Shown: piece after piece, positions 1 through 46,860 of the stretch | Position numbering within the stretch: the stretch's first letter is position 1 | How the letters are laid out: each line of letters starts with the position of its first letter | NCBI GenBank assembly: GCA_049283855.1 | Contig: JBAPWU010000062.1 | Coordinates: 1-46,860, forward strand | Length of the DNA stretch: 46,860 bases | Direction: 5' to 3' | From: Kineosporiaceae bacterium | Lineage (GTDB): Bacteria; Actinomycetota; Actinomycetes; Actinomycetales; Kineosporiaceae | Made by a program: the position numbers and the translations under genes | The notes under the pieces: model-generated | The model's database searches: none | Told to the model about the DNA's origin: nothing | Seen by the model: the letters and a program-made list of their open reading frames with translations, nothing else

Positions 1-173
1 GTGGTGGTCATCTCGATCGCGTAGGCGGTGGTCCAGACGAAGATGGCCAGCAGGGAGACCAGCAGGGCGTACGCGGCCGGTGCCTTTCGCCGTCCCCAGA
101 CGTACCAGGCCAAGGCCAAATAGCCGGCGCCGCCGAACAGCAGGCCAGCCGCAATGGCCATGTTGCTGGTCAT
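1..173 (-). CDS. 5' end of a membrane-protein gene running off the window; the N-terminus resembles the 7TM N-terminal module found on sensor kinases and diguanylate cyclases
   Basis: ATG at 173 preceded by GGGAG. Translation MTSNMAIAAGLLFGGAGYLALAWYVWGRRKAPAAYALLVSLLAIFVWTTAYAIEMTT gives two hydrophobic helices around a W-x-RRK turn. High GC3. Confidence 0.5.
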   Translation of the reverse strand, partial: MTSNMAIAAGLLFGGAGYLALAWYVWGRRKAPAAYALLVSLLAIFVWTTAYAIEMTT

Positions 174-323
174 CGGACTCCCGGTGCGCTCCCTGATCCC
201 CTGGTGACGTGCAGATTTGTATCTCACGGTAACGGCCCGGAGGCATGCTGTGGGCGGCTCCGACAGGTCGGTGTAGATGTTCAGGTTTGTCCGGCGTGTT
301 GGCGCCGGGCTGCTGCGGACCGA

Positions 324-3002
324 TCACCCGCGCAGGATGCGGCTGGCGTCTCCCGGGCGGCCGAAGTGGAAACCCTGGGCGAAGTCACAGCCGATCTCGC
401 GCAGCCGCCGCGCCTGGCGCGGGGTCTCGATCCCCTCGGCGGTCACCTTCATGCCGTGCGCGTGCGCCAGCGCCACGATCGCGGTGACCACCGCGTCGGC
501 CCGTGAGTTCTGCCCCACGGCACTGACGAACGAGCGGTCGATCTTCATGAAGTCCAGCTCGAACCGGGTCAGGTACGCCAGGGCCGAGTAGCCGGTGCCG
601 AAGTCGTCGATGCCGACCGGGATCTGGTTGCGGATCAGCTTCTGCAACGCCTTCTCGCCGCCGGGAAGGGTGGACAGGAAGCTGCTCTCGGTCAGCTCGA
701 CTTTGATCAGATGCGGAGGCAGGCCGCGCACCTGCAGCCCGTCGAGCAAGGTGCGCACGATCCGCGGGTGCTCCATCGAGCGGGGCGAGACGTTCACCGC
801 CAGCCAGGGCACCTGGGCGGACGGCGCGTACTGCAGCCAGCGGGCCAGTTGGCTGAGCGCGGTCTCCAGCACCCAGCAATCCAGCTCCACCACCAAGCCG
901 ATGTCCTCGGCGACGTCGATGAACGTCTCGGGCTGAAGGAGCGTGACGCCGTCCTCGGCCCGCATCCGCACGAGCGCCTCGGCGCCGACCACCCGGCCGT
1001 GGGTGAAGTCGACGATCGGCTGGTACTGCAGCACCAGCCGGTCCTCCTCGAGGGCCGCCCGCAGCAGTTGCTCGGCCCGGTGCCGGCCACGCGCGCGCTC
1101 GCGCAGCGCGTCGTCGAAGATCACGTAGCGGTCGCGGCCGTCGTCCTTGGCCCGGTACAGGGCGAGGTCGGCCTCGCTGAGCAGCACGTCGACGTCGACC
1201 CGGCGGCCCGAGGAGGAGGTCACCCCGACGCTGGCCGGGCAGAACAGCACCTCGCCGGTGTCGTTGAGCGAGAACGGCACCCGCAGGGCCTCGACCACGT
1301 CCTGGGCGATCATGCGCAGCTCCCGCCAGCCCATGCCGGCCGGGGGGACGACGACGAACTCGTCGCCGCCCATCCGCGCGGTCAGGCTGCCCCCGGGGGC
1401 GACCTTCTCCAGCCGGCGGGCCACTTCGGCCAGGAGCCGGTCGCCGACCTGGTGGCCGAGGGAGTCGTTGACCATCTTGAACCGGTCGAGGTCGAGCAGG
1501 AGCAGCCCCACATCGTGGTTGTGGTCGTCGAGCAGCGTGGTCATCCGCCGCTCGAAGCCGAGCCGGTTCGCCAGGTTGGTCACCGGGTCGGTGGAGGAGC
1601 GCAGCTCGAGCAGGACCCGGTCGGTCACCTGCCGGGTGACGTCGACGGTGGCGCCGGCGACGGCTCGGGGCGAGGCGCCGTCCGCCGGGATCACCGTGGA
1701 CCAGGACTGGACGTGCCGTTGCACGTTGTCGACCCCGATCACCCGGAAGGTCTCGACCATGCCGCCGTCGGCCTCCCCGGCGAGGGCGTCCAGGCGCATC
1801 GCGCGGGCGCGGTCGTCGGGGTGCACCAGCCGGTGCCACAGCTCGAGCGAGGGGCGCACCTCACCGGGCTCGAGGCCGACGATCCGGAACATCTCCGGGG
1901 ACCATTCCAGCCGGCCGTCGCGCGGGTGCCATTCCCAGACGCCCAGGCCGGTCAGTTCCTGGGCGGCGCGCAGCCCGGCCAGGCTGCTGCGCAGGGCCGC
2001 TGCCTGCTGCTCGCGCTCGGTGACGTCGAAGGCGGCCCCCCAGGCACCCGTCACCGCGCCGTTCCGCCCGCGCCGGACCTCGGCCCAGCCGTGGATCTGG
2101 CGCTCACCGCCCGGAACCCGGATCCGGAACGTCCCGGCCGCCCCGGGGGCGCCGGCCAGCTGACTGGTGACGGCGGCCTCGAGCCGGGGCAGGTCGTCGG
2201 GGTGCAGGAGGCTTCTCAGTCGCTCCAGGGTGAGTTGGTCCTCGGGCAGGCCGAGGAGGGCCGCCACGGACGGCGAGCAGGTGGTGGCGCCGGCGGCGGC
2301 GTCCCAGCTCCACAGACCCAGACCGTGCAGGGAGGGCCGGGGCAGTTCCACGGTGCCCGGGGTCCGCGCCGCGACCTGCTCGCGCGGCAGGGGCACGCCG
2401 CCCAGGACCCGGGCGGCCACCCCGGCGAGAAGCCCGACCGCCCCCTGGTCGCTCTGGTCGAACCAGCCACGATGCTCCGACGTCAGGGCGAGCACCCCGA
2501 GGACGGCGTCGCTGTCGATCAAGGGGATCGCCAGGTGCGAGCGGGCCCCGGGACAGCAGGCGTTGGACGGCTCGCCCGAGGTGGCGTTGTGATCGACCGA
2601 GCCGGTGCGGACCACCCGTCGCGCGGCGAGCGCCTCGCCGCACACGGTGCCCTCGAGCAGGACGGCGCTCCCGACCAGGGCTCTCATCCCCCCGGCGGTG
2701 GCCGCTCGGCGGATCAGGACTCCGGCCTCGACCAGCGCGGCGGAGGCGGGGGCGTCGACCAGGGAGGAGGCGACGCTGACCAGTTCCTCCAGCAGGGCTC
2801 CGGCCTGGCCGGCGGCACGCACCCGGTCCTGCGCGGCGGCGAGCACGGCAGGCCAGCCCAGGCCGCCGGGCACCAGAGGTTCGGTCCGGGGGGCGAGCAG
2901 GAGCGAGCCGGAGGAGGTCTCCTCCGGTCCCGTACCGGGAACGATCCGCAGGTGCACCTCGGGCGGGTCCGTCGAGGCCGAGGCGGATCGGCGTGCCGCC
3001 AT
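324..3002 (-). CDS. GAF-PAS-PAS-GGDEF-EAL signalling protein (c-di-GMP synthesis/hydrolysis)
   Basis: 892-aa ORF. Intact GGDEF (RMGGDEFVVV) and EAL (GAEALVRM ... DDFGTGYS ... KIDRSFV) motifs, with GAF-like and two PAS-like segments upstream. Confidence 0.9.
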   Translation of the reverse strand: MAARRSASASTDPPEVHLRIVPGTGPEETSSGSLLLAPRTEPLVPGGLGWPAVLAAAQDRVRAAGQAGALLEELVSVASSLVDAPASAALVEAGVLIRRAATAGGMRALVGSAVLLEGTVCGEALAARRVVRTGSVDHNATSGEPSNACCPGARSHLAIPLIDSDAVLGVLALTSEHRGWFDQSDQGAVGLLAGVAARVLGGVPLPREQVAARTPGTVELPRPSLHGLGLWSWDAAAGATTCSPSVAALLGLPEDQLTLERLRSLLHPDDLPRLEAAVTSQLAGAPGAAGTFRIRVPGGERQIHGWAEVRRGRNGAVTGAWGAAFDVTEREQQAAALRSSLAGLRAAQELTGLGVWEWHPRDGRLEWSPEMFRIVGLEPGEVRPSLELWHRLVHPDDRARAMRLDALAGEADGGMVETFRVIGVDNVQRHVQSWSTVIPADGASPRAVAGATVDVTRQVTDRVLLELRSSTDPVTNLANRLGFERRMTTLLDDHNHDVGLLLLDLDRFKMVNDSLGHQVGDRLLAEVARRLEKVAPGGSLTARMGGDEFVVVPPAGMGWRELRMIAQDVVEALRVPFSLNDTGEVLFCPASVGVTSSSGRRVDVDVLLSEADLALYRAKDDGRDRYVIFDDALRERARGRHRAEQLLRAALEEDRLVLQYQPIVDFTHGRVVGAEALVRMRAEDGVTLLQPETFIDVAEDIGLVVELDCWVLETALSQLARWLQYAPSAQVPWLAVNVSPRSMEHPRIVRTLLDGLQVRGLPPHLIKVELTESSFLSTLPGGEKALQKLIRNQIPVGIDDFGTGYSALAYLTRFELDFMKIDRSFVSAVGQNSRADAVVTAIVALAHAHGMKVTAEGIETPRQARRLREIGCDFAQGFHFGRPGDASRILRG

Positions 3003-3245
3003 CCCCCAGCCTCCTCCACGCCCATCCCCGAGTCAGAGTCATACCTGGATTCGTTCCCGGGCCAGGCCCCGAGCCCCACCGCGACGGGTGGAGGCTGCGC
3101 ATCCCCCAAAGGATGCAACGCGATGACTCACCGTGTCTGTTGCTTGACAAGAACAGACCGCCGAATTCACCGGGTCGCGCGCAGCTCAGGCCGTGCCTGA
3201 GCATGACGAATCAGGTCTCCTGCTCCGTGCACGTGCCAGGGACGC

Positions 3246-3719
3246 CTACAGCGCGGGCTCGGCCCCGTCACGGGTGGCGTAGACGGTGAAGCGCCGGCCG
3301 GTGACCACGTAGGGGCGCACCCGCACGAACCGCTCCTTCGGGGAGTGGTTCCAGGGGAACAGCGGCATGTCCTGAGCCGCGTAGATGTCGTCCCACTTGT
3401 CCAGCATCTGAGCCTCGCCCTTGCAGACCACGCTCCAGGCCCGGCCGCGTTCGGGCTCGTACCCGTCGATCTCGAAGGCGACCCGCCCTGCCAGGACGAC
3501 CTCGACCAGCTTGGTGCCCTCCGAGGTGCGGAACAGCAGCGAGCGATCGTCGACCACGAAGTTGAGCGGGAAGATGTCGATGTCACCGGCGGCGGCGACG
3601 GCGAGCCGACCGACCTCGACCGATCCCAGCAGCGACCAGCACTGCTCATCGGTGAGGATCTCCATGGCCCCGGTCTCGCGCGCCACGGGGTCGATACCAG
3701 GGGACGGGTGAGCATCCAT
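3246..3719 (-). CDS. pyridoxamine 5'-phosphate oxidase (FMN-binding split-barrel) family protein
   Basis: ILTDEQCWSLLGSVEVGRLAVAAAGDIDIFPLNFVVDD...FRTSEGTKL is the typical N-terminal pattern of this family. Start is uncertain: ATG at 3719 or 3665. The rest of the 225-aa ORF upstream is Arg/Gly-rich noise. Confidence 0.7.
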   Translation of the reverse strand: MDAHPSPGIDPVARETGAMEILTDEQCWSLLGSVEVGRLAVAAAGDIDIFPLNFVVDDRSLLFRTSEGTKLVEVVLAGRVAFEIDGYEPERGRAWSVVCKGEAQMLDKWDDIYAAQDMPLFPWNHSPKERFVRVRPYVVTGRRFTVYATRDGAEPAL

Positions 3720-3811
3720 GCCCGGATAGTTCCATCGCTGTGACGAAACGGCTACAGGTCCTAGGTCCCAGCGGTCGGTCCGGTGCGACGAGCGCGTGCC
3801 ACGGCGCCCGA

Positions 3812-4165
3812 TCAGGCCCACCCCAACTCGTGCAGCCGGTCGTCGTCGATGCCGAAGTGATGCGCGATCTCGTGCACCACGGTCACCTGGACCTCCTCCA
3901 CGACCTCCTCGCGGGACTCGCACAGCTCGAGCGTGGGCCGCCGGAAGATCGTGATCCTGTCGGGCAGAGAGCCGGCCGCCCAGCCGCCGTCCCGCTCGGT
4001 CAGTGGGGTGCCCTCGTAGAGCCCGAGCAGATCCTCCTCCCCGGGCGGCGGGTCGTCCTCGACCAGGATCACCACGTTGTCCATCACCCGGGTGAGCTCC
4101 GGCGGCAGGGTGTCGAGCGCATCGGCCACCGCCTCCTCGAACTCCTCCCGCCCCATCTCGACCAT
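3812..4165 (-). CDS. small zinc metallopeptidase family protein (minimal zincin, HExxH)
   Basis: HEIAHHFG motif near the C-terminus and an acidic N-terminal half (EEFEEAVADALDTLPPEL). Start taken at the internal Met (4165 or 4156). Confidence 0.75.
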   Translation of the reverse strand: MVEMGREEFEEAVADALDTLPPELTRVMDNVVILVEDDPPPGEEDLLGLYEGTPLTERDGGWAAGSLPDRITIFRRPTLELCESREEVVEEVQVTVVHEIAHHFGIDDDRLHELGWA

Positions 4166-4260
4166 GAGCACAGCGTCACACAGTGCCCGTCGGGTGGGCA
4201 CGGCGTCACACTGTCCCCACCGGTGGTGGGTGCATCTCCACACAGTCAGGGGCTTCGCCG

Positions 4261-4608
4261 ATGAACGTGGACGACGTGCGCAGGCTGGCGCTGGCCCTGC
4301 CGCGGACCACCGAGGAGCCGCATCACCGGATGTCCTCGTTCCGCGTCGACGGCAAGATCTTCGTCACCGTGCCGCCGGACGGCGACGCGGTGCACATCTT
4401 CGTCGGCGAGCACGAGGCCCGGGCTGCAGTCGCGGAGTCGCCCGAGCGGGTGGAGTTGCTGTGGTGGGGAAAGGCGCTGAGCGGCGTCCGCGTGACTCTG
4501 GCGGACGAGGATGCGTTGGGCGCGCTGGTGGCCGAGCTGGTGGAGGTGGCCTGGCGGCGCAAGGCTCCCCGGCGGCTGGTCGCCGAGCACGATGTGACGC
4601 CGCCCTGA
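4261..4608 (+). CDS. MmcQ/YjbR-like small protein
   Basis: MNVDDVRRLALALPRTTEEPHHRMSSFRVDGKIFVTV matches the family's N-terminal pattern (LP...E......F+V.GK.F). ATG at 4261 lies inside the listed ORF. Confidence 0.6.
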   Translation: MNVDDVRRLALALPRTTEEPHHRMSSFRVDGKIFVTVPPDGDAVHIFVGEHEARAAVAESPERVELLWWGKALSGVRVTLADEDALGALVAELVEVAWRRKAPRRLVAEHDVTPP

Positions 4609-4729
4609 CCCATGATCGAGAGGGCGTGCGGGCACCGGGCAGGGCTATCGCTTTGGAGAAGGTGGCCCGGTGCCCCTATGCTGGCGGACGTCCTCGACGG
4701 GTCCTGGACGGCCGGGGTGCGTCGCCGAC

Positions 4730-4802
4730 GCCCTCATCGTCTAGTGGCCTAGGACGCCGCCCTTTCAAGGCGGTAGCACGGGTTCGAATCCCGTTGGGGG
4801 TA
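4730..4802 (+). tRNA. tRNA-Glu (anticodon TTC)
   Basis: Cloverleaf folded by hand. Anticodon arm CCGCC-CTTTCAA-GGCGG, T-arm ACGGG-TTCGAAT-CCCGT, acceptor GCCCTCA/TGGGGGT (two G-U pairs). No encoded CCA. Confidence 0.88.
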
Positions 4803-4820
4803 CGGTCTTGGCACCACCAA

Positions 4821-4894
4821 GGCCCCGTAGCGCAGTTGGTTAGCGCGCCGCCCTGTCACGGCGGAGGTCGCGGGTTCGAGTCCCGTCGGGGTCG
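4821..4894 (+). tRNA. tRNA-Asp (anticodon GTC)
   Basis: Acceptor GGCCCCG/CGGGGTC, anticodon loop CTGTCAC, T-loop TTCGAGT. Confidence 0.9.
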
Positions 4895-4938
4895 CGTCGA
4901 GCGGACGACGTCACGCAGGTGACGTGCCCGGCTCGCCC

Positions 4939-5012
4939 GGCCAGGTAGCTCAGTTGGTACGAGCGTCCGACTGAAAATCGGAAGGTCGGCGGTTCGACCC
5001 CGCCCCTGGCCA
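4939..5012 (+). tRNA. tRNA-Phe (anticodon GAA)
   Basis: Acceptor GGCCAGG/CCTGGCC, D-arm GCTCAGTTGGTACGAGC, anticodon arm TCCGA-CTGAAAA-TCGGA, T-loop TTCGACC, discriminator A. Confidence 0.92.
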
Positions 5013-5075
5013 CCGCCTCAAACCGCCCCTGAACTGCACAGACGTACATCTGTCGACGGATCACTTCTGTGGATC

Positions 5076-5114
5076 TCGCTCACATTCTGCTAACGATTGC
5101 TCACCGTTGCTCAC
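5076..5114 (+). repeat. cluster of three direct 8-mers (TCGCTCAC, TTGCTCAC, TTGCTCAC) overlapping the integrase stop codon
   Basis: Read directly: 5076-5083, 5097-5104, 5107-5114. The same motif recurs three times at 7459-7488 and once at 13583-13590. Confidence 0.6.
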
Positions 5115-5784
5115 GGGCGGTCGACCTGAACGCCGGCGATCGCGGTGGCCTGTGGCGGATGATCAGGTCGGTGGCCTGGTTGACCTGCTCGGCCGTGGGG
5201 TCGCGCAGGATGTGGGCGTACACCCGTTTGGTCACGCTCCGCGCGGCGTGCCCGAGGATCATCTGGACGACCTCCAAGGGGACGCCACCGGCGAGCGGCA
5301 GCGAGCAGGCACAGTGGCGCAGGTCGTGCAGCCGGATCGGCGGAAGCCCGCATGCCCTGACCAATCGGGAGAACTCGGCACTGACGGCGTTGGGGCGCGG
5401 TGGATCGCCGTGCGGGGTGGCGAACACCAGGTCGTGGTCGCGGTAGGTCCGTCGACGATCGACCGCCTGCGTCTTCACCGACCGCCCCGCCTCCACCTGC
5501 ATGCTCAGCCAGGTCTGCAGCCACCAGCCGAGCGTCAGGTCCCGGTCGTCCACCCAGACACCCGTGGCCAGCAGCGACAGCTCACCGGCCAGCACCTGCC
5601 CGGCCGCCTCCCTACTGGCGAACCCCGAGCGCACCACCTGCCGACGACGCTGACGCAGACCCGCCCCACGGGGGCCGACGTCGAAGGTGTACCCCCATGA
5701 TCCGTGCGGACGTCCGCAGTCCTTGACCCGCCGCCCGTCACCGTCGCGGCACTGGCACCGCTTGTACACCGACCCTCGAACCAC
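5101..5784 (-). pseudogene. tyrosine recombinase/integrase, apparently internally deleted
   Basis: GTG start at 5784 gives V-VRGSVYKRCQC (typical actinobacterial integrase N-terminus). The C-terminus has HDLRH ... LGH ... Y (box II). Only about 227 aa remain, and the segment that should carry the core-binding domain and the first catalytic Arg is missing between WWLQTWL and DLVFATPHGD. The 470-aa ORF in the track is an artefactual upstream extension. Confidence 0.6.
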
Positions 5785-5857
5785 CGCACACTCCCCTTCG
5801 CTCAGCCTGGATCCACCGACGCGATTCGAGCAGCAGCCGCGGGGTCGCCACTTCTCA

Positions 5858-5917
5858 GAGTTACCTGCGCTATCCCTACCACTAGCCCCTTTATGGATAG
5901 ACTTACGCAGGTAACTC
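5858..5917. promoter_or_regulatory. 12-bp inverted repeat (GAGTTACCTGCG / CGCAGGTAACTC) in the int-abiEi divergent intergenic region; candidate AbiEi operator
   Basis: Arms at 5858-5869 and 5906-5917, 36 bp apart. The right arm ends 3 nt before the GGGAGG RBS of abiEi. Confidence 0.4.
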
Positions 5918-5934
5918 AGAGGGAGGTCTGTCTC

Positions 5935-6564
5935 ATGCCCCGGCCGGTGACCCTGGTGGACCTGGACGGTCTCGGGCTGCCCGCCGCGTTCAGTACGTCC
6001 GCGGCGCTGGACGCCGGTCTGACCCGGCCGCTCTTGGACAGGCTCGTCCGGGACGGAGACCTGGAGCGGTTCGGGCGCGGGCTGTTCCTGCGCAGCGTCT
6101 ATGCCGACGGCATGGACACCGACCTGGTCGAGATCGCGGTCCGAGCGCCGTCGGCGACGATCTGCCTGACCAGCGCGCTGGCACGGCACGGCCTGACCGA
6201 CGAGATCCCCGCCGCGGTCGACATCGCGCTGCCGCGAGAGCACTGGCAGCCGAGGGTCGCGGCGCGGGTGGCGTGGCACCGGTTCGCCGAGGACAGCTTC
6301 ACCATCGGCCGGCACGACCTGCAGCTGACCGACCCCTCGGGGACGGCGGCGGCAGGGCCGCTGACGATCGGCCTGTACAGCGCCGAACGCAGCATCATCG
6401 ACGCCTTCCGCACCCGCGGCACTACCGGCTTCGACCTGGCCACCGACGCTCTGCGCCGCTGGCTGCGCGACCCCACCCACCAGCCCGCCGACCTCCTGAC
6501 CCTGTGCGAGCACTGGCCCCGAACCCTGACCGCATTGCGTACCGCGTTGGAGATCCTGCTCTGA
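5935..6564 (+). CDS. abiEi: AbiEi-family antitoxin/transcriptional regulator (type IV TA)
   Basis: ATG at 5935 with GGGAGG 8 nt upstream. Its stop overlaps the ATG of the downstream nucleotidyltransferase gene (TGATG). N-terminal wHTH-like segment followed by ICLTSALARHGLTDEIP...DIALPRE. Confidence 0.8.
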   Translation: MPRPVTLVDLDGLGLPAAFSTSAALDAGLTRPLLDRLVRDGDLERFGRGLFLRSVYADGMDTDLVEIAVRAPSATICLTSALARHGLTDEIPAAVDIALPREHWQPRVAARVAWHRFAEDSFTIGRHDLQLTDPSGTAAAGPLTIGLYSAERSIIDAFRTRGTTGFDLATDALRRWLRDPTHQPADLLTLCEHWPRTLTALRTALEILL

Positions 6565-7455
6565 TGGCCAACCCGAACCGCGACACCACCGCCGGCGCCG
6601 CCTTCATCGACCTGCGCGCCCTCGCCAAGATGCAGGGACGCAACGTCGCCGAGCTGCTCGATCTGTACCTGCTCGAAGGATTCCTCGGCCGCCTCGCTGG
6701 CAGCGACCACGGCCCGCACCTCGTCCTCAAAGGCGGCGCACTGCTCGCCGCCTACGGCACCCGTCGTCCGACCCGCGACGTCGACCTGCTCGCCACCGAC
6801 CTGCACATCGACACCGACACCGTCCTGGCACTTGTCCGCAACATCGCCGGCCTGCCCCGAGACGACGGCCTGGAGTTCGACCCCGCATCCGCGACCGCGC
6901 ACGTCATCCGCGACGACGACGAGTACTCCGGCGTCCGGGTCAGTATGACTGCCACCCTCGGCCGCGCCCGCCTCACCTTCCACGTCGACGTCAACGTCGG
7001 CGACCCGGTCTGGCCCGCACCCGGCCTGGTCGCCGTCCCCGGACTCCTCGGCGGACACGATCGAGCTGCTCGGCTACCCGCTGGCCGCCGTCTACGCGGA
7101 GAAGATCGTCACTGCCCTGCAACGCGGGACCGCGAACACCCGCTGGCGTGACTTCGCCGACGTCTACCTCCTACGCGGCCAGCAGGACCTCGACGGCACC
7201 GACCTCACCACCGCACTGCAGAAGGTTGCCGCGTACCGCGGAGTCACCCTCCGACCGCTATCTCAGGCGCTGGCCGGGTACGCCCCGCTCGGCCAGACCC
7301 GCTACCGCGCCTGGGTCCAACGGCGAGACCTCACCGACCGCCTCCCGCGCGAGTTCGCCGAGCTGCTCCACGGCGTCCAGCAGCTCGCCGACCCACCGCT
7401 CGCCGGCAACGCCCACAGCCGCACCTGGGACCACACCACGCTCGCGTGGACCTGA
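6564..7455 (+). pseudogene. abiEii: AbiEii/AbiGii-family nucleotidyltransferase toxin (DUF1814), frameshifted near 7059
   Basis: The frame from 6564 reads ...LVLKGGALLAAYGTRRPTRDVDLL...HVDVNVGDPVWP...LLGGH, then becomes nonsense. The +1 frame from 7060 continues IELLGYPLAAVYAEKIVTALQRGTANTRWRDFADVYLL... to a TGA at 7453-7455. Confidence 0.75.
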
Positions 7456-7458
7456 GCC

Positions 7459-7488
7459 TTGCTCACGTGGTTGCTCACACTTGCTCAC
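7459..7488 (+). repeat. three direct copies of TTGCTCAC just after the abiEii stop
   Basis: 7459-7466, 7471-7478 and 7481-7488. Same orientation as the cluster at 5076-5114. Confidence 0.6.
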
Positions 7489-7670
7489 GGATCTCGGGTT
7501 CCGCCGCTACCGGATGCTGCGCGCCGGTCATGCCACGGCACACGGGGTGGCTGCTGCTACCGCCCGGACGCTCGCCGCATCGAGCGATGACGTGCTTCAG
7601 ACGCCGGAGCGGTCCGGAGGTGGACCTAGCGGGCGGGCGGCGCTCGCCGGTCGTACGGTCTGGCGCCCCG

Positions 7671-8525
7671 CTACTCCAGCGTTCCCAGATCCAGGAGGCC
7701 GGACCGCCAGGCTTGCTGCTCGGCGCGGACGAGTTCGAGGAGCCGACCGATCAGGTGGCGGCAGCTGTTGTATGCGTAGTAGTCACCGAATCCGGTGGCG
7801 TTGAAGACGATGCGCCCCTCGCCGGTCGCGAGGAGTTCCTGCGTGAGGCTTTCGTGTTGCTGGAACTTGACTCGAAGGAGCTGGATGATCGTCGCCTGAA
7901 GGGATGCGTCGCAGCCGTCGCGCGCTGCGGCCTCGCCGGCGAGGCGGGACAGTCCGTACGGGTTCGATTCGGCGAGAACCGCCTGGCGAACGCCAGGGTC
8001 CGTCGTCCGCAGCGCCCAGTACGCGTGCTCGACTGTCGGGTAGGTGACCCTGCCGATGCGGACCGGCGCCGGGTACTGCGTGTGCAGGGCGAGGATGCCG
8101 GGTGGATCAGGCCACCCGTTGTGGTGGAACGAACCCGGGACGACGACCGCTGCCGCGACGGGTGGGGTCCTTTCGGCCGACGCCTTCCGGCTCACAGCCC
8201 GGTCGGCGAAGTACTCGAGCGCCTGGCGACGTCGCTCGTCGGTGACGACCTTGCCCGCCAACTTCTTCCCGACGGGCGTGATGACGACCCGCAACGGCCA
8301 GTCCTTCGCGTCCTGGTCGCCGAGGACGTACATCCTGCGATGCACGGGAATGGTGTTGTACGCCTCCGCCAGGCGCTGCCGGTTGGCCTCGGACGGGTCG
8401 GCCAGGTAGGCCTCGAGCAGCTCCAGGCAGACGCCGCTGGAGTCAAGGCGGCCGTTGAGGATCTCGATCTCGTCGACGACCTCGCTGTACAGCCCATCGG
8501 CCTTCACCCACGACTCGACGTTCAT
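7671..8525 (-). CDS. NADAR (YbiA-like) domain protein with an N-terminal region of unknown function
   Basis: The C-terminal 150 aa fit the NADAR pattern: RVTYPTVEHAYWAL...RLAGE...LQATIIQLLRVKFQQHESLTQELLATG...IVF. The listed start is the Met created in the second copy of a 10-bp duplication. Confidence 0.7.
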   Translation of the reverse strand: MNVESWVKADGLYSEVVDEIEILNGRLDSSGVCLELLEAYLADPSEANRQRLAEAYNTIPVHRRMYVLGDQDAKDWPLRVVITPVGKKLAGKVVTDERRRQALEYFADRAVSRKASAERTPPVAAAVVVPGSFHHNGWPDPPGILALHTQYPAPVRIGRVTYPTVEHAYWALRTTDPGVRQAVLAESNPYGLSRLAGEAAARDGCDASLQATIIQLLRVKFQQHESLTQELLATGEGRIVFNATGFGDYYAYNSCRHLIGRLLELVRAEQQAWRSGLLDLGTLE

Positions 8526-8540
8526 GAACGTTCATGAACG
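8521..8540. repeat. perfect 10-bp tandem duplication TTCATGAACG x2
   Basis: Read directly. Removing one copy fuses the frame of ORF 8443-8676 to the NADAR ORF (…ASWTFMNVESWVKADG…). Confidence 0.9.
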
Positions 8541-8897
8541 TCCATGACGCGACCTCGTGCGCGAACGCGTGAGCGCCTTCCTTGAAGGTGGTCGCGACCC
8601 AGCCGCTGCGCAGCTTGACGCGGAACTCCTCGAGCGTCACAAGGCCCCAGCAGTCAACGAGCCCATCGGCGTACACGATCAGGTCAGTCAGGTAGTAGGA
8701 GCCGCCGTTGTTGATGAACGCATGTCTCCATGACCATCCGAACCGACGATGAAGTGGGTCTCGCCCGGTCGGACGTCGAGGACGTCGTAGTCGATCGAGG
8801 TCTTGTCTTCGACCCGTTCGGCAGTCGGACGAGCGCCCGCCCGTCGCGGGTCCTCGACGAACGTCACCGGGATCAGCGCGAGCTGGCCGGGCTCCAT
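8526..8897 (-). pseudogene. displaced 5' part of the NADAR-domain gene (two frame breaks)
   Basis: ATG at 8897 with GGAGGA upstream gives MEPGQLALIPVTFVEDP...FIVGSDGHGDM. A 1-nt frame change near 8718-8720 continues as AFINNGGSYYLTDLIVYADGLVDCWGLVTLEEFRVKLRSGWV...SWTFMNV, which the 10-bp duplication separates from the NADAR ORF. Confidence 0.4.
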
Positions 8898-9022
8898 GTA
8901 CTCCTCCGCAGATCGGTTACGTCGCGCAGTCTCTGAGCCAACCGCTCGCCGAGCAGAGGGCCACGGGGACAAGCCGTCCGATCACGTCGCGGTGCAGGAC
9001 GGCGTCCGGCGGCGCAGGTCGT

Positions 9023-10345
9023 TCAACCAGTGGCTGAGACGAGGTCGTTGGGGTGCCAGAGCCGGTCGATCGGCATGACGTGGATGCGGTCGTCGTGGGT
9101 ATAGGTGCGTTGTCCGGTGGTCAGGACGACGCCGGCGCTGAACCGCGGACCGAGGGCTTGGCGCAGCTGCCGCAGGCCCGCCGTGTCGGCACTGGTGGCG
9201 CGCTGGTTGGCCTTGACCTCGAAGGCGACGACCTGCCCGTCGTCGAACTCGGCGACGACGTCGACCTCGGTCCCGTCACTGGTCCGCCAGTGCCCGAGAG
9301 TGACCTGCTCGTCGAGCCAGGACGCCTGCTTGCGCAGCTCGCCAACGACGAAGGTCTCCAGCAGGTTGCCGAAGTCGCTGAGCGCTGCCGGTTCGGCGGT
9401 CGCGAGCTTGGCTGGGGTGATCCGTAGCAGCCGGGCGGCCAGACCAGAGTCGACCAGATGCACCTTGGGACGCACGCTGACCCGCGAGCGCAGCGTCTTA
9501 CCCCACCCGAGAAGGCGGACCACCAGGAACAGGTCTTCCAGGAGCCGCAGGTGCGCCTCGGCGGTCCGGCGGTCTACCCCGATCGACTCAGCAGCCTTGG
9601 TGATGTTGAGCAGTTGCCCGGTCTGTGATGCCAGCCGCGTCAGCAGGTCCGCCAAGGACTGCCGCTGGCGGACCTGGCTCAGCTCGAGGGCGTCACGCTC
9701 GACGGACTGGCGGACGAAGTCGTCGAACCATCGCGCCCGCGCGACGTCCGACCGCTTCACCGCCAGCGGCAGCCCACCGGCGCAGACCCGGGCGGCATAG
9801 CCCTCCCGCGCGGTGCCCGAGACCGGGTGCTGCGCGACGACGGCGCCCGGGTCAGCCCGCAGGCCCTCAAGAAGGTTCTCCCGGGTACCCGCGAGCTCCC
9901 CCTGCGACAGCGGCCAGATCGTGACCGTGTGGAGCCGCCCGGTCAGCGCCTGCGCGGTCGTCGGCAGCGCGTCCTGGCGTGTCGACCCGGTGATCACAGC
10001 GGTCCCGGCGCGACTGCCTTCGCGGTTTAGCCGGGTCTTGATCGCATCCAGAACGTCCGGCACCCGCTGGTACTCGTCGACGCACAGCGGCGCCGGGCCA
10101 CCGGTGACCAGAGCCAGGTTGCCGGCGACCGCCTCACGGGTCTCGACGTCGTCCAGATCGATCACCGGGACACCACGGTCACGGGCCAGGATCTGCAGCA
10201 CCGTGGACTTCCCCACCGACCGCGGCCCGTGCAGCGCAATCACCGGCTCCTCCGTCACCAACTGCGACAGCAGCACACTGACACGTCTCGCGATCAGTCC
10301 GGACTCATCAGCCACGAAGTCAAGGTACCAAATCTGAGCCGCCAA
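9023..10345 (-). CDS. AAA+ ATPase with C-terminal DUF4143/PD-(D/E)xK-like module (COG1373 type), paralog 1
   Basis: Walker A GPRSVGKST, Walker B LCVDEYQ, C-terminal EVDVV...FEVKAN. Confidence 0.85.
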   Translation of the reverse strand: MAAQIWYLDFVADESGLIARRVSVLLSQLVTEEPVIALHGPRSVGKSTVLQILARDRGVPVIDLDDVETREAVAGNLALVTGGPAPLCVDEYQRVPDVLDAIKTRLNREGSRAGTAVITGSTRQDALPTTAQALTGRLHTVTIWPLSQGELAGTRENLLEGLRADPGAVVAQHPVSGTAREGYAARVCAGGLPLAVKRSDVARARWFDDFVRQSVERDALELSQVRQRQSLADLLTRLASQTGQLLNITKAAESIGVDRRTAEAHLRLLEDLFLVVRLLGWGKTLRSRVSVRPKVHLVDSGLAARLLRITPAKLATAEPAALSDFGNLLETFVVGELRKQASWLDEQVTLGHWRTSDGTEVDVVAEFDDGQVVAFEVKANQRATSADTAGLRQLRQALGPRFSAGVVLTTGQRTYTHDDRIHVMPIDRLWHPNDLVSATG

Positions 10346-10626
10346 ACTGTACGTTCTTGAGGGCCCGAAGCGCTCAGATGTGAGCGCGAGACCCGCCAGT
10401 TGGCCGACTGCTGGCCAGCCGCCCGACTAGAGACCCGCTGTTGACGCACAGCGGCGTTGCTGAGCCAGCGGGTGCCCCCGAGCCCGCCTTGCCGGCCGAC
10501 CCGTCCGGCGGCCACCGACTCGCATCGACTCGTTGCGGTCAGTCTCGCCCAGGACACGCCCACAAGACCCGTTCAAGCTGGCCGACCAGCGCGTCACCGC
10601 AGGTCAGCGTCGTCCCGTCCCAGAAG

Positions 10627-10678
10627 GAGCGTCTGCTGAAAATCGGAAGGTCGGCGGTTGGACCCCGCCCCTAGCCAC
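10627..10678 (+). repeat. attR-like direct copy of the 3' half of tRNA-Phe
   Basis: GAGCGTCTGCTGAAAATCGGAAGGTCGGCGGTTGGACCCCGCCCCTAGCCAC versus tRNA 4961-5013. Differences: 3 substitutions and a 1-nt gap. Confidence 0.8.
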
Positions 10679-10973
10679 ACTTGATCAAGCCCTGACCTGC
10701 AGCTTTGCTGTTCTTGATCAATGCCTGGGGTATGCGATCGACCTTCTGAGGCTTATCAGGCGATCTGCACTTCTTGCGACATCGTTCGAGCGTCAACAGG
10801 GCGCTGACCTGCGGTTTCACCGACAGTGGCCGACGGCAGTTCCACGCGCATCTGGCCTGCGCTCTCCCGCCAGTGTCGAAATCGTGTCGAAGTCCGCCCC
10901 TCCGCGAGATACCCCCGGTGGGTACTCGGCAGAGGTCGGCGCGGTCTTCCGGAGATCATCGGTGGCTTGCATC

Positions 10974-11906
10974 TCACGTGGCGCGTGGACGTCGCGCGTG
11001 GCGCGTGCGCCGGTAGGCCTCGACGGACTTGCGGGAGCTGCGCCAGACGCCGTCCGGGCCCTGGACGGCGTCCAGGCGGCCTCGTTGGGCGGCTTGGCGC
11101 AGCGCCGCGACGCTGAAGTCGTCATCGGCCAACGCCGCGAGGGGGACCAGCCGGGCCGGGCCGGCCACATCGGGGACGATGAACCGATTCAGGTTGTCCA
11201 GCATGGCCCGCGCGATCAACTCCCCCAGCGGACCGTGGTCACCGGCATCGGACTTCGTCATTGCCGCCAGATACGCGGACCGCTGCTGCTTGAAGATGAT
11301 CACCGGTGGGTAGCCCAGCCGGACCAGGACGAGGTTGAGCACCAGTCGGCCGGTGCGGCCGTTGCCGTCCAGGAACGGGTGCACACACTCAAACCCGTTG
11401 TGCAGCCGCGCAAGCTCCTCCGGCAGCGGCGCACCCAGAGCCGCGTCGTCGCGGACCGTGCGGCCCAGCACCCGCACCTGGTCCCCCCATGACGTGATCT
11501 GTGCCGGCACGTCCGGCCAGGGCGGTGGCGTCATCCCGGCCTGGAACGGGCGGATGTCATGGCGGCGGAAGCTGCCCGGCCCCTCCTGATCGGTCGCCTC
11601 CGGGTGCGGCGCGACTCCCCAGACCGGGCTGATCGCCAGATGGTGGATCCGGCGCACCTCATTTACGGTGATCAACTCGCCGTCGTTCCAGGCATCCGGC
11701 TCCAGGGCCTGCCCGTAGACCCACCTGGCAGCGTCCGCGTAGCCCTTGACCACCATGTACTCACTCAACGGCTTGGCGCCCACCGCCCGGCCCCGCTCCA
11801 GCAGCGCCTCGACCTCGCGCAACACCAGGGTGTTGCCCTCCAACGCCGTGGAGTGGTGGGCCTCCCGGTGCCAGATGACCCGGGCATGCCCATTCGTACA
11901 CTTCAA
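10974..11906 (-). CDS. Fic family protein (canonical AMPylation motif, N-terminal inhibitory-helix motif)
   Basis: HPFLDGNGRTGR matches HxFx(D/E)GNGRxxR. HSTALEGN near the N-terminus matches the (S/T)xxxE(G/N) autoinhibition motif. C-terminal wHTH-like tail. Confidence 0.85.
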   Translation of the reverse strand: MKCTNGHARVIWHREAHHSTALEGNTLVLREVEALLERGRAVGAKPLSEYMVVKGYADAARWVYGQALEPDAWNDGELITVNEVRRIHHLAISPVWGVAPHPEATDQEGPGSFRRHDIRPFQAGMTPPPWPDVPAQITSWGDQVRVLGRTVRDDAALGAPLPEELARLHNGFECVHPFLDGNGRTGRLVLNLVLVRLGYPPVIIFKQQRSAYLAAMTKSDAGDHGPLGELIARAMLDNLNRFIVPDVAGPARLVPLAALADDDFSVAALRQAAQRGRLDAVQGPDGVWRSSRKSVEAYRRTRHARRPRAT

Positions 11907-11954
11907 AGGTGCCGAAATGTCAAATAGGGGCCCGACCGATGGTTAGATAGACAG

Positions 11955-13226
11955 GTGGAGTACCGACGCCGCGTCGTGGACGACGAACTGGACGCACTGT
12001 TGCCCAGCCTCGCCGCGATCTCACTCGAGGGCGCCAAAGGCGTGGGCAAGACAGCGACTGCGACGGGTCGCGTGCGAACGGTTCTGGCCCTCAACGATCC
12101 GCGACAACGCCAGGTCGTCGCCGCCGACCCCGGGCTCATCGGACGCGCCGAGCCGCCCGTCCTGCTCGATGAGTGGCAACTCGAACCGACTGTCTGGGAC
12201 CAGGTGCGCACGCTGGTGGACGCCGACCCCAGCGGCGGCCGCTTCCTGCTCACCGGCTCGGCCGGCCCGACCCGAGAGGCACGGATCCACTCCGGCGCCG
12301 GCAGGATCGTCCGCTTGGTGATGCGGCCCCTTGCCCTGTCCGAGCGCGGCCTCGTCCCACCGACGGTGTCCTTGGCCGGGCTGCTGACCGGGGCCCGGCC
12401 AACGGTCACCGGAGATTCTCCGATCGACCTGGCCACCTACACCGATGAGATCCTGCGGTCGGGCTTTCCCGGGATCCGCCCGCTGCCACCACGGCCACGC
12501 CGCATCCAGCTCGACAGTTACCTCGCCCGCGCCCTCGATCACGATATGGAGGAGAACGGGATCCGTGTGCGCAAGCCGGCCGCGTTGCGGGCATGGCTCA
12601 CCGCCTACGCCGCGGCGACCGCAACCACTGCCGCCTACAACGTCATCCTGGACGCGGCAACGCCCGGCGACGGCGACAAACCGACTCGCCAAACCGTCGC
12701 CGTCTACCGGGAGAGCCTCGAACGGCTCTTCCTGCTCGACCCCCTGCCCGCATGGGTGCCCAGCCTGTCCCCGCTGAAGCGCCTGACCGCCTCCCCCAAA
12801 CACCACCTGGTCGACCCTGCACTGGCCGCCCGCCTGATCGGCGTCGATGCGTCCGCGCTGCTCCGCGGGGCCGGTGACCGGCTGGCACCCAACGACGGAC
12901 CTCTCCTCGGCGCACTGTTCGAATCCCTTGCCGTCCAGACCGTCCGAGTGCTCGCCCAAGCCGCCGAAGCCCGAGTCCACCACCTGCGCACCAAGAGCGG
13001 CGATCACGAGATCGACATCGTCATCGAGGGGCCAGACCGGCGTATCGTGGCCGCCGAAGTCAAACTCAACCCCGTCGTCACCGATGACGACACCACCCAG
13101 TTGCGCTGGCTGCACAACACCATCGGCGAACGAGCAGCCGACCTCATCGTCCTCACCACAGGCCCGCACGCCTACCGGCGCCCGGACGGCATCGCCGTCA
13201 TCCCACTGACACTCCTCGGCCCCTGA
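11955..13226 (+). CDS. AAA+ ATPase with DUF4143/PD-(D/E)xK-like module, paralog 2
   Basis: GTG start. Walker A GAKGVGKTA, Walker B VLLDEWQ, C-terminal EIDIV...AEVKLN. Divergent from the Fic gene with only 48 bp between the starts. Confidence 0.8.
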   Translation: MEYRRRVVDDELDALLPSLAAISLEGAKGVGKTATATGRVRTVLALNDPRQRQVVAADPGLIGRAEPPVLLDEWQLEPTVWDQVRTLVDADPSGGRFLLTGSAGPTREARIHSGAGRIVRLVMRPLALSERGLVPPTVSLAGLLTGARPTVTGDSPIDLATYTDEILRSGFPGIRPLPPRPRRIQLDSYLARALDHDMEENGIRVRKPAALRAWLTAYAAATATTAAYNVILDAATPGDGDKPTRQTVAVYRESLERLFLLDPLPAWVPSLSPLKRLTASPKHHLVDPALAARLIGVDASALLRGAGDRLAPNDGPLLGALFESLAVQTVRVLAQAAEARVHHLRTKSGDHEIDIVIEGPDRRIVAAEVKLNPVVTDDDTTQLRWLHNTIGERAADLIVLTTGPHAYRRPDGIAVIPLTLLGP

Positions 13227-13527
13227 ACAGACGGGGCTGCCCGGGGGACCTGGACGCCGACACCCTCACCCGCTACCGCCGCGTCCTCGGCGACGACGCC
13301 CCCACACTCGGCAGTCGGGCAGCAACCTCCCGGCGCCTGCGCAGCCTCGGCCGCGACGACGACGCACGGCGCGATCGAGGTCGATCGATATCACCATCGA
13401 CCTCTACGGCCCATGGGTCTGATTGCGACCGTTCGTCGCGACCACAGCCCTACACCGCCACATGGGTCCGGGCAGAGCCGGCGTCCAGCCGTCACCAGAC
13501 GTACCCGACCGGCTGTGGCTGTCCGCG

Positions 13528-13563
13528 CCACATCCACGCCACATCCACGCCACATCCACGCCA
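13528..13563. repeat. 11-bp tandem repeat CCACATCCACG x3.3
   Basis: Read directly. Non-coding, 70 bp upstream of the eroded tRNA-Phe fragment. Confidence 0.9.
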
Positions 13564-13630
13564 GAATCGAAGATCTACTTCTTTGCTCACCGCATCGCCG
13601 CAGGTCACAGCCTCGCAGACGCCAATCGCA

Positions 13631-13656
13631 CGTCCTGCCTGAGAATCGGAAGGTCG
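13631..13656 (+). repeat. eroded copy of the tRNA-Phe anticodon-arm/variable region (old att remnant)
   Basis: CGTCCTGCCTGAGAATCGGAAGGTCG versus tRNA CGTCCGACTGAAAATCGGAAGGTCG. Exact 13-mer AATCGGAAGGTCG plus matching flanks, in the same orientation. Confidence 0.5.
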
Positions 13657-13761
13657 AGGCGCTCCTGCGTTGGCCCTGATCGTGCACGCCACCCCGGCAG
13701 GCACGTCTGCGCAGGAGACGCTCGACTTCCTTACCCGCCGGGCCGTCGGCCGCTGTCAGCG

Positions 13762-15009
13762 TCATCCGGCCCATAGCGCGTCCATCGGGACAGCGGTGAT
13801 CCGATCACCGAATGGAGCGGCCGTCGCCCCGGTGTGCAGGACCACTCCAGCGACGAAACGAACGCCGAGGCTGTCTCGCAATTGGGTCAGCCATCGGACA
13901 TCACGGCCGGAGACGCTCGAGGTTGCCTTCACCTCGATCCCGGCAACCCTGCCGTCTCCGGTCTCCAGCACGAGGTCAACCTCGGCGCCGCCGTGGTCTC
14001 GATAGTGATACAGACGCGCATCCTCGTCAGCCCAGGACAGCTGCCGCCGAAGTTCTCCGGCGACGAACCCCTCAAGGATCTGTCCAGCTATCAACGGGTT
14101 AGCCGCACCTGCAGCACCGGCAGGAGTCACGTTCACCAGCCGCGCGGCAAGCCCGGCGTCCAGGAGAGCAACCTTCGGACGGGACACCACACGCTTGGAC
14201 AGGTTCGTTGACCATGCCGGGATCCGGTGGACAAGGAACAGCGTCTCAAGCAGATCCACGTAGGGCGCCAGCGTGCGGACCGGGATCCCCGCATCACTTG
14301 CCAGCGAGGCCAGGTTCAGCTCGGCAGCGTTCCGGGCCGCGAGCAGCCGGAGCAGGCCGGGCAGCTCCGACAGGCGTTGCAGGCCGGACACATCCGGCGC
14401 ATCGCGCTCCACGACGCGCCGAAGGCAATTGTCCAGCCAGGCCGATCGGCGCCGTCCGGTGCGAGACAACGCCTCCGGGTAACCACCCGCACATGCCACG
14501 TCGATATAGTCCGGCCGGGTCATATCGCTGCGGTGGGCGGTGAAGTCCTCGCCCGCCAGGAGCCGGTCCACGAACCGCTCCCGCCTGCCCGACAGCTCTC
14601 CCTGGCTGAACCCGAACAGGTCCAGGCTCTCGGCTCGGCCCGCCAGGCTGTCCTGCATTGCGGGTAGCCGCAGCAGGTTCGCCGACCCGGTGAGCAGGAA
14701 GCGTCCTGGACGCTGGTCCCGGTCCACGACAAGCTTCAACGCGAGCACCAGCTCCGGAACCCGCTGCACCTCGTCGATCGCCAGCAGATCGTCCCCGGCC
14801 TGACCCAGAAACGCCACGGGGTCCAACTGGGCACCGGCACGAGTGGTCTCGTCGTCGAAGGTCACCAGCCGCCCGCCGACCTGATCCACCACATGCGACA
14901 CCAACGTCGTCTTGCCAACCTGACGGGCGCCCTGGACGACCACCACGCGCGTATCTGCCAGCGAGTCCAACACCGATGACGCCACATGCCGCGCAACAAC
15001 CTTCTTCAC
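13762..15009 (-). CDS. AAA+ ATPase with DUF4143/PD-(D/E)xK-like module, paralog 3
   Basis: Walker A GARQVGKTT, Walker B LAIDEVQ, C-terminal EVDLV...IEVKAT. Confidence 0.85.
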   Translation of the reverse strand: MKKVVARHVASSVLDSLADTRVVVVQGARQVGKTTLVSHVVDQVGGRLVTFDDETTRAGAQLDPVAFLGQAGDDLLAIDEVQRVPELVLALKLVVDRDQRPGRFLLTGSANLLRLPAMQDSLAGRAESLDLFGFSQGELSGRRERFVDRLLAGEDFTAHRSDMTRPDYIDVACAGGYPEALSRTGRRRSAWLDNCLRRVVERDAPDVSGLQRLSELPGLLRLLAARNAAELNLASLASDAGIPVRTLAPYVDLLETLFLVHRIPAWSTNLSKRVVSRPKVALLDAGLAARLVNVTPAGAAGAANPLIAGQILEGFVAGELRRQLSWADEDARLYHYRDHGGAEVDLVLETGDGRVAGIEVKATSSVSGRDVRWLTQLRDSLGVRFVAGVVLHTGATAAPFGDRITAVPMDALWAG

Positions 15010-15043
15010 GCCGCAAGACTACGGCCCACCCAGGGATGTTCTC

Positions 15044-15096
15044 GCCGTTTTTCCAACATCTACTCGCCGATTTTCCACCATCTACTCGCCGATCCA
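15044..15096. repeat. 22-bp tandem repeat (GCCGWTTTTCCAMCATCTACTC) x2.4 at the junction with the truncated abiEi copy
   Basis: Copies at 15044-15065 and 15066-15087, with a partial third copy. Confidence 0.85.
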
Positions 15097-15107
15097 GAGC
15101 CCTGGAA

Positions 15108-15630
15108 GGGGCGGCTGGGCCGCGGCGTTCTCCCGCGAGGCGGCTCCGCGGAGGTGGTGGACACCGACCTCGTCGAGATCGCCGTCCGTGCGCCGGCGGC
15201 GACGATCTGCCTGACCAGTGCCCTGGCCCGGCACGGGCTCACCGACGAGATCCCCGCTGCGGTGGACATCGCACTGCCCCGCGAGCATTGGCGTCCCACC
15301 GTCGCGGCCCGCGTGGCCTGGCACCGGTTCGCCGAAGACACCTTCACGATCGGGCGGCAGGAGCTGACCGTGGCCGGTTCGGGGACGACCGGCACCGTGG
15401 CCACCGGCACAGCGACGACGGGCGCCGTGACGATCGGCCTGTACAGCGCCGAACGCAGCATCATCGACGCCTTCCGCACCCGCGGCACCACCGGCTACGA
15501 CCTCGCCATCGAAGCCCTACGCCGGTGGCTGCGCGACCCCTCCCACCAGCCCGCGAGGCTGCTCTCGCTCTGCGAGCACTGGCCAAGGACACGAACCACC
15601 CTGCGCAACGCCCTGGAGATCCTGATCTGA
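15108..15630 (+). pseudogene. 5'-truncated second copy of abiEi
   Basis: The translation from VVDTDLVEIAVRAPAATICLTSALARHGLTDEIPAAVDIALPREHW... is highly similar to 5935-6564, but the N-terminal wHTH part is missing. Nucleotide similarity runs from about 15159. Confidence 0.7.
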
Positions 15631-15687
15631 TGGGCCAACCCGAACCGGGACACCACCGCCGGAGCCGCGTTCATCGACCTGCGTGCC
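15630..15687 (+). pseudogene. about 60-bp 5' stump of a second abiEii copy
   Basis: Same TGATG stop/start overlap. ATGGGCCAACCCGAACCGGGACACCACCGCCGG... matches 6564-6620 with an extra G that breaks the frame. Similarity stops near 15687. Confidence 0.6.
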
Positions 15688-15817
15688 CAGTCCCAGGGCT
15701 GGAACGCCGCCCTCGGCGAACTCGCCCTGATCTACCCCGACCGGATCACCAGCTACCTGCAACAGCAAGATCAAATAGAGTCAGAGCGACTCTTGAACAA
15801 GGAGGTTGACAGACTCC

Positions 15818-18800
15818 TCACAGGGGCTGGAGGCCCAGGGTGCCGACCAGGTCGGCCTGGTAGGCGGGCTTGGACACCCGCGCCAACTCGGCGTGGATCT
15901 GCTGCAGGTTGCGCTGCACGTGCAGCCGTTCGGCCGTGTCGACGTTGGTCTCGCCGGACTGAAACCGCTCCAGCCGCGCAGCCGCCCGCTTGTAGTGCTC
16001 CACGTCGTACTGCTGCTTGGCCGCCAACCGCTGCGCGTACCACGAGCTGGCCAGCACGCTGTCGCGGGTGAATTGCGCGCGCAGTTCGGGCGAGCGGACG
16101 GTCCAGCCCTCCTCGGAGGCTCCGGTGGCCATGAACTGCAGCAGCGACCGCAGCGGTGGCACGGCGAGCGCGATGGTGTCGTCGTCGATGAACGACTGGG
16201 CGACCCGGCGATGCGTCTCGACGATGACCTCGATGCTGTCGGCGTAGACGTCGGCGTCCTGCAGTTCGGGGGCCAGCATCTCGTCGGTGAACACCGTGTC
16301 CGGGTGCAGGAAGATGCGCGCGAAGAAGGTCGTGGCGAACCGGCGATTCATCCGGTGTCCGAGTCGTCCGGCCTCGACGGTGCGCCCGTTGCGCTCGACG
16401 TCGGGCACGGCGTCGAGGTAGCCGTTCTCCCTGAGCCACGATGCGTCCCGCTCGCGCGGTGACATACGGCTGAACAGTTCCGGCACGAGCAGGCTCACGT
16501 CGTGGTCGACCCGGACCCTGGGCCCGATGAAGCCCGCGCTGGAGATCCAGCCGTCGTACCCGGTCAACGCATAGCTGAGGAAGGAGGCGTTCAGGTCGAT
16601 GATCGAGGGCAGCATGTTGAAGGGGCCCTTGGTCAGCGCACCCTCGGAGCCGGCGCCGGTGGTGGACGGCGACTTGCCGGTCATCGAGCTGATGAACTCC
16701 ATGAAGAGCTCGGGCAGCTCCATGTAGTGCAAGGGGTTGTACGAGCACAGGGCCGGCGCGTCCGCCTCGGGCGCGTTGTTGCGCCGTCCGGCGGCCACCA
16801 CATCGACCGCCAGCGGAGCGAACTCGGCCAGCGGCCTGTGGTGCAGAAGGTGACTGGCGATGTCCGCGAGCTGGGTGGCCACGGGGTTGGCCCGGTCAGG
16901 GCGCACCTGCAGGTAGCGGGGGTTCTTGCTGGGGCGCCCGCCCACCAGGCGCGGCTCGGAGGAGCTCGCGACGTACTCCGGTGATCCCTCACCCGCGGCG
17001 AAGCGGGCCAGCAGGTCCTTCATCGGATCGGTGAACCGGCTGAACGAGACGGCGTCCTGCACCAGCGCCGTAGCCTCGGGCCGGGTGATCGGGGCGAAGT
17101 TCGACAGGAACGTGCCAGGAGTGGCGATGTCGCGCTCGGCCTGCTTGTCGTAGCCGCGGTGGATCGCGTCGTCCGGACGCTGGAACAGCAGTTGCTCGCA
17201 GTTGGCGACGTACTTCCGGGACAGGGTCTCCTGGCCGGCTGCCTCGCTCCGGGCCTGCTGCAGACCGCGGCGGTGGCTGAAGTCCGGCGGCGGCTCGTCC
17301 GCCGGCAGCACGACGCTCGCCGTGATGTCGTCCTCGGTCTGGACCTTCACGGCGGGGCTGAAGTCGGGGCGCAGCGTGAACAGCCGCCAGGAGCCGTCCT
17401 GCTGGAAGCCCATCCGGAGCATGTTGACGATGATCAGCTCACCGTCGAGCCGGACCCGGCTGCCTGGTCGTCCGTTGATGTTGCTGACCGAGAAGTGCCG
17501 GCGCCAGTCCTGACCCCACTCGGGCCGGTAGTACTTCTTCACCAGGAAGAGCAGTTCCTTGACGTGAGGCGGGATGGCGCGCAGCCGCTCGTTGTGCGCG
17601 TCGGCGAAGTCCGGGCTCGGGGTGAGCAGCTTGACCACGCTGCCGAGACTGCGCTCGGGGGAGAGGATCGGGCGGTGGTCACGGTTCCACGACGGGTCGC
17701 GGTAGCGGTCGGCGAAGTCGGTGGCGATCAGTTCGGCGACCGCCTCGATGTCGCTGTCGAAGTCCTGGATCGCGGTGTGGCCGAAGACGAACGCATCCAG
17801 GAGTGACTTGCTGATCTCGCTCTTGCCTCCGCCGGAGACCGTGGCCGGCTTGTGGCACTGGGTCGAGATCGGTGAGATCCCCAGCAGGTGCCACTGCGTC
17901 CGGTCGGCCTCGCGCGGCTTGGCGAGCACCCGGTAGCCGTTGGGTGTCATGTAGACGTGGCCGGCCCGCAGCGGGATGGTGAACTTCTCGCCGCTGCGTC
18001 CGGTCCAGGTCACACTGCGGCGTGGCAGGCTGAACGAACTGCCGGCCGGAACGAGGATGAGCTCGGCCAGCCGGGTGTCGAGCGCATGGCCCTCGGTCTG
18101 GAGCGCGAACCGGTCGGGGTTGGTCGTGACCACTTCGTTGATCGAGTACTCCGCCGGAGTGAAGGTGTCGGTGTACTCCTGGCCCAGGTTGTAGGAGGGG
18201 TAGCAGATGGCGCCGCCGGAGTGCTCCTCCTCGGCGAGACCGAACAGATTCGCGGCGTAGCTGATCTGTGTCTTCACCTCCTTCTTGCAGTAGCCGAAGT
18301 AGTTGTCCGCGATGACCGTGACGACGACGCCGCGGGCGTCGCGCGCACAGACCTTGAACGCCTGGCCGCGGTTGTAGCGCTCGTCGGGCGTCGCCCAGCA
18401 CATGCCGTCCCGCTTCTGGCGGTCGGTGGCCTGATCGAGGTGTGGCAGGCCCAGCTCCTGCTTGGTCAGCGTGGTCAGGTGCGGCGCCAGGATGACGCAG
18501 CCGGTGTGCCCGGTCCAGGTGACCGGGGTCAGCGAGGCATCGTTCTCCGGCAGGTAGGGGTCGCCCCCATTGCCGAAGATCCCCTCGACGAAGTCCAGGT
18601 TGGCCACCAGGCCGCCGGGCACGATGAAACGCGTCTCCATCGAGCGGGCCACGGGCACCTTCGCGGTGGCGGGCACGACCAGGGGGCGCAGCAGGAGCGA
18701 GACCCAGGTGCGGGCCGGCTCGGGGGAGGTCGCCGTCCAGGGCAGCACCAGATCGTCGGCCGCCGGCTGCAGCGCCGACGCGAGCAGGCGGGCGAAGACG

Positions 18801-19246
18801 TCCTTCGGCACCGCGACCTTGTCGTCCTGGATCGGCAGTCCGCCCTCGGCGATGTGGAACACCCCGGCGGTCGTGCGCCGGTCGTTGGCCGGGTTGTGCA
18901 GGACGCCATTGGCGAGCCGGTAGCTGGAGATCAGGCGCGAGGTGAACGCGTCGGAGTCGCGGGGCAGCGAGAGTTCCCGGGCGAGTCCCGGCTCGTCGAG
19001 CACCAGGGTGCGCCGTGGCAGTTGCGGCTGCACGGGGCTGTCCGCGAGGAAGGAGTCGAGGAACGCCTGGATGCGCCGGTCCGCCGCACACGGGCGGTCG
19101 GCAAGGCGTCGGCTCAGCTCGCGGTTGCGGGCCAGGACGGGGGAGACCAGACGGAACGGCTCCTCGGCGGCGGCGCCCGGGGGAAGTGGCAGCCCCGACA
19201 TGGCCAACCGCAGCATGATCGCGCTGGACCCGTGGACGTCAGACAT
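15818..19246 (-). CDS. 1142-aa protein, tentatively PPi-dependent phosphoenolpyruvate carboxykinase (EC 4.1.1.38)-like
   Basis: Uninterrupted high-GC3 ORF of about 126 kDa, the size class of PPi-PEPCK known from Propionibacterium, Actinomyces and Entamoeba. P-loop-like SGGGKSE and a conserved-looking block ADNYFGYCKKEVKTQISYAANLFG. The CDS is certain; the product call comes from memory of the family. Confidence 0.5.
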   Translation of the reverse strand: MSDVHGSSAIMLRLAMSGLPLPPGAAAEEPFRLVSPVLARNRELSRRLADRPCAADRRIQAFLDSFLADSPVQPQLPRRTLVLDEPGLARELSLPRDSDAFTSRLISSYRLANGVLHNPANDRRTTAGVFHIAEGGLPIQDDKVAVPKDVFARLLASALQPAADDLVLPWTATSPEPARTWVSLLLRPLVVPATAKVPVARSMETRFIVPGGLVANLDFVEGIFGNGGDPYLPENDASLTPVTWTGHTGCVILAPHLTTLTKQELGLPHLDQATDRQKRDGMCWATPDERYNRGQAFKVCARDARGVVVTVIADNYFGYCKKEVKTQISYAANLFGLAEEEHSGGAICYPSYNLGQEYTDTFTPAEYSINEVVTTNPDRFALQTEGHALDTRLAELILVPAGSSFSLPRRSVTWTGRSGEKFTIPLRAGHVYMTPNGYRVLAKPREADRTQWHLLGISPISTQCHKPATVSGGGKSEISKSLLDAFVFGHTAIQDFDSDIEAVAELIATDFADRYRDPSWNRDHRPILSPERSLGSVVKLLTPSPDFADAHNERLRAIPPHVKELLFLVKKYYRPEWGQDWRRHFSVSNINGRPGSRVRLDGELIIVNMLRMGFQQDGSWRLFTLRPDFSPAVKVQTEDDITASVVLPADEPPPDFSHRRGLQQARSEAAGQETLSRKYVANCEQLLFQRPDDAIHRGYDKQAERDIATPGTFLSNFAPITRPEATALVQDAVSFSRFTDPMKDLLARFAAGEGSPEYVASSSEPRLVGGRPSKNPRYLQVRPDRANPVATQLADIASHLLHHRPLAEFAPLAVDVVAAGRRNNAPEADAPALCSYNPLHYMELPELFMEFISSMTGKSPSTTGAGSEGALTKGPFNMLPSIIDLNASFLSYALTGYDGWISSAGFIGPRVRVDHDVSLLVPELFSRMSPRERDASWLRENGYLDAVPDVERNGRTVEAGRLGHRMNRRFATTFFARIFLHPDTVFTDEMLAPELQDADVYADSIEVIVETHRRVAQSFIDDDTIALAVPPLRSLLQFMATGASEEGWTVRSPELRAQFTRDSVLASSWYAQRLAAKQQYDVEHYKRAAARLERFQSGETNVDTAERLHVQRNLQQIHAELARVSKPAYQADLVGTLGLQPL

Positions 19247-19559
19247 GGGACACCCCTACATCAGTGCTCCGGCGCTCGCCCGTGGTCGGAGGAGGCCTCA
19301 GATGGAATGACTCGGGAGGGAGTCGGCGTCATTGCCCGGAGGTCCGGGCGGGCCGGCCGTCTCCGTTGCCGGCGGGGAGCCCCCTGCCCCTGGCCAGCCG
19401 TCTGAGAAGCTACCAGGTGTCCTTCGGCGCCGGGGCCAACGGTCCCGCAACAGCAGGTGTCCTGTGTGGGACCCTGCGGATGCGCCTCAGGCGGGCTCGG
19501 CGACCATGTCCACGTCCACCGAATCGAGCGGGATCCTCTCGTACAGCGGTGGCTCCTGG

Positions 19560-20072
19560 TCAGGGTTGAGAGCTGTCGGCCGTAGATCTACTCCGTGACC
19601 GAGTAGTCGAGGGGTGTCGCGGGCCCCGTGGGTACTCCCGAAGCCCGACCGCGCCTTCCCGCGGGCGACGTGCCCGCCGTGTCCACCACGGTGGCGTCGG
19701 GGGTGGGGGTAGGGGTCCGCGTGGGGGTGCTTGGAGGGCTTGCAGGAGTAGCTGGGTGGTGCGCGTCCACGCGTCGGGGGCGGCATCTCCGGTGGCGTTG
19801 ATGACGCCGGCGTTGGCCATCAGGACGAGCGGGAGGTCCTCGGTGCTGAAGTCCTTGCTCAGTCGTCCAGCCTTCTTCGCGTGTTTGACGAGCAGTGTGA
19901 AGCGTAGGACGACGCGGTCGCGGATCTCCTGGAACTGGGGCGACATCGGGAAGGTCATGGTCAGGACGTCGGTGAAGCCGTGATCGTCGGCCTGCATCTG
20001 GCACAGCCGCTCGACATACCAGGAGAACCCGTCGCACTGACCGGGCAGGTCGAGCGTCCCGGGGGAATCCGG
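19560..20072 (-). pseudogene. possible remnant of a TetR-family regulator (C-terminal ligand domain only)
   Basis: …HGFTDVLTMTF...FQEIRDRVVLRFTLLVKHAKKAGRLSKDFSTEDLPLVLMANAGVI...PDAWTRTTQLLLQAL resembles a TetR C-terminal domain. There is no HTH upstream (stop at about 20073) and the tail is Pro/Arg-rich read-through. Confidence 0.3.
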
Positions 20073-20159
20073 CGAGGGTGCCGGCCCCGGTCACAAGGCG
20101 GGCACGGCCGAGAACGGGGTGGGCACCTGCGGGGCGGGACGGTCTGGATCTGATGAGAT

Positions 20160-20408
20160 GTGGCCGTGACCGATCCCTGGGACGAGGAGTTCGACCCGTC
20201 GGCGAGCGCCCGCAGCACGCTGCGCTGGGCACTCGCAATGGGCGCCGAGACCCTCGGCGATGCCTACGACATGCTCGACCTGTTGGAGTTCAGCAACGAC
20301 GTGCCCGAGGTCCTGGGGCACGACGACACGGTCGATGACATGCGCCGGGAGCTCGGGTTCGGCATCGAGCTGGTCGGGCCCGATACGCCCCTGACGACCC
20401 TCTCGTAG
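20160..20408 (+). CDS. small acidic hypothetical protein
   Basis: 82-aa ORF with consistently G/C third positions and a non-repetitive acidic sequence. GTG start, no clear RBS. Confidence 0.45.
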   Translation: MAVTDPWDEEFDPSASARSTLRWALAMGAETLGDAYDMLDLLEFSNDVPEVLGHDDTVDDMRRELGFGIELVGPDTPLTTLS

Positions 20409-20510
20409 GCGCGCCCACCACCCTGAGCCCCCTGCCCAGGAACCGATGATGACCAGCGGGCGTCCCACCGGGCTGCGCCGAACACTGATCCCTCCGATCA
20501 GTTCGCGCCG

Positions 20511-21173
20511 TCAGTCGAGGTGGGGGTCGGGATGCGGCACTGGGCCACTGCCGGCACCCGATGCGCGGACCAGCATGCGCTCGCCGGGGCGGCCGAAGAT
20601 GCTCAGCACCTCTGCTGGGCCATCGCCGGTGCTGCCGAACCAGTGCGGCACCTGGGTATCGAACTCGGCTGCCTCACCGACACCCAGAACCAGGTCCTGG
20701 GCGCCGAGGATGAGCCGGATCCGGCCAGACAGCACGTACAGCCACTCGAACCCGTCGTGCGCGCGGGGGGCCGGCGTCGACTGCGACGCCGGGACGACGA
20801 TCTTCCATGCCTGAACACCGCCGGGGCGGGTCAGCGGCAGCACCGTCCGGCCGTTGATGTGGCGCGGCGTGAGCCGGATGCGCGGGTCCCCCACCAAGGG
20901 CGCTCCGACCAGGTCGTCGGTCGGCACCTGGTACAGCTGCGCCAGCGGCAGGAGAAGCTCCAGGCTGGGCCGGCGCTGTCCGTTCTCCAGCCTCGAGAGG
21001 GTGCTCTTCGAGATACCGGTCTGCTCGGCGGCCTCGGTCAACGTCAGACCGCGTTGCTCGCGCACGCGCCGGAGCCGCGGGCCGACCTTGTCGAGGGCCG
21101 CACGGATGGATGTATCGCCGTCCGACGCCTCTCTCGCTCCCCCAGCCGAAACCCCACCCGGGCGCCGTGTCAC
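20511..21173 (-). CDS. XRE-family HTH regulator with C-terminal cupin domain
   Basis: LRRVREQRGLTLTEAAEQTGISKSTLSRLENGQRRPSLELLLPLAQLY, then a cupin-like segment (GFEWLYVLSGRIRLILG...EFDTQVPHWF). Confidence 0.85.
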   Translation of the reverse strand: MTRRPGGVSAGGAREASDGDTSIRAALDKVGPRLRRVREQRGLTLTEAAEQTGISKSTLSRLENGQRRPSLELLLPLAQLYQVPTDDLVGAPLVGDPRIRLTPRHINGRTVLPLTRPGGVQAWKIVVPASQSTPAPRAHDGFEWLYVLSGRIRLILGAQDLVLGVGEAAEFDTQVPHWFGSTGDGPAEVLSIFGRPGERMLVRASGAGSGPVPHPDPHLD

Positions 21174-21249
21174 GCAGCCATTGGAGCGCGTTTCCCAGAA
21201 TCAGCAACAGATGTTGTCCTGCCCCCGGGAGGCGGCGACCCTTCTCGGT

Positions 21250-22215
21250 ATGAGCGACTATGACGTAGTGATCATCGGCGGCGGCGCCGCCGGCCTGTCC
21301 GCTGCCTTGGTCCTGGCCCGCGCTCGGCGGCGGGTCGCTGTGGTTGACGCAGGGCAGCCACGCAACGCGGCTGCAGCCCACATGCAGGGCTTCCTCGGCT
21401 CCGACGGCCTGCCGCCGACGACGCTGCTCACCACCGGCCGGCAGGAGATCGCACGGTATGGCGGCCACCTGATCCCCGGCACGATCACCGACATCCGGCC
21501 ACCTGCCGTCGACGGCGACGGCGACGGCGCAGGGAGCCGTCGGCGCTTCGCGTTGGCCCTCGAGGACGGCCGGTCCCTACGTGCCCGCCGCGTCCTGGTC
21601 ACCACGGGCCTGCGCGACGACGTCCCCGACATCCCCGGAGTTCGTGAACGCTGGGGCCGCGACCTGCTCCACTGCCCCTACTGCCACGGTTACGAGGTCC
21701 GCGACCAGCCGCTCGGCGTGCTCGGCGGCACTCCGGAGGCGGTCGTGCACGCCCAGCTGATCCGCCAGTGGTCCGACGACATCGTGTTCTTCACCAATGG
21801 CTCCACGCTCGATCCTGACCAGCGCGAGCACCTCGTCGCCCGCGCCATCGGCATCATCGATGCCCCCGTCGTCCGCCTCGTGGTCGACGATGACCGCCTG
21901 ACCGGCGTAGAACTCGAGTCAGGCCAGATCGTCCCCCGAACGGCAGTGTTCGTGCGGCCCCGCCTCGTGCCCCACGACTCCCTGCTGACCGGGCTCGGCT
22001 GCGCCACCCACGACAACGGCTGGGTCGTCACCGACGCCACTGGAGGCACCAGCGTCACTGGCGTGTGGGCGGCAGGTAACGCCATCAACCCTCGCGCCCA
22101 GGTCATCACTGCCGCCGGCGAAGGTTCGGCTGCTGCCATCGCCATCAACAACGACCTCGTCGAGGAAGACGTCGCGGACGCGGTCACCAACTCCCGCCCA
22201 GGCGCACCTCACTGA
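21250..22215 (+). CDS. NAD(P)/FAD-dependent oxidoreductase, thioredoxin-reductase-like
   Basis: MSDYDVVIIGGGAAGLSAAL (dinucleotide fold), HCPYCHGYE redox-type CxxC, second GG motif VLGG. Start at the internal ATG 21250; the longer ORF overlaps the XRE gene antisense. Confidence 0.85.
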   Translation: MSDYDVVIIGGGAAGLSAALVLARARRRVAVVDAGQPRNAAAAHMQGFLGSDGLPPTTLLTTGRQEIARYGGHLIPGTITDIRPPAVDGDGDGAGSRRRFALALEDGRSLRARRVLVTTGLRDDVPDIPGVRERWGRDLLHCPYCHGYEVRDQPLGVLGGTPEAVVHAQLIRQWSDDIVFFTNGSTLDPDQREHLVARAIGIIDAPVVRLVVDDDRLTGVELESGQIVPRTAVFVRPRLVPHDSLLTGLGCATHDNGWVVTDATGGTSVTGVWAAGNAINPRAQVITAAGEGSAAAIAINNDLVEEDVADAVTNSRPGAPH

Positions 22216-22275
22216 GACGACCGACCCTCGCTCGCCCGTTACTTCACGTCAACCACCACATTCAGGAGCGTCACC

Positions 22276-22578
22276 ATGACCAACGCACAGTCCATCGGAG
22301 ATCCCGGCCCCCGTTCAGACACGCACGCCGCCCTGCACGCCACTGGCCGGCGACCCGTCGGCCCGCCGAGCAAGCACCAGCTGGCCCTGATGATCTGGAT
22401 CGCGGTGTTCCCGACTCTCACGGTCCTCAACCTGGCCATCGGGCCCTGGCTCGCAGAACTCGGCCCTGTCCTTCGGACCTTCGTCCTCGCGACGATCGCC
22501 GTCCCGATCGTCATCTACGGCCTCATGCCACGGCTGCAGTACCTCCGGGCGCGGATCCTCATCCGACGTGCCGCCTGA
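22276..22578 (+). CDS. small two-TM membrane protein
   Basis: PSKHQLALMIWIAVFPTLTVLNL...LRTFVLATIAVPIVIYGLMP. This pattern recurs as a C-terminal module of some monooxygenase-like proteins. Confidence 0.6.
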   Translation: MTNAQSIGDPGPRSDTHAALHATGRRPVGPPSKHQLALMIWIAVFPTLTVLNLAIGPWLAELGPVLRTFVLATIAVPIVIYGLMPRLQYLRARILIRRAA

Positions 22579-22708
22579 TCTGGACGTCTTCCCGGATCAA
22601 GAACGTGAACGAGGCCGCGCGATCCTCCAGATCGACCGCCAGGTGGCGAGCCACCTGGGTGACCAACGCCCCGACGGGATGAGCGGCGACAGCCAGGATG
22701 TGGACCCC

Positions 22709-25141
22709 TCAGTGGTCCAGGGGCAAGTCCCGGGGGCCGGAGCCCCATCTCGCGTTCGGTGAGCTGCCAAGGCTCAGGTCGAGCCGCCCACCGCGCTGGA
22801 TGAACGTCTCCGGCAACCAGCTTCGCTGCAGCGCTTTGCCGTCGAGCTTGGCGGACTGGATATAGGTCCGGGTCGAGTTCGTGGTGACAGTGATCCGCTG
22901 GCCGCTGCTGCGGACCAGCTCGATCCGGCGGAAGACCGGGCTGCCGACCAGGAGCTCTGCCCGGCCAGGGGTCTGCGGGAACAGTCCCATCGCGCCGAAG
23001 ACATACCACGCGCTCATGGTGCCGAGGTCGTCGTTGCCGGGCAGGCCGGCCAACCCGTTGCCATACGCCGTGTCGACCACGAGGCGCACGGTGGCCTGGG
23101 TCTTCCAGGGTTGGCCGAGGCCGTTGTAGAGCCAGGGCGCGTGGATGGTCGGCTCGTTCGTCGGGTCGTAGCGCAGCGGGTCGCCGCCGCGCAGGACCCA
23201 GTTGCCAGCCCCGTCGTGGAAGAAGGCGTCGAGCCGGGCAGCGGCGGCGGCGCGTCCGCCCATCGCCGTGGCCAGGCCCGAGACGCTCTGCGGGACCATC
23301 CAGGTGTACTGCGCCGCCGTGCCCTGGGCGAAGCCGGTCTCGGTGTCGGGGCTGAACCCGGCCGGCCAGCTGCCGTCGGCGAGCCGGGCCGCCTGGTAGC
23401 CGACCGCCGGGTTGTAGGTGTTGCGCCACCAAGCGGCTCGCGGGGTGAGCACGCGCTGGACGTCGCGCCGGCCCAACCGTCCCGCCCACTGCGCAAGGGA
23501 GTAGTCGGCGAGAGCGTTCTCAAGGGTCTCGGCAGCCCCGCCCCAGCAGTGGCAGGCGTCCTGCGGGGCGTAGTGCAGACGGAGGTAGACGTCCAGCGCG
23601 GGGCGCTGGCCGAGGCACTGGCCGGGACACCCGATGTCGGACTCCGCGTTGCGGTTCTGCACCGTGGCCTGACGGGCGAGCGAGTCGAACGCCGCCTTGG
23701 CGTCGAACCCTCGCGCGCCCATCGCGTACCAGGTGGCCAGGGTGGCTGCGGCCGGGTCACCGGTCATCACGTGGGTTGGCGCCCCCAGCTCCAGCCAGCG
23801 GTCCCACACGCCGCCGTTCTGCCGGGCGAAGTCGAGCATCGACTGCGCCATGTCGCCAGCGACGTCCGGGCGCAGCAGCGCGAGCAACTGGATCTGCGCG
23901 CGGTACTGGTCCCAACCGGAGAACGTGCCGTAGACGCCCTTCTGGGTTCGGGCGCGCGAGTGCACCCTCAGGTCGGCGCCGAGGTAACGCCCGTCGACGT
24001 CGTCCATCCGCTGCGGCTGCATCAGCGCGTGGTACAGCGCGGTGTAGAAGGCCTGGGTGTGGGCGCTGGTGCCGCCGCCGACCCGGATCCGTCCCAGTTC
24101 GGTGTTCCACGCGGCGCGGGTGGCGCGGGCAACGGACGTGACCGTGGCGGCCTTGGGCAGTTCGGCGTCCCGGTTGGCCTGAGCGCCCGCGATGTTCACG
24201 TAGGAGATGCCGATCCGCATCCGCACGTCACCGCTGGTCCGGGTGTCGAAGCCGACCCAGCCGCCGGACCCGCGTCCCTGCCGAGAAGCACCGGTCAGGT
24301 AGCCCTCGCCACCGCTGACGGCCATGCCGCCGGGCGTCACGGTGCCGTCCTTCCACGTCCCGGTGCGGGCGAAGGGCCGGTCGAAGACCGCGCTGTAGTA
24401 CAGCCGGTAGTACGAGCGCCGGTCCGGGTTGGTGTCGCCGCCGCCGTTGGGTCGTCGTCCGCAGAAGCCGCCGGTGAGCACCCAGCCGTTGACGGTGCGC
24501 TTCGCCGGGTCGATCGCGGTGGCGGCGTCCTCGCTGCCATTCAGCGAGTTCGACGTGCGGAACAGCAGGTTCGCCAGCGAGCCCTGAGGGAAGGTGAGCT
24601 GGGCGAGGCCGGCGCGGGTGGTCACCGCGAGGTCGGTGCGGACGCCGGAGTCCAGGGTCACCGAGTACCGCCCCGGGCTCGCTGCTTCACGCGCGTGGGA
24701 GAAGCTCGCGGCGTACGTCCCGTCGCTGACGTCCGCAGACGGCGAGGAGTCCACCGCACCGACGAAGGGCAGTATCGGGACGTCGCCCGCCGCGCCCGGC
24801 GCACACCCGGAACCGTTGACATGGGTGAGGCTGAGGCCGCGCAGCCGGGTGGTGTTCCAGTCGTAGCCGTTCGGCACCGGTGTGTCGGTCTGGTCGCCGT
24901 TGGTCGCCGTCGGGCTCCAAGCGATCATCCCGAAGGGCGCCGTGGCGCCGGGCCAGGTGTTGCCCCCGCCCGAGGTACCGATGAACGGGTTCACGAAGGC
25001 GGCGGGATCGCCGATCAGTGGTACCGCCACTGTGGCTGCTTTCGAGGGCGCGGCCACAGCCGGGCCCATCCCTCCCATCAGGCTCAGGGCAGTGGTGATG
25101 GCGACACCGGCCCCCAGCGTCTGTATCCGCTTCGTCAACAT
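22709..25141 (-). CDS. secreted GH92-family alpha-mannosidase
   Basis: Signal peptide MLTKRIQTLGAGVAITTALSLMGGMGPAVAAPS, then VNPFIGTSGGGNTWPGATAPFGMIAWSP (GH92 N-terminal signature). About 810 aa. Start at the internal ATG 25141. Confidence 0.85.
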   Translation of the reverse strand: MLTKRIQTLGAGVAITTALSLMGGMGPAVAAPSKAATVAVPLIGDPAAFVNPFIGTSGGGNTWPGATAPFGMIAWSPTATNGDQTDTPVPNGYDWNTTRLRGLSLTHVNGSGCAPGAAGDVPILPFVGAVDSSPSADVSDGTYAASFSHAREAASPGRYSVTLDSGVRTDLAVTTRAGLAQLTFPQGSLANLLFRTSNSLNGSEDAATAIDPAKRTVNGWVLTGGFCGRRPNGGGDTNPDRRSYYRLYYSAVFDRPFARTGTWKDGTVTPGGMAVSGGEGYLTGASRQGRGSGGWVGFDTRTSGDVRMRIGISYVNIAGAQANRDAELPKAATVTSVARATRAAWNTELGRIRVGGGTSAHTQAFYTALYHALMQPQRMDDVDGRYLGADLRVHSRARTQKGVYGTFSGWDQYRAQIQLLALLRPDVAGDMAQSMLDFARQNGGVWDRWLELGAPTHVMTGDPAAATLATWYAMGARGFDAKAAFDSLARQATVQNRNAESDIGCPGQCLGQRPALDVYLRLHYAPQDACHCWGGAAETLENALADYSLAQWAGRLGRRDVQRVLTPRAAWWRNTYNPAVGYQAARLADGSWPAGFSPDTETGFAQGTAAQYTWMVPQSVSGLATAMGGRAAAAARLDAFFHDGAGNWVLRGGDPLRYDPTNEPTIHAPWLYNGLGQPWKTQATVRLVVDTAYGNGLAGLPGNDDLGTMSAWYVFGAMGLFPQTPGRAELLVGSPVFRRIELVRSSGQRITVTTNSTRTYIQSAKLDGKALQRSWLPETFIQRGGRLDLSLGSSPNARWGSGPRDLPLDH

Positions 25142-25378
25142 GCCGCCCAACGATAGGACCCTCTGGTGCCCAGCATTGCGAACTCCGGCGAGATCGCCCG
25201 AACATGGCGCGAAGACGCGGAACGATGCCCACCCTTCAGCTCCATCCTGGCGTTGTCCGTGGAACTCCGACGTGGCTGACCATTGATCCACGCGCTTCCT
25301 GGGATGCCCGAATGCGCCTGCTGGTGGCCGATGATGGCTGCGCTCTGCTGGGGGGCGCTCACGGTCGATACGACGTCT

Positions 25379-26965
25379 TCATTGACCGAGGCCTCGCTGA
25401 TAGAGATCGACGGTCAGGGACACGAACTGGTGGTGGGCGACACGCGCGTAGCCGTCTTGCGGCAGGGTGAACTTGGCTGCGTCCGTGGGCGTGACGATGC
25501 TCGGTCCGAGCGCGTCGCTGTAGACCAGCCAGACGCGTGGAATCTGGTCGAGCCGTCGTGGAAGGTCCGCGGGGAGCACCTCGATGCCAGCCAGATTCTG
25601 CGCGGTGAGTGGATCGACCTCGAGCGCTACGTCGTCGAGTGCAGGTGCGTGTTGGGCATACCACGTGTCGATGGCGCGCAGAGTGTGCGGCGCATACAGC
25701 ACCGCATCGCCGGGTCGCGCCTCGGCGTCCAGCAACGCCACAGCTGCGCGGATGTCTTCGCCGTGACCAGCGGAAGGATCGCGGTAGTCCCGCTGAGCGG
25801 GAAGGCCCAGGGCTGCCACCAGCACCACCGTACCGGCCAGGGCCAGCGTCATGCTCGTTCGGGGACGCACGGAGCCTGGCGCCTTGCCCGCGGAACCCAT
25901 GGCAACGTCGCGGACCGCACCCGGCAGGGCTGCTACCCACAGCGCCAGGCCCGGCAGGCAATACACCAGGTAACGCACGTGCCAGAACGAGACGACCTGC
26001 GACAACAGCCACAAGGTCACCGCTGGTAACACCGCCCACGTCACTCCCAGAATCAGCGTCGCCGGCAGCGCCTCCACCGTCGCTCGGAGGTTCCAGCGTG
26101 CGCGCACCAGCCTGACCAGGACGACGACGACGGTCACCATCGCGATCAGCAGCGGCAGCGCCTTGGTGCCGAATGCGGAAATGTAGAAGCCGGTCAGGTC
26201 ATACACATGGGGACGAGTGGCCCACCTGACCTGCTCACGCTGCCCGAAGGCCCCTACCAGGTGCGGGCCGAGCACACCGACGGCCACCACGGTGACAGAC
26301 AGCCAACGGCCGATCGTGCCGCGCGCCCGACTCACCACGAACGCACCGTGGGCGACCAACAGCAGGAGGGCGAGCACGTTCACCGTACCGAGGAGCACCA
26401 CGGCGACCCCGTATCCCAACCACCACGGACCGGCCCTGCGCCCCTCGCTCGCACGCCACACCGCCGCCACGAGCAACGCCGTGGCCATGGCGCCCACCGC
26501 AGTGACGATGGCGAACGGCCGTGCTTCCTGGGCGTATCGAGAAGCGAGGGGGCTGACCGCAAGCACCAGGCCAGCGCTCACACCGGCCCCAGGCTCACCC
26601 AGACCCCGTCCCACATGCACCACGACGGCTGTCGCACCGGCCATCGCCACCACCGACATCAGGCGGATGGCCGTGACCGTGCCGGAGATCCCCAATACGA
26701 CGTGCGAGAGCAGATAGTAGGCCCGGTGCACAGCATCCACATGTCGAGTGAGCGCAATGATGTCGTGGACGCTGCGTCGAGCGATCGACAACGTGTCCAT
26801 CTCATCGCGCCACGGGCTCGGCGTGTTGACCCGCCAGACGTAGACCCCGGCAGCGGTCAGCCCCACCAGCAGCTCGGGCAGAGGAGACTTGAACCAGCCG
26901 AAGCCGCGCCCCACACGCGGGGTCCGGGACGCCATCCTGTCCACCCCTGAAATCCTCGACCTCAT
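25379..26965 (-). CDS. GT-C fold membrane glycosyltransferase (PMT_2/GT39-like mannosyltransferase-type)
   Basis: About 10 predicted TM helices, a W-R-DE-x-D-T motif after TM1 (SPWRDEMDTLSIARRS) and a soluble C-terminal domain. Start is 26965 or 26935. Confidence 0.65.
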   Translation of the reverse strand: MRSRISGVDRMASRTPRVGRGFGWFKSPLPELLVGLTAAGVYVWRVNTPSPWRDEMDTLSIARRSVHDIIALTRHVDAVHRAYYLLSHVVLGISGTVTAIRLMSVVAMAGATAVVVHVGRGLGEPGAGVSAGLVLAVSPLASRYAQEARPFAIVTAVGAMATALLVAAVWRASEGRRAGPWWLGYGVAVVLLGTVNVLALLLLVAHGAFVVSRARGTIGRWLSVTVVAVGVLGPHLVGAFGQREQVRWATRPHVYDLTGFYISAFGTKALPLLIAMVTVVVVLVRLVRARWNLRATVEALPATLILGVTWAVLPAVTLWLLSQVVSFWHVRYLVYCLPGLALWVAALPGAVRDVAMGSAGKAPGSVRPRTSMTLALAGTVVLVAALGLPAQRDYRDPSAGHGEDIRAAVALLDAEARPGDAVLYAPHTLRAIDTWYAQHAPALDDVALEVDPLTAQNLAGIEVLPADLPRRLDQIPRVWLVYSDALGPSIVTPTDAAKFTLPQDGYARVAHHQFVSLTVDLYQRGLGQ

Positions 26966-27351
26966 CGGGAGGCGTCTCGCTCGAACGGTGACGAGACGTG
27001 GTTCCCCGTCTGTTCGACCACGAAGGCCCCGGGTCCGTTGTCACCGTGACGGACGTCTGGCACGACGAAGATCATGTTCTACACTCCCTCAGCGGTTTCG
27101 ACCGGCACGCAGCCTGAGCCGGGGCCGACGAATGCAGGCATGAGCGATCGTGCCGAGCCACGACACCGACCCAACCGCGGTGTCGGAGTGCGACCGCCGC
27201 CGCGCGCACTGCCCGGCGATGAGGCACTCCCCCACAGTCCGTCGCTCCATCGTCACGACGTCAAGGACCGATGGCTCATCACCGGGGCGGCAGCCACAAG
27301 CCATTCGATGACGAAGTGACGTTCGAGCTCGCAGCGTCGGGTTGTCACTCA

Positions 27352-28353
27352 CTACCGCACCCCGGTCCCACGCTCACCCTCGCTCGCTGCAGCGGCTGCT
27401 TGGCCAGGTAGAGTGACTGCTTCAAGCGGATGATCGAACTGGAGTGTGAATGCTCTGGCGAGCAGGCTCACAGCGGTGAGCAGTGAGCAGACCAGGAGGG
27501 TCAATCCGATCAACTGCATGCTGTCCGACACGGCGGCCGCGGCTTTCAACGGCAACGAGTTCTCGCCGTACTGCTCCATCAGCTGGGACTTCACCGGCTC
27601 CATGAGAATCGCGCCGGTCACGTACACGACGCCACCCGGCATGAGCAGGCCACGCACTCTGGGGTGCATGGTGCGCAGGTTGCGGAGCAGGAACACCGAG
27701 GCAAGGGCGGCCATCGGTATGTAGACGATGGTCCACGCGTAGGCCAACGGACCACCGAGGTCGAAATGCTGGCGTAGCAGCTCGGCCAGCGACTGGTGAA
27801 GGTAGACCGTCTCGTCCATGAGCGCGAAGGCGGTACAGAAACCCAACAGCAACCAACCCGTGGCCGATCGGTCTGCCGCACGCCGCGCAGCTGTCCAACA
27901 GGCCGTCAGCAGCACCGTGGCTACCAGCAGCAAGAGCAGCTTCGCGCCGGTCGGGAAATTGACCTTGTAGTCGCCGTCGAAGAACCTCGTCAAGGTATAC
28001 GGCAGCACCCGCAGCGCGGCGCCGGCGCTGGCCACCCCGTCAGCCAGGACCAGGAGTCCGGTGAGACCCCATAAGGTCCGCTGGATCCGCCGCAACGGCA
28101 GGACGACCTGCACCGGGGCCCCCTGGACCAGCCGTTGCGACCGGGCACCCGAACGGCGGCCTGGTAACGGTCCGCGGACACCGCCGGGCTCCTGCCCGTA
28201 CGGGCTCGGCGGCGGATCACCTGGACGAACAGGCTCCGCGATTCCCACCGGGTCACTCATGGCCGTGCCATGCCGCGCCGCCGGCCGCGTGCGCCCCACA
28301 CGCTGACCTGCGCCCTCCTGAGGCGCGGGCTCGGATCCCGAGTCGAAGACCAT
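27352..28353 (-). CDS. polytopic membrane protein, unknown function, with a Pro-rich cytoplasmic N-terminus
   Basis: ATG at 28353 preceded by GGGAGGGGGG. 6-7 hydrophobic helices. Confidence 0.6.
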   Translation of the reverse strand: MVFDSGSEPAPQEGAGQRVGRTRPAARHGTAMSDPVGIAEPVRPGDPPPSPYGQEPGGVRGPLPGRRSGARSQRLVQGAPVQVVLPLRRIQRTLWGLTGLLVLADGVASAGAALRVLPYTLTRFFDGDYKVNFPTGAKLLLLLVATVLLTACWTAARRAADRSATGWLLLGFCTAFALMDETVYLHQSLAELLRQHFDLGGPLAYAWTIVYIPMAALASVFLLRNLRTMHPRVRGLLMPGGVVYVTGAILMEPVKSQLMEQYGENSLPLKAAAAVSDSMQLIGLTLLVCSLLTAVSLLARAFTLQFDHPLEAVTLPGQAAAAASEGERGTGVR

Positions 28354-28441
28354 CAGACCCCCCCTCCCGATCACTAATTGGTTATGGACGGACACCCTAC
28401 GACGGGTTAACGCTCTGTGGCAGCGATCTCCGTTCGATCAG

Positions 28442-28790
28442 TCACCACACGTCTACCCGGAGCCGCACATCGCGGCCGCACCGGCGGGCCCCCTGGGTAG
28501 GGACCGGATCGGCTGAGCAGACACGGCAGCATGAGCACCGGAGGCCGGGACGCCACCGGACGAAGTCGTGCCGCGGGTAGAAGGCGTGCGCTGCGTCGTC
28601 GATCGCATCGACGACGATCAATCGGCCATCACGGATATGGGCGACGTCACGATCCGCTCCACGGCATCGACGAGCAGCTCTCTGCCCAGCCCTGCCGTCG
28701 AACGTCGAGGGCCAACCGGGCGAGCAGGCGCCCCAGACGCGGCGCCTCGTAGGCCGTGTCCAGGAGCGCACCCCTCACCCCGACCAGATC
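28442..28790 (-). pseudogene. frameshifted 3' remnant of a GNAT acetyltransferase (TA-toxin-like)
   Basis: Three frames joined read ...RLGRLLARLALDVRRQG / GLGRELLVDAVERIV... / RLIVVDAIDDAAHAFYPRHDF. This is the acetyl-CoA-binding core pattern (Q-G-x-G-L-G, then VDA.D..A..FY...GF). Confidence 0.45.
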
Positions 28791-28810
28791 ACGGGTCGTA
28801 GGGTGGGGCG

Positions 28811-30244
28811 GTGAGGTGGTGGCGCCGGTACGGCGGTGTCCGTGTGCGGTCCACCGTGGCGGCGGCCAGTGTGGTCGGGATCGCGCTGGTGATGGGGCTG
28901 CTCGCGGGGTGGTGGCTGCTTCGGCGCTCTCTGACGACCGCGGCGATCGACGCCGTCTCCGGCAGGAGTCAGGAAGTCGCCTCGCTCATCGCCAGCCAGG
29001 GCATCCGTGCGTTGGACCCGGATCGGCAGCCGGTCTTCGGAGAGGTCATCCAGGTGATGACCCCGGGATCGTTGGTGCTGAGCGCGGCACCGCCCTCGGC
29101 GCGGCGACTGCAGTTGAGGTTCACCGCGCCGACCGCCGGACATGCCACGGTAACCGAGGTCCCGGCGTTGCCGCAGTCGGGGGCCGACGAGCCGTACATC
29201 CTGGTCGCGCGGACGGTGCGCGACGGGCAGAGCGGGCAGCAGGTCGTGGTCGTAGTGGGGCGCAGCGTGGCCGGGCTGGCCGAGACCGCCGGTGCTGTGG
29301 GCCAGTTGACGGTGGTCGGCCTGCCGCTGCTGGTGTTCGTGACCGGGGCAGCGACGTATCTGTTCACCGGACGGGCGTTGCGGCCGGTGGAAGCGATCCG
29401 GCTACGGGTGCGGGAGATCTCCTCGCGTGGGCTGGCAGAGAGGGTGCCGGTTCCTGACGTCCGGGACGAGATCGGGCTCTTGGCCGAGACGATGAACGAG
29501 ATGCTGGCGCGCCTGCAGTCGGCCCATGAGGCGCAGCGGCGGTTCGTCGCCGATGCCGGCCATGAGTTGCGCAGCCCCCTGTCGACAATCCTGGTTGCGC
29601 TCGACGTCGCGCGCCAGGAGGCGAGTGCCGGATCATCCATGGATGGCCGGGTGCTGGACGACGTGGGTGCGGAATCGGCCCGGATGAGCCGGCTGGTCGA
29701 CGACCTGCTGCTGTTGGCACGTGCGGACGAGAGTGGTCTACGCATGAGGGCGGACGATGTGGACCTGGACGACCTGCTCGAGTCCGAGGCGCGCCGCCTC
29801 GCGGCGGACGGCACACGGCACGTGTCGTATGACACCGAGCCCGTCCGAGTTCTGGGGGACCGCGATCGGTTAGTGCAGGTGGTGCGCAATCTGACGGACA
29901 ACGCCGCGCGGCATGCACGTTCACAGATCCACCTGTCCGTCCGTTCCCGGCTGGGCTCGGCGGAGCTGCGCGTGGAGGATGACGGTCTGGGGATCCCCGC
30001 CCCTGACCGCGCGCGCGTCTTCGACCGATTCGTGCGTCTGGACGCTTCGCGACAGCGGGGTAGCGGCGAGTCCGGGCTCGGCTTGTCGATCGTCCGCGAA
30101 ATCGTGTCAGGACATGGTGGCCAGGTCGGTGTGGAGGTGAGCCGGTGGGGCGGCGTAGCGGCGGTCGTCCGGCTGCCGCTGCCCACGGCGGCGCCGGGGG
30201 CGGTCGCCGCGCACGGTCACCCGGCGTCGGGGTCCAGCCGGTAG
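28811..30244 (+). CDS. sensor histidine kinase (2 TM, HAMP, HisKA, HATPase_c)
   Basis: H-box AGHELRSPLSTI. N/G boxes (VRNLTDNAARHA, DDGLGIP, GLGLSIV). Confidence 0.9.
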   Translation: MRWWRRYGGVRVRSTVAAASVVGIALVMGLLAGWWLLRRSLTTAAIDAVSGRSQEVASLIASQGIRALDPDRQPVFGEVIQVMTPGSLVLSAAPPSARRLQLRFTAPTAGHATVTEVPALPQSGADEPYILVARTVRDGQSGQQVVVVVGRSVAGLAETAGAVGQLTVVGLPLLVFVTGAATYLFTGRALRPVEAIRLRVREISSRGLAERVPVPDVRDEIGLLAETMNEMLARLQSAHEAQRRFVADAGHELRSPLSTILVALDVARQEASAGSSMDGRVLDDVGAESARMSRLVDDLLLLARADESGLRMRADDVDLDDLLESEARRLAADGTRHVSYDTEPVRVLGDRDRLVQVVRNLTDNAARHARSQIHLSVRSRLGSAELRVEDDGLGIPAPDRARVFDRFVRLDASRQRGSGESGLGLSIVREIVSGHGGQVGVEVSRWGGVAAVVRLPLPTAAPGAVAAHGHPASGSSR

Positions 30245-30897
30245 CCGATGCCGCGCAGGGTCACGATCGAGTGGCGCGCGAACGGTGCGTCGATCTTCTT
30301 GCGCAGATAGCCGATGTAGACCTCCACGACGTTCGGATCACCGATGTACGGAGCTTCCCACACTGTGTCGAGGATCTCGCGTTTGGAGATGGCTTGCCCC
30401 TGACGGCGCAGGAGGTAGTCCAGCAGTTCGAACTCCCGCGGCGTGACGGCGATCTCGGCTTCGCCGCGGAAGACCTGTTTGGACACGGGGTCGAGCCGTA
30501 GGTCGCCGGCGGTGAGGTGGGCGCGCTGTTCGGGGGCGGACCTGCGGATGAGCGCCTTGAGGCGGGCCACCAGCACGACAAGGCTGAAAGGCTTGGTGAG
30601 GTAGTCGTCGGCGCCCAGGTCGAGCGCGTCCGCTTGGTCGTGTTCGCCGTCCTTGGCGGTGAGCATGAGGATCGGTGTCCACACTCCCTGGTCACGCAGT
30701 CGGCGCACGACCTCGTAGCCGTCCACACCGGGCAGCATGATGTCGCAGACGATGACCTCGTAGGGGCTCTCCAGCGCCGCCCACAAGCCGTCAGTGCCCG
30801 TGCCGGCCACATCGACGGTGAAGCCGGCGCCGAACAGGCCACGTTGGACCTGGTGCGCGAGACGGTCTTCATCTTCGATCAGGAGAACCCGCATCAT
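30217..30897 (-). CDS. OmpR/PhoB-type response regulator
   Basis: MRVLLIEDE...DIMLPGVDG...LMLTAKD receiver domain plus a winged-helix output domain (REFELLDYLL...LRGIGYRL). Confidence 0.92.
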   Translation of the reverse strand: MMRVLLIEDEDRLAHQVQRGLFGAGFTVDVAGTGTDGLWAALESPYEVIVCDIMLPGVDGYEVVRRLRDQGVWTPILMLTAKDGEHDQADALDLGADDYLTKPFSLVVLVARLKALIRRSAPEQRAHLTAGDLRLDPVSKQVFRGEAEIAVTPREFELLDYLLRRQGQAISKREILDTVWEAPYIGDPNVVEVYIGYLRKKIDAPFARHSIVTLRGIGYRLDPDAG

Positions 30898-31038
30898 CGT
30901 CTCTGCGCTCTCAGCGTCGTCTCAGCCGCGCCCCGGTAGCGTCCAGGACCGACGGGTCGCCCATGCGGCCTGTCCCTGACACCGGCTGGGCCGGCCGGAT
31001 GGTGCACTGCGCGACCCTACCAACCCCGGAGATCATGA

Positions 31039-32373
31039 ATGGCGACCGCCCTCGACACGCTAGACCCCACTCGGAAGCGACTCACGAAGGTCCCCGCGAT
31101 CACCGCCACGTTCTGGGTGATCAAGATCTTGTCGACGACGATCGGGGAGACGTTCGCGGACTACCTGAGCGTCAACGTCGGGCTCGGCCCGCTAGTCACG
31201 GACGGCATCGTCCTGGCAGCGCTGACGTTCGCGTTGATCAGGCAGATCCGGGCCGACCGCTACACGCCGTGGATCTACTGGCTGACCGTCGTCCTGGTCA
31301 GCATCTTCGGCACCCAGGTCACCGACTTCCTCACCGACACCCTCGGTGTCAGCCTCTACGTCAGTACCACGGTGTTCACGGTGCTCCTGGCCGTCGTGTT
31401 CTTCATCTGGCACCGACAGGAGATGACCCTGTCGATCACCTCTATCAACACTCCACGCCGTGAGGCGTTCTACTGGGGCGCCATCCTGACCACCTTCGCG
31501 CTGGGTACCGCAGCCGGGGACCTGGCCACTGAAGCGCTGAACCTCGGTTTCCGTAACGGGGTGCTGATCTTCGGCGCCCTGTACCTGGCCGCGTTGGCGT
31601 TATCCGGGGTCCGGGTATTGCAGGTGCTCTCGTTCTGGGTCGCCTACATCCTCACCCGACCCCTCGGCGCCTCGCTCGGTGACCTGCTCACCCAGGACCG
31701 CCAGTACGGCGGCCTCGCCCTGGGCGCAACCCTGACCAGCGTGCTGTTCTTCACGGTGATCGTGGTGCTGGTCGCCCGTGAACAGGTGCTCGCCCACCGC
31801 TCAGGCATCGCCGAGAAGGGCGCCACCCCGCTCGGCGGTCGCCGCAGCGACCGGCTCTGGGCAGCCGCCGGAGCGATCGCGGTCGTCGGGTTCGGAGCTT
31901 GGTTCACGACCAACGCGGCCGCCGACACCACCACGACCACCGCCCCCGCTTCCGCGGCCAGCCCCGGCGCGGCCACATCGGCACTGCCCACGCCGCACCT
32001 CTCGCCCAGCGCGGGCTCCGATGCTGGTCCCAGCGCCCAGCCCACCGCTCCGGCAGCCGTTCACGCCAGGGGGCCGGTGTCCAAGCTGGGGAACCTGACC
32101 TCGTTCAGCACGATCGTCGCCGATGTCACCGCCAAGACCGCCGCGGGTGACCTGACTGCCGCCACGACCCGCGTCAAGGACCTCGAAGTAGCCTGGGACG
32201 GCGCCGAGGCGGGCCTGAAACCCCGCTCCCCCAATGACTGGCACGCGATCGACGACGACATCGACGCCGTCCTGACCGCCCTCCGCGCAAGCCAACCCAC
32301 GCAGGCCGACAGCCTGGCCGCCCTGCACGCACTGCAGTCCACCCTGAACACCCTCCAAGGTCTGCGGTCATGA
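31039..32373 (+). CDS. COG4705-like polytopic membrane protein with an extra C-terminal extracytoplasmic helical domain
   Basis: KVPAITATFWVIKILSTTIGETFADYL...TRPLGASLGDLL. After the last TM comes a Thr/Ala/Pro linker and a helical domain of about 100 aa. Confidence 0.7.
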   Translation: MATALDTLDPTRKRLTKVPAITATFWVIKILSTTIGETFADYLSVNVGLGPLVTDGIVLAALTFALIRQIRADRYTPWIYWLTVVLVSIFGTQVTDFLTDTLGVSLYVSTTVFTVLLAVVFFIWHRQEMTLSITSINTPRREAFYWGAILTTFALGTAAGDLATEALNLGFRNGVLIFGALYLAALALSGVRVLQVLSFWVAYILTRPLGASLGDLLTQDRQYGGLALGATLTSVLFFTVIVVLVAREQVLAHRSGIAEKGATPLGGRRSDRLWAAAGAIAVVGFGAWFTTNAAADTTTTTAPASAASPGAATSALPTPHLSPSAGSDAGPSAQPTAPAAVHARGPVSKLGNLTSFSTIVADVTAKTAAGDLTAATTRVKDLEVAWDGAEAGLKPRSPNDWHAIDDDIDAVLTALRASQPTQADSLAALHALQSTLNTLQGLRS

Positions 32374-33197
32374 CGACGAGCACCCCAAGTGCCGCCGGGC
32401 ACAGCGTGTGGCCGGAGCCGACAGCGATGAAGGTCCCCCAGATCACGGTCACGTTCTGGGTGATCAAGGTCTTGACGACCGGCACCGGAGAAGCCGCCTC
32501 GGACTATCTCGCCGCACACAACCTCCGTATCGCGGCCACCCTTGGCCTGCTCGGGCTTCTCGTCGGGCTCGCGTTCCAGCTACGAACGCGGACCTACCAG
32601 CCCTGGGCGTACTGGCTGGCCGTCTCGATGGTGGCCGTGTTCGGCACTATGGCCGCCGACGCGCTCCACGTCATCGCCGGGATCCCGTACACCGTCACCA
32701 GCATCGCCTACGCCCTCGCCGTGGCTGCCGTGTTCGGCGTCTGGCACCGCTCCGAGGGAACCCTCGACATCCACAGCATCATCACTCGCCGCCGCGAGGG
32801 GCTCTACTGGACCGCGGTCCTGGTCACCTTCGCGCTCGGCACCGCGGTCGGTGACCTGTCAGCCATCAGCGCCGACCTAGGCTACCTCGCGTCGGCCCTC
32901 CTGTATGCAGGCATGATCGCCGTACCCTTCCTGGCCTGGCGGCTCGGCGCCAACCCGGTCCTGACGTTCTGGGCGGCCTACGTCCTGACCAGACCCCTCG
33001 GGGCGTCGGTCGCGGACTGGCTCGGCAAGCCCGCCGACCGCTCCGGCCTCGGCCTGGGCGACCTGCCCGTGACCGTCGTAGCCACTGCAATGATCATCAC
33101 CCTGGTGGGCTGGACCGCTCGGCCGCAATGGGAAGCTGCGCTGCCGCAGCGCCACGATCCTGCTCGAGTCGATGCCCGTGACCGCGCAACGTGGTGA
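32370..33197 (+). CDS. COG4705-like polytopic membrane protein (paralog of the upstream gene)
   Basis: KVPQITVTFWVIKVLTTGTGEAASDYL...TRPLGASVADWL. The ATGA overlap with the upstream stop indicates translational coupling. Confidence 0.7.
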   Translation: MTTSTPSAAGHSVWPEPTAMKVPQITVTFWVIKVLTTGTGEAASDYLAAHNLRIAATLGLLGLLVGLAFQLRTRTYQPWAYWLAVSMVAVFGTMAADALHVIAGIPYTVTSIAYALAVAAVFGVWHRSEGTLDIHSIITRRREGLYWTAVLVTFALGTAVGDLSAISADLGYLASALLYAGMIAVPFLAWRLGANPVLTFWAAYVLTRPLGASVADWLGKPADRSGLGLGDLPVTVVATAMIITLVGWTARPQWEAALPQRHDPARVDARDRATW

Positions 33198-33742
33198 TCA
33201 TCGGCGTCTGGTCTGTGGGTGAATCGCTGCTCCGCTGCCACCTCAACAGAGGTGGCGGGGCGTGGCCAGTCGGTGTGCAACCGCTCGCACGCGCCTCCCG
33301 CGCGGAGTAGGGCCAAGCAGGAGCTGCGGATCTCGGATCCGTTGGTCCAGGCCGTGCAGGTGCCCCAAAACGAGCTGTCGGCGGTCGATGTCGACAGGGC
33401 GTAGATCGTTGCCTCGCTCAGCTCCAGGGTCCGAGGCAACGGGTTCGGAGCGTAGAACCAGAACGCCCAACGGTCACCGGGCCAGGGCATCGCCTGGCCG
33501 AACACGGCATCCGCATAGAGACGAGGGTCCATACACAGGGAGTAGCGGGGGTTGTCTGGGCTGTTGAGCCCGTCATTGGATGATGTGTTGGAGAGTTCTC
33601 GCAGCCTCAGAGCCTGAACCGTGTCGGCGACCATCGCGCCGAGGTCGATCAGGGTCACGCGCGGGCGACCGAGACCTTCGGCGAGGAACTCCTCGACCCG
33701 CTCGGCTCCCGCGCGGCAAGTCCAGAAATCGCCCGCCGTCAT
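32978..33742 (-). CDS. hypothetical protein; true 3' end unclear
   Basis: ATG at 33742 with GGAGAGG upstream. Good GC3 for about 170 codons (MTAGDFWTCRAGAERVEEFL...). The ORF then runs about 220 bp antisense into the well-supported 32370-33197 gene, so the tail is probably not real. Confidence 0.3.
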   Translation of the reverse strand: MTAGDFWTCRAGAERVEEFLAEGLGRPRVTLIDLGAMVADTVQALRLRELSNTSSNDGLNSPDNPRYSLCMDPRLYADAVFGQAMPWPGDRWAFWFYAPNPLPRTLELSEATIYALSTSTADSSFWGTCTAWTNGSEIRSSCLALLRAGGACERLHTDWPRPATSVEVAAEQRFTHRPDADDHHVARSRASTRAGSWRCGSAASHCGRAVQPTRVMIIAVATTVTGRSPRPRPERSAGLPSQSATDAPRGLVRT

Positions 33743-33789
33743 CGACCTCTCCACGGCAAACCGGCGGCGCTTCCTCTCGGTGGCTGTGG

Positions 33790-34655
33790 TCAAGATCCCA
33801 CCTCGATGCGCACTGCGAGGATGTGTGAGCACGGTCCTCGACCGCCCTGGTAGCGCACGACCAGCGACAGGTGCATGCCGCACTCGTGCCGTCCAGGGTG
33901 ACCCAGTGGCGGCGTGTCCCGTCGCCCACGAGCCAGGAGTCCCCCTCATGGGTCACCGACCCGGCGGCAACCAGCCGGCGTCTGCACGCAGTCGAGGGTG
34001 ATCGCGTTCGACGGCGTCGGTGTCGAACGGGATCTCGCGGTGGAAGAACGCCGCGTCGCTGAGGTCGTAGCCGACCTTCCCGGAGGCTCCAGCTCAGCCA
34101 GCGCGGTGGTGACCCTGCGCTCGTCGAGCGATGTCTCCAGGGTGATCCAGGTGGGGTCGATGAGCGGCTCCCAGGACAGATGTTCGAGGACACCTGCGGC
34201 GTCCGCGGAGTCACGGGAACCGGACAGAGCCGTGAGCAACTGCCCCTCCCCCGAGAACCCACGGTATGGCTGCGGGCTGATGAGCAGAGTGATCCGCCCG
34301 CCGTCCACCTCCGCCACCCATCCGCTGGCACCGGAGTCGTGCGACCACACCGACAGCGTCGTGACGTGTCGCATGACCCGTCGGAGGCTGGTCAGCCGTG
34401 CGGTGCCCGCGAGCGTTGCGCAGTCCGGCAGACCGGGTGCGGTCGCCCGCAGCCCTCTCGGCCCGGGGCGACGCCGACTGTCGGTCCTGGTGCCCCGCGG
34501 GGAAGCCCGGCGAGAAGGGCCATGGCCGGACTCCCCGGCACCTCGACGATCTTGATCATGGCTTGGGCGATCGCCGGGACTTCGGCGAACCCACGGACCC
34601 AGCGATCGGGGAGGTCGACTCTGCCCTCCTGGAAAGTGAATGTGGGCGTCGACAC
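33790..34655 (-). pseudogene. SWIM zinc-finger family protein remnant with several frameshifts
   Basis: Joined frames read STPTFTFQEGRVDLPDRWVRGFAEV... / ...ITLLISPQPYRGFSGEGQLL...LAELEPPG / KVGYDLSDAAFFHREIPFDTDAV... / SVTHEGDSWLVGDGTRRHWVTLDGTSAACTCRW / VVRYQGGRGPCSHILAVRIEVGS-stop. CxC...CxH is the SWIM signature. Confidence 0.45.
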
Positions 34656-34672
34656 GCGCAGCGCTTCCGGCC

Positions 34673-35215
34673 CTACGCCCCGATGTATGAGCGCGCTGTC
34701 CGGGCGAGCGCGGCACCGTCACTATCCGCCGCCAGGAGCAGGAGTGGCTCGCGCACGCCGGACGAACACCGGGCCAACTCGGCCAGCAGGCGTGACTTCT
34801 GAGCCTTCTCAGGGCGAGCCAGGATGATCGTCCCGAGCTCCATCAGGTCGGCGGAGTCGAGACCGGCTGTGAGCGCCAGGTCGAGCAGGACGCCACATGA
34901 CGGGCCTTTGAAGCCTGCCCACGTGTGGAGCGCGTTCGCGACGTCCAGGGCCGAGCAGAACATGGTCGTGAGGTCGCGCGTCGCTGACAGGCAGTCGCTG
35001 AGCGTCGCCTCGGCATGCAGCAGGTAGGCCGGTCGCGCGCCGTCCCACCCACTCCCGGCCTCGCGCGATCAGGAGGTCAGCGCAGGCCGCGGCAGCCCGC
35101 TCGTTGTCACTCCAGAGGATAGCGTCGGCCCCACTGGCAGTTCCGACAGCAGGGATCCGAGAGCCTTCCAGTCGCCCTGTTCGACCAGCTGCTCCAGATC
35201 ACGGCATCCACGCCA
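34673..35215 (-). pseudogene. further frameshifted ORF fragments, possibly the 5' part of the same decayed gene
   Basis: Fragments DLEQLVEQGDWKALGSLLSELP / ILWSDNERAAAACADLLIARGREW / GARPAYLLHAEATLSDCLSATRDLTTMFCSALDVANALHTW...ARTARSYIGA lie in three different frames. Confidence 0.25.
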
Positions 35216-35370
35216 TCAGACTAGAGAGCAACTCCCGTCACGCGTGCGGGGTGTCTGGCACTCGCTCGTTCGAGGCAGTCACCGGGTGCCGGCAGCGGGC
35301 CGGCGGTGGAGAAGATGCTCGTCAGCGCATCCGCCGCGCGCCGAGTCCGTGGGTCCCGGCGTGGCCCGGA

Positions 35371-36057
35371 CTATCCGGCGGGGTGTAGCTGGGTCTTCAG
35401 CCCGGACAGGAGGATGTCGAGTCCACGTTCCAGTTCGGCGGCCCCGTCGTAGTCGGCCAGTACGCTGGCGAGGCTGCGGAGCAGGGGGAACTCGCGCAGC
35501 GGTAGCCGATGCAGACCGAGGCGTAGCAGGTCGTCGGTCTCCTCGTGGTTGTCGACCATCTCCTGGAGTTCGTTCAGGACGTGGCCGTGCAGGAGACCGA
35601 AGAACAAGCGGTAGATGTGCAGGGCGTCGACAGTGGTGAACCCGGCGCGGGTGAGCAGTGCCAGAGTGGCCTCGAGGGGGCGCAGCGTACCCGGTGGCCG
35701 TAGCGCCAGGGGGGTGGACAGGGGGCGGGTGACCAGGAGCGGGACGACCTTGGGGTGGGCCAGGGCGAGGCTGCGGAAGTTGCGGGCGACCGTGCGCAGC
35801 TGCTCGGCCCAGTCCTCGTCCTGGGTGTCGACGGCGAGTTGGTCCAGGACGAGTTCGGCCACTCCGTCCAGCAGTGCGGGCTTGCCCGCTGCGTACCGGT
35901 ACAGGGCCATCGGGTCACGGCCCAGGGCGCGACCCAGACGGCGCATGGACAGGCCTTCGACCCCGTCCTGATCAATGATCGCCAGTGCGGTCCGCAGGAT
36001 CGTGTCGCGGCTCAAGGGAGCGGGATCGCTGACATGGGCGACTGTGGCTCCGGTCAT
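35371..36057 (-). CDS. TetR/AcrR family transcriptional regulator
   Basis: ILRTALAIIDQDGVEGLSMRRLGRALGRDPMALYRYAAGKPALL HTH plus a helical C-terminal domain. ATG at 36057. Confidence 0.85.
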   Translation of the reverse strand: MTGATVAHVSDPAPLSRDTILRTALAIIDQDGVEGLSMRRLGRALGRDPMALYRYAAGKPALLDGVAELVLDQLAVDTQDEDWAEQLRTVARNFRSLALAHPKVVPLLVTRPLSTPLALRPPGTLRPLEATLALLTRAGFTTVDALHIYRLFFGLLHGHVLNELQEMVDNHEETDDLLRLGLHRLPLREFPLLRSLASVLADYDGAAELERGLDILLSGLKTQLHPAG

Positions 36058-36127
36058 CTCTTGGACCCTCTTCCCCGTTGCGTCGCAGCCCTGAGCCGGA
36101 CAAGCAGTGCGATCGGCATCGTAGTTG

Positions 36128-36149
36128 AGCAGTGTAGACCTACGTTGCT
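36128..36149. promoter_or_regulatory. imperfect palindrome AGCAgtGTAGacCTACgtTGCT abutting TTGACA; candidate TetR operator/promoter
   Basis: 16 of 22 positions are symmetric. TTGACA at 36149-36154 and a second TTGACT (36172-36177) with ATAAGT 16 nt downstream, all in the divergent intergenic region. Confidence 0.3.
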
Positions 36150-36290
36150 TGACAACCGGGGTCTCGCGAGGTTGACTTGTGACGAAGCCGCACATAAGTG
36201 GAAAGAGAGGGCATTCAGTCCCTCGTCGCCTTCGCCCAGACCCGCGGTGGCTTACAGGGGACCCATCCCCGGAGTACGCGGAGGCGAGCC

Positions 36291-36725
36291 ATGATCCTCA
36301 TCATCGGACTGCTGATCCTGATCGCTGCGGCTGGTGTCGCGGTAGCGGGAGTGGTGGCCAACAGCGGTAGCGCCCACGCTCTGGGCGAATCCTTCGTGAT
36401 CTTCGGTCAGTCCGTGACCGGACTGTCCACCGGGCAACTCTTCTTGTACGGCATCGTCGTCGGGGTTGTCGGAATGCTCGGGCTGGCGATGCTGCTCGGT
36501 ACGTTCAACCGGCGCCTGGCCTCGCGAGGTTCCCGGCGTGCGCTGAAGGGATCCCGGAGCGAGAGCGCCGCTCTGCGGCTCGACCGTGAGCGGCTCACGC
36601 AGCAACTCGACGACGAGCGGACCGAGCACTCGCGCGTCGGCACGCCGAAGCCCACGAGCCCCTCACCCGCCGCTCCCGACGGCCCGTCCACGGCGCGGGG
36701 CCCGGAGCACGCGGAGCGCTCATGA
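36291..36725 (+). CDS. membrane protein (2 TM) with a charged coiled C-terminal tail
   Basis: ATG at 36291 with GGAGG 6 nt upstream. MILIIGLLILIAAAGVAVAGVV... and a second TM LFLYGIVVGVVGMLGLAMLLG. Confidence 0.6.
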   Translation: MILIIGLLILIAAAGVAVAGVVANSGSAHALGESFVIFGQSVTGLSTGQLFLYGIVVGVVGMLGLAMLLGTFNRRLASRGSRRALKGSRSESAALRLDRERLTQQLDDERTEHSRVGTPKPTSPSPAAPDGPSTARGPEHAERS

Positions 36726-36889
36726 TCCGTCGGATCCTTCCCATCGTGTACCTGCTGATCGGTGTTCTCGTCGCCTCGCAGCACAGCTACCTGGCCAATC
36801 TGAGCACCCTCAACCGCATCCTGTCCGCCGTCCTGGCCGTCGTCCTGTGGCCCCTGGTCCTGCTCGGCATCCACCTGAACATCGCCTGA
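36722..36889 (+). CDS. 55-aa two-TM small membrane protein (below the ORF-track cutoff)
   Basis: ATGA overlap with the upstream stop. MIRRILPIVYLLIGVLVASQHSYLANLSTLNRILSAVLAVVLWPLVLLGIHLNIA. Confidence 0.5.
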   Translation: MIRRILPIVYLLIGVLVASQHSYLANLSTLNRILSAVLAVVLWPLVLLGIHLNIA

Positions 36890-36975
36890 CCAGCACCGGC
36901 ACCATCGCAACCACCCATGCCACAGCCAACCCCTCTCGGCCGCAGGCGCTGCCGAGACCCCTGAGTGAGGAAGCC

Positions 36976-37131
36976 ATGATCGTTCTAGGTGTCGTCCTGA
37001 TCATCATCGGATTCGTGGCCAAGATCGCCATCCTGGAGACCCTCGGCGTCGTCCTGGCCGTGATCGGAGTAGCCCTCCTCGTCCTGGGCAGCATGGGCCG
37101 CGCCGTCGGCGGTCGACGCCACTACTGGTAG
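36976..37131 (+). CDS. 51-aa two-TM small membrane protein
   Basis: MIVLGVVLIIIGFVAKIAILETLGVVLAVIGVALLVLGSMGRAVGGRRHYW. This pattern (…GRAVGGRRHYW/Y) recurs widely in actinobacteria. Confidence 0.6.
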   Translation: MIVLGVVLIIIGFVAKIAILETLGVVLAVIGVALLVLGSMGRAVGGRRHYW

Positions 37132-37246
37132 ACCGCCCACTCGGACGCGCTACCCGACGAGCGACCCGGTCACCGTGCTCACCCGCGGCGCTGCTCGTGC
37201 GCGTGCCCACCGACGACAGCGACACGACCTCAGGACAGGATCCGCG

Positions 37247-38074
37247 ATGAGTGCCACCGGAGGAGCAGCAGCGGCCGGGCGCCGTGCCGCCAACAGCAGG
37301 GCCTTGGAGATCGCCGCCCGGGCAGGGTTCATCGCCCGCGGCGGGATCTACGTCCTGGTCGGCATCATCGCCGTACAGATCGCCCTCGGTCACGGTGGGC
37401 AGGCCGACCGCGGCGGTGCCCTGACCCAGATCGCCACCAAGAGCTACGGCACCGCGCTGCTGTGGGCGCTCGTCCTCGGATTCGCCGGCCTGACGCTGTG
37501 GCGACTGAGCGAAACAGTGTTCGGCGCCAACGCCCCCGGTGGCCAGCAGACAGGCGAGCGACTCAAGTCGCTTGCCTCGGCCGTGCTGTACGCGTTCTTC
37601 GGCGTCAGCACCTTCCAGCTGGTGACCGGGGCATCCACGAACGCCACCGCCAACGGGAACAACCAGCCCAAGGCGGTGACCGCACGGGTCATGACCTACA
37701 GCGGCGGCCGCCTCCTGATCGGACTCGCCGGCATCGTGATCCTGGCCGTCGGCGTCATGCTGGCCCGCTCCAGCTGGACCAAGGAGTTCCTGCAGCGGAT
37801 GAACCTCGCCGGCGCACCCACCGGCACCCGCACCCTCGTGGAGATGCTCGGAGTCATCGGCGGAGTCGCTCGAGGCGCAGTGATCGCACTCGCCGGCGTC
37901 TTCGTTCTCGTCGCCGCCGTGCGCTTCACCCCATCCCGGGCCGAAGGCATGGACGGAACCCTGCGGGCCTTCGCCAGCACACCGCTCGGCCCCTTCCTCC
38001 TGATCGCCGTCGCCCTCGGACTCATCGCGTTCGGAGCGTTCTCCTGGTGCGAGGCCCGCTGGCGGAGGGTCTAG
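37247..38074 (+). CDS. DUF1206-type membrane protein
   Basis: Three repeated TM-pair units (ARAGFIARGGIYVLVGIIAV...; ...LIGLAGIVILAVGV; GVARGAVIALAGVFVLVAA...). Confidence 0.75.
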   Translation: MSATGGAAAAGRRAANSRALEIAARAGFIARGGIYVLVGIIAVQIALGHGGQADRGGALTQIATKSYGTALLWALVLGFAGLTLWRLSETVFGANAPGGQQTGERLKSLASAVLYAFFGVSTFQLVTGASTNATANGNNQPKAVTARVMTYSGGRLLIGLAGIVILAVGVMLARSSWTKEFLQRMNLAGAPTGTRTLVEMLGVIGGVARGAVIALAGVFVLVAAVRFTPSRAEGMDGTLRAFASTPLGPFLLIAVALGLIAFGAFSWCEARWRRV

Positions 38075-38102
38075 TTCTCCTCGAGAGACACTGATGAACG
38101 AC

Positions 38103-38133
38103 TGCACTCATGATGCATTATCATGCACTCATG
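38103..38133 (+). promoter_or_regulatory. 10-bp direct repeat TGCACTCATG ... TGCACTCATG (21-bp register) spanning the XRE gene start
   Basis: Copies at 38103-38112 and 38124-38133, flanking an ATGCAT-centred AT-richer patch. The second copy contains the probable start codon. Confidence 0.3.
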
Positions 38134-38736
38134 GACGAGAGTATCGCCGCTATGGCCTCGGCGATCGGGGGCCGAGTCAGGCGGGAACGTCAGTCGCGGC
38201 AGTGGACGCTGGACCACCTGGCAGAGGCTGCCGGTGTCAGCCGCCGGATGGTGATCAACGTCGAGCAGGGGGCTGCGAACCCCAGCGTGGGAACCCTGTT
38301 ACGAATCAGCGACGCGCTCGGCATTGGACTGCCGGCGCTGGTCGAAGCGCCACAAGCCAAGCCGGTCAGGGTCACCCGCAGCGGCCGCGGCGCTGTGCTG
38401 TGGACCGGTGAGGCCGGCGGACGCGGAGTCCTGGTCGCCGGCACCGAACCGCCCGATGTGCTCGAGTTGTGGGAGTGGACCCTGGGTCCGGGTGACCGTC
38501 ACGTCAGCGAGGCCCACACGCCAGGCACCAGAGAGTTGCTGCACGTCCAGCAGGGCACGATCACGGTCGAGGTCGCGAACGAGTCGCTCACCCTCGCCAC
38601 CGGTGACGCGCTCGCCTTCTCCGGCGACGTGACCCACTCCTACTCCAACTCGGGCACACGCCCGGCGAGGTTCTCCCTGGCGGTCTTCGAGCCGGGTGTG
38701 GGGACAGTTGCCCGATCGACGACGAGCGATGCCTGA
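38131..38736 (+). CDS. XRE-family HTH regulator with C-terminal cupin domain
   Basis: IGGRVRRERQSRQWTLDHLAEAAGVSRRMVINVEQGAANPSVGTLLRISDAL plus a cupin-like segment (ELLHVQQGTITVEV...GDALAFSGDVTHSY). Start is 38131, 38110 or 38152. Confidence 0.85.
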   Translation: MDESIAAMASAIGGRVRRERQSRQWTLDHLAEAAGVSRRMVINVEQGAANPSVGTLLRISDALGIGLPALVEAPQAKPVRVTRSGRGAVLWTGEAGGRGVLVAGTEPPDVLELWEWTLGPGDRHVSEAHTPGTRELLHVQQGTITVEVANESLTLATGDALAFSGDVTHSYSNSGTRPARFSLAVFEPGVGTVARSTTSDA

Positions 38737-38826
38737 GCGCAGTGCAGCGACGCCGCCTCGCCGCCTCGGCGACTGGCAGAGCTATCGCGGCCGGCACCGA
38801 TCACGTCCCCTCCGAAAGGCACACCT

Positions 38827-40071
38827 ATGAATGCCAGTTCGACCGGGCCGTCCGCAGAAGCCATGCGGGGCCGTCCGGACAAGTACGACTGCACCACGCT
38901 GGACGACGCGTCGTGGGCCGTGCACGGCGGAAACCGCGCGGACGACACCACGGGGGCTATCCGCACCCCCATCGTGATGGCGAACTCCTACCGACTCCCG
39001 CGGGACCCGACCACCCTGGACGACTCCGATGTCGACGCGCTCGTCTACACCCGCGAGTCCGGCGCCAATCAGCTTGGCCTGCAGGCGAAGTTGGCCCACC
39101 TGGAGCACGGCGAAGCAGCAGCGGTCTTCGGCACCGGCATGGCAGCCCTGCACGCCACTTTCGTCACGCTGCTGAACCCCGGCGACCACGCCATCGTCTC
39201 CAACGTCGTGTACATGCGGGTCTGGGGCCTGTTCGATTCCCTGCTACCGGCCAAGCTCGGCATCGAGGTCGACTTCGTCGACATCACAGATCTCGACGCC
39301 GTGCGCGCGGCCCTACGCCCCAACACCCGCCTCATTCACACAGAAGTCATCGCCAACCCGGACCTCCGTGTCGCCGAGATCGCCCCGCTCGCCGACATCG
39401 CCCACACCAACGGCGCGCTGCTGACCGTCGATTCAACCTTCACGCCGCCACCCCTGTCGCGACCACTCGACCTGGGCGCAGACCTGGTCATCCACTCCTT
39501 GACCAAGTACATCAACGGCCACGGCGACGCGATGGGTGGCGCCGTCATCGGTACCCGCGACCTCATCGACGAGATCAAGTCAGGTGCCATGCACCACGTG
39601 GGCGGCGCCATCGCCCCGTTCAACGCCTGGCTCATCATGCGCGGCTCCGTCACCTTGCCCCTACGGCTGCAACGCCACTGCGAGAACGCACGAGCCATCG
39701 CGGACTTCCTCGCCCACGATCCCCGGGTTGCCCACGTCGCCTACCCGGGCCTGCCCGGCGACGCCCGACACACCCGGGCAGCAGCCCAGCTCAACGGCAA
39801 CCACGGCGGGATCGTCTCCTTCGCCATCGCGGGCGAACACGAGGACCGTGTGCGGTTCGTCAACGACCTGCGTCTGATCACCTCGGCGGTCTCCCTCGGG
39901 CACGACGAGACCCTCATCGCCTACGAGCAGTATCCCGAAGCTCGGGCAGCTGCCTTCCCATCCCCATTCCGTGACCACGGACTCATCCGACTCGCCGTCG
40001 GTCTCGAGCACGCACAGGACCTCCTCGCGGACCTCGACGCCGCTCTCACCACCGCATACGGCGGGCTTTGA
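38827..40071 (+). CDS. Cys/Met-metabolism PLP-dependent enzyme (methionine gamma-lyase / cystathionine gamma-synthase family)
   Basis: SLTKYINGHGD (PLP lysine motif), GTGMAALHA, TVDSTFTPP and a C-terminal IRLAVGLE. Confidence 0.85.
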   Translation: MNASSTGPSAEAMRGRPDKYDCTTLDDASWAVHGGNRADDTTGAIRTPIVMANSYRLPRDPTTLDDSDVDALVYTRESGANQLGLQAKLAHLEHGEAAAVFGTGMAALHATFVTLLNPGDHAIVSNVVYMRVWGLFDSLLPAKLGIEVDFVDITDLDAVRAALRPNTRLIHTEVIANPDLRVAEIAPLADIAHTNGALLTVDSTFTPPPLSRPLDLGADLVIHSLTKYINGHGDAMGGAVIGTRDLIDEIKSGAMHHVGGAIAPFNAWLIMRGSVTLPLRLQRHCENARAIADFLAHDPRVAHVAYPGLPGDARHTRAAAQLNGNHGGIVSFAIAGEHEDRVRFVNDLRLITSAVSLGHDETLIAYEQYPEARAAAFPSPFRDHGLIRLAVGLEHAQDLLADLDAALTTAYGGL

Positions 40072-40170
40072 CCGAGCCCGCCACGGCGTCACCAGAGCTG
40101 GTATCTACAGGCCCCCTCGGAGCTTCCTGTCAGATGACCGTTTGTCGGGCACGAAGCACCGGAGGCCGTC

Positions 40171-41742
40171 ATGCCGCAGGACCTCGAGATCCTCGTCGAG
40201 CCGTACGAGGACGAGATCACCAACCGGATCGCGCACTGGCGTGACGTGCTGGTGCGGCACGATCGCGTCCGCGAGGGCCTCGGCGACGCCGACCCTTCGA
40301 CGCTCCAGATACTCGGCCCACACCTGCCCGGCCGCAAGCGGGAGGAGTCCTCCCCGTTCGTCGCCACGGTGTTCGACCCGGGGGAGAACCGCGCGGTCGA
40401 GGTCCGGGGACGGCTTGACGCCGATGAGGTCGAGGTGACGTCGAGCGCCTTCCGGCCGAACCCGACCGAGGAGGAACTGCGTGCGGCGGCCGGGATCCTG
40501 CGCGCCGACGAAGGCTTCGCCCGGCTGCGCGAACGGGACGACGTCGTGGTCTACCAGCCGATGCCTCCGCTGTCGGACGCCGAGCGGGACGACGGCACGA
40601 CGGCCCGTCGGATCGGGCTGGCCGTGTTCGACCCGGCCGCCGAGCAGCCCCACCGGTACGCGGCGGTGGACATCGGCGAGCGGCTCGTCGAGTGGGACCC
40701 GGGCTGGTTCCATGCGCTCGACGGGGACTGCGAGGACCACCTGCCCGTCGGGGTCGAGTCCCTCGCCGACGCCGGTGGTCGGGACTGGGTCCGGGTCCGG
40801 GTGATCCGCGGTGGCGAGGAGCTGTGGAACCTCGTCGTCGTTCGCCCACGCGCCTCCGCCCCCACCCACGTCGGCAAGGGTTCGGGTGTCGAGCTCAAGT
40901 ACGTGACCTACCGCGGCCGGCTCGTGCTGTGGCAGGCCCACGTTCCGATTCTCAACGTGCTCTACGACGACGGAGTCACCTACAGGGACTGGCAGAACCA
41001 GGAGACCCCGTTCCTCGCCGACGGCTTCGACCCGGTCGGCCCCGGATGGCGGGTGTGCACCTCACCGCCGGCGACCATCCTGGAGTCCGGCACCGACGCC
41101 GGGAACTTCCAGGGCGTCGCCCTGCACTACGCGGACGGCGAGCTGCGGATCGTCAGCGAGGTCCAGGCCGGCTGGTACCGCTACATGTCCGACTGGCGAC
41201 TGCGCGACGACGGCACGATCGCACCGCGGTTCGGCTTCGCCGGCACCCGCAACCCTCGTACCTGCATGCGCCACCAGCACCACGTGTACTGGCGCCTGGA
41301 CTTCGACATCGACGGTGCCGGGAACGATGTGGTCGAGGAGCGGGGCCTGTCCCTGCCGGGCCGTCCCCTGTGGTGGCGGCTCGTCCGCGAGACGAAGCGC
41401 AAGCGGACCCTCTTCGCGCGGCGGTGGCGGGTCCTGGACGCCCGCACCGGCCGCGGCTACCGCATCAACCCCGGCTCGGCCGACGGCACCGCGGACGGCT
41501 ACGGCGTCGCCGACCTGTGGTTCCTGCGCTACCGGTGGACCGAGCTCGACGACGGCGTCAGCGTCGTCGGCGGAACGCCCACGGACACCCAGTGCCGGCT
41601 CGACCAGTACCTCACCGGGGAGTCGATCGACGGCACCGACGTCGTCATCTGGTACGCCGGGCACTTCGTCCACGACGAGGAACACCCCTCACCGCATCAG
41701 GGCCACATCGTCGGCCCCGAACTGCGGCCCATCAACTGGTAG
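40171..41742 (+). CDS. divergent copper amine oxidase (CAO)-like protein
   Basis: CMRHQHHVYWRLDFDIDGAGNDVVEE parallels the CAO block HQH-x-F-x-x-RLD-x-x-IDG-x-x-N-x-V-E (two Cu ligands). DVVIWYAGHFVHDEE parallels the third-His block. GWYRYMSDWRLRDDGTI sits where CAOs have G-N-Y-(D/E)-Y...DG-I. No signal peptide. Confidence 0.6.
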   Translation: MPQDLEILVEPYEDEITNRIAHWRDVLVRHDRVREGLGDADPSTLQILGPHLPGRKREESSPFVATVFDPGENRAVEVRGRLDADEVEVTSSAFRPNPTEEELRAAAGILRADEGFARLRERDDVVVYQPMPPLSDAERDDGTTARRIGLAVFDPAAEQPHRYAAVDIGERLVEWDPGWFHALDGDCEDHLPVGVESLADAGGRDWVRVRVIRGGEELWNLVVVRPRASAPTHVGKGSGVELKYVTYRGRLVLWQAHVPILNVLYDDGVTYRDWQNQETPFLADGFDPVGPGWRVCTSPPATILESGTDAGNFQGVALHYADGELRIVSEVQAGWYRYMSDWRLRDDGTIAPRFGFAGTRNPRTCMRHQHHVYWRLDFDIDGAGNDVVEERGLSLPGRPLWWRLVRETKRKRTLFARRWRVLDARTGRGYRINPGSADGTADGYGVADLWFLRYRWTELDDGVSVVGGTPTDTQCRLDQYLTGESIDGTDVVIWYAGHFVHDEEHPSPHQGHIVGPELRPINW

Positions 41743-41752
41743 CGGCGGCAGA

Positions 41753-43810
41753 TCAGCCGGCCACCGCCTGGGCGCGGCGCTCCAGCGCGAGCTCGCGGAT
41801 CCTGGCGATGTCCTCCGCGGTGTAGGCGCCATTGACGCCGGAGATCAGGGCCAGCTTCATCCCGTGCTTGAGGCCCAGCTGGTAGATCTCCTTGACCTTC
41901 TCCCACTCGATGTCGCGGCCGACGGTGAAGGTCTCGTAGCGCCCCTCCAGGGCCAGCACGACGGTCTCGGCCAGGCAGGCATAGGCCACGCCCTTCGGAA
42001 GGCCGATGCTCTTCATATTCACGTCGCCGGGCAGCTCGATCTCACCGGACTCGACCACGAGGACGTCGGGACGCTTGGCCACGTCCTCTGCCGAGAGGTC
42101 CAGCGGGCGCGCCACGTCCGTGATCACGCATCCTGGCTTGACCGCCATGATGTCCAGGACGCGCCGACCGGCCCCCGAGGTCGCTGTGACGATGAGATCC
42201 ATGTCCTCGATGTGCCCGTTGGGAGTTGCCGCGACGTGGATCTCGGCCCGGGGGTTCCCTCGTTCGATGTCGTGCTTGAGGGCCAGCAGCTTGGCCGACT
42301 CGGGCGAGACCAGCCACAACTCATCAGTGGACAGGGCCAGCAGCCTGGCGCAGACCGAACCGATGGCCCCGCTGGCGCCCACGACCATGGCCTTGCCCTT
42401 CATCCGTCCCTGGTCGTCGACCTCGGCGAGCCCGAGTTGCAGCAGCGCCTCGTGCGCTGCCCACAGAGCGCCGGAGGCGCTGTAGCTGTTGCCGGTCGTG
42501 ATCGGCAACGGAGCCCGCTTGGCCACCGTCACGCCCGCGTCACCGACGACCTTGGTGAACGCGCCGAGCCCCATGACCTGCGCGCCGAGCTTCCGCGCGG
42601 TCTCGGCCGCCGCGAGCAGCCGTCCGTAGGTGAACTCGGGATCGTGGGCCATCAGTTCCTTGGGGGTTCCCCCCACCGTGATGAGCCAGCCCTCGGCCTC
42701 GGCGCCCGTGGGTGACTTGATGCCGGTGACGTGGCTGTAGGTGAACGGCGGCGAGTACGCCATCGCCTTCTCCACCACGTCCATCACCACCGGGGGCGAC
42801 ATCCTGGTGATCGTGCCGAGTGGCTCGACGTTTCGGAAGTACTCCTGCGACAGCGGGTGGATGACGAAGGCGAACCTGCTCTTCCGCTTGGGCCCGTTCG
42901 GGTAGAGCACCCGGGGCTCCAGGCCCGCTGAGACGATCATGTCGAGCAGATCGTCGTTGGTCAGGCGCCCGCTGCTGGAGGTGATGGCCAGCATCATGGC
43001 CTCGAGGACCGCCGCCGAGACGGTGACGGGGAAGGGCTGAGGAGTGGCGTCGAGCACCATGTCCACGCCGCGGCCGGCCATCTCTGCGAGCCGGTCGTCG
43101 GAGATGGCCGAGGTGACGACGGTCTTGCCGGCCAGATCCTCCAGCCCGAAGCCGGTCAACTCGTCGTAGGTGGCAACCACCACATCGCAGTCGCGTGCGG
43201 CCTTGCGCGCCATCGCGTGGCTGATCCGGTGGCCCGGCGCATTGATCTGGGACTGCACCTGACCCGGGAGCCTCCGGACCGGCCACAGCGCCATCTTCGC
43301 CGCCAGTCCCAGGACCGGGTGGGAGTCGAGCCTGGCCGGCAGATCCAGACGCAGCAGCGGGTCGGCGAACTCCAGGTTCGGGGTGAACTCGCGGAGGATC
43401 CGCGTGGTCCGGTCGTGGTTCACGCCGCCGAGAACCACGATCCGGGCGTTGTTGAAGAACCCCGGCATCTCGGTCTGGACGTGCCGGATCGCCCACTCCT
43501 GCAGGACATCGCGCAGTGCGTGCCCTGCCGTCACGGGTACCGCCGAGGCGGCGTGCATGACCCGCTCGATCGCCTTCAACTCCCCGTCGTACAGCCCGGC
43601 GGCCCGCGCCTCCCGGATGCCGGTGACGGCGATCGCGGCGGCTTGCTCGGCCCACGTGCGGGCGAGCGCCTCCGCGGCGGCGACGTCACCGTTGGTCCCC
43701 ACCCGCACGATCCGGAAGGCGTGGTTGAGGAAGGTGACGTGCTCGTCGTAGTCCCGATCCGACCCCATGAGGCTGACGTTGACGACGAGCGTGGGTGTGG
43801 GCCTTGGCAT
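41753..43810 (-). CDS. fusion protein: N-terminal domain of the family often annotated quinate 5-dehydrogenase, plus a C-terminal acyl-ACP reductase (AAR, EC 1.2.1.80)-like NAD(P) domain
   Basis: ATG at 43810 with AAGGAG upstream. N-terminal half: LVVNVSLMGSDRDYDEHV...RVGTNGD. C-terminal half: FVIHPLS...LGAFTKVV...TTGNSYSA...VVGASGAIGSVCARLL...YACLAETVVLALEG...FTVGRDI, co-linear with my memory of Synechococcus AAR. Confidence 0.7.
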   Translation of the reverse strand: MPRPTPTLVVNVSLMGSDRDYDEHVTFLNHAFRIVRVGTNGDVAAAEALARTWAEQAAAIAVTGIREARAAGLYDGELKAIERVMHAASAVPVTAGHALRDVLQEWAIRHVQTEMPGFFNNARIVVLGGVNHDRTTRILREFTPNLEFADPLLRLDLPARLDSHPVLGLAAKMALWPVRRLPGQVQSQINAPGHRISHAMARKAARDCDVVVATYDELTGFGLEDLAGKTVVTSAISDDRLAEMAGRGVDMVLDATPQPFPVTVSAAVLEAMMLAITSSSGRLTNDDLLDMIVSAGLEPRVLYPNGPKRKSRFAFVIHPLSQEYFRNVEPLGTITRMSPPVVMDVVEKAMAYSPPFTYSHVTGIKSPTGAEAEGWLITVGGTPKELMAHDPEFTYGRLLAAAETARKLGAQVMGLGAFTKVVGDAGVTVAKRAPLPITTGNSYSASGALWAAHEALLQLGLAEVDDQGRMKGKAMVVGASGAIGSVCARLLALSTDELWLVSPESAKLLALKHDIERGNPRAEIHVAATPNGHIEDMDLIVTATSGAGRRVLDIMAVKPGCVITDVARPLDLSAEDVAKRPDVLVVESGEIELPGDVNMKSIGLPKGVAYACLAETVVLALEGRYETFTVGRDIEWEKVKEIYQLGLKHGMKLALISGVNGAYTAEDIARIRELALERRAQAVAG

Positions 43811-43848
43811 GGTGACTCCTTGGGTTGTGCTGCCCTCCGGCTGCGTGC

Positions 43849-44943
43849 TCAGACCATCGCCGAGGAGTCGATCTCCGGATGGTCGATCATGAAGTCCAGC
43901 AGCCGGCCGGCGTAGCTCTCGAACGGTGGGCACTCCACCCCCGTACCGGCGAGGTCGGCGACCGTGTTGACGGTGGAGTAGGTGGTCGACGAGGCGAAGT
44001 AGTCCAGCAGTTCGGCCGGCAGTCCGAGCAGGCGCTCCAGCCCCGGCACCGAGCCGAGCACGAAGCGGGTGATGCCCAACGGCAGCGGCACCCAGATCAA
44101 CCGCTTCCCGAGGTGGCCGGCGAAGATGTCGGCGACCTGGCGGGCCGTCGGCGGGTTCGGGTCCGTGAGGGCATAAGTCCGCCCGACCGACCGGTCGAGC
44201 ACGGACAACTGGTCCATCGCATCGATGACGAAGTCGCGGGGAACCAGGGACGTCTTGACGCTGTCCGGGACGGCGGGGAGCACGGCCACAGGGAGTTGCC
44301 TGCGCAGGAACGTCGCCACGAAATAGGGACCGTCGTACTTCTGGGTCTCACCGGTGTGGGAGTCGCCGACGACGATCCCCGGTCGGTAGACCGTCGCCGG
44401 GAGGCCGTCCGTGATCGCTTTGCGGACGAGCATCTCGGCTTCGAACTTCGTGGACTCGTAGTGGTTGTAGAAGGTCTGCCCCTCATCGAGAGCATCCTCA
44501 GTGAACTCGCCCTGATACCGCCCACTGACATAGCAGGTGCTGACGTACTGCAACCTGCGCAAGTGCGGGAGCGACCTGCAGTACTCCAGGACCTGCGCCG
44601 TCCCGGTGACGTTGACCCGACGCGCCACCGCTTCGGGGACTGTCAGGTCGTAGATCGCCGCCAGGTGCCAGACCTCGGTCACCTCGTCGAGGACGTCGTT
44701 GGACGCCGGGTCGATCCCCAGGCCAGGGCGAACGATGTCGCCCTCCACCAGGTCGATCCGGTTCAGCGTGTGGGGATGATCGGCTTCGATCTCATGGACT
44801 CGACGCCGCGCCGTCGCCAGGTGCTGGGGCTGGACCACGCAGATGGCCCGCACCCCTTCGCGACGGGCCAGCAGACGGGGAAGCAGGGCAGAGCCGAGGA
44901 AGCCGGGGAACCCGGTCAGCAGCAGTGCAGTCACGCGATTCAC
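43849..44943 (-). CDS. SDR-superfamily reductase, NAD_binding_4 / thioester (fatty acyl-CoA) reductase-like
   Basis: LLTGFPGFLGSALL Rossmann motif, YESTKFEAE (YxxxK), 38 nt upstream of the AAR-like gene on the same strand. GTG start. Confidence 0.8.
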   Translation of the reverse strand: MNRVTALLLTGFPGFLGSALLPRLLARREGVRAICVVQPQHLATARRRVHEIEADHPHTLNRIDLVEGDIVRPGLGIDPASNDVLDEVTEVWHLAAIYDLTVPEAVARRVNVTGTAQVLEYCRSLPHLRRLQYVSTCYVSGRYQGEFTEDALDEGQTFYNHYESTKFEAEMLVRKAITDGLPATVYRPGIVVGDSHTGETQKYDGPYFVATFLRRQLPVAVLPAVPDSVKTSLVPRDFVIDAMDQLSVLDRSVGRTYALTDPNPPTARQVADIFAGHLGKRLIWVPLPLGITRFVLGSVPGLERLLGLPAELLDYFASSTTYSTVNTVADLAGTGVECPPFESYAGRLLDFMIDHPEIDSSAMV

Positions 44944-45140
44944 CTTTCGAGGTCATCGGCCGAAGCCGCCACGCCCACGGTCACGGCGATCCGGTAGTCC
45001 CTCGACCACTACCCGATGCTATCGCGAGGGTGACGGCGTCGGGGGTGGCGCTCGTGGTGATCACCTGTCGGCCAGGGCCGGAGGTGCGCACGACGACGAT
45101 GGGCGCCCCCCGCTCAGGCCCCACCCGTAGGCTCTCGCCC

Positions 45141-46505
45141 ATGAGGCAACCGATCCCGGAGGGTCTGATTGCCGCTGCACACAGGACCCTCGAGGTCAAC
45201 CGCCTCAACGGCCTGACCGTGCCGAACCTGACGATGTTCCGGGCGGGGTACCTGTGGGACACCGCCGTGATCGCCAAAGGGGTCGCCGTCCACGACCCGG
45301 AACGGGCGGCCGGTGAGCTGATCCGTTTCCTGCAGGCGCAGTGGCGCTCGGGCATGCTGCCGAACGAGGCCTACTTCGAGGGCCAGAAGATCAGGCGGCG
45401 GCTGCACGGGCGCCACCCCGACAGCCCCCACGGCGTCACCACGAGCGGGATCACCCAACCGCCGATGATCGTCAGATCGGCGCTCGAGGTCGGCCGCCGA
45501 CTGCCACGCGACCGGCGCACCGCCTTCTACGGATCCGTGGTCCCCCGGCTGAAGCGGCTGTGCCGGTGGGTGCTGGAGGAGCGGGTCGGGGCGAACGGGC
45601 TGGCCGTGGTGATCCATCCCTACGAGACGGGGATGGACAACCGGATCGACCTGGCCGAGGCGATGGCGGACGAGTGGCTGCTCGGCGGCGGGCTGGTCAA
45701 CGGATCGGCTCATCGCGGCACGCTGCGCGCACTCGACGCCATCCGCCGTCTGTGGGGGGACCTCCGGACGGTGCCCATGGCACACCGGTCCAGCAACCAT
45801 GACGTGCTCAGGGCGTATCTGCAGACCCGACACATCCGCCGGCTCGGCTACGACCTGGCCGCGATCGAGGCGAGCGGCCACGGACTGCTGGTGGAGGACG
45901 TGGGGTACAACGCCGTCCTCGTCGACGCCTTCCGCTGCCTGGACGAGCTGACCGACGACCTTCCGCGCGGCGCCGGCCCGGAACTCACGCTCGAGCCCGA
46001 GATGCGAACGGGGATGGGCCGGGTCGCACAAAGCCTGGAGACCCTCTGGTGCGACGGCACCGACGGCAGACGCGGCGGCTACTACAGCCGCAACTACCGC
46101 ACCGGCCGGCTCAGCCTGCGCCCGACCATCGCCGGGCTCTACCCCCTGCTCGTCGACGGCGACGCCGAGCGGACGAGGATCATGGTCCAGACCCTGGTCG
46201 ATCCCTCGACGTACTGGACCCTGGTGGCGCCGCCCAGCGCACCGATCGACTCCGAGGGGTTCGCCCCGGACGAGTACTGGCGAGGCGCGGCCTGGTCCTT
46301 CCCGACCGACATCATCGAGACCGGGCTCGAGCTGCGCGGGGAACGGGAGATCGCCCAGGAGCTGCGCCTGAAGTACCTCGCCAGGCCGTACGGGATCGAG
46401 CACGCCGAGTACGAGAACCCGTTGACCGGTGCACCGCTGGGGGCCAAGCCCTTCTCCCCCGCGGCCGCGCTGACCATCCGGTTCGCTGCCCTGGAAGGGC
46501 TCTAG
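45141..46505 (+). CDS. GH63-like (alpha/alpha)6 glycoside hydrolase (glucosylglycerate/mannosylglycerate-hydrolase type)
   Basis: YLWDTAVIAKG..., GITQPPM, VIHPYETGMDN and EYWRGAAWSFPT blocks. Start at the internal ATG 45141. Confidence 0.6.
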   Translation: MRQPIPEGLIAAAHRTLEVNRLNGLTVPNLTMFRAGYLWDTAVIAKGVAVHDPERAAGELIRFLQAQWRSGMLPNEAYFEGQKIRRRLHGRHPDSPHGVTTSGITQPPMIVRSALEVGRRLPRDRRTAFYGSVVPRLKRLCRWVLEERVGANGLAVVIHPYETGMDNRIDLAEAMADEWLLGGGLVNGSAHRGTLRALDAIRRLWGDLRTVPMAHRSSNHDVLRAYLQTRHIRRLGYDLAAIEASGHGLLVEDVGYNAVLVDAFRCLDELTDDLPRGAGPELTLEPEMRTGMGRVAQSLETLWCDGTDGRRGGYYSRNYRTGRLSLRPTIAGLYPLLVDGDAERTRIMVQTLVDPSTYWTLVAPPSAPIDSEGFAPDEYWRGAAWSFPTDIIETGLELRGEREIAQELRLKYLARPYGIEHAEYENPLTGAPLGAKPFSPAAALTIRFAALEGL

Positions 46506-46510
46506 TGTCG

Positions 46511-46548
46511 CGCCCTCCTTCGCCCTTCTTCGCCCTCCTTCGCCCTCC
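46511..46548. repeat. 10-bp tandem repeat CGCCCTYCTT x3.8 immediately after the GH63-like stop codon
   Basis: Read directly: cgccctcctt cgcccttctt cgccctcctt cgccctcc. Confidence 0.85.
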
Positions 46549-46657
46549 AGGCGTCTGACCCGACGCTGCACCGCGGCCTGTCCCCGCGTGGGGCGCAATA
46601 GATTCGACGGGCCGATCCACACCCTGGCGTATCACCCGCCGGCTCACAGGAGGTTCC

Positions 46658-46860
46658 GTGTCAGGTCCCACGCACGTCGACGCTGCCGCTCTGGCTGCCC
46701 ACCACGGCCGGCAGTTCCTAGCCGGTCTGCCGGCACGCACGGTGACGTCTCCGGTCGACCTCGGCCGGCTGCGTGCCGCATTCGGCGGTCCGGTCCCGGA
46801 GACGGGGCTCGAGCCCGCCGCCGTGATCGAGGCGCTGGTGGCGGCGGCCGAACCGGGGCT
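46658..46860 (+). CDS. 5' end of a group II PLP-dependent decarboxylase-like gene (runs off the window)
   Basis: GTG at 46658 after AGGAGG. VSGPTHVDAAALAAHHGRQFLAGLPARTVTSPVDLGRLRAAFGGPVPETGLEPAAVIEALVAAAEPG resembles the N-termini of DABA/aromatic-amino-acid decarboxylase-type enzymes. Confidence 0.5.
   Translation, partial: MSGPTHVDAAALAAHHGRQFLAGLPARTVTSPVDLGRLRAAFGGPVPETGLEPAAVIEALVAAAEPG

Follow-up and report, generated by a model that had tools for sequence, protein, structure and literature searches.

How did some 10.8 kb of foreign DNA come to lie between a tRNA-Phe gene and an unrelated metabolic gene, with pieces of the same tRNA repeated inside it? The window analyzed here, a stretch of 46,860 nucleotides, comes from an uncultured high-GC actinobacterium. 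An earlier note on it had proposed successive site-specific integrations into a single tRNA gene, the youngest element nearest the tRNA and the older ones pushed outward and decaying. Behind tRNA-Phe lies a stack of mobile-element remnants that have suffered partial deletion; their genes include toxin-antitoxin modules and anti-phage candidates (Table 1). We argue that it probably arose by repeated site-specific integration at tRNA-Phe, with tandem accretion and decay of elements built on an int-AbiEi-AbiEii core.

Table 1. Features of the tRNA-Phe island and its neighbors, in window positions.
Feature	Position	Strand	Evidence or remark
tRNA-Glu	4730-4803	+	ARAGORN
tRNA-Asp	4821-4895	+	ARAGORN
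Intact tRNA-Phe (GAA), integration target and attL core	4939-5014	+	ARAGORN
CTGAACTGCA, one mismatch from CTGACCTGCR	5029-5038	+	In att sites of the same family, this motif lies ~14 nt beyond the tRNA
Tyrosine-integrase remnant, 227 codons	5101-5784	-	tblastn, nucleotide alignment, translation, Pfam
AbiEi antitoxin/regulator, 209 aa	5935-6564	+	99.5% aa identity to L082 AbiEi; PADLOC AbiEi E = 2.6e-43
AbiEii nucleotidyltransferase toxin, frameshifted	6564-7455	+	tblastn, alignment blocks, Pfam and PADLOC AbiEii
Fragmented DUF7638 / DUF7639-NADAR gene	7671-8676	-	Pfam
ATPase 1, AAA_14 + DUF4143 (candidate PDC-S01)	9023-10345	-	Pfam, PADLOC
Internal att site	10598-10701	+	CGCAGGTCAG arm motif 10598-10607; copy 2 10627-10678; CTGACCTGCA 10692-10701
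Fic-domain protein	10974-11906	-	Pfam Fic E = 3.3e-15; PADLOC PDC-S04 and SoFic-like
ATPase 2, AAA_14 + DUF4143 (candidate PDC-S01)	11955-13226	+	29-31% identical to ATPases 1 and 3
Half att site	13599-13656	+	CGCAGGTCA arm motif 13599-13607; copy 3 (anticodon arm and variable loop) 13631-13656
ATPase 3, AAA_14 + DUF4143 (candidate PDC-S01)	13762-15009	-	PADLOC E = 8.8e-163
Second AbiEi	15052-15630	+	69% aa, ~80% nt identical to first AbiEi
Second AbiEii, first ~35 codons only	15631-15735	+	Truncated distal end of island
PPi-dependent PEP carboxykinase, right neighbor, outside island	15818-19246	-	PDB 6k31 and 8e1u, E = 0

A Conserved tRNA Cluster With Variable Fillings

The tRNA-Phe gene is the last of a Glu-Asp-Phe tRNA cluster starting at 4730. 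Its positions 1-75/76 are the same as in the relatives L083-L086, and foreign DNA sets in at 5015, leaving the tRNA gene intact, as in tRNA-gene islands. The left flank and the cluster are conserved in five related loci, which show four different fillings beyond tRNA-Phe. Two of these strains, L085 and L086, agree at 99.7% identity as far as the end of the tRNA but show no relationship after it, and this parting exactly at the 3′ end marks tRNA-Phe as an integration hot spot. No empty tRNA-Phe site was found among the five related loci, nor was any excised or circular form seen, and both points count against the accretion model.

Base composition lends no support either, and this too counts against accretion: with GC3 of 0.77-0.92 in the island vs 0.79-0.94 outside, and with tetranucleotide distances falling inside the range of the window, the island is not distinguishable from the host. 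The comparison of k-mers and GC3 of 5013-15800 with the flanks, proposed in the earlier note, thus yields no separation.

The Proximal Module and Its Age

The stretch 5015-7455 is 97-99.7% identical to the int-AbiEi-AbiEii element of the closest relative, L082, where the complete unit occupies 4.2 kb and runs from tRNA-Phe through int, AbiEi, AbiEii and orf84 to a 41-nt attR. The chromosomal flank of L082 (4.3 kb) is only 83.6% identical to the window, which fits the idea of the youngest element lying nearest the tRNA. However, even this youngest unit is decayed, since the integrase nearest the tRNA is internally deleted. An integrase sequence does adjoin the tRNA, as had been claimed, but the gene is not intact, and the window holds only a remnant of it beside the att site: an N-terminal part of 105 aa is joined in frame, at 5468/5469, to a C-terminal part of 121 aa, and an in-frame deletion of 738 bp (L082 6819-7556, missing from the window in the nucleotide alignment) has taken away 246 internal codons, the box I Arg among them. 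Accordingly, the L082 integrase, a 421-aa form, matches the window by tblastn at residues 4-58 and 303-420 only, and the Pfam Phage_integrase match to the remnant covers only profile positions 71-168 of 172; the remnant was also translated and aligned to the L085 integrase. A 470-aa ORF at 5101-6513 was considered as an intact integrase and rejected, the integrase sequence being confined to 5101-5784; for annotation purposes, this ORF is mostly a spurious antisense reading. The int/abiEi intergenic region contains a 16-nt inverted repeat (5854-5869 and 5906-5921).

Both families of the AbiE type IV toxin-antitoxin (abortive infection) system, the wHTH protein AbiEi and the DUF1814 nucleotidyltransferase AbiEii, are detected in the first pair. 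The frameshift in its AbiEii gene, which tblastn splits over two frames, is an additional A at 7060, outside any homopolymer; several of the MAG references may have homopolymer errors, a further point against the accretion model. The close match to the L082 element goes precisely as far as the stop codon of AbiEii (7455), where unrelated cargo begins, so that the first segment, previously taken as a single unit, is composite.

These identities bear on the possibility that the whole array was gained in one step as a ready-made composite, accretion having occurred in another genome, in which case the internal att sites would be no record of this lineage. The transfer of a CIME-ICE tandem as a unit has been documented (PMC5704250), and the composition of the island is uniform and like that of the host. 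Nevertheless, the L082 element that so closely matches the proximal 2.4 kb has nothing distal of AbiEii, its own attR following 960 bp on, and the two AbiE copies of the window are ~20% apart at the nucleotide level. Near-identity of the one part and divergence of the AbiE copies indicate parts of different age, and acquisition in a single step appears quite improbable.

Partial tRNA Copies and a Shared Att Layout

The accretion reading leans on two direct partial copies of the tRNA downstream of the intact gene, both already described in the earlier note and both recovered in formal alignment, with unequal strength. Of the 53 positions of tRNA-Phe 4961-5013, 52 are aligned in copy 2, one nucleotide falling in a gap and three being substituted. 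For this copy, the local score of 84 is far above the best of 40 reached in 200 dinucleotide shuffles (rest of the window, both strands), the ungapped core gives E = 4e-15 in blastn-short, and the directly repeated 3′ portion of the tRNA that characterizes an attR is thus present. Copy 3 is weaker: 23 of its 26 positions match tRNA-Phe, including the exact 13-mer AATCGGAAGGTCG, and its score of 35 is equalled in 3 of 200 whole-window shuffles (both strands) and reached in 1 of 500 shuffles of the island (plus strand). Taken alone it is moderately significant, which counts against the accretion model. It had been called eroded, but there is no gradual erosion; the copy breaks off abruptly past the variable loop, which points to a deletion or rearrangement, and decay is by deletion.

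The sequences around the copies add to this picture. All eight aligned att-type sites carry the arm motif CGCAGGTCA unchanged, namely copies 2 and 3, the L082 attR and L093-L097, five independent metagenomic partial tRNA-Phe sites. The motif occurs five times in the window (0.77 expected), twice at equal offset from copies 2 and 3, and extra motif copies lie near the internal att site (10804-10813 and 10852-10861). The island therefore contains two att sites of the same family in direct orientation, whose arm motif and core are common to six external sites. AbiE genes stand beside this type of tRNA-Phe att site in five places: twice in the window and once each in L082, L086 and L093. As had been noted, no distal repeat is recognizable beyond 13656.

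Could a single integration, covering 5015-10678 from the tRNA to copy 2, be sufficient, copy 3 being a chance or secondary-site match and 10679-15735 an ordinary variable region or an unrelated older island? The shortness of copy 3 (26 nt), which lacks the T-arm and acceptor part required of a true attR, its frequency in whole-window shuffles (p ~0.015) and the lack of any integrase remnant past 7455 would agree with it. Yet copy 3 is preceded at ~30 nt, the right offset, by the family arm motif, and shares with copy 2, again at equal offset, an element-side stretch of 17/20 positions. Moreover, the 13-mer, found three times in the window with at most one mismatch (0.04 expected), is restricted among 102 other loci to tRNA-Phe genes and att-type partial copies, 92 of the 102 being devoid of it, and copy 3 is closely followed on its distal side by a second AbiEi/AbiEii pair belonging to the same family of elements. 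A single integration is, on this evidence, highly improbable.

Cargo of the Outer Segments and the Right Edge

The cargo named in the earlier note (toxin-antitoxin modules, Fic, NADAR and ATPase-nucleases) was correctly read, and comprises two AbiEi/AbiEii pairs, one Fic gene, one NADAR-domain gene and three AAA_14-DUF4143 genes. In the NADAR-domain gene, the DUF7638 match covers profile positions 34-83 of 106, DUF7639 is also matched, the NADAR match (32.3 bits) falls under the Pfam cut-off of 35.1 bits, and the DUF7638 fragment has a GC3 of 0.64; two overlapping ORFs (8443-8676 and 7671-8525) lie in different frames, so that the gene is probably a pseudogene. The three ATPases are PDC-S01 candidates by PADLOC (E = 2.5e-135, 5.5e-71 and 8.8e-163), and the Pfam architecture, a single gene in which AAA_14 is fused to the PD-(D/E)XK-like DUF4143, agrees; PDC-S01 is a candidate defense gene (PMC12988326). 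Being mutually only 29-39% identical, these ATPases would represent independent acquisitions and not local duplications. Together, the two damaged AbiE modules, the three PDC-S01 candidates, Fic and NADAR make up a small defense and toxin-antitoxin island.

No integrase trace was found in 7456-15817, so that the second to fourth segments are linked to integration only through att remnants and the AbiE copy; none of the older segments, which had been read as integrated elements, retains such a trace. Fic and ATPase 2 are the only genes of the segment 10679-13656, which ends on the right in a half att site. In the outer segment, an ATPase occupies the position of the integrase in the family layout, an observation that, like the lack of integrase traces, counts against the accretion model. 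A prophage or phage satellite was considered and rejected: no phage structural, packaging or replication genes were detected by Pfam, and the att pattern was not present in the viral contigs searched.

The second AbiEii matches that of L082 by tblastn at residues 2-35 only (repeat D3, 93% over 56 nt). A direct repeat of 580 bp between the two AbiE regions (6063-6621 and 15108-15688, 80-93% identity), unnoticed in the first reading, encloses most of the island and might suggest that it grew chiefly through local duplication, or through unequal recombination involving AbiE copies or ATPase paralogues, but this is scarcely credible, as repeat and ATPases are too diverged for a recent event beside a 99% proximal match in another species, ATPase 1 has many homologues of 70-93% aa identity in other taxa (many actinobacterial families, in unrelated contexts), and the partial tRNA copies with their element arms would be left unexplained.

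The right edge of the island is a truncation inside the second AbiEii, not an att site. The large metabolic gene noted at 15818 is indeed present, and proves to encode PPi-dependent PEP carboxykinase. The junction with it was independently assembled, a Logan contig (L001) being 100% identical to window 15459-20654. Nonetheless, this gene is not the ancestral flank of the tRNA cluster, as the proposed search for an empty site had assumed: tRNA-Phe and the PEP carboxykinase gene are 1.45 Mb apart in L082, whose homology on the right side is limited to 15818-19609, and in none of 34 relatives do they lie within 10 kb of each other. Caution is thus needed, since a rearrangement junction, and no native flank, forms the right edge.

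A Model of Accretion and Decay

Successive integrations at one tRNA, as first proposed, are favored by hot-spot variability and by the shared arm motif; the deleted integrase, the non-native flank and the missing empty site stand on the other side. In the accretion model, the 3′ half of tRNA-Phe would serve as the chromosomal attachment site of small tyrosine-integrase elements with an int-AbiEi-AbiEii core. Their attP would consist of a CGCAGGTCA arm, a spacer of ~30 nt, a copy of tRNA-Phe that begins at position 23-32 and extends to the 3′ end and, ~14 nt on, an inverted CTGACCTGCR, these motifs being putative integrase-binding sites. A crossover within or close to the anticodon arm would restore the tRNA proximally and leave a partial copy distally. 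As the tRNA is rebuilt at each integration, later elements could integrate there again, and a tandem array would result, in which new elements enter at the tRNA, older ones are moved outward, and the internal att sites mark past insertions, whose order and number we infer from them. The older integrases would then have been lost by deletion, as were the 3′ tRNA sequence of the outer att site, the newest element's right end (break at 7455) and 246 codons of that element's integrase. The distal end would have been lost by deletion inside the second AbiEii (break near 15735), PPi-PEP carboxykinase being brought to the truncated end by rearrangement. Given that no intact integrase exists in the window, the array is probably fixed now, unless an integrase acts in trans.

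A bolder proposal, which we consider unlikely, is that the 4-kb int-AbiEi-AbiEii unit is at present an active, minimal, addiction-stabilized integrative element of uncultured soil and water Actinomycetota, which enters tRNA-Phe again and again and is itself the landing pad on which single-gene defense candidates (PDC-S01, Fic, NADAR) gather. If so, the conserved pair of inverted motifs CGCAGGTCAG...CTGACCTGCR and the similar repeat 5854-5869/5906-5921 would be common recognition sites coupling the control of integration to AbiE regulation.

Relation to Known Systems

The model of accretion and decay is already established, tandem accretion with att-flanked remnants (CIMEs) being known from the Streptococcus thermophilus elements ICESt1/ICESt3 and covered, for IMEs, in a review (PMC5704250). 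The present locus resembles CIME arrays in its site-specific integration into a conserved gene at the 3′ terminus, in its internal att sites in direct orientation, in having att-bounded segments without integrase, and in the newer element adjoining the target gene. Unlike arrays of the ICESt1/ICESt3 type, it has no detected conjugation or mobilization genes, its newest integrase is itself deleted, its outer att is a half site, and its distal end is truncated, without attR. With tRNA-gene islands such as that of Klebsiella Asn tDNA (PMC4891358), it shares the intact tRNA, the 3′ direct repeat, the adjacent tyrosine integrase and the strain-variable content, but it is built of very small units (4.2 kb in L082), no compositional signature is seen, and its integrase is at most 31% identical to any in the searched collections of plasmids and phages.

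Like defense islands, it brings AbiE, Fic (SoFic/PDC-S04-like) and three PDC-S01 candidates together on mobile DNA, although this cluster is small, several of its genes are damaged, and PDC-S01 is only a candidate. Actinobacterial host, tRNA target and tyrosine integrase are shared with AICEs; as the Pfam scan of island ORFs gave no Rep (RepSA/RepAM/Prim-Pol), FtsK-like Tra or Nudix/Pra-type genes, the array is not classed as one. pSE211 of Saccharopolyspora erythraea integrates in tRNA-Phe.

The general picture is unchanged, tandem accretion, integrase-less remnants and defense cargo on tRNA-linked islands being already established. Within it, the locus offers a testable att layout for one integrase family (arm motif, partial tRNA, inverted motif) and a clean, well-delimited case in which a tRNA gene of an uncultured actinobacterial lineage would gather, and then erode, small mobile units with toxin-antitoxin and candidate defense genes.

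Partial tRNA-Phe Copies and att-Site Architecture

The roughly 10.8 kb that separate tRNA-Phe from a PEP carboxykinase (PEPCK) gene contain two partial direct repeats of the tRNA, and the repeat figures of the earlier note are reproduced for both by local alignment. Copy 2 (10627-10678) differs from tRNA-Phe 4961-5013 by 3 substitutions and one 1-nt gap (score 84), and copy 3 (13631-13656) matches it at 23 of 26 positions, including the exact 13-mer AATCGGAAGGTCG (score 35). The 41.8 kb downstream of the tRNA was dinucleotide-shuffled 200 times and searched on both strands; the best scores had a mean of 27.2 (sd 2.4) and a maximum of 40, so copy 2 lies far beyond the chance range. The score of copy 3 was matched in 3 of these 200 shuffles, and in 1 of 500 restricted to the plus strand of the island. 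In the remaining 102 loci fetched, this 13-mer is confined to tRNA-Phe genes and att-type partial copies, being absent from 92.

Furthermore, copies 2 and 3 are alike upstream of the tRNA-like part (17/20 at equal offset). JGI metagenomes searched for CCGCAGGTCA followed, after 15-40 nt, by CTGARAATCGGAAGGTCG yielded five contigs (L093-L097). Each has part of a tRNA-Phe but no complete tRNA, and in one of them (L093) an AbiEii gene lies on the side of the element; the viral contigs searched gave no match to the att pattern. An alignment of copy 2, copy 3, the attR of L082 (the tRNA-Phe locus of the closest relative) and L093-L097 shows the motif CGCAGGTCA unchanged in all eight sequences, some 30 nt before the anticodon-loop core. 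The motif recurs as its reverse complement, CTGACCTGCR, about 14 nt beyond the tRNA end. This inverted form follows copy 2 at 10692-10701 and, with one mismatch, the live tRNA-Phe at 5029-5038, and it is also present in L082 and L093-L095 (one mismatch in L093). The 9-mer CGCAGGTCA is seen five times in the window vs 0.77 expected, and two more CTGRCCTGCG copies lie downstream of copy 2, at 10804 and 10852. This inverted motif pair would represent candidate integrase-binding sites framing attP.

Copy 3 had been read as a gradually eroded repeat; instead, the arm motif, anticodon arm and variable loop are followed by an abrupt break, and it is a half site left by deletion or rearrangement. About 75 nt upstream of its core, at 13522-13563, stand four tandem 11-nt units (TCCACGCCACA), and similar GCCCAC-type words precede copy 2 and the L094 and L095 sites; these may be arm-type sites. 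A tandem word, GTGTCGAA-N3-GTGTCGAAGT (19/21 shared), is found downstream both of copy 2 (10873-10893) and of the L082 attR (L082 3714-3734), a hint that the DNA beyond the two sites could once have been homologous.

Related Loci at tRNA-Phe

The best matches to the window are MAGs labelled Propionibacteriales or Kineosporiaceae, and the source is an uncultured high-GC actinobacterium. The left flank (GGDEF/EAL, Pyridox_ox_2, Zincin_1, then the Glu-Asp-Phe tRNAs) is kept in five related loci from three lineages (L082; L083 and L084; L085 and L086), and what follows the tRNAs differs between them. L082 holds int-AbiEi-AbiEii-orf84 and then a 41-nt stretch that repeats tRNA positions 36-76 perfectly, a 4.2-kb unit (3830-8011) succeeded by transposase and NACHT genes. 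L083 and L084 have one common filling, made of an HTH gene, a 694-aa gene and, at the far end, a 349-aa integrase, while that of L085 comprises a 428-aa integrase with HTH_17 and GntR genes, and that of L086 an AbiEi/AbiEii pair with no called integrase. Leftwards of the tRNA-Phe 3′ end, L085 and L086 share 99.7% identity; rightwards they are unrelated, so the site behaves as a strain-level hot spot. With fillings that differ between loci, rather than an identical 10.8 kb in all relatives, the proposal of successive integrations at tRNA-Phe is not refuted on this count.

As side observations, the L082 unit is among the smallest plausible autonomous integrative units, and the N-terminus of its integrase shows an apparent frameshift in a G-run, possibly an assembly error. 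The L085 and L086 contigs encode an identical GGDEF/EAL protein, and the C-terminus of the L085 integrase is read out of frame.

Integrase Remnant and Proximal Module

Features of the tRNA cluster, the island and its right neighbour
Feature	Coordinates	Strand	Basis
tRNA-Glu	4730-4803	+	ARAGORN
tRNA-Asp	4821-4895	+	ARAGORN
tRNA-Phe	4939-5014	+	ARAGORN
Integrase remnant	5101-5784	-	Pfam + alignment to relatives' integrases
AbiEi	5935-6564	+	Pfam/PADLOC
AbiEii	6564-7455	+	Pfam/PADLOC
DUF7638 / DUF7639-NADAR gene, fragmented	7671-8676	-	Pfam
ATPase 1, AAA_14+DUF4143	9023-10345	-	Pfam, PADLOC PDC-S01
Fic	10974-11906	-	Pfam/PADLOC
ATPase 2, AAA_14+DUF4143	11955-13226	+	Pfam, PADLOC PDC-S01
ATPase 3, AAA_14+DUF4143	13762-15009	-	Pfam, PADLOC PDC-S01
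Second AbiEi	15052-15630	+	PADLOC + sequence comparison
Second AbiEii, first ~35 codons only	15631-15735	+	Sequence comparison
PPi-dependent PEP carboxykinase (PEPCK)	15818-19246	-	PDB 6k31 and 8e1u, E = 0

The integrase that the earlier note placed against the intact tRNA is only a remnant, and the 470-aa ORF at 5101-6513 is mostly spurious, antisense to abiEi. The 421-aa integrase of L082 aligns, in one frame, only via residues 4-58 (5628-5464) and 303-420 (5469-5116), and the window has no counterpart of L082 6819-7556 (738 bp, or 246 codons, by nucleotide alignment). The real frame starts with a GTG at 5784, opens VVRGSVYKRCQCRDG..., a beginning that shares 46% identity with the L085 integrase N-terminus, and passes directly from ...RSVKT to QAVDRRR..., at a junction with microhomology of a few bases at most. 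The Pfam match covers profile positions 71-168 of 172 only; the N-terminal domain (aa 1-105), the HDLRH box and the C-terminal Tyr region are retained and the box I Arg region is missing. The integrase is an ordinary tyrosine recombinase, whose identity to members of the plasmid and phage collections searched does not exceed 31%.

AbiEii, in turn, has an additional A at 7060 that is not part of a homopolymer; the frameshift it causes comes after about 165 of the 296 codons. Since the long core genes (PEPCK, GGDEF/EAL and GH92) are collinear with their homologues, gene damage is concentrated in the island, although for single-base changes assembly error is possible.

The proximal module is both recent and composite: compared with the L082 element, identity is 97% over 4926-5468 and 99.0-99.7% over 5469-7454, whereas 4.3 kb of left flank is 83.6% identical to the closest relative. 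The near-identity ends precisely at the AbiEii stop codon (7455), beyond which L082 has 960 bp and then attR, whereas in the window copy 2 is reached only after 3.2 kb of unrelated sequence that holds the NADAR gene and ATPase 1. The first segment is therefore a fusion of the left part of an L082-type element with a right part of another source, for which a deletion spanning a former element boundary is the most likely cause.

The int/abiEi intergenic region contains a 16-nt inverted repeat (5854-5869 and 5906-5921; CTCAGAGTTACCTGCG and CGCAGGTAACTCAGAG, 15/16), probably an operator. Its core, CGCAGGTAA, is similar to the att arm motif, a likeness given no weight because the region ahead of AbiEi in L086 does not preserve the repeat.

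Cargo Genes

The toxin-antitoxin, Fic, NADAR and ATPase-nuclease genes listed in the earlier note are correct according to Pfam and PADLOC. What NCBIfam added was limited to weak Fic-related matches, below threshold, for the Fic protein; for the other nine proteins it added nothing. The ORFs at 6099-7058(-), 7446-8537(+), 10533-11492(+), 11903-12436(-) and 12021-13169(-), like most of 5101-6513(-), are treated as spurious antisense or overlapping frames, since they have no family matches, overlap confirmed genes and in some cases show the wrong GC-position pattern.

PDC-S01 joins an ATPase to a domain of the PD-(D/E)XK superfamily; this single-gene candidate, obtained through "guilt by embedding," is very common, and most candidates of that sort await experimental validation (PMC12988326). 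The three ATPases are only 29-39% identical to each other and are thus separate acquisitions. Homologues of ATPase 1 with 70-93% amino acid identity occur in Dermatophilaceae, Phycicoccus, Microlunatus, Propionimicrobium, Nocardioidaceae and Occultella, an identity far above that expected from taxonomic distance, which indicates frequent horizontal transfer of the single gene. An intrinsic tie between DUF4143 ATPases and tRNA-Phe fragments was considered and rejected; since these close homologues, from many actinobacterial families, have unrelated surroundings that lack any tRNA-Phe fragment, the ATPases are cargo rather than integration machinery. By exact look-up, neither ATPase 1 nor ATPase 3 has a record in public assemblies.

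Distal End and PEPCK Neighbour

The second AbiEi and the start of its AbiEii form a 580-bp direct repeat with the first pair (6063-6621 and 15108-15688, 80-93% identity), and the second AbiEii breaks off about 80 bp short of the PEPCK stop codon. At 15036-15093, where the second AbiEi region starts, there are two to three direct repeats, each of about 22 nt (ATCTACTCGCCGATTTTCCACC), unlike the inverted repeat upstream of the first AbiEi.

The "large metabolic gene" noted after the island is the PPi-dependent PEPCK. A Logan contig (SRR27943120) is 100% identical to 15459-20654; the junction has thus been assembled independently, possibly from one and the same community. The earlier note had envisaged an empty site in which the tRNA cluster directly adjoins this gene. 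No empty tRNA-Phe site was found among related loci, and of 80 PEPCK loci scanned from GTDB genomes, none of the 34 searched for tRNAs has tRNA-Phe within 10 kb. On the 1.95-Mb contig of the closest relative, PEPCK (~1.88 Mb) and tRNA-Phe (~0.43 Mb) are about 1.45 Mb apart; homology around PEPCK is limited to 15818-19609 (the gene and 360 bp upstream; L002 and L082), and synteny of either flank is absent, at the DNA or protein level, in all close relatives examined. On these grounds PEPCK is not the ancestral neighbour of tRNA-Phe. Its neighbours differ in every relative examined, hence its context is very fluid, and the island's right edge is a rearrangement junction.

GH92 (22709-25291) was discarded as a right-flank anchor, the closest relative's 1.95-Mb contig being absent among the 120 matches listed; its synteny in a Kineosporiaceae MAG is limited to ~22.7-28.4 kb. 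Within that stretch, 25379-28395 has the window's strongest AT skew and lowest GC, and two long ORFs (528 and 347 aa) with no Pfam match, syntenic with GH92 in the MAG (L087, L088), where a CAP12/PCTIR TIR-domain gene lies nearby. Farther on, two adjacent DUF347-repeat membrane protein genes (31039-33197) stand beside a divergent HisKA/response-regulator pair (28811-30897).

Origin of the Island and Comparison With Known Systems

Repeated integration at tRNA-Phe with deletional decay is the best-supported reading: one integrase family would have integrated repeatedly into the regenerated tRNA-Phe, and the array would then have decayed by deletion. Integrase traces in 7456-15817 amount to noise (tblastn, three integrases, E up to 20), and the GC, GC3 and tetranucleotide composition test is uninformative. 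En-bloc acquisition of a pre-assembled tandem fits less well the combination of a conserved arm motif, parts of differing age and diverged paralogues. The same combination is also less well accommodated by a single integration beside an unrelated variable region, with copy 3 as a chance or secondary-site match, and by local duplication.

The island has no replication, transfer or phage genes, and it is therefore neither an AICE nor a prophage. Repeated integration followed by deletional decay would place it within the scheme of accretion and decay known from tandems of ICEs, IMEs and CIMEs (PMC5704250). It is a further case of an established kind and the gain is modest, consisting of the att layout, a corrected annotation and a 4.2-kb int-AbiE unit common to two species at 97-99.7% identity.

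Follow-up and report, generated by a model that had tools for sequence, protein, structure and literature searches.

Three diverged PDC-S01 genes, encoding predicted ATPase-nucleases, in an apparently decaying tRNA-Phe cassette array, and clade-specific phased repeats upstream of the family's genes

PDC-S01 (COG1373) is a single-gene system in which an ATPase is fused to a PD-(D/E)xK domain, and the family is listed in the PD-(D/E)xK superfamily (PMC3424549). It is among the most frequent "defence systems" in surveys of prokaryotic genomes (PMC12988326, PMC13356809) and is the fourth most common predicted system, with the status of a candidate only (PMC12988326), a status that it owes to members found inside BREX, DISARM or type I RM loci (bioRxiv 10.1101/2024.01.29.577857). 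When one PDC-S01 gene was challenged with T4, T5 and T7 in E. coli B, it did not figure among the four systems that protected (PMC12881386), and according to Payne et al. the association with other defence systems is weaker for PDC systems than for the classical ones. Defence cargo is known from integrated elements (PMC10201445). Tandem islands inserted in tRNA or tmRNA genes, such as the ssrA islands of Dehalococcoides (PMC3146451), and integrase-less cis-mobilizable elements that arise by accretion (reviewed in PMC5704250) share with the locus described here the repeated tRNA 3' ends and the arm before each copy.

Three genes of the PDC-S01 family were found within 6 kb of the 46.9-kb window (the whole stretch of DNA that was analysed), and a search of the window for additional copies revealed none beyond these three:

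9023-10345, minus strand: gene A, ORF of 440 aa, AAA_14 plus DUF4143 (PDC-S01)
11955-13226, plus strand: gene B, 423 aa, AAA_14 plus DUF4143 (PDC-S01), the most divergent copy
13762-15009, minus strand: gene C, 415 aa, AAA_14 plus DUF4143 (PDC-S01), the best match to the family model

Profile searches indicated that all three proteins carry the ATPase followed by DUF4143, with scores above the Pfam gathering cut-offs for AAA_14 (PF13173, 27 bits) and DUF4143 (PF13635, 28.1 bits): 66.9 and 142.1 bits for gene A, 33.0 and 89.8 bits for gene B, and 87.8 and 139.0 bits for gene C. An earlier note on this DNA, made from the letters, had placed three such ATPases at these coordinates, and both the ORFs and the domains are there. 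The probable start of gene A is the GTG at 10315 (430 aa), which is favoured by the database call P0121 and by the upstream repeats. The PADLOC model of PDC-S01, PDLC04790, was matched with E-values of 2.5e-135 (A), 5.5e-71 (B) and 8.8e-163 (C) over about 410 of its 422 positions, that is over the full length and as stand-alone genes; the family is thus one already catalogued as a phage-defence candidate. Judged by their sequences, genes A, B and C are ordinary new members of the known COG1373 / AAA_14-DUF4143 family, with no architectural difference from PDC-S01. A defence role for the family, such as the earlier note suggested, had been proposed before (PADLOC PDC-S01; bioRxiv 10.1101/2024.01.29.577857; PMC12988326), while the one gene put to a phage test did not protect (PMC12881386).

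Pairwise comparisons showed 39% identity between A and C, 29% between A and B and 31% between B and C (range 29-39%), and the nearest relatives of the three genes belong to different lineages and stand in different gene contexts. This supports the view that A, B and C are diverged paralogs, as the earlier note had it, rather than recent duplicates, and that they were acquired independently. The motifs read in them, Walker A (GxxxVGK[ST]), the DE of Walker B and the C-terminal E-[VI]-D ... E-V-K, proved to be invariant across A, B and C and near-invariant in 94 homologs. Since a second family gene was present within about 6 kb at only 4 of 98 homolog loci, the occurrence of three in 6 kb is unusual.

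The genes lie in an island at a tRNA-Phe gene, spanning 5014 to about 15800, in which the following integration features were identified:

4939..5014, plus strand: tRNA-Phe (GAA), the integration target (ARAGORN, Rfam, repeat family D4)
5101..5703, minus strand: tyrosine integrase remnant, reading towards the tRNA (PF00589, E 6.9e-14)
10560..10678, plus strand: att2, copy of the tRNA-Phe 3' end with arm (10636-10678 matches at 41/43)
13593..13656, plus strand: att3, partial att remnant with arm (13639-13656 matches at 17/18)

The 3' 43 nt of tRNA-Phe (4971-5013) make up the att core at the island's left end. The similarity of att2 to the tRNA reaches back to about 10624 and its conserved arm is CGTCACCGCAGGTCA (10592-10606), while the corresponding arm motif of att3 is CATCGCCGCAGGTCA (13593-13607). 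Three att matches were observed against 0.01 expected, and the conserved arm precedes every non-tRNA att copy, both in the window and in locus L192, a close relative with a near-identical array. Of the 172 positions of the PF00589 profile the integrase remnant covers only 71-168; compared with the intact 393-aa gene that stands at the corresponding place in L192, it has lost 744 nt internally (blastn, window 4964-5470 and 5464-5576 against L192 2800-3308 and 4052-4164). At the right border of segment 3 neither att nor arm was found, and a truncated AbiEii closes the segment at the flanking gene's stop codon. The description of the three genes as cargo of att-bounded segments at tRNA-Phe therefore holds in its main part, but the third att copy is only partial and segment 3 has no right att. 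As in tandem tRNA islands, one integrase gene, in the window only a remnant, stands beside the tRNA, several cassettes carry none of their own and the cargo varies between close genomes; unlike in the islands compared, the cassettes are very small (about 1.5-5.6 kb), this genome has a defective integrase, and genes for conjugation or mobilisation were not seen. On this sequence evidence the island reads as a decaying stack of small cassettes at the 3' end of tRNA-Phe, with A, B and C in its cargo.

The other cargo consists of the following genes:

5704..6564, plus strand: AbiEi antitoxin-like gene of segment 1 (AbiEi_4; 98% nucleotide identity to L192)
6561..7455, plus strand: AbiEii pseudogene of segment 1, with a single A inserted at 7060
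7671..8730, minus strand: DUF7638-DUF7639-NADAR gene, split (Pfam, sequence, TRF)
10974..11906, minus strand: Fic-domain gene (matches the PDC-S04 and SoFic models)
14986..15630, plus strand: second AbiEi copy (PADLOC AbiEi; repeats D1-D2; about 80% nucleotide identity to the first)
15627..15800, plus strand: second AbiEii, a 5' stump (D3 repeat, 93%), truncated at the island's right edge

The AbiEii profile of segment 1 is split over two frames, the indel being seen against the intact AbiEii of L192. The NADAR gene, whose NADAR match is below the Pfam cut-off (32.3 vs 35.1 bits), is split by a 10-bp tandem duplication (CGTTCATGAA twice, at about 8526-8545), and removal of one copy restored the ORF. 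The Fic gene has lost its native N-terminus and promoter, and its homology to the Fic of L192 stops at 11877. The second AbiEi probably starts near 15108; the 84% nucleotide homology with locus L001 stops at 15095, and homology with locus L007 begins at 15818, beyond the AbiEii stump. The neighbours of defence or toxin-antitoxin type (NADAR, Fic, AbiE) are thus present as the earlier note had them, but NADAR is split, AbiEii is frameshifted and Fic is without its native N-terminus. The ORFs of A, B and C are all intact, while the adjacent integrase, AbiEii and NADAR gene are broken. In an island so clearly degrading the three genes might also be functionless relics like their neighbours, a reading to which we give next to no probability: the full-length ORFs cover the family profile from end to end, all putative catalytic residues are kept, and the comparison of gene B with its L192 ortholog (40 synonymous vs 11 non-synonymous codon differences) argues for strong purifying selection.

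The earlier note had further stated that each att-delimited segment carries exactly one family gene. This is what is seen in the window, but L192, with an intact integrase and three att copies, contains only gene B, so that two of its att segments are without a family gene; its att copy between Fic and B is gone from the window through an 816-nt deletion. The arrangement is therefore contingent. It is somewhat probable, in our estimate, that three copies with one per segment are an accident, in which a hotspot accumulated accessory genes, deletions reshaped the array and no rule was involved, and the missing right border of segment 3 and the decay of the integrase, AbiEii and the NADAR gene agree with such a history. 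The rarity of family genes so close together argues against it, as do the independent examples that link the family to tRNA-Phe, namely L192 and locus L089, where two tRNA-Phe copies directly flank a C-clade gene.

The distribution of the family was examined with phmmer, which returned 18,668 clusters (50% identity) at E up to 0.001. Phages are almost devoid of the family (5 of 50,697 records, and 11 IMG/VR loci), and it was found in 376 of 72,556 plasmids. It is patchily distributed and transfer-prone, and copies of 90% identity occur at unrelated loci. Some members adjoin restriction-modification or toxin-antitoxin genes and one copy adjoins RecBCD-like genes. Of the close homologs examined, the majority stand alone among metabolic genes; Promicromonospora and Isoptericola share one position in synteny, a pattern that resembles a stable chromosomal gene more than a defence cassette. 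No general tie to defence neighbours was found across the homolog loci, and tRNAs were associated with only 4 of 87.

These contexts also bear on whether the genes serve the cassettes rather than the host, by stabilising a cassette or by excluding rivals at the tRNA-Phe att, for example through cutting of attP-bearing DNA. The position of all three in att-bounded cassettes beside toxin-antitoxin-type genes, the presence of B in the same array in L192, the L089 gene between two tRNA-Phe copies and an A-clade homolog found among integrases and three TA pairs would all fit. We nevertheless consider such a service improbable, given the low tRNA association of the family, the many homologs in non-mobile, syntenic and metabolic contexts and the absence of the upstream repeat motifs described below from the att regions, in which they were sought.

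The AlphaFold2 model of the gene C protein (pLDDT 91.4) predicts an AAA+-like ATPase, a lid, a winged helix and a C-terminal PD-(D/E)xK-like domain. Features of an AAA+ / ASCE P-loop ATPase are recognisable, namely the Walker A Lys, the Walker B D-E, a sensor-1-like polar residue, a conserved Arg and a helical lid; G27..G32-K33-[ST], D79-E80, T107-G108-S109 and R125 are invariant in 94 homologs, and R125 may be an arginine finger. The C-terminal domain has in the model the alpha-beta-beta-beta-alpha-beta topology of the PD-(D/E)xK core (H305-324, E331-337, E343-350, E355-360, H368-384, E385-392), with E313, D345 and E359-V-K361 as putative catalytic residues. K33, D79, R125, E313 and D345 occur in 94/94 homologs, E359 in 92/94 and K361 in 93/94. 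Fold searches with this domain matched almost only PD-(D/E)xK proteins (Cas4 SSO0001, the AdnAB nuclease domain, Hjc, NucS, MspJI and McrC), although for the isolated domain the matches were weak (best E 3.3e-3, TM about 0.45-0.5); the nuclease-like fold proposed for this module is thus predicted, with weak E-values. The PDB yielded no solved homolog structure and no sequence-level match to any chain.

The full-length model matched the folds of RuvB, PABY2304, RFC, ORC/Cdc6, DnaA and STAND ATPases. The second-best match, PDB 2qen, is PABY2304 of Pyrococcus abyssi, one of the archaeal-type Walker ATPases (ATPase_2/Arch_ATPase + DUF234), which have the same layout of an ATPase, a helical or winged-helix part and a PD-(D/E)xK-like tail, but belong to Pfam families other than AAA_14/DUF4143. 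L089 has a gene of the ATPase_2/Arch_ATPase + DUF234 type at a distance of 2 kb from its C-clade gene. With initiators of the Orc1/Cdc6 and DnaA type and iteron-regulated rep genes there are two points in common, the AAA+ core, lid and winged helix of the protein and the phased direct repeats beside its own gene; initiators are, however, without a nuclease domain, and the locus showed neither a replication module nor an AT-rich unwinding element. The likeness concerns the working principle only, and membership is not claimed. STAND NTPase immune proteins (Avs, bacterial NLR-like) likewise fuse an ASCE NTPase to a nuclease effector, and the model gave weak fold matches to Apaf-1, plant NLRs, MalT and Avs5. 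Membership among these immune sensors was considered and rejected: Pfam found only AAA_14 and DUF4143, the 415-residue model is wholly made up of ATPase, lid, winged helix and nuclease, and the proteins, of only 415-440 aa, lack a C-terminal repeat sensor (TPR, WD40, LRR) and carry the nuclease where STAND proteins carry the sensor.

Analysis of the regions upstream of the three genes revealed phased repeats:

10316..10384, minus strand: upstream of A, two to three degenerate 23-nt phased units, core CTCA..TTTGG
11907..11954, plus strand: promoter region of B, two imperfect units of about 22 nt, CCGA..ATG...A.ATAG, conserved in L192
15036..15101, minus strand: upstream of C, three 22-nt phased direct repeats (D18, TRF), core AAATCGGCGAG

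The A-clade relatives carry 2-5 cleaner copies, and the repeats upstream of C are conserved with the C-clade homologs. At least three phased copies (22-23 bp) were found just upstream of 30 of 92 family genes, compared with none of 85 downstream regions, none of 92 shuffled sequences and 3 of 360 windows taken at random. The repeat motif follows the protein clade (Mantel-type rho 0.47; 0 of 2000 permutations), a link that could partly reflect shared ancestry of linked DNA. No description of these repeats was found in the papers searched, only three of which mention DUF4143, and clade-specific phased upstream repeats appear to be a new observation for the PDC-S01 family. From the co-variation of motif and clade we infer that the repeats are self-operators, which the proteins would bind and through which they would regulate their own genes. 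Compared with PDC-S01 in general, what is specific here is the combination of three diverged copies in one tRNA-Phe cassette array with these clade-specific repeats.

Operator-like phased repeats would also be expected if the family had neither an immune nor an element function and consisted of sequence-specific DNA-binding ATPases, regulators or DNA-processing and repair factors that spread easily and whose presence in the island is incidental. The solitary metabolic contexts, including the one syntenic across genera, the copy beside RecBCD-like genes, the negative phage test in E. coli and the looser association of PDC systems with other defence systems (Payne et al.) point the same way. We regard this as rather unlikely, given the invariant catalytic residues of the nuclease, the patchy, transfer-prone distribution, the location of some members within or beside RM systems and the presence of the family on plasmids.

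The explanation that we put forward, with about an even chance of being correct, is that A, B and C are intact, independently acquired PDC-S01 ATPase-nucleases, carried as cassette cargo, repressing themselves on their own arrays and turning their nuclease against incoming DNA. A tyrosine integrase would have inserted small cassettes successively into the 3' end of tRNA-Phe, with the three genes as cargo beside AbiE, Fic and NADAR of abortive-infection or toxin type. Each gene has a promoter-proximal array of 2-4 direct repeats with 22-23 bp phasing and clade-specific sequence, which the winged helix would bind as an ATP-dependent oligomer, repressing the gene's own synthesis; assembly of the oligomer elsewhere would direct the nuclease to phage, plasmid or rival-element DNA. 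The weak points of the array evidence are that the A array is degenerate and that the B array has only two imperfect units, and the nuclease activity and defence role of the proteins remain putative. A doubtful extension, which we think has little chance of being right, is that PDC-S01 proteins are iteron-binding AAA+ nucleases in which self-operator coupling is part of sensing and not just housekeeping repression. Each clade would recognise its own 22-23-bp-phased array and assemble there as an ATP-dependent oligomer, and disturbance of the oligomer-DNA complex, for instance, would titrate or displace the protein, derepressing the gene and releasing active nuclease. If true, this would give single-gene immunity or exclusion a new logic, and would explain three paralogs with three operator motifs in one island without cross-talk.

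The locus represents no new kind of system but offers two handles on PDC-S01. One is a natural comparison: the integrase, AbiEii and NADAR gene have decayed around A, B and C, which have stayed intact, and the near-identical L192 array holds only B. The other is that the clade-specific upstream repeats predict the DNA sequence recognised by each protein, and assays of binding, autoregulation and nuclease activity are therefore straightforward to design. If the repeats are self-operators, the large-scale "defensome" counts that include PDC-S01 could be tested for their meaning.

The three AAA_14/DUF4143 genes (A, B and C) claimed in the earlier note are confirmed; they lie in an island placed 3' of the tRNA-Glu/Asp/Phe cluster. 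They are listed here with their surroundings; att denotes a repeat of the tRNA-Phe 3' end, arm a motif conserved beside att copies, and L192 a 2.08-Mb contig reached through the search with B.

Features of the island and its right flank in the window, and arm positions in L192
5101-5703, minus strand: tyrosine-integrase remnant, C-terminal part of PF00589 only, beside tRNA-Phe and reading towards it
7060: 1-base insertion in AbiEii of segment 1, relative to the intact L192 copy
7671-8730, minus strand: DUF7638-DUF7639-NADAR gene, split, with a 10-bp tandem duplication CGTTCATGAA within 8518-8547
9023-10345, minus strand: A, ORF
10316-10384: A array, A-clade motif, copies degenerate
10560-10623: arm
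10636-10678: att2, the 3' 43 nt of tRNA-Phe (41/43)
11907-11954: B array, two imperfect units
11955-13226, plus strand: B, ORF
13563-13638: arm
13639-13656: att3, partial copy of the tRNA-Phe 3' end (17/18)
13762-15009, minus strand: C, ORF
15036-15101: C array, three 22-nt direct repeats, core AAATCGGCGAG
15627-15800: AbiEii stump, stopping after about 55 codons, at the island right edge
15818-19246, minus strand: 1142-aa gene of the right flank, no Pfam match
L192 2731-2806, 5869-5944 and 9524-9599: arms

Profile searches, proposed as a check in that note, indicated that A, B and C alike pass the Pfam gathering scores of both AAA_14 and DUF4143 and span the family profile end to end, while no NCBIfam model matched any of them. 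All three carry the Walker A (GxxxVGK[ST]), Walker B (D-E) and C-terminal E-[VI]-D ... E-V-K motifs read earlier from the sequence, and they are indeed diverged paralogs, with pairwise identities of 29-39% and their nearest relatives elsewhere; no further family copy was found in the window. The start of A is favoured at GTG 10315 by a database call (P0121, 430 aa) and by the upstream repeats, and protein C had no exact entry in the contig index. PADLOC model PDLC04790 (PDC-S01) was matched over approximately its full length with E-values of 2.5e-135 (A), 5.5e-71 (B) and 8.8e-163 (C), and the family comprises 18,668 clusters at 50% identity with E up to 0.001, or 8,375 with E up to 1e-10.

DUF4143/COG1373 was assigned to the PD-(D/E)xK superfamily in 2012, its function being then unknown (PMC3424549). 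PDC-S01 originated from a screen by "guilt-by-embedding" of genes lying inside BREX, DISARM and type I RM systems and was released as a candidate without test (bioRxiv 10.1101/2024.01.29.577857); later surveys described it as an ATPase and PD-(D/E)xK fusion and the fourth commonest prokaryotic defence (PMC12988326; PMC13356809). A cold-seep PDC-S01 gene expressed in E. coli B fell outside the four candidates protective against T4, T5 or T7 (PMC12881386), and no other PDC-S01 experiment was found in the literature searched; a single trial in E. coli with these three phages says little about actinobacterial genes. A, B and C are added members of this already known family, and their interpretation is largely anticipated by PADLOC. 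Little doubt attaches to the family identity of the three genes or to the anatomy of the island; the same does not hold for a defence role of PDC-S01.

Judged from sequence, the island extends from about 5014 to 15800, and its right edge is set there because homology with L007, the closest genome with the right-flank gene, begins exactly at the stop of that gene (15818). L007 carries a 94% ortholog of the 1142-aa gene and shares DNA with the window from 15818 to 19609 only. The search with this gene returned 80 loci, none with a tRNA-Phe nearby, and homologs of 58-94% identity extend from Propionibacteriales and Actinomyces as far as Accumulibacter and Propionivibrio, with neighbours that are not conserved, synteny through this gene being informative only for the island right edge. 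In size and distribution it is reminiscent of the PPi-dependent PEP carboxykinase of propionibacteria. The window outside the island is ordinary chromosome; an unusually high AT skew (0.29) with lower GC was recorded at 26001-27000, and a 10-nt tandem repeat CGCCCTCCTT (x3.8) at 46511-46548, near the window end.

Three matches to the tRNA-Phe 3' end were observed against 0.01 expected. The arm, TCGAAGAACCAC ... CATCnnCGCAGGTCA, was found 40-85 nt 5' of every non-tRNA att copy in the window and in L192 and is absent upstream of the tRNA itself, and on that ground the non-tRNA copies are taken to be genuine right ends, belonging to related elements. The motif probably contains the arm sites used by an integrase or excisionase of a single element family. 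Between B and att3, just 5' of the arm, 13522-13563 is occupied by an 11-nt tandem repeat TCCACGCCACA (x3.8). At the right end of the island the AbiEii stump follows another AbiEi copy, which has about 80% identity with that of segment 1, and neither att nor arm was found beyond them.

The modules common to the window and L192 are 94-98% identical in DNA, and L192 carries a 97% homolog of B. Its order is att_a, an intact 393-aa integrase, AbiEi-AbiEii, att_b, a 229-aa ORF, an alpha/beta-hydrolase, Fic (341 aa), att_c and B, followed by TetR-type chromosomal genes; A, the NADAR gene and C are all absent. Relative to this arrangement 744 nt were lost inside the window integrase, and an 816-nt deletion joined Fic to the B promoter. 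A conserved Fic-B pair was ruled out, since L192 has an att copy and about 800 nt between the two genes and the Fic homolog of locus L046 has no adjoining family gene. Besides att_c, L192 holds an extra degenerate att-like piece AATCGGAAGGTCG at 9868-9893, about 110 nt 5' of B. The proposal that each att-delimited segment carries one such gene holds by count and is contingent, since L192 has three att copies and only B, and the window deletion removed att_c together with the Fic N-terminus. We lean towards regarding this count as accidental, produced by accumulation at a hotspot and by deletion, a question separate from mechanism. The island consists of small cassettes stacked on one another, decaying and reshuffled, and the window and L192 form a natural comparison, which is one of the two main sources of interest here.

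The defence or toxin-antitoxin type neighbours named in the earlier note (NADAR, Fic and AbiE) are present in damaged form, the NADAR gene being split, AbiEii frameshifted and Fic without its N-terminus; an additional frameshift in the NADAR gene is possible near 8725. A, B and C are healthy and were acquired separately, and that they are relics is very improbable. B differs from its L192 ortholog by 40 synonymous and 11 non-synonymous codons. The relatives of A (81-93% identical) lie at unrelated loci in Dermatophilaceae and Kineosporiaceae, and a 90% homolog of C, flanked by RecBCD-like genes and LtrA in a Kineosporiaceae MAG, shares DNA similarity only over the ORF and 86 nt upstream.

The AlphaFold2 model of C was confident (mean pLDDT 91.4, pTM 0.91). 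Fold matches of the full-length model to RuvB, the Pyrococcus Walker ATPase PABY2304 (2qen), RFC, ORC/Cdc6/DnaA and several STAND proteins indicate a predicted ASCE ATPase with lid and winged helix, and the winged helix is consistent with weak sequence similarity between residues 213-294 and a MarR regulator. A, B and C lack the sensor repeat domain and were not placed among STAND proteins. The nuclease-like C-terminal fold expected earlier is predicted for the last 120 residues as an alpha-beta-beta-beta-alpha-beta order, with E313 in the first helix, D345 in strand 2 and E359-V-K361 in strand 3. Modelled separately (pLDDT 84), this domain matched PD-(D/E)xK proteins almost exclusively (Cas4 SSO0001, the AdnAB nuclease domain, Hjc resolvases, NucS/EndoMS, MspJI, McrC and tRNA-splicing endonucleases), with weak statistics (best E 3.3e-3, TM about 0.45-0.5). 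Sequence and profile searches returned no solved structure of any homolog. An alignment of 94 homologs (39-100% identity) shows no variation at the lysine of Walker A, the aspartate of Walker B, R125, E313 or D345, and very little at E359 and K361.

The contexts of the family are mixed, some members lying beside restriction genes of type I or type ISP, next to a Schlafen-like gene or in integrase/TA-pair clusters and others solitary amid metabolic genes, one solitary position being common to Promicromonospora and Isoptericola. The defence or element-maintenance role proposed in the earlier note is partly supported. Beside the solitary members stands the reading that the proteins have a non-immune DNA-binding function and are incidental to the island, which we consider doubtful. 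Only 4 of 98 loci have another family gene within about 6 kb, and the family is found on 0.5% of plasmids. A phage-borne gene was ruled out, with five occurrences among 50,697 phage records, all on unannotated faecal contigs, and 11 loci in IMG/VR, several at contig ends. In locus L089 a C-clade gene (one grouping with protein C) is bracketed precisely by a pair of identical full tRNA-Phe genes, within a doubled unit of about 245 nt (L089 6751-6995 and 8305-8545) that contains the whole tRNA-Phe, a terminator-like hairpin and four 22-nt repeats, the downstream array being orphan; in contrast to an integrase att site, the entire tRNA is duplicated. A general link between family and tRNA was ruled out, any flanking tRNA occurring in 4 of 87 loci without enrichment, and it is quite unlikely that A, B and C serve the cassette itself, by stabilising it or by excluding others from the att site.

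In addition to what the earlier note described, arrays of 2-5 direct repeats phased at 22-23 bp were found directly 5' of PDC-S01 genes family-wide, in the window and in L001, L087-L089, L102, L104, L105, L187, L188, L191, L193 and the metagenome loci L107-L186. The core AAATCGGCGAG occurs in 3-4 copies at 22 nt 5' of every C-clade homolog examined (L001, L087, L088, L089, L187, L188 and L191), A-clade genes carry 2-5 copies of CTCA[CG][GA]TTTGG with 23-nt phasing, a further clade has the core CGGCAGATC, and a Pseudomonas plasmid copy has an array of the same kind. When phased 9-mers were counted within 180 nt upstream of 92 family genes, at least three were present in 30 and at least two in 69, and at least three occurred in 0/85 downstream regions, 0/92 shuffles and 3/360 random windows of the same loci. 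The motif is kept inside protein clusters and differs between them, and its similarity follows protein identity (rho 0.47, 0/2000 permutations), to which shared ancestry of linked DNA contributes. A two-ended transposon-like element was ruled out, as genes with at least three upstream repeats lack a second array downstream; motif matches elsewhere are scattered background, and the arrays are single and upstream with the sole exception of L089. No promoter or terminator was found when 8900-15200 was scanned for consensus signals, the sigma-70 consensus fitting this high-GC actinobacterium poorly. No account of these arrays was found in the literature searched.

The arrays may be operators to which the protein's own winged helix would bind as a phased oligomer. 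The PDC-S01 protein would then be an oligomeric nuclease, driven by ATP and binding DNA, that uses the upstream array to repress its own gene and acts on incoming DNA, with A, B and C carried as tRNA-Phe cassette cargo together with AbiE, Fic and NADAR genes; taken whole, this account could as readily fail as hold. The phased arrays, the other main source of interest, make the DNA specificity and regulation of the family testable.

Follow-up and report, generated by a model that had tools for sequence, protein, structure and literature searches.

A copper-amine-oxidase-like protein with W-Y-R-Y at the predicted cofactor site beside an XRE-cupin/PLP gene pair in a Kineosporiaceae bacterium

Introduction

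Copper amine oxidases (CAOs) are the textbook case of a self-processing enzyme with a protein-derived quinone cofactor, topaquinone (TPQ), and the N-Y-(D/E)-Y context of the precursor tyrosine is commonly taken as nearly diagnostic. A stretch of 46,860 nucleotides from a Kineosporiaceae bacterium (contig JBAPWU010000062.1; hereafter the window) encodes a CAO-like protein with a different context at this site, downstream of genes for an XRE-cupin regulator and a PLP enzyme. An earlier note on this DNA read the three genes as one module for the catabolism or modification of an unusual amine or thio-amino compound. Do the three genes belong together, and what kind of protein does the third one encode?

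Organization of the locus

The three genes are present as the earlier note described them, on one strand and separated by gaps of 90 and 99 nt. The region delimited in that note starts at 38103, 7 nt upstream of the first ATG of the regulator gene. The features, in window coordinates, are:

38110..38736, + strand: XRE-family HTH and cupin transcriptional regulator, 208 aa; HTH_3 (E 5e-10) and Cupin_2 (E 7e-12) by Pfam
38827..40071, + strand: Cys/Met-metabolism PLP enzyme, 414 aa; Cys_Met_Meta_PP, PF01053 (E 9e-101, Pfam)
40072..40170, + strand: spacer of 99 nt between the PLP gene and the CAO-like gene; conserved upstream element and ribosome-binding site
40171..41742, + strand: CAO-like protein, 523 aa; Pfam Cu_amine_oxid, hhalign and Foldseek
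40963..41004, + strand: codons Y265 to E278; Y265 is the predicted equivalent of the conserved active-site Tyr, and D273 and E278 are candidates for the general base
41173..41184, + strand: codons W335-Y336-R337-Y338; Y336 at the TPQ precursor position
41263..41283, + strand: codons C365-M-R-H368-Q-H370-H371; first and second Cu ligands predicted at H368 and H370
41671..41673, + strand: codon H501; predicted third Cu ligand, by alignment

Translation verified all of the CAO-like motifs quoted previously: G334-W-Y336-R-Y338 at the TPQ site, the His block R367-H368-Q-H370-H371-V-Y-W-R-L-D-F-D-I-D-G-A-G-N-D-V-V-E, and the C-terminal block W494-Y-A-G-H498-F-V-H501.

Gene neighbourhood

Relatives of the CAO-like protein were compared at 86 loci (83 by tblastn with flanks of up to 6-8 kb, L098 and L099, and one by gene table), and the PLP gene was found at none of them. 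The CAO-like gene was likewise found at 0 of 86 PLP loci, comprising six individual loci and 80 more, 44 of which have at least 1.7 kb of downstream sequence. At the 84%-identical locus of a Kineosporiaceae MAG (L004), the 4 kb upstream hold no PLP gene, and PLP orthologues of 84-87% identity have no CAO-like gene alongside. An XRE-cupin relative occurs at one of the 83 CAO-relative loci tested by tblastn (L082), and clustering of neighbours at the CAO-relative loci gave only lineage synteny, with no common partner. The trio was thus found at none of the other loci compared, an outcome that the earlier note had itself named as speaking against its module, and the comparison gives no support to the suggested unusual amine or thio-amino substrate.

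The spacer upstream of the CAO-like gene contains GGTATC (40100-40105), TGAC (40135-40138) and a GGAGG ribosome-binding site (40161-40165). GTATCA followed after about 28 nt by TGA(C/G) occurs 56-72 nt ahead of the start codon at L004, L005, L006, L007, L008, L010 and L018; with the window included, the element is common to eight orthologous loci from several actinomycete genera, and the surrounding upstream sequence is unalignable. Where the genes upstream of element-bearing CAO-like loci were examined, none was the PLP gene. Probably, then, the CAO-like gene is a stand-alone gene that is transcribed on its own. A search of the 99-nt spacer for sigma-70 and terminator consensus sequences found neither, and because no terminator is predicted in this gap, read-through from the PLP gene is possible.

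That the regulator, the PLP enzyme and the CAO-like protein nevertheless act, at least in this lineage, as one module that breaks down an unusual amine or thio-amino compound is very unlikely. The common strand, the gaps of this size and the absence of a predicted terminator between the genes are consistent with a module, and one pathway might in principle use both a gamma-lyase and an amine oxidase; however, neither the trio nor even the PLP/CAO pair recurs at the loci compared, the conserved upstream element belongs to the CAO-like gene itself, and the regulator accompanies only the PLP gene. The comparative data largely refute the module, and the CAO-like gene is an incidental neighbour of the XRE-cupin/PLP unit; no second case of this adjacency was found.

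The XRE-cupin regulator and the PLP enzyme

The XRE-cupin gene and the PLP gene are conserved together, as a separate unit, in several actinomycete genera. Regulator orthologues of 65-77% identity lie upstream of PLP orthologues in Micromonospora (L094), Saccharopolyspora (L095) and Streptomyces (L096), and an XRE-cupin gene lies upstream of the PLP gene in 8 of the 12 close metagenomic orthologues that have enough upstream sequence; beside PLP relatives of 61% identity or less, the regulator was not seen. The 208-aa protein resembles PuuR-type HTH-cupin regulators in its N-terminal XRE HTH and C-terminal cupin, but the PuuR model gives only a weak full-length match (residues 17-188) of 33 bits against a cutoff of 211 bits, a score that rules out a PuuR orthologue. 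The cupin domain may sense a small molecule and so control gamma-lyase-type chemistry that acts on a sulfur-containing or related amino acid.

The 414-aa enzyme matches PF01053 over its full length (profile positions 3-380 of 381), and shares this fold-type I architecture and the PLP lysine with the methionine gamma-lyases (MGLs) of Citrobacter freundii and Pseudomonas putida. Its nearest solved structures are C. freundii MGL entries (E 3e-85), and K227, in S-L-T-K-Y-I-N-G-H, aligns with the MGL PLP lysine. In contrast to those MGLs, it falls under every NCBIfam equivalog cutoff (MGL, CGS and CGL), with 301.8 bits against 549.7 for the MGL model TIGR01328 and 302.5 against 666 for NF005695; it carries Arg for the active-site Cys, reading Y-M-R where C. 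freundii MGL has Y-G-C115 (the Cys115/116 position); and its gene is paired with one for an XRE-cupin regulator. At the Cys115 position, where Cys is the wild-type residue, the aligned PDB entry 5m3z has His. The enzyme belongs to its own tightly conserved actinomycete orthogroup, with 75-87% identity across genera, and on these profile scores and alignments it is related to MGL but is not a canonical MGL.

Fold, length and localization of the CAO-like protein

Pfam, a profile search of the PDB, profile-profile alignment and a Foldseek search with an AF2 model agree in placing the 523-aa protein in the CAO fold, as had been proposed. Pfam PF01179 (Cu_amine_oxid) reaches 41 bits, above its gathering score of 27, with only residues 402-523 in the aligned part, and the PDB profile search matched only CAOs and CAO-family lysyl oxidases, the best being Arthrobacter globiformis phenylethylamine oxidase (AGAO; E 1.4e-5). 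An hhalign comparison with eight classical CAOs (Prob 99.4%, E 8.7e-21, 497 aligned columns) places query residues 1-523 on residues 113-743 of E. coli TynA (ECAO). With the AF2 model (pLDDT 90.6, pTM 0.91), 50 of the 50 Foldseek matches listed are CAOs, with a best E of 3e-20 and TM-scores on the query of 0.51-0.59; identity to classical CAOs in the structural alignments is 15-19%. The NCBIfam primary-amine oxidase model NF008559 reaches 24.6 bits against a 651-bit cutoff and aligns only residues 365-394. The predicted architecture of the protein is D2-D3-D4, as in AGAO and ECAO, with D4 as the beta-sandwich catalytic domain.

The protein is indeed shorter than classical CAOs: at 523 aa it is about 120-145 aa below the full-length signal-less ones fetched (644-667 aa), and most of the missing length corresponds to three D4 segments, of 20, 26 and 16 residues, that are deleted. 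The N-terminal region is acidic, and its Kyte-Doolittle hydropathy over 15-residue segments peaks at 0.09; the protein has no signal peptide and is presumably cytoplasmic. The lack of a signal peptide does not set the protein apart, given that an evident leader is also absent from most of the classical CAOs fetched; AGAO itself is cytoplasmic.

Active site of the CAO-like protein

Profile alignments place the Tyr and the three His of the protein on the CAO active site. Y336 aligns with ECAO precursor Y496 (TPQ466 in mature numbering), H368 and H370 align with ECAO H524/H526 and AGAO H431/H433, and H501, near-universal in the W-Y-R-Y clade, aligns with ECAO H689 and AGAO H592. Y265 aligns with ECAO Y369 (AGAO Y284), and D377, D379 and D490 are, by alignment, the peripheral-metal aspartates. 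With AGAO and ECAO the protein thus has in common the H-x-H motif and C-terminal His, the cofactor Tyr, the active-site Tyr, the R-L-D-x-D-x-D-G block and the peripheral-metal Asp residues. The Tyr/His site residues do not vary among 45 sequences and are near-universal when 150 representatives of clusters at 50% identity are compared, which argues for a retained catalytic metal/cofactor site. A word-indexed search returned 924 homologues at E<=1e-3, and this number, together with the invariance of the motif residues in the 45-sequence alignment down to 47% identity, puts the CAO-like features far beyond chance.

Unlike AGAO and ECAO, the protein has three D4 deletions, an additional Cys and His (C365 and H371), no exactly aligned counterpart of the catalytic Asp, and W-Y-R-Y in place of the N-Y-(D/E)-Y consensus of classical TPQ amine oxidases (EC 1.4.3.21/22). 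Both residues flanking the TPQ Tyr influence TPQ biogenesis and orientation in classical CAOs. In the classical CAOs aligned, the C365 position is occupied by G or A, and the H371 position by I, F, M or L. The catalytic Asp (AGAO D298/ECAO D383) sits 14 residues past the conserved Tyr, and a 1:1 register from Y265 leads to T279, with the invariant E278 one residue before this position and D273 six before; hhalign puts the classical Asp in a gap or one residue after E278, so that no exact counterpart was found. The 20 residues that follow the catalytic Asp in ECAO are deleted, and D273 and E278 are near-universal in the W-Y-R-Y clade.

The absence of both the canonical TPQ consensus and an exactly aligned catalytic Asp might be expected of a non-catalytic relic or structural protein that keeps only the fold, but this is extremely improbable. 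More than 80 columns of the CAO-like alignment are invariant at identities as low as 47% and across phyla, every metal-ligand position included, and conservation of ligand residues to such a degree is unexpected for a dead enzyme; the GC3 of the gene, 0.93, is typical for a well-adapted gene.

The W-Y-R-Y clade

The W-Y-R-Y motif, already suspected to mark a clade, does define one: of 147 cluster representatives with sequence at this site, 142 carry it. The clade comprises 373 clusters at 50% identity (E<=1e-30) and ranges over Actinomycetota, Acidobacteriota, the betaproteobacterium Variovorax, Bacillus and one fungus. Its members are named hypothetical in every source name seen, and no mention of the clade was found in the searchable literature. 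Nearly all clade members share W335, R337, C365 and H371, positions at which the classical CAOs aligned have other residues; C187 and C296 are invariant in the close subgroup and variable across the wider clade. A profile of the clade gives classical CAOs only 13-22 bits, against at least 276 bits for the best 150 clade representatives, and Nonomuraea gerenzanensis encodes one classical CAO and one W-Y-R-Y member, which indicates that the clade is distinct from classical CAOs. By these criteria the window protein is a member of a large uncharacterized clade of the CAO superfamily and a variant of known enzymes.

Many clade members bear secretion signals, and none does in the subgroup of the window gene. 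Twin-arginine-like leaders were seen in 4 of the 25 extended N-termini inspected and would suit the export of a folded, cofactor-loaded protein. Some members are secreted and cell-surface-anchored. A Variovorax member lies near a galactose-oxidase-like gene, and another member, in a metagenome contig, near a tyrosinase-domain gene.

A comparable departure has been described for plant clade I (zeta) CuAOs, which are reported to lack the T/S-X-X-N-Y-D motif entirely (PMC12058724). Like the W-Y-R-Y clade, they are CAO-superfamily proteins in which the canonical TPQ consensus has been lost, and a different function is suspected for them (PMC12058724). The W-Y-R-Y clade differs in keeping the Tyr in a strictly conserved different context and in being bacterial save for one fungal member.

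Discussion

The locus is likely to consist of two unrelated adjacent units, an XRE-cupin/PLP pair and a stand-alone CAO-like gene that encodes a putative TPQ-type amine oxidase. The protein would bind Cu(II), Y336 would be self-processed into a topaquinone-type quinone, and the enzyme would oxidize an amine, yielding an aldehyde and H2O2. An acidic residue of the invariant D273/E278 pair may replace the classical Asp base, and the W335/R337 flanks, C365, H371 and the three loop deletions may reshape the pocket for a substrate unlike those of classical CAOs.

It is also possible, although we consider it unlikely, that the clade keeps the CAO copper site without making topaquinone, in which case the Tyr would serve as a Cu ligand, a radical site or a cross-link partner (for example of C365 or W335) in another copper-dependent oxidation. 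W335, R337, C365 and H371, near-universal in the clade and different in the classical CAOs aligned, point in this direction, as do the unaligned base Asp with the adjoining deleted 20-residue channel segment and the two members encoded near other copper oxidases. However, all of the needs of self-processing that can be checked by alignment (the Tyr, the three His and Y265) are kept, the acidic E278 is only one position off the classical base, and C187 and C296 vary in the wider clade.

A further and tentative proposal is that the proteins of the W-Y-R-Y clade form a new class of copper quinoproteins or copper oxidases. Their W335, R337, C365 and H371 would then contribute to a new cofactor derived from the protein itself, for example a quinone made from Y336 and linked to Cys or Trp, or to a TPQ site whose chemistry or substrates are new. 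If so, peptide or protein amines would be possible substrates of the secreted, cell-surface-anchored members, and the leaderless actinomycete branch, including the window gene, would have a novel metabolic role.

The apparent pathway of PLP lyase, amine oxidase and sensor arises from the adjacency of genes in one contig and is a poor guide for functional hypotheses. The CAO-like gene itself belongs to a large clade in which the copper site and the Tyr are retained but W-Y-R-Y, a nearby Cys and a fourth His are strictly conserved. A characterized member would show either that TPQ biogenesis tolerates this pocket or that a different cofactor or reaction has arisen on the CAO scaffold, and would give a function to a widespread family of soil-bacterial proteins.

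Genes of the region

The window has a GC content of approximately 69%, and its DNA is actinomycete-like. Three ORFs lie on the same strand where the earlier note had proposed a three-gene module with a divergent copper amine oxidase (CAO)-like protein, with gaps of 90 nt (XRE-cupin/PLP) and 99 nt (PLP/CAO-like):

38110-38736, +, XRE-cupin regulator of 208 aa, ORF with Pfam HTH_3 and Cupin_2
38827-40071, +, PLP enzyme of 414 aa, ORF with Pfam Cys_Met_Meta_PP (E 9e-101)
40171-41742, +, CAO-like protein of 523 aa, ORF with Pfam Cu_amine_oxid (41 bits)

The ORF calls, Pfam and the translated motifs agree, and the observation was therefore correct: all three ORFs and the quoted motifs are present. 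The Cu_amine_oxid match covers only residues 402-523 of the CAO-like protein and exceeds the gathering score of 27, and the NCBIfam primary-amine oxidase model gives 24.6 bits against a cutoff of 651. On translation, the N-terminus is acidic and has no hydrophobic stretch, in keeping with the reported lack of a signal peptide.

A convergent neighbour of the CAO-like gene encodes a 726-aa protein that resembles, in its C-terminal half, the PigE N-terminal domain and acyl-ACP reductase. The start of this neighbour overlaps the end of the gene for a 364-aa thioester-reductase-type SDR (NAD_binding_4), and together the two genes (41753-44943, -) probably encode a system for fatty acyl reduction. 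Elsewhere in the window, a Fic/DOC gene (10974-11906, -) sits between two AAA_14/DUF4143 ATPase genes (9023-13226), a 1142-aa ORF (15818-19246, -; GC3 0.93) has no Pfam match at E<=1e-4, and between about 12 and 16 kb the GC skew is strongly negative and the AT skew positive.

Fold and active site of the CAO-like protein

A single-sequence phmmer search of the PDB with the CAO-like protein returned zero matches. A profile from an alignment of 45 family members, which was also used for AF2 modelling, matched only CAOs and CAO-family lysyl oxidases in the PDB, with Arthrobacter globiformis CAO (AGAO) as the top match (E 1.4e-5), and aligned the H-x-H motif to H431/H433 and the C-terminal His to H592 of AGAO. 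The AF2 model is confident, with a pLDDT of 90.6 and a pTM of 0.91, and all 50 of the 50 Foldseek matches listed for it are CAOs (E. coli TynA (ECAO), AGAO, VAP-1, bovine plasma amine oxidase and HPAO; best E 3e-20). An hhalign comparison with eight classical CAOs, comprising E. coli tynA and seven genes from a plasmid collection with the Nonomuraea gerenzanensis chromosome among its sources, gave a Prob of 99.4% and an E of 8.7e-21 over 497 columns, and placed residues 1-523 on ECAO 113-743, the entire D2-D3-D4 architecture. Pfam, the PDB profile search, hhalign and Foldseek on the AF2 model agree on a CAO fold, and the profile alignments put the cofactor Tyr and three His in register, as had been proposed from the sequence.

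Predicted active-site residues of the CAO-like protein and their ECAO counterparts, mapped by profile alignments only
Y336: TPQ466 (topaquinone; mature numbering), cofactor tyrosine
H368 / H370: H524 / H526, predicted Cu ligands
H501: H689, predicted Cu ligand
Y265: Y369 (AGAO Y284), conserved active-site Tyr
D377 / D379 / D490: D533 / D535 / D678, peripheral-metal aspartates

In a 1:1 register the classical catalytic Asp falls on T279, one residue past the invariant E278, and hhalign places a gap there instead; the CAO-like protein appears to have no secure counterpart of this residue. The 20 ECAO residues that follow the catalytic Asp are deleted. Together with two more deletions, one of 26 and one of 16 residues, this explains most of the size difference from classical CAOs to which the earlier note had drawn attention.

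The W-Y-R-Y clade

A word-indexed search with the CAO-like protein found 924 homologs, nearly all named 'hypothetical protein', with a few UniRef entries named copper amine oxidase. An exhaustive search by profile across 1.84 billion cluster representatives yielded 373 clusters at E<=1e-30; the count rises to 888 at E<=1e-10 and to 1493 at E<=1e-3. When the best 150 representatives were aligned to the family HMM, W-Y-R-Y was present at the TPQ site in 142 of the 147 sequences that cover it, so that the altered motif defines a clade, and a large one. Near-universal among these representatives are Y265, D273, E278, C365, H368, H370, H371 and H501. Two of these positions differ from the aligned classical CAOs, which have G or A at C365 and I, F, M or L at H371. 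For C187, C296, H161, H257 and H498, invariance is confined to the close actinomycete subgroup; C187 and C296 vary across the wider clade, and a family-defining C187-C296 disulfide or cross-link was therefore rejected.

Against the clade HMM, classical CAOs score 13-22 bits, whereas the W-Y-R-Y members listed score at least 276 bits. Nonomuraea gerenzanensis (NZ_LT559118.1) possesses both a classical CAO (3569994-3571838) and a W-Y-R-Y member (6524128-6525612; 56% identity to the CAO-like protein of the window) at separate loci, indicating that the two are separate lineages.

Beyond actinomycetes, the clade is present in Acidimicrobiia, Acidobacteriota, Variovorax, Bacillus and the fungus Calcarisporiella thermophila, and all the named members outside actinomycetes are 'hypothetical'. 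The fungal protein (XP_069255115.1) has a signal peptide and could reflect horizontal transfer or a wider distribution. Many non-actinomycete members carry Sec, lipoprotein or twin-arginine leaders, and the longest bear P-domain, DUF11, fn3 or Big_12 modules, as surface proteins typically do; the CAO-like protein of the window is part of a leaderless branch. No description of the clade was found in the literature searched, in which a CuAO phylogeny paper (PMC12058724) covers plants and animals only.

The CAO-like protein is probably a copper enzyme in which Y336 is still in use, and a dead enzyme is very unlikely. Formation of TPQ from Y336 is slightly favoured over another cofactor; that the rewritten pocket would make a cofactor other than TPQ is a minority reading, rather unlikely but worth weighing. 

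Gene neighbourhood

The neighbours of the window's CAO-like gene were searched by tblastn in 83 loci encoding CAO-like relatives (a set of 80 and three others). The PLP enzyme was found in none of the 83 and the XRE-cupin in one (L082, 39% identity), and the DUF1206, 726-aa, SDR and GH proteins of the window were each absent from all 83. The PLP gene is also missing from the 4 kb upstream of the 84%-identical ortholog of a Kineosporiaceae MAG. Conversely, the CAO-like gene is absent from six contexts of PLP orthologs and from 80 metagenomic PLP loci, 44 of which extend at least 1.7 kb downstream. The co-conservation implied by the earlier note is thus not seen from either side, and a module of XRE-cupin, PLP and CAO-like genes is very improbable. 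The trio is an ordinary adjacency, and two unrelated adjacent units, XRE-cupin/PLP and the CAO-like gene, are the most likely reading, with fair confidence.

Clustering of neighbours across the 83 loci revealed no cross-lineage partner of the CAO-like gene, only synteny in Streptosporangiaceae: a beta-lactamase-like hydrolase (41 loci), a RecD2-like helicase (27) and an L,D-transpeptidase (22). The hydrolase, a serine hydrolase of approximately 446 aa, lies directly downstream on the same strand in its 41 loci (Nonomuraea, Streptosporangium and others), 28 nt from the CAO-like gene in one of them (L080, 7564-8904), and could reflect lineage synteny or a local operon. The contexts of distant W-Y-R-Y members share no common partner, three of them being different again. 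On plasmid 3 of Variovorax sp. WDL1 (L180, 7821-11602) a galactose-oxidase-like gene comes next after the clade gene, and on the metagenome contig of member P0118 a tyrosinase/VWA gene lies approximately 4 kb from the clade gene; clade genes may cluster with other copper oxidases, these neighbours being single anecdotes.

The XRE-cupin/PLP unit

The XRE-cupin travels with the PLP gene. In Micromonospora and Saccharopolyspora its orthologs (65-77% identity) lie directly upstream of the PLP gene, and in Streptomyces two small ORFs separate the pair. The regulator is also upstream in 8 of the 12 close metagenomic orthologs whose upstream sequence is long enough; it is absent beside PLP relatives at <=61% identity. 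In many relatives (L100, L102, L108, L109, L112, L114, L116, L138, L092 and the Streptomyces locus L096), small conserved genes intervene, encoding a protein of approximately 111 aa with a weak B3_4 match and either a 101-aa protein or a 148-aa FMN_bind_2 protein. The window, Micromonospora (L094) and Saccharopolyspora (L095) lack them. The ORFs between the two genes in L100 have zero Pfam matches and were identified by tblastn as these small genes.

The PLP enzyme scores below every NCBIfam equivalog cutoff and belongs to a tight actinomycete orthogroup (75-87% identity across genera). Its closest solved relatives are methionine gamma-lyases (MGL; C. freundii, E 3e-85), with which it shares the PLP lysine, whereas Arg occupies the position of the MGL active-site Cys. 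It is best described as a putative MGL-like gamma-lyase-family enzyme under an XRE-cupin regulator. In Nocardioides sp. Soil797 (L097, 3602-6206), a PLP ortholog is divergent beside egtB-like (FGE-sulfatase/DinB_2) and egtD-like (Methyltransf_33) genes, which hints at a tie to ergothioneine or thiol-histidine metabolism in that strain.

A conserved element upstream of the CAO-like gene

A bipartite element, GTATCA, approximately 28 nt and TGA(C/G), is located 56-72 nt before the start codon of the CAO-like gene in eight orthologous loci, from the window, the Kineosporiaceae MAG (L004), five Kribbella strains and Luteipulveratus (L005, L006, L007, L008, L010 and L018). Upstream sequence outside the element is unalignable among the eight, and no PLP gene was found upstream of element-bearing CAO-like genes where upstream genes were examined. 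In the window the element lies inside the PLP-CAO spacer:

40100-40138, bipartite element, followed by a GGAGG ribosome-binding site

A consensus scan of 37900-42100 found neither a promoter nor a terminator, and Rfam matched nothing in the window except three tandem tRNA genes far upstream (4730-5012, +). The element may act as an operator or as a promoter of an unusual type, and its conservation is consistent with the CAO-like gene having a promoter or operator of its own.

The CAO-like protein would be a strongly conserved variant of a well-known kind of enzyme in which the cofactor pocket has been rewritten, a prediction within a known fold that is relevant to quinoprotein and copper enzymologists and directly testable.

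Follow-up and report, generated by a model that had tools for sequence, protein, structure and literature searches.

A widespread two-domain fusion protein with an AAR/PigE-type thioester-reductase module, and a proposed role in acyl-thioester reduction with its SDR partner

The window analyzed here, a 46,860-nucleotide stretch of DNA from a Kineosporiaceae bacterium, carries two neighboring genes on its minus strand. Gene 1 (43849..44943; GTG start with GAAAGG ahead of it) encodes a 364-aa extended SDR of the NAD_binding_4 type, and gene 2 (41753..43810; ATG start with AAGGAG ahead of it) encodes a 685-aa fusion protein. The spacer between them (43811..43848, minus strand) is exactly 38 nt long and includes AAGGAG as ribosome-binding site for gene 2, so the coordinates, protein length and spacing given in the first-pass annotation all agree with our reconstruction. 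A 726-aa ORF in the mechanical ORF list is an upstream extension of the 685-aa protein and was rejected; homologues are 683-695 aa long and align from residue 1. The 38-nt spacing implies co-transcription of the SDR and fusion genes, which would make them one operon. In the window itself the genes flanking the pair are not WS/DGAT or other lipid genes; they encode a Cu-amine-oxidase-like protein and an MGH1-like glycosidase. As had been claimed, we found no gene resembling the aldehyde-deformylating oxygenase (ADO): none of the roughly 30 window ORFs scanned had a Pfam match to the ADO family.

The SDR matches the Pfam model NAD_binding_4 (PF07993) with 168.2 bits against a cut-off of 20.1 and carries TGFPGFLG, a TGxxGxxG motif, at residues 10-17 (44893-44916, minus strand) and YESTK, the catalytic YxxxK motif, at residues 162-166 (44446-44460, minus strand). 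It also aligns with the N-terminal half only of NCBIfam PRK07201 (251.5 bits, cut-off 549) and scores 132.4 bits against the thioester-reductase subfamily model TIGR01746, below the cut-off of 213.35. Its best relatives in the PDB are MxaA and the terminal reductase domains of PKS/NRPS enzymes. Judged by these matches, the SDR belongs to the thioester-reductase/FAR type, in line with the initial reading of its two motifs, and we propose it as the aldehyde-to-alcohol reductase partner of the fusion protein. SDRs of the NAD_binding_4 type can also reduce thioesters, in some enzymes fully to alcohols, so the division of labor between the two proteins could be the reverse of the one proposed here, or both could be redundant.

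The C-terminal half of the fusion protein (residues 312-685; 41756..42877, minus strand) was characterized by profile, PDB and fold matches. It scores 181 bits against the NCBIfam model for the PigE N-terminal domain (NF053554), over model positions 1-360 of 837, and 64.9 bits (E 7.8e-18) against the acyl-ACP reductase (AAR) model TIGR04058, over positions 37-335 of 339. In a phmmer search of the PDB, the best matches were PigE (4ppm, E 6.9e-29) and AAR (6jzq, E 1.5e-12), with a marginal match to the terminal amidation domain (TAD) of NRPS modules (E 0.004). The AlphaFold2 model (pLDDT 86.5, pTM 0.83) matches the three-domain AAR fold: Foldseek aligned it to AAR structures 6jzu and 6jzq with E-values of 2e-18 to 6e-17 (TMt 0.68-0.76) and to TAD structure 9e4s with E 3e-18, and both outrank any other dehydrogenase by ten orders of magnitude. 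Together, these matches, which chance could not explain, indicate that residues 312-678 are a complete AAR/PigE-type thioester-reductase module, placing the C-terminal half in the AAR-like/COG5322 thioester-reductase superfamily, which includes AAR, the PigE N-terminal domain, KecF-type fusions and TAD. The expected grouping with AAR thus held (sequence E-values of 1e-12 to 1e-29 and Foldseek about 1e-18 for the AAR, PigE and TAD group). Shikimate/quinate and amino-acid dehydrogenases, with which it does not group, gave Rossmann-only matches of 14-16 bits or Foldseek E-values of at least 1e-4, and GluTR was absent from the top 50. Relatives bear the JGI label 'predicted amino acid dehydrogenase', which is CDD's label for COG5322 (PMC10829540).

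All four motif blocks that the first-pass annotation had quoted as co-linear with AAR were aligned by HMMER (window/AAR: GLGAFTKVVG/ALGGFTSIIF, ITTGNSYSAS/FTTGNTHTAY, VVGASGAIGS/VVGATGDIGS and YACLAE/FACFAE). Counting residues along this alignment places Cys612 (in VAYACLAET; codon at 41975..41977, minus strand) on AAR Cys294, the nucleophile with which the YACLAE cysteine had been equated, and the same residue aligns with the cysteine of PigE GCMAET. AAR C294 forms an acyl-enzyme thioester (PMC7089970) and the catalytic cysteine of PigE is C296 (PMC8341465); Cys612 is the predicted acyl-enzyme nucleophile. The dinucleotide-binding loop GASGAIG (residues 478-484; 42359..42379, minus strand) is equivalent to 162-GATGDIG-168 of AAR, a GX(1-3)GX(1-2)G motif (PMC7089970). 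Family conservation picks out two signature blocks, GLGAFTKVVGDAG (residues 414-426) and PITTGNS (residues 436-442), together spanning 42485..42571 on the minus strand. In TAD, an invariant Cys lies beside the nicotinamide and a TTG motif contacts this catalytic Cys (bioRxiv 10.1101/2024.10.28.620694); on our reading of the motifs, the TTG of PITTGNS would correspond to this Thr-Thr-Gly. The AAR residues R189, R193 and R314, which form a basic pocket for the NADPH 2'-phosphate and the CoA 3'-phosphate (PMC7089970), align with P503, K507 and R632. One residue past the Arg189 position, Arg is found in most of the family, but the window clade carries Glu504. The ADO-docking residues of AAR are not kept (R73 aligns with D390 and R79 with G396; K80 aligns with R397).

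Two specific assignments were ruled out. The protein is not an AAR orthologue, since its TIGR04058 score is far below the cut-off of 449.7 bits, the residues that dock ADO have not been kept and the scanned window ORFs include no ADO gene; nor is it a PigE equivalog, since its score falls short of the NF053554 equivalog cut-off of 850 bits and it has no aminotransferase domain. By sequence comparison, its nearest characterized relative is the PigE reductase domain, reported to convert a thioester to an aldehyde (PMC8341465), and not AAR. Of the original AAR-like identification, the homology and the cysteine therefore stood, while AAR proved not to be the closest characterized relative and the AAR equivalog threshold was not reached.

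The N-terminal half (residues 1-305; 42896..43810, minus strand) is a two-lobed alpha/beta domain (AlphaFold2 model, pLDDT 85.9). It had no match in Pfam, NCBIfam or PDB sequence searches, and structurally nothing came close (TM <= 0.52), the Foldseek matches including TAD (TMq 0.52) and AAR (0.45). The stand-alone homologues, proteins of about 300 aa from hosts including Armatimonadota, Chloroflexota and Thermincolia, match it over the whole length (about 250 bits to the profile; hhalign E 9e-70) and carry the NCBI name 'quinate 5-dehydrogenase', as had been said of the family of this half. G96, D150, K229, P257 and E270 are among the residues conserved in both, with D150 (in FADP, 43358-43369, minus strand) and K229 (in GKTV, 43118-43129, minus strand) invariant in the fused and stand-alone alignments alike. 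The stand-alone proteins are much better conserved (58% mean column identity) than the fused half, in which many of the polar residues they conserve are gone, and no AAR-like gene lies beside them in the three contexts examined. The name 'quinate 5-dehydrogenase' appears unfounded for the stand-alone family, and the fused half possibly has a docking, regulatory or ligand-binding role. We also compared the two halves with each other. The profile of the fused N-terminal half aligns with that of the C-terminal half colinearly over 245 columns (hhalign score 42, E 5.9e-5; 17 shuffle controls scored <= 33), whereas the stand-alone family scores 23 against the C-terminal half, within the background of its controls (15-24). 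This absence of similarity above background in the stand-alone family weakens the idea that the N-terminal half arose by duplication.

The two-domain fusion is a large, old and widespread family, not peculiar to the window genome. We found it in Actinomycetota, Beta- and Gammaproteobacteria and anaerobes, as a compact module whose fusion protein is 55-88% identical across orders and phyla. Our literature search found no publication on the family and no experimental study of any member, in keeping with the earlier statement that the fusion and the pairing were undescribed; AAR-like domains beyond cyanobacteria, on the other hand, are already known from PigE, KecF-type fusions and TAD (PMC8341465, PMC10829540, bioRxiv 10.1101/2024.10.28.620694). 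The Cys612 column is filled in 67 two-domain representatives, and 56 of them have cysteine there. The remaining 11 lack it and have a degenerate GAFTKVVGDAG block, so part of the family must do something else.

Gene neighborhoods were surveyed at 81 loci from genomes. At 34 loci the gene immediately upstream, in the same orientation, is an SDR of the window type, separated from the fusion gene by 5-127 nt in 33 of these and by 264 nt in L033. Other loci have a classical adh_short SDR directly downstream (12/81) or an adjacent, divergent Fe-alcohol dehydrogenase confirmed by Pfam (14/81). That three unrelated aldehyde/alcohol oxidoreductases share the partner position argues that the product or substrate of the fusion protein is an aldehyde. 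A WS/DGAT wax-ester synthase is next to the fusion gene at 11 loci (eight directly upstream, three directly downstream), identified by Pfam PF03007 plus PF06974 and, in L021, by TIGR02946 at 353 bits (cut-off 310). Even in distant members, at 30-40% identity, the SDR is still upstream, and it recurs at 31-36% identity. In L088 and L089 the partner is related to the window SDR over its full length (28-33% identity), and in L089 the two genes overlap by 4 nt. The pair must therefore have a long history of co-inheritance. Genes added in the distant clades encode DUF3419, a DAGK_cat lipid kinase, AMP-binding and alpha/beta-hydrolase proteins; DUF3419 is the BtaA/BTA1 betaine-lipid synthase family (PMC10685587). 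Neighbors were uninformative at about 20 of the 81 loci, including four from Marinobacter, some of them on contigs cut short at the gene.

Our best explanation, held with moderate confidence, is that the SDR and the fusion protein form a two-step acyl-thioester reduction system feeding lipid synthesis, with the N-terminal half as an accessory. By homology, a fatty acyl chain would be moved from ACP or CoA to Cys612, and the acyl-enzyme would be reduced by NAD(P)H at the GASGAIG loop to release a fatty aldehyde. By gene context, the upstream SDR would then reduce the aldehyde to a fatty alcohol, the reactive aldehyde probably being handed over directly from the fusion protein. The alcohol would enter lipid synthesis, as wax esters where WS/DGAT is present and as other lipids where BtaA-like and lipid-kinase genes are. 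The N-terminal half would be an accessory domain, non-catalytic or with some other function, derived from a free-standing protein family. What the analysis shows is the homology, the retained motifs, the fold, the breadth of the family and the neighborhood patterns; we infer the substrate class, the direction, the split of labor and the role of the N-terminal half in this scheme, in which the pair is probably a source of fatty aldehydes and alcohols destined for storage or membrane lipids. The thioester-to-aldehyde-to-alcohol route suggested from the window sequence gains independent support from the gene neighborhoods, with their interchangeable oxidoreductases and adjoining wax-ester synthase.

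The same genes could run in the oxidative direction, which we consider unlikely. The partner would oxidize a fatty alcohol during alkane or wax-ester breakdown and the AAR-like module would act as an acylating aldehyde dehydrogenase, forming a thiohemiacetal on Cys612, passing hydride to NAD(P)+ and the acyl group to CoA or ACP, and so saving the ATP of acyl-CoA synthetase. Many of the hosts come from groups of alkane or lipid degraders (Marinobacter, Ketobacter, Oleiphilaceae, Gordonia, Mycobacterium and Nocardioides); the Fe-alcohol dehydrogenase and SDR partners are reversible enzymes, L020, L027 and L028 have a divergent aldehyde dehydrogenase gene, and Glu504 might, as a weak indication, favor NAD+ in the window clade. 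Yet the characterized relatives AAR and PigE are all reductive, the WS/DGAT, BtaA-like and lipid-kinase neighbors are biosynthetic, and no alkane hydroxylase or beta-oxidation gene lies next to the pair at any locus examined. A little less probable again is a specialized substrate, a carrier-protein-bound intermediate off-loaded as by PigE, KecF or TAD in a small natural-product or unusual-lipid pathway. The position of PigE as nearest characterized relative, the equally good structural match to TAD and the kinship of the SDR with PKS/NRPS terminal reductases all fit such a role, as does the finding that the plasmid relatives of the C-terminal half are all PigE-type aminotransferase fusions. 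Against it, neither the window nor the 81 loci show a PKS, NRPS, carrier-protein or aminotransferase gene next to the pair, the recurrent neighbors are general lipid enzymes, and the conservation of a compact module across orders and phyla is unlike accessory biosynthetic clusters.

We regard as improbable the proposal that thioester reduction is actually the work of the SDR, with the 685-aa protein serving chiefly as a scaffold, a regulator or an acyl-transfer shuttle that might, for instance, take up the acyl chain on Cys612 and present it, and with its N-terminal half perhaps a degenerate AAR-like copy forming an internal pseudo-dimer. Family annotation has NAD_binding_4 enzymes reducing thioesters unaided, a Cys-less subset of the family exists, and both the hhalign score between the two halves and the Foldseek matches of the N-terminal half to TAD and AAR point this way. 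But the window protein retains every catalytic and cofactor motif, the stand-alone N-terminal family is at background against the C-terminal half, and 26 loci have a classical SDR or Fe-alcohol dehydrogenase as partner, both incapable of thioester reduction. That the fusion protein is an ordinary amino-acid, shikimate or quinate dehydrogenase, as databases name it, is very improbable and effectively refuted. Beyond the source names ('predicted amino acid dehydrogenase', 'dehydrogenase', 'quinate 5-dehydrogenase'), what speaks for it are the weak Rossmann-only matches to shikimate dehydrogenase models. These are confined to residues ~470-570, far under cut-offs of 221-295 bits, and do not extend to the substrate-binding domain of those families; the PDB sequence search returned no shikimate, quinate or amino-acid dehydrogenase, by fold these dehydrogenases trail AAR and TAD by 10-14 orders of magnitude, and the N-terminal half has no match at all.

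Among known systems, the SDR resembles the N-terminal half of PRK07201-type bacterial fatty acyl-CoA reductases, with TGxxGxxG and YxxxK in common, but it is a single-domain protein of 364 aa without the C-terminal adh_short half and is always encoded together with the AAR-like fusion protein. Enzymes of wax-ester synthesis such as Marinobacter Maqu_2507 and M. tuberculosis Rv3391 presumably fall under the PRK07201 model.

[quoted passage not shown] The two share the Cys, TTGNS-type and Gly-rich motifs, and in both proteins the reductase is fused to a second domain; in PigE the aldehyde is presumably passed on to the next activity (PMC8341465). That second domain is a C-terminal class-III aminotransferase in PigE, whereas the window protein has an N-terminal extra domain and a separate SDR partner, and PigE belongs to a pigment gene cluster whereas the window-type pair forms a compact unit that adjoins lipid genes. 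AAR (EC 1.2.1.80) shares with the C-terminal half the fold, the three-part module, the C294/C612 pair, the GxxGxxG loop and, by analogy, the proposed chemistry of an acyl-enzyme thioester followed by hydride transfer, at an identity of only ~23%; its R314 and R193 align with R632 and K507. AAR works with an oxygenase partner, ADO, while the window fusion has a reductase partner and no ADO gene, an extra 305-residue N-terminal domain and heterotrophic hosts. The TAD of the carmabin and vatiamide NRPSs (PDB 9e4s-9e56) matches the structure as well as AAR does; it stands at the end of an NRPS module and owes its NAD specificity to an Asp, and in sequence it resembles the window protein only marginally.

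The SDR gene (window 43849-44943, minus strand, 364 aa, with a GTG start preceded by GAAAGG) and the fusion gene (41753-43810, minus strand, 685 aa, with its ATG 6 nt downstream of AAGGAG) are separated by exactly 38 nt; the coordinates and spacing given in the first-pass annotation agree with the sequence itself. The automatic ORF list starts the fusion ORF at GTG 43933, which gives 726 aa, but since homologues are 683-695 aa long and their alignment begins at Met1, we take 685 aa as the correct length. The pair lies between a convergent copper amine oxidase-like gene downstream (40171-41742, plus strand) and a divergent MGH1-like glycosidase gene (44925-46505, plus strand); flanked in this way, the two genes make up a unit of their own. 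No sites came out of a simple scan for promoters and terminators across 41400-45400. The 40171-41742 product is an atypical or truncated copper amine oxidase, its match to the catalytic domain being confined to the last ~120 residues (41 bits), and its gene is not conserved beside the pair in other genomes. The window has a GC content of about 69%, and Nocardioides, Phycicoccus, Dermatophilaceae, and similar Actinomycetota supply the closest protein relatives among the matches listed.

Other parts of the window carry features of their own. Positions 5101-15009 form a mobile or defence-like island with a phage-type integrase (5101-6513), a DUF7639/NADAR protein (7671-8525), a Fic/DOC protein (10974-11906), and three paralogous AAA_14+DUF4143 ATPases (9023-10345, 11955-13226, and 13762-15009). 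A 1142-aa ORF at 15818-19246 (minus strand) matched no Pfam family at E <= 1e-5 and is probably a real gene because its third-position GC is very high (0.93); two further ORFs, one of 528 aa (25379-26965) and one of 347 aa (27352-28395), had no Pfam match. Two adjacent DUF347-repeat membrane proteins (31039-33197, plus strand) sit beside a divergent two-component system (28811-30897) consisting of a histidine kinase (28811-30244) and a response regulator (30217-30897).

The C-terminal half of the fusion protein (residues 312-685) is, by homology and predicted structure, an AAR/PigE-type thioester reductase. Pfam gave weak Rossmann matches and nothing else. In NCBIfam the PigE model scored 181 bits, its positions 1-360 aligning with residues 312-678, and TIGR04058, the 339-position model for cyanobacterial acyl-ACP reductase (AAR), scored 64.9 bits (E = 7.8e-18), its positions 37-335 aligning with residues 353-652. 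A phmmer search of the PDB found both PigE (4ppm, E = 6.9e-29) and AAR (6jzq, E = 1.5e-12). The PigE reductase domain is the nearest characterised relative, and the fusion protein is not an AAR orthologue. In the plasmid collection, relatives of this half were all PigE-type aminotransferase fusions, with no full-length relative of the fusion protein.

All of the sequence blocks on which the first-pass annotation had based its comparison with AAR were aligned with AAR by HMMER. Counting along that alignment places the conserved cysteine, window Cys612, on AAR Cys294, which bears the acyl-enzyme thioester (PMC7089970) and is equivalent to Cys296 in PigE (PMC8341465). GASGAIG (478-484) aligns to the AAR dinucleotide loop 162-GATGDIG-168, the phosphate-pocket residue R314 corresponds to R632, and R193 corresponds to K507. 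AAR R189 is replaced by P503, and the residue that follows is Arg in most of the family and Glu in the window clade. Unlike in AAR, the basic residues that dock the aldehyde-deformylating oxygenase are not conserved (R73 to D390 and R79 to G396). An AlphaFold2 model of the fusion protein, built from 20 diverse homologues (pLDDT 86.5, pTM 0.83), retrieved AAR (E = 2e-18, TMt <= 0.76) and, at E = 3e-18, the terminal amidation domain (TAD) of carmabin with Foldseek; the next match was at 7e-8, and quinate and shikimate dehydrogenases were at about 1e-4. Grouping with ordinary dehydrogenases or a misaligned cysteine would have spoken against an AAR-like domain, and neither is the case, because the C-terminal half joins AAR, PigE, and TAD and the cysteine aligns.

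The upstream SDR had been described as thioester-reductase-like, and its TGFPGFLG and YESTK motifs are indeed present. It covers the whole PF07993 NAD_binding_4 profile in Pfam (168 bits), matches the N-terminal half of PRK07201 in NCBIfam (251 bits), and reaches 132 bits, under the cut-off, against the thioester-reductase subfamily TIGR01746. Among solved structures, it is related to the PKS/NRPS terminal reductase domains MxaA, 8v1x, and the Mtb Nrp R domain.

The N-terminal half (residues 1-305) had no match in Pfam, NCBIfam, or the PDB, in either single-sequence or profile searches. Its own AlphaFold2 model (pLDDT 85.9) has two alpha/beta lobes, for which Foldseek returned generic two-lobed proteins only (TAD, AAR, glutamate dehydrogenase, malic enzyme, ATCase, and periplasmic binding proteins, TM <= 0.52). 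A profile search found stand-alone homologues of ~300 aa (96% coverage, ~250 bits), and the first-pass annotation was right to link this half to a family often annotated as 'quinate 5-dehydrogenase', since NCBI gives that name to several of them. The stand-alone family aligns to the fused half by hhalign at E = 9e-70 and has 58% mean column identity with many invariant polar residues; the fused half retains G96, D150, K229, P257, and E270 and has lost many of the other conserved residues. Pfam has no model for the family, and no relative of it has a solved structure. The motifs SLGSSxRD, ERIGTDGD, ELDGQVDA, TPVVDGxGLKNTLER, and GRSFGTN are very strongly conserved among stand-alone proteins P0306-P0370, and the gene contexts vary across loci L082-L086 (an Asp/Glu racemase; a methyltransferase; an NTP-transferase and PAP2 phosphatase). 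None of three genomic contexts examined had an adjoining AAR-like gene, which argues that the fusion is not merely a common split pair that became joined. Compared by hhalign, the fused N- and C-terminal profiles were colinear, with a score of 42 (E = 5.9e-5) where none of 17 shuffle controls exceeded 33, whereas the stand-alone family scored 23 against the C-terminal half, within a background of 15-24. For this reason we keep only as a weak possibility that the N-terminal half may be a decayed copy of the AAR module arising by internal duplication.

The two-domain fusion is old and widespread. A word-indexed search gave 4514 matches; leaving aside the window's own protein and a single sequence of 663 aa, the best 120 are ~685 aa long and 81-88% identical. 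An exhaustive search of 50%-identity representatives recovered 3091 clusters at E <= 1e-3, of which 476 reached E <= 1e-30; full-length two-domain proteins extend down to 29-35% identity, and stand-alone C-terminal-half proteins of ~360-430 aa are found as well. At least 594 relatives were found by scanning one genome per species; the best 80 of these belong to Actinomycetota (among them Nocardioides, Gordonia rhizosphera, Mycobacterium MAGs, Ilumatobacteraceae, and Nitriliruptoraceae), Gammaproteobacteria (among them Marinobacter, Ketobacter, Oleiphilaceae, Vreelandella, and Lysobacteraceae), and Betaproteobacteria (among them Rhodoferax and other Burkholderiales). The catalytic cysteine is kept in 56 of the 67 two-domain representatives that have a residue at that column and the other 11 carry G, E, T, A, or S in its place, most of them together with a degenerate GAFTKVVGDAG block; such members could be pseudoenzymes or have a different activity. 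Cys-less representatives in alignment A1 include P0123, P0124, P0132, P0148, P0158, P0192, P0222, P0228, P0233, and P0249; P0148 (Desulfobacterales) has no SDR partner, and P0222 still has DUF3419 downstream. All motifs are intact in the window protein.

Gene neighbourhoods were surveyed at 81 loci, with genome loci taken from the best 80 of the at least 594 relatives, using tblastn with five neighbour queries and confirmation by Pfam and NCBIfam. A window-type SDR lies directly upstream on the same strand (gap 5-264 nt) at 34 actinobacterial loci, at three of which (L021, L022 from Nocardioides sediminis, and L054) a WS/DGAT gene directly follows the pair; the L021 product scores 353 bits on TIGR02946 (cut-off 310). 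Twelve loci in Ilumatobacteraceae, Acidimicrobiales, Dermatophilaceae, and Intrasporangiaceae instead have a classical adh_short SDR directly downstream, seven of them with WS/DGAT directly upstream; an eighth locus with WS/DGAT upstream, L020, has no classical SDR match. A divergent, adjacent Fe-alcohol dehydrogenase (53-474 nt) is found at 14 beta- and gammaproteobacterial loci. A divergently placed aldehyde dehydrogenase occurs at L020, L027, and L028, and about 20 loci, including all four Marinobacter loci, have no informative neighbour. These counts are phylogenetically non-independent, a concern reduced by the occurrence of WS/DGAT in two opposite arrangements and of three partner types across phyla. 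Neighbour cluster c37 was considered as a second WS/DGAT type and ruled out, being a sulfatase by Pfam; it lies directly upstream at two Ilumatobacteraceae loci (L040, 5324-6970; L049, 5177-6901) that still have the classical SDR downstream.

Individual look-ups of distant members (30-40% identity) again found a NAD_binding_4/epimerase-type SDR immediately upstream, and the partners at L088 and L089 are related to the window SDR over their full length (28-33% identity). A DUF3419 gene, whose family includes the betaine-lipid synthase BtaA/BTA1 (PMC10685587), mostly lies immediately downstream, and DAGK_cat lipid kinase, AMP-binding, alpha/beta-hydrolase, and formyltransferase-like genes also occur. 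At L088 (3033-8040), L089 (534-8018), and L091 (1-8185) the pair is embedded in a larger conserved cluster that includes DAGK_cat, DUF3419 (BtaA-like), Formyl_trans_N, alpha/beta hydrolases, and an AMP-binding enzyme; a MacB/FtsX-type ABC exporter and a TP_0789-like protein are present at L088 and on the P0222 contig. The cluster of these distant relatives looks like a pathway for an undescribed lipid.

Because three unrelated aldehyde/alcohol oxidoreductases alternate beside the fusion gene, and because its homologues make aldehydes from thioesters, the fusion protein would be expected to make an aldehyde that its partner then converts. With WS/DGAT, BtaA-like, and lipid-kinase genes as neighbours, the substrates are probably long-chain lipids and the direction biosynthetic. 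In AAR, PigE, and GluTR the reactive aldehyde is passed straight on to the enzyme that follows (PMC8341465), and the tight pairing of the SDR and fusion genes, which sometimes overlap, suggests direct hand-over here too. We consider the chances about even that the fusion protein forms an aldehyde from a long-chain acyl thioester in a biosynthetic pathway and passes it to the partner oxidoreductase.

The same partners could serve oxidative chemistry, with the fusion protein consuming the aldehyde, which we think unlikely given the biosynthetic neighbours. A specialised, non-fatty thioester as substrate seems slightly less likely again; the solved SDR relatives, PKS/NRPS domains, would fit it, and the WS/DGAT and lipid-kinase genes speak for long-chain lipids instead. 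It is a little more doubtful still that the SDR, with its thioester-reductase affinities, is the true thioester reductase and the fusion protein a scaffold or shuttle; the cysteine is lost in some members and kept in most. Taking the database names at face value is very improbable; the name 'quinate 5-dehydrogenase' looks unfounded for the stand-alone family.

AAR is usually regarded as the cyanobacterial entry to alkanes, and bacterial fatty-alcohol and wax-ester synthesis is ascribed to NAD_binding_4 and Acr1-type acyl-CoA reductases. Here, Actinomycetota, Proteobacteria, and anaerobes share a large and conserved family of AAR type that is tied to alcohol-forming reductases, wax-ester synthases, and betaine-lipid-type genes. 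We tentatively propose, at somewhat less than even confidence, that the pair is the founding example of an unrecognised, widespread fatty aldehyde/alcohol-forming system in heterotrophic bacteria, in which an acyl-ACP reductase of AAR type is permanently joined to a novel accessory domain and channels its aldehyde to a dedicated reductase. The products would be fatty alcohols for wax esters in Actinomycetota and undescribed lipids in other phyla, where BtaA-like and lipid-kinase genes are present, and the N-terminal domain and its free-living 'quinate 5-dehydrogenase' source family would be a new functional domain class. If true, fatty-acid synthesis would lead to aldehydes and alcohols by a second route, which may be ACP-linked. 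This would bear on the storage-lipid physiology of bacteria in soil, marine, and wastewater settings, and oleochemical engineering would gain new parts. The analysis also corrects two misleading database names ('quinate 5-dehydrogenase' and 'predicted amino acid dehydrogenase') and defines an uncharacterised domain family of ~300 residues that has no Pfam model.

The first-pass annotation considered the fusion and the pairing undescribed, and in the literature, with incomplete coverage and hence as absence of evidence only, we found no publication on the 685-aa architecture, the SDR pairing, or a wax-ester synthase link. The Streptomyces enzyme TabE, which has been called a 'novel acyl-ACP reductase', belongs to the ALDH type and is unrelated. 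AAR-like domains beyond cyanobacteria have been described in PigE (PMC8341465), in KecF/PpKT-type transaminase fusions (PMC10829540), and in TAD (bioRxiv 10.1101/2024.10.28.620694). Against these systems the catalytic module is familiar; what is not is the N-terminal domain, the pairing with a dedicated reductase, and the apparent part in heterotroph lipid metabolism.
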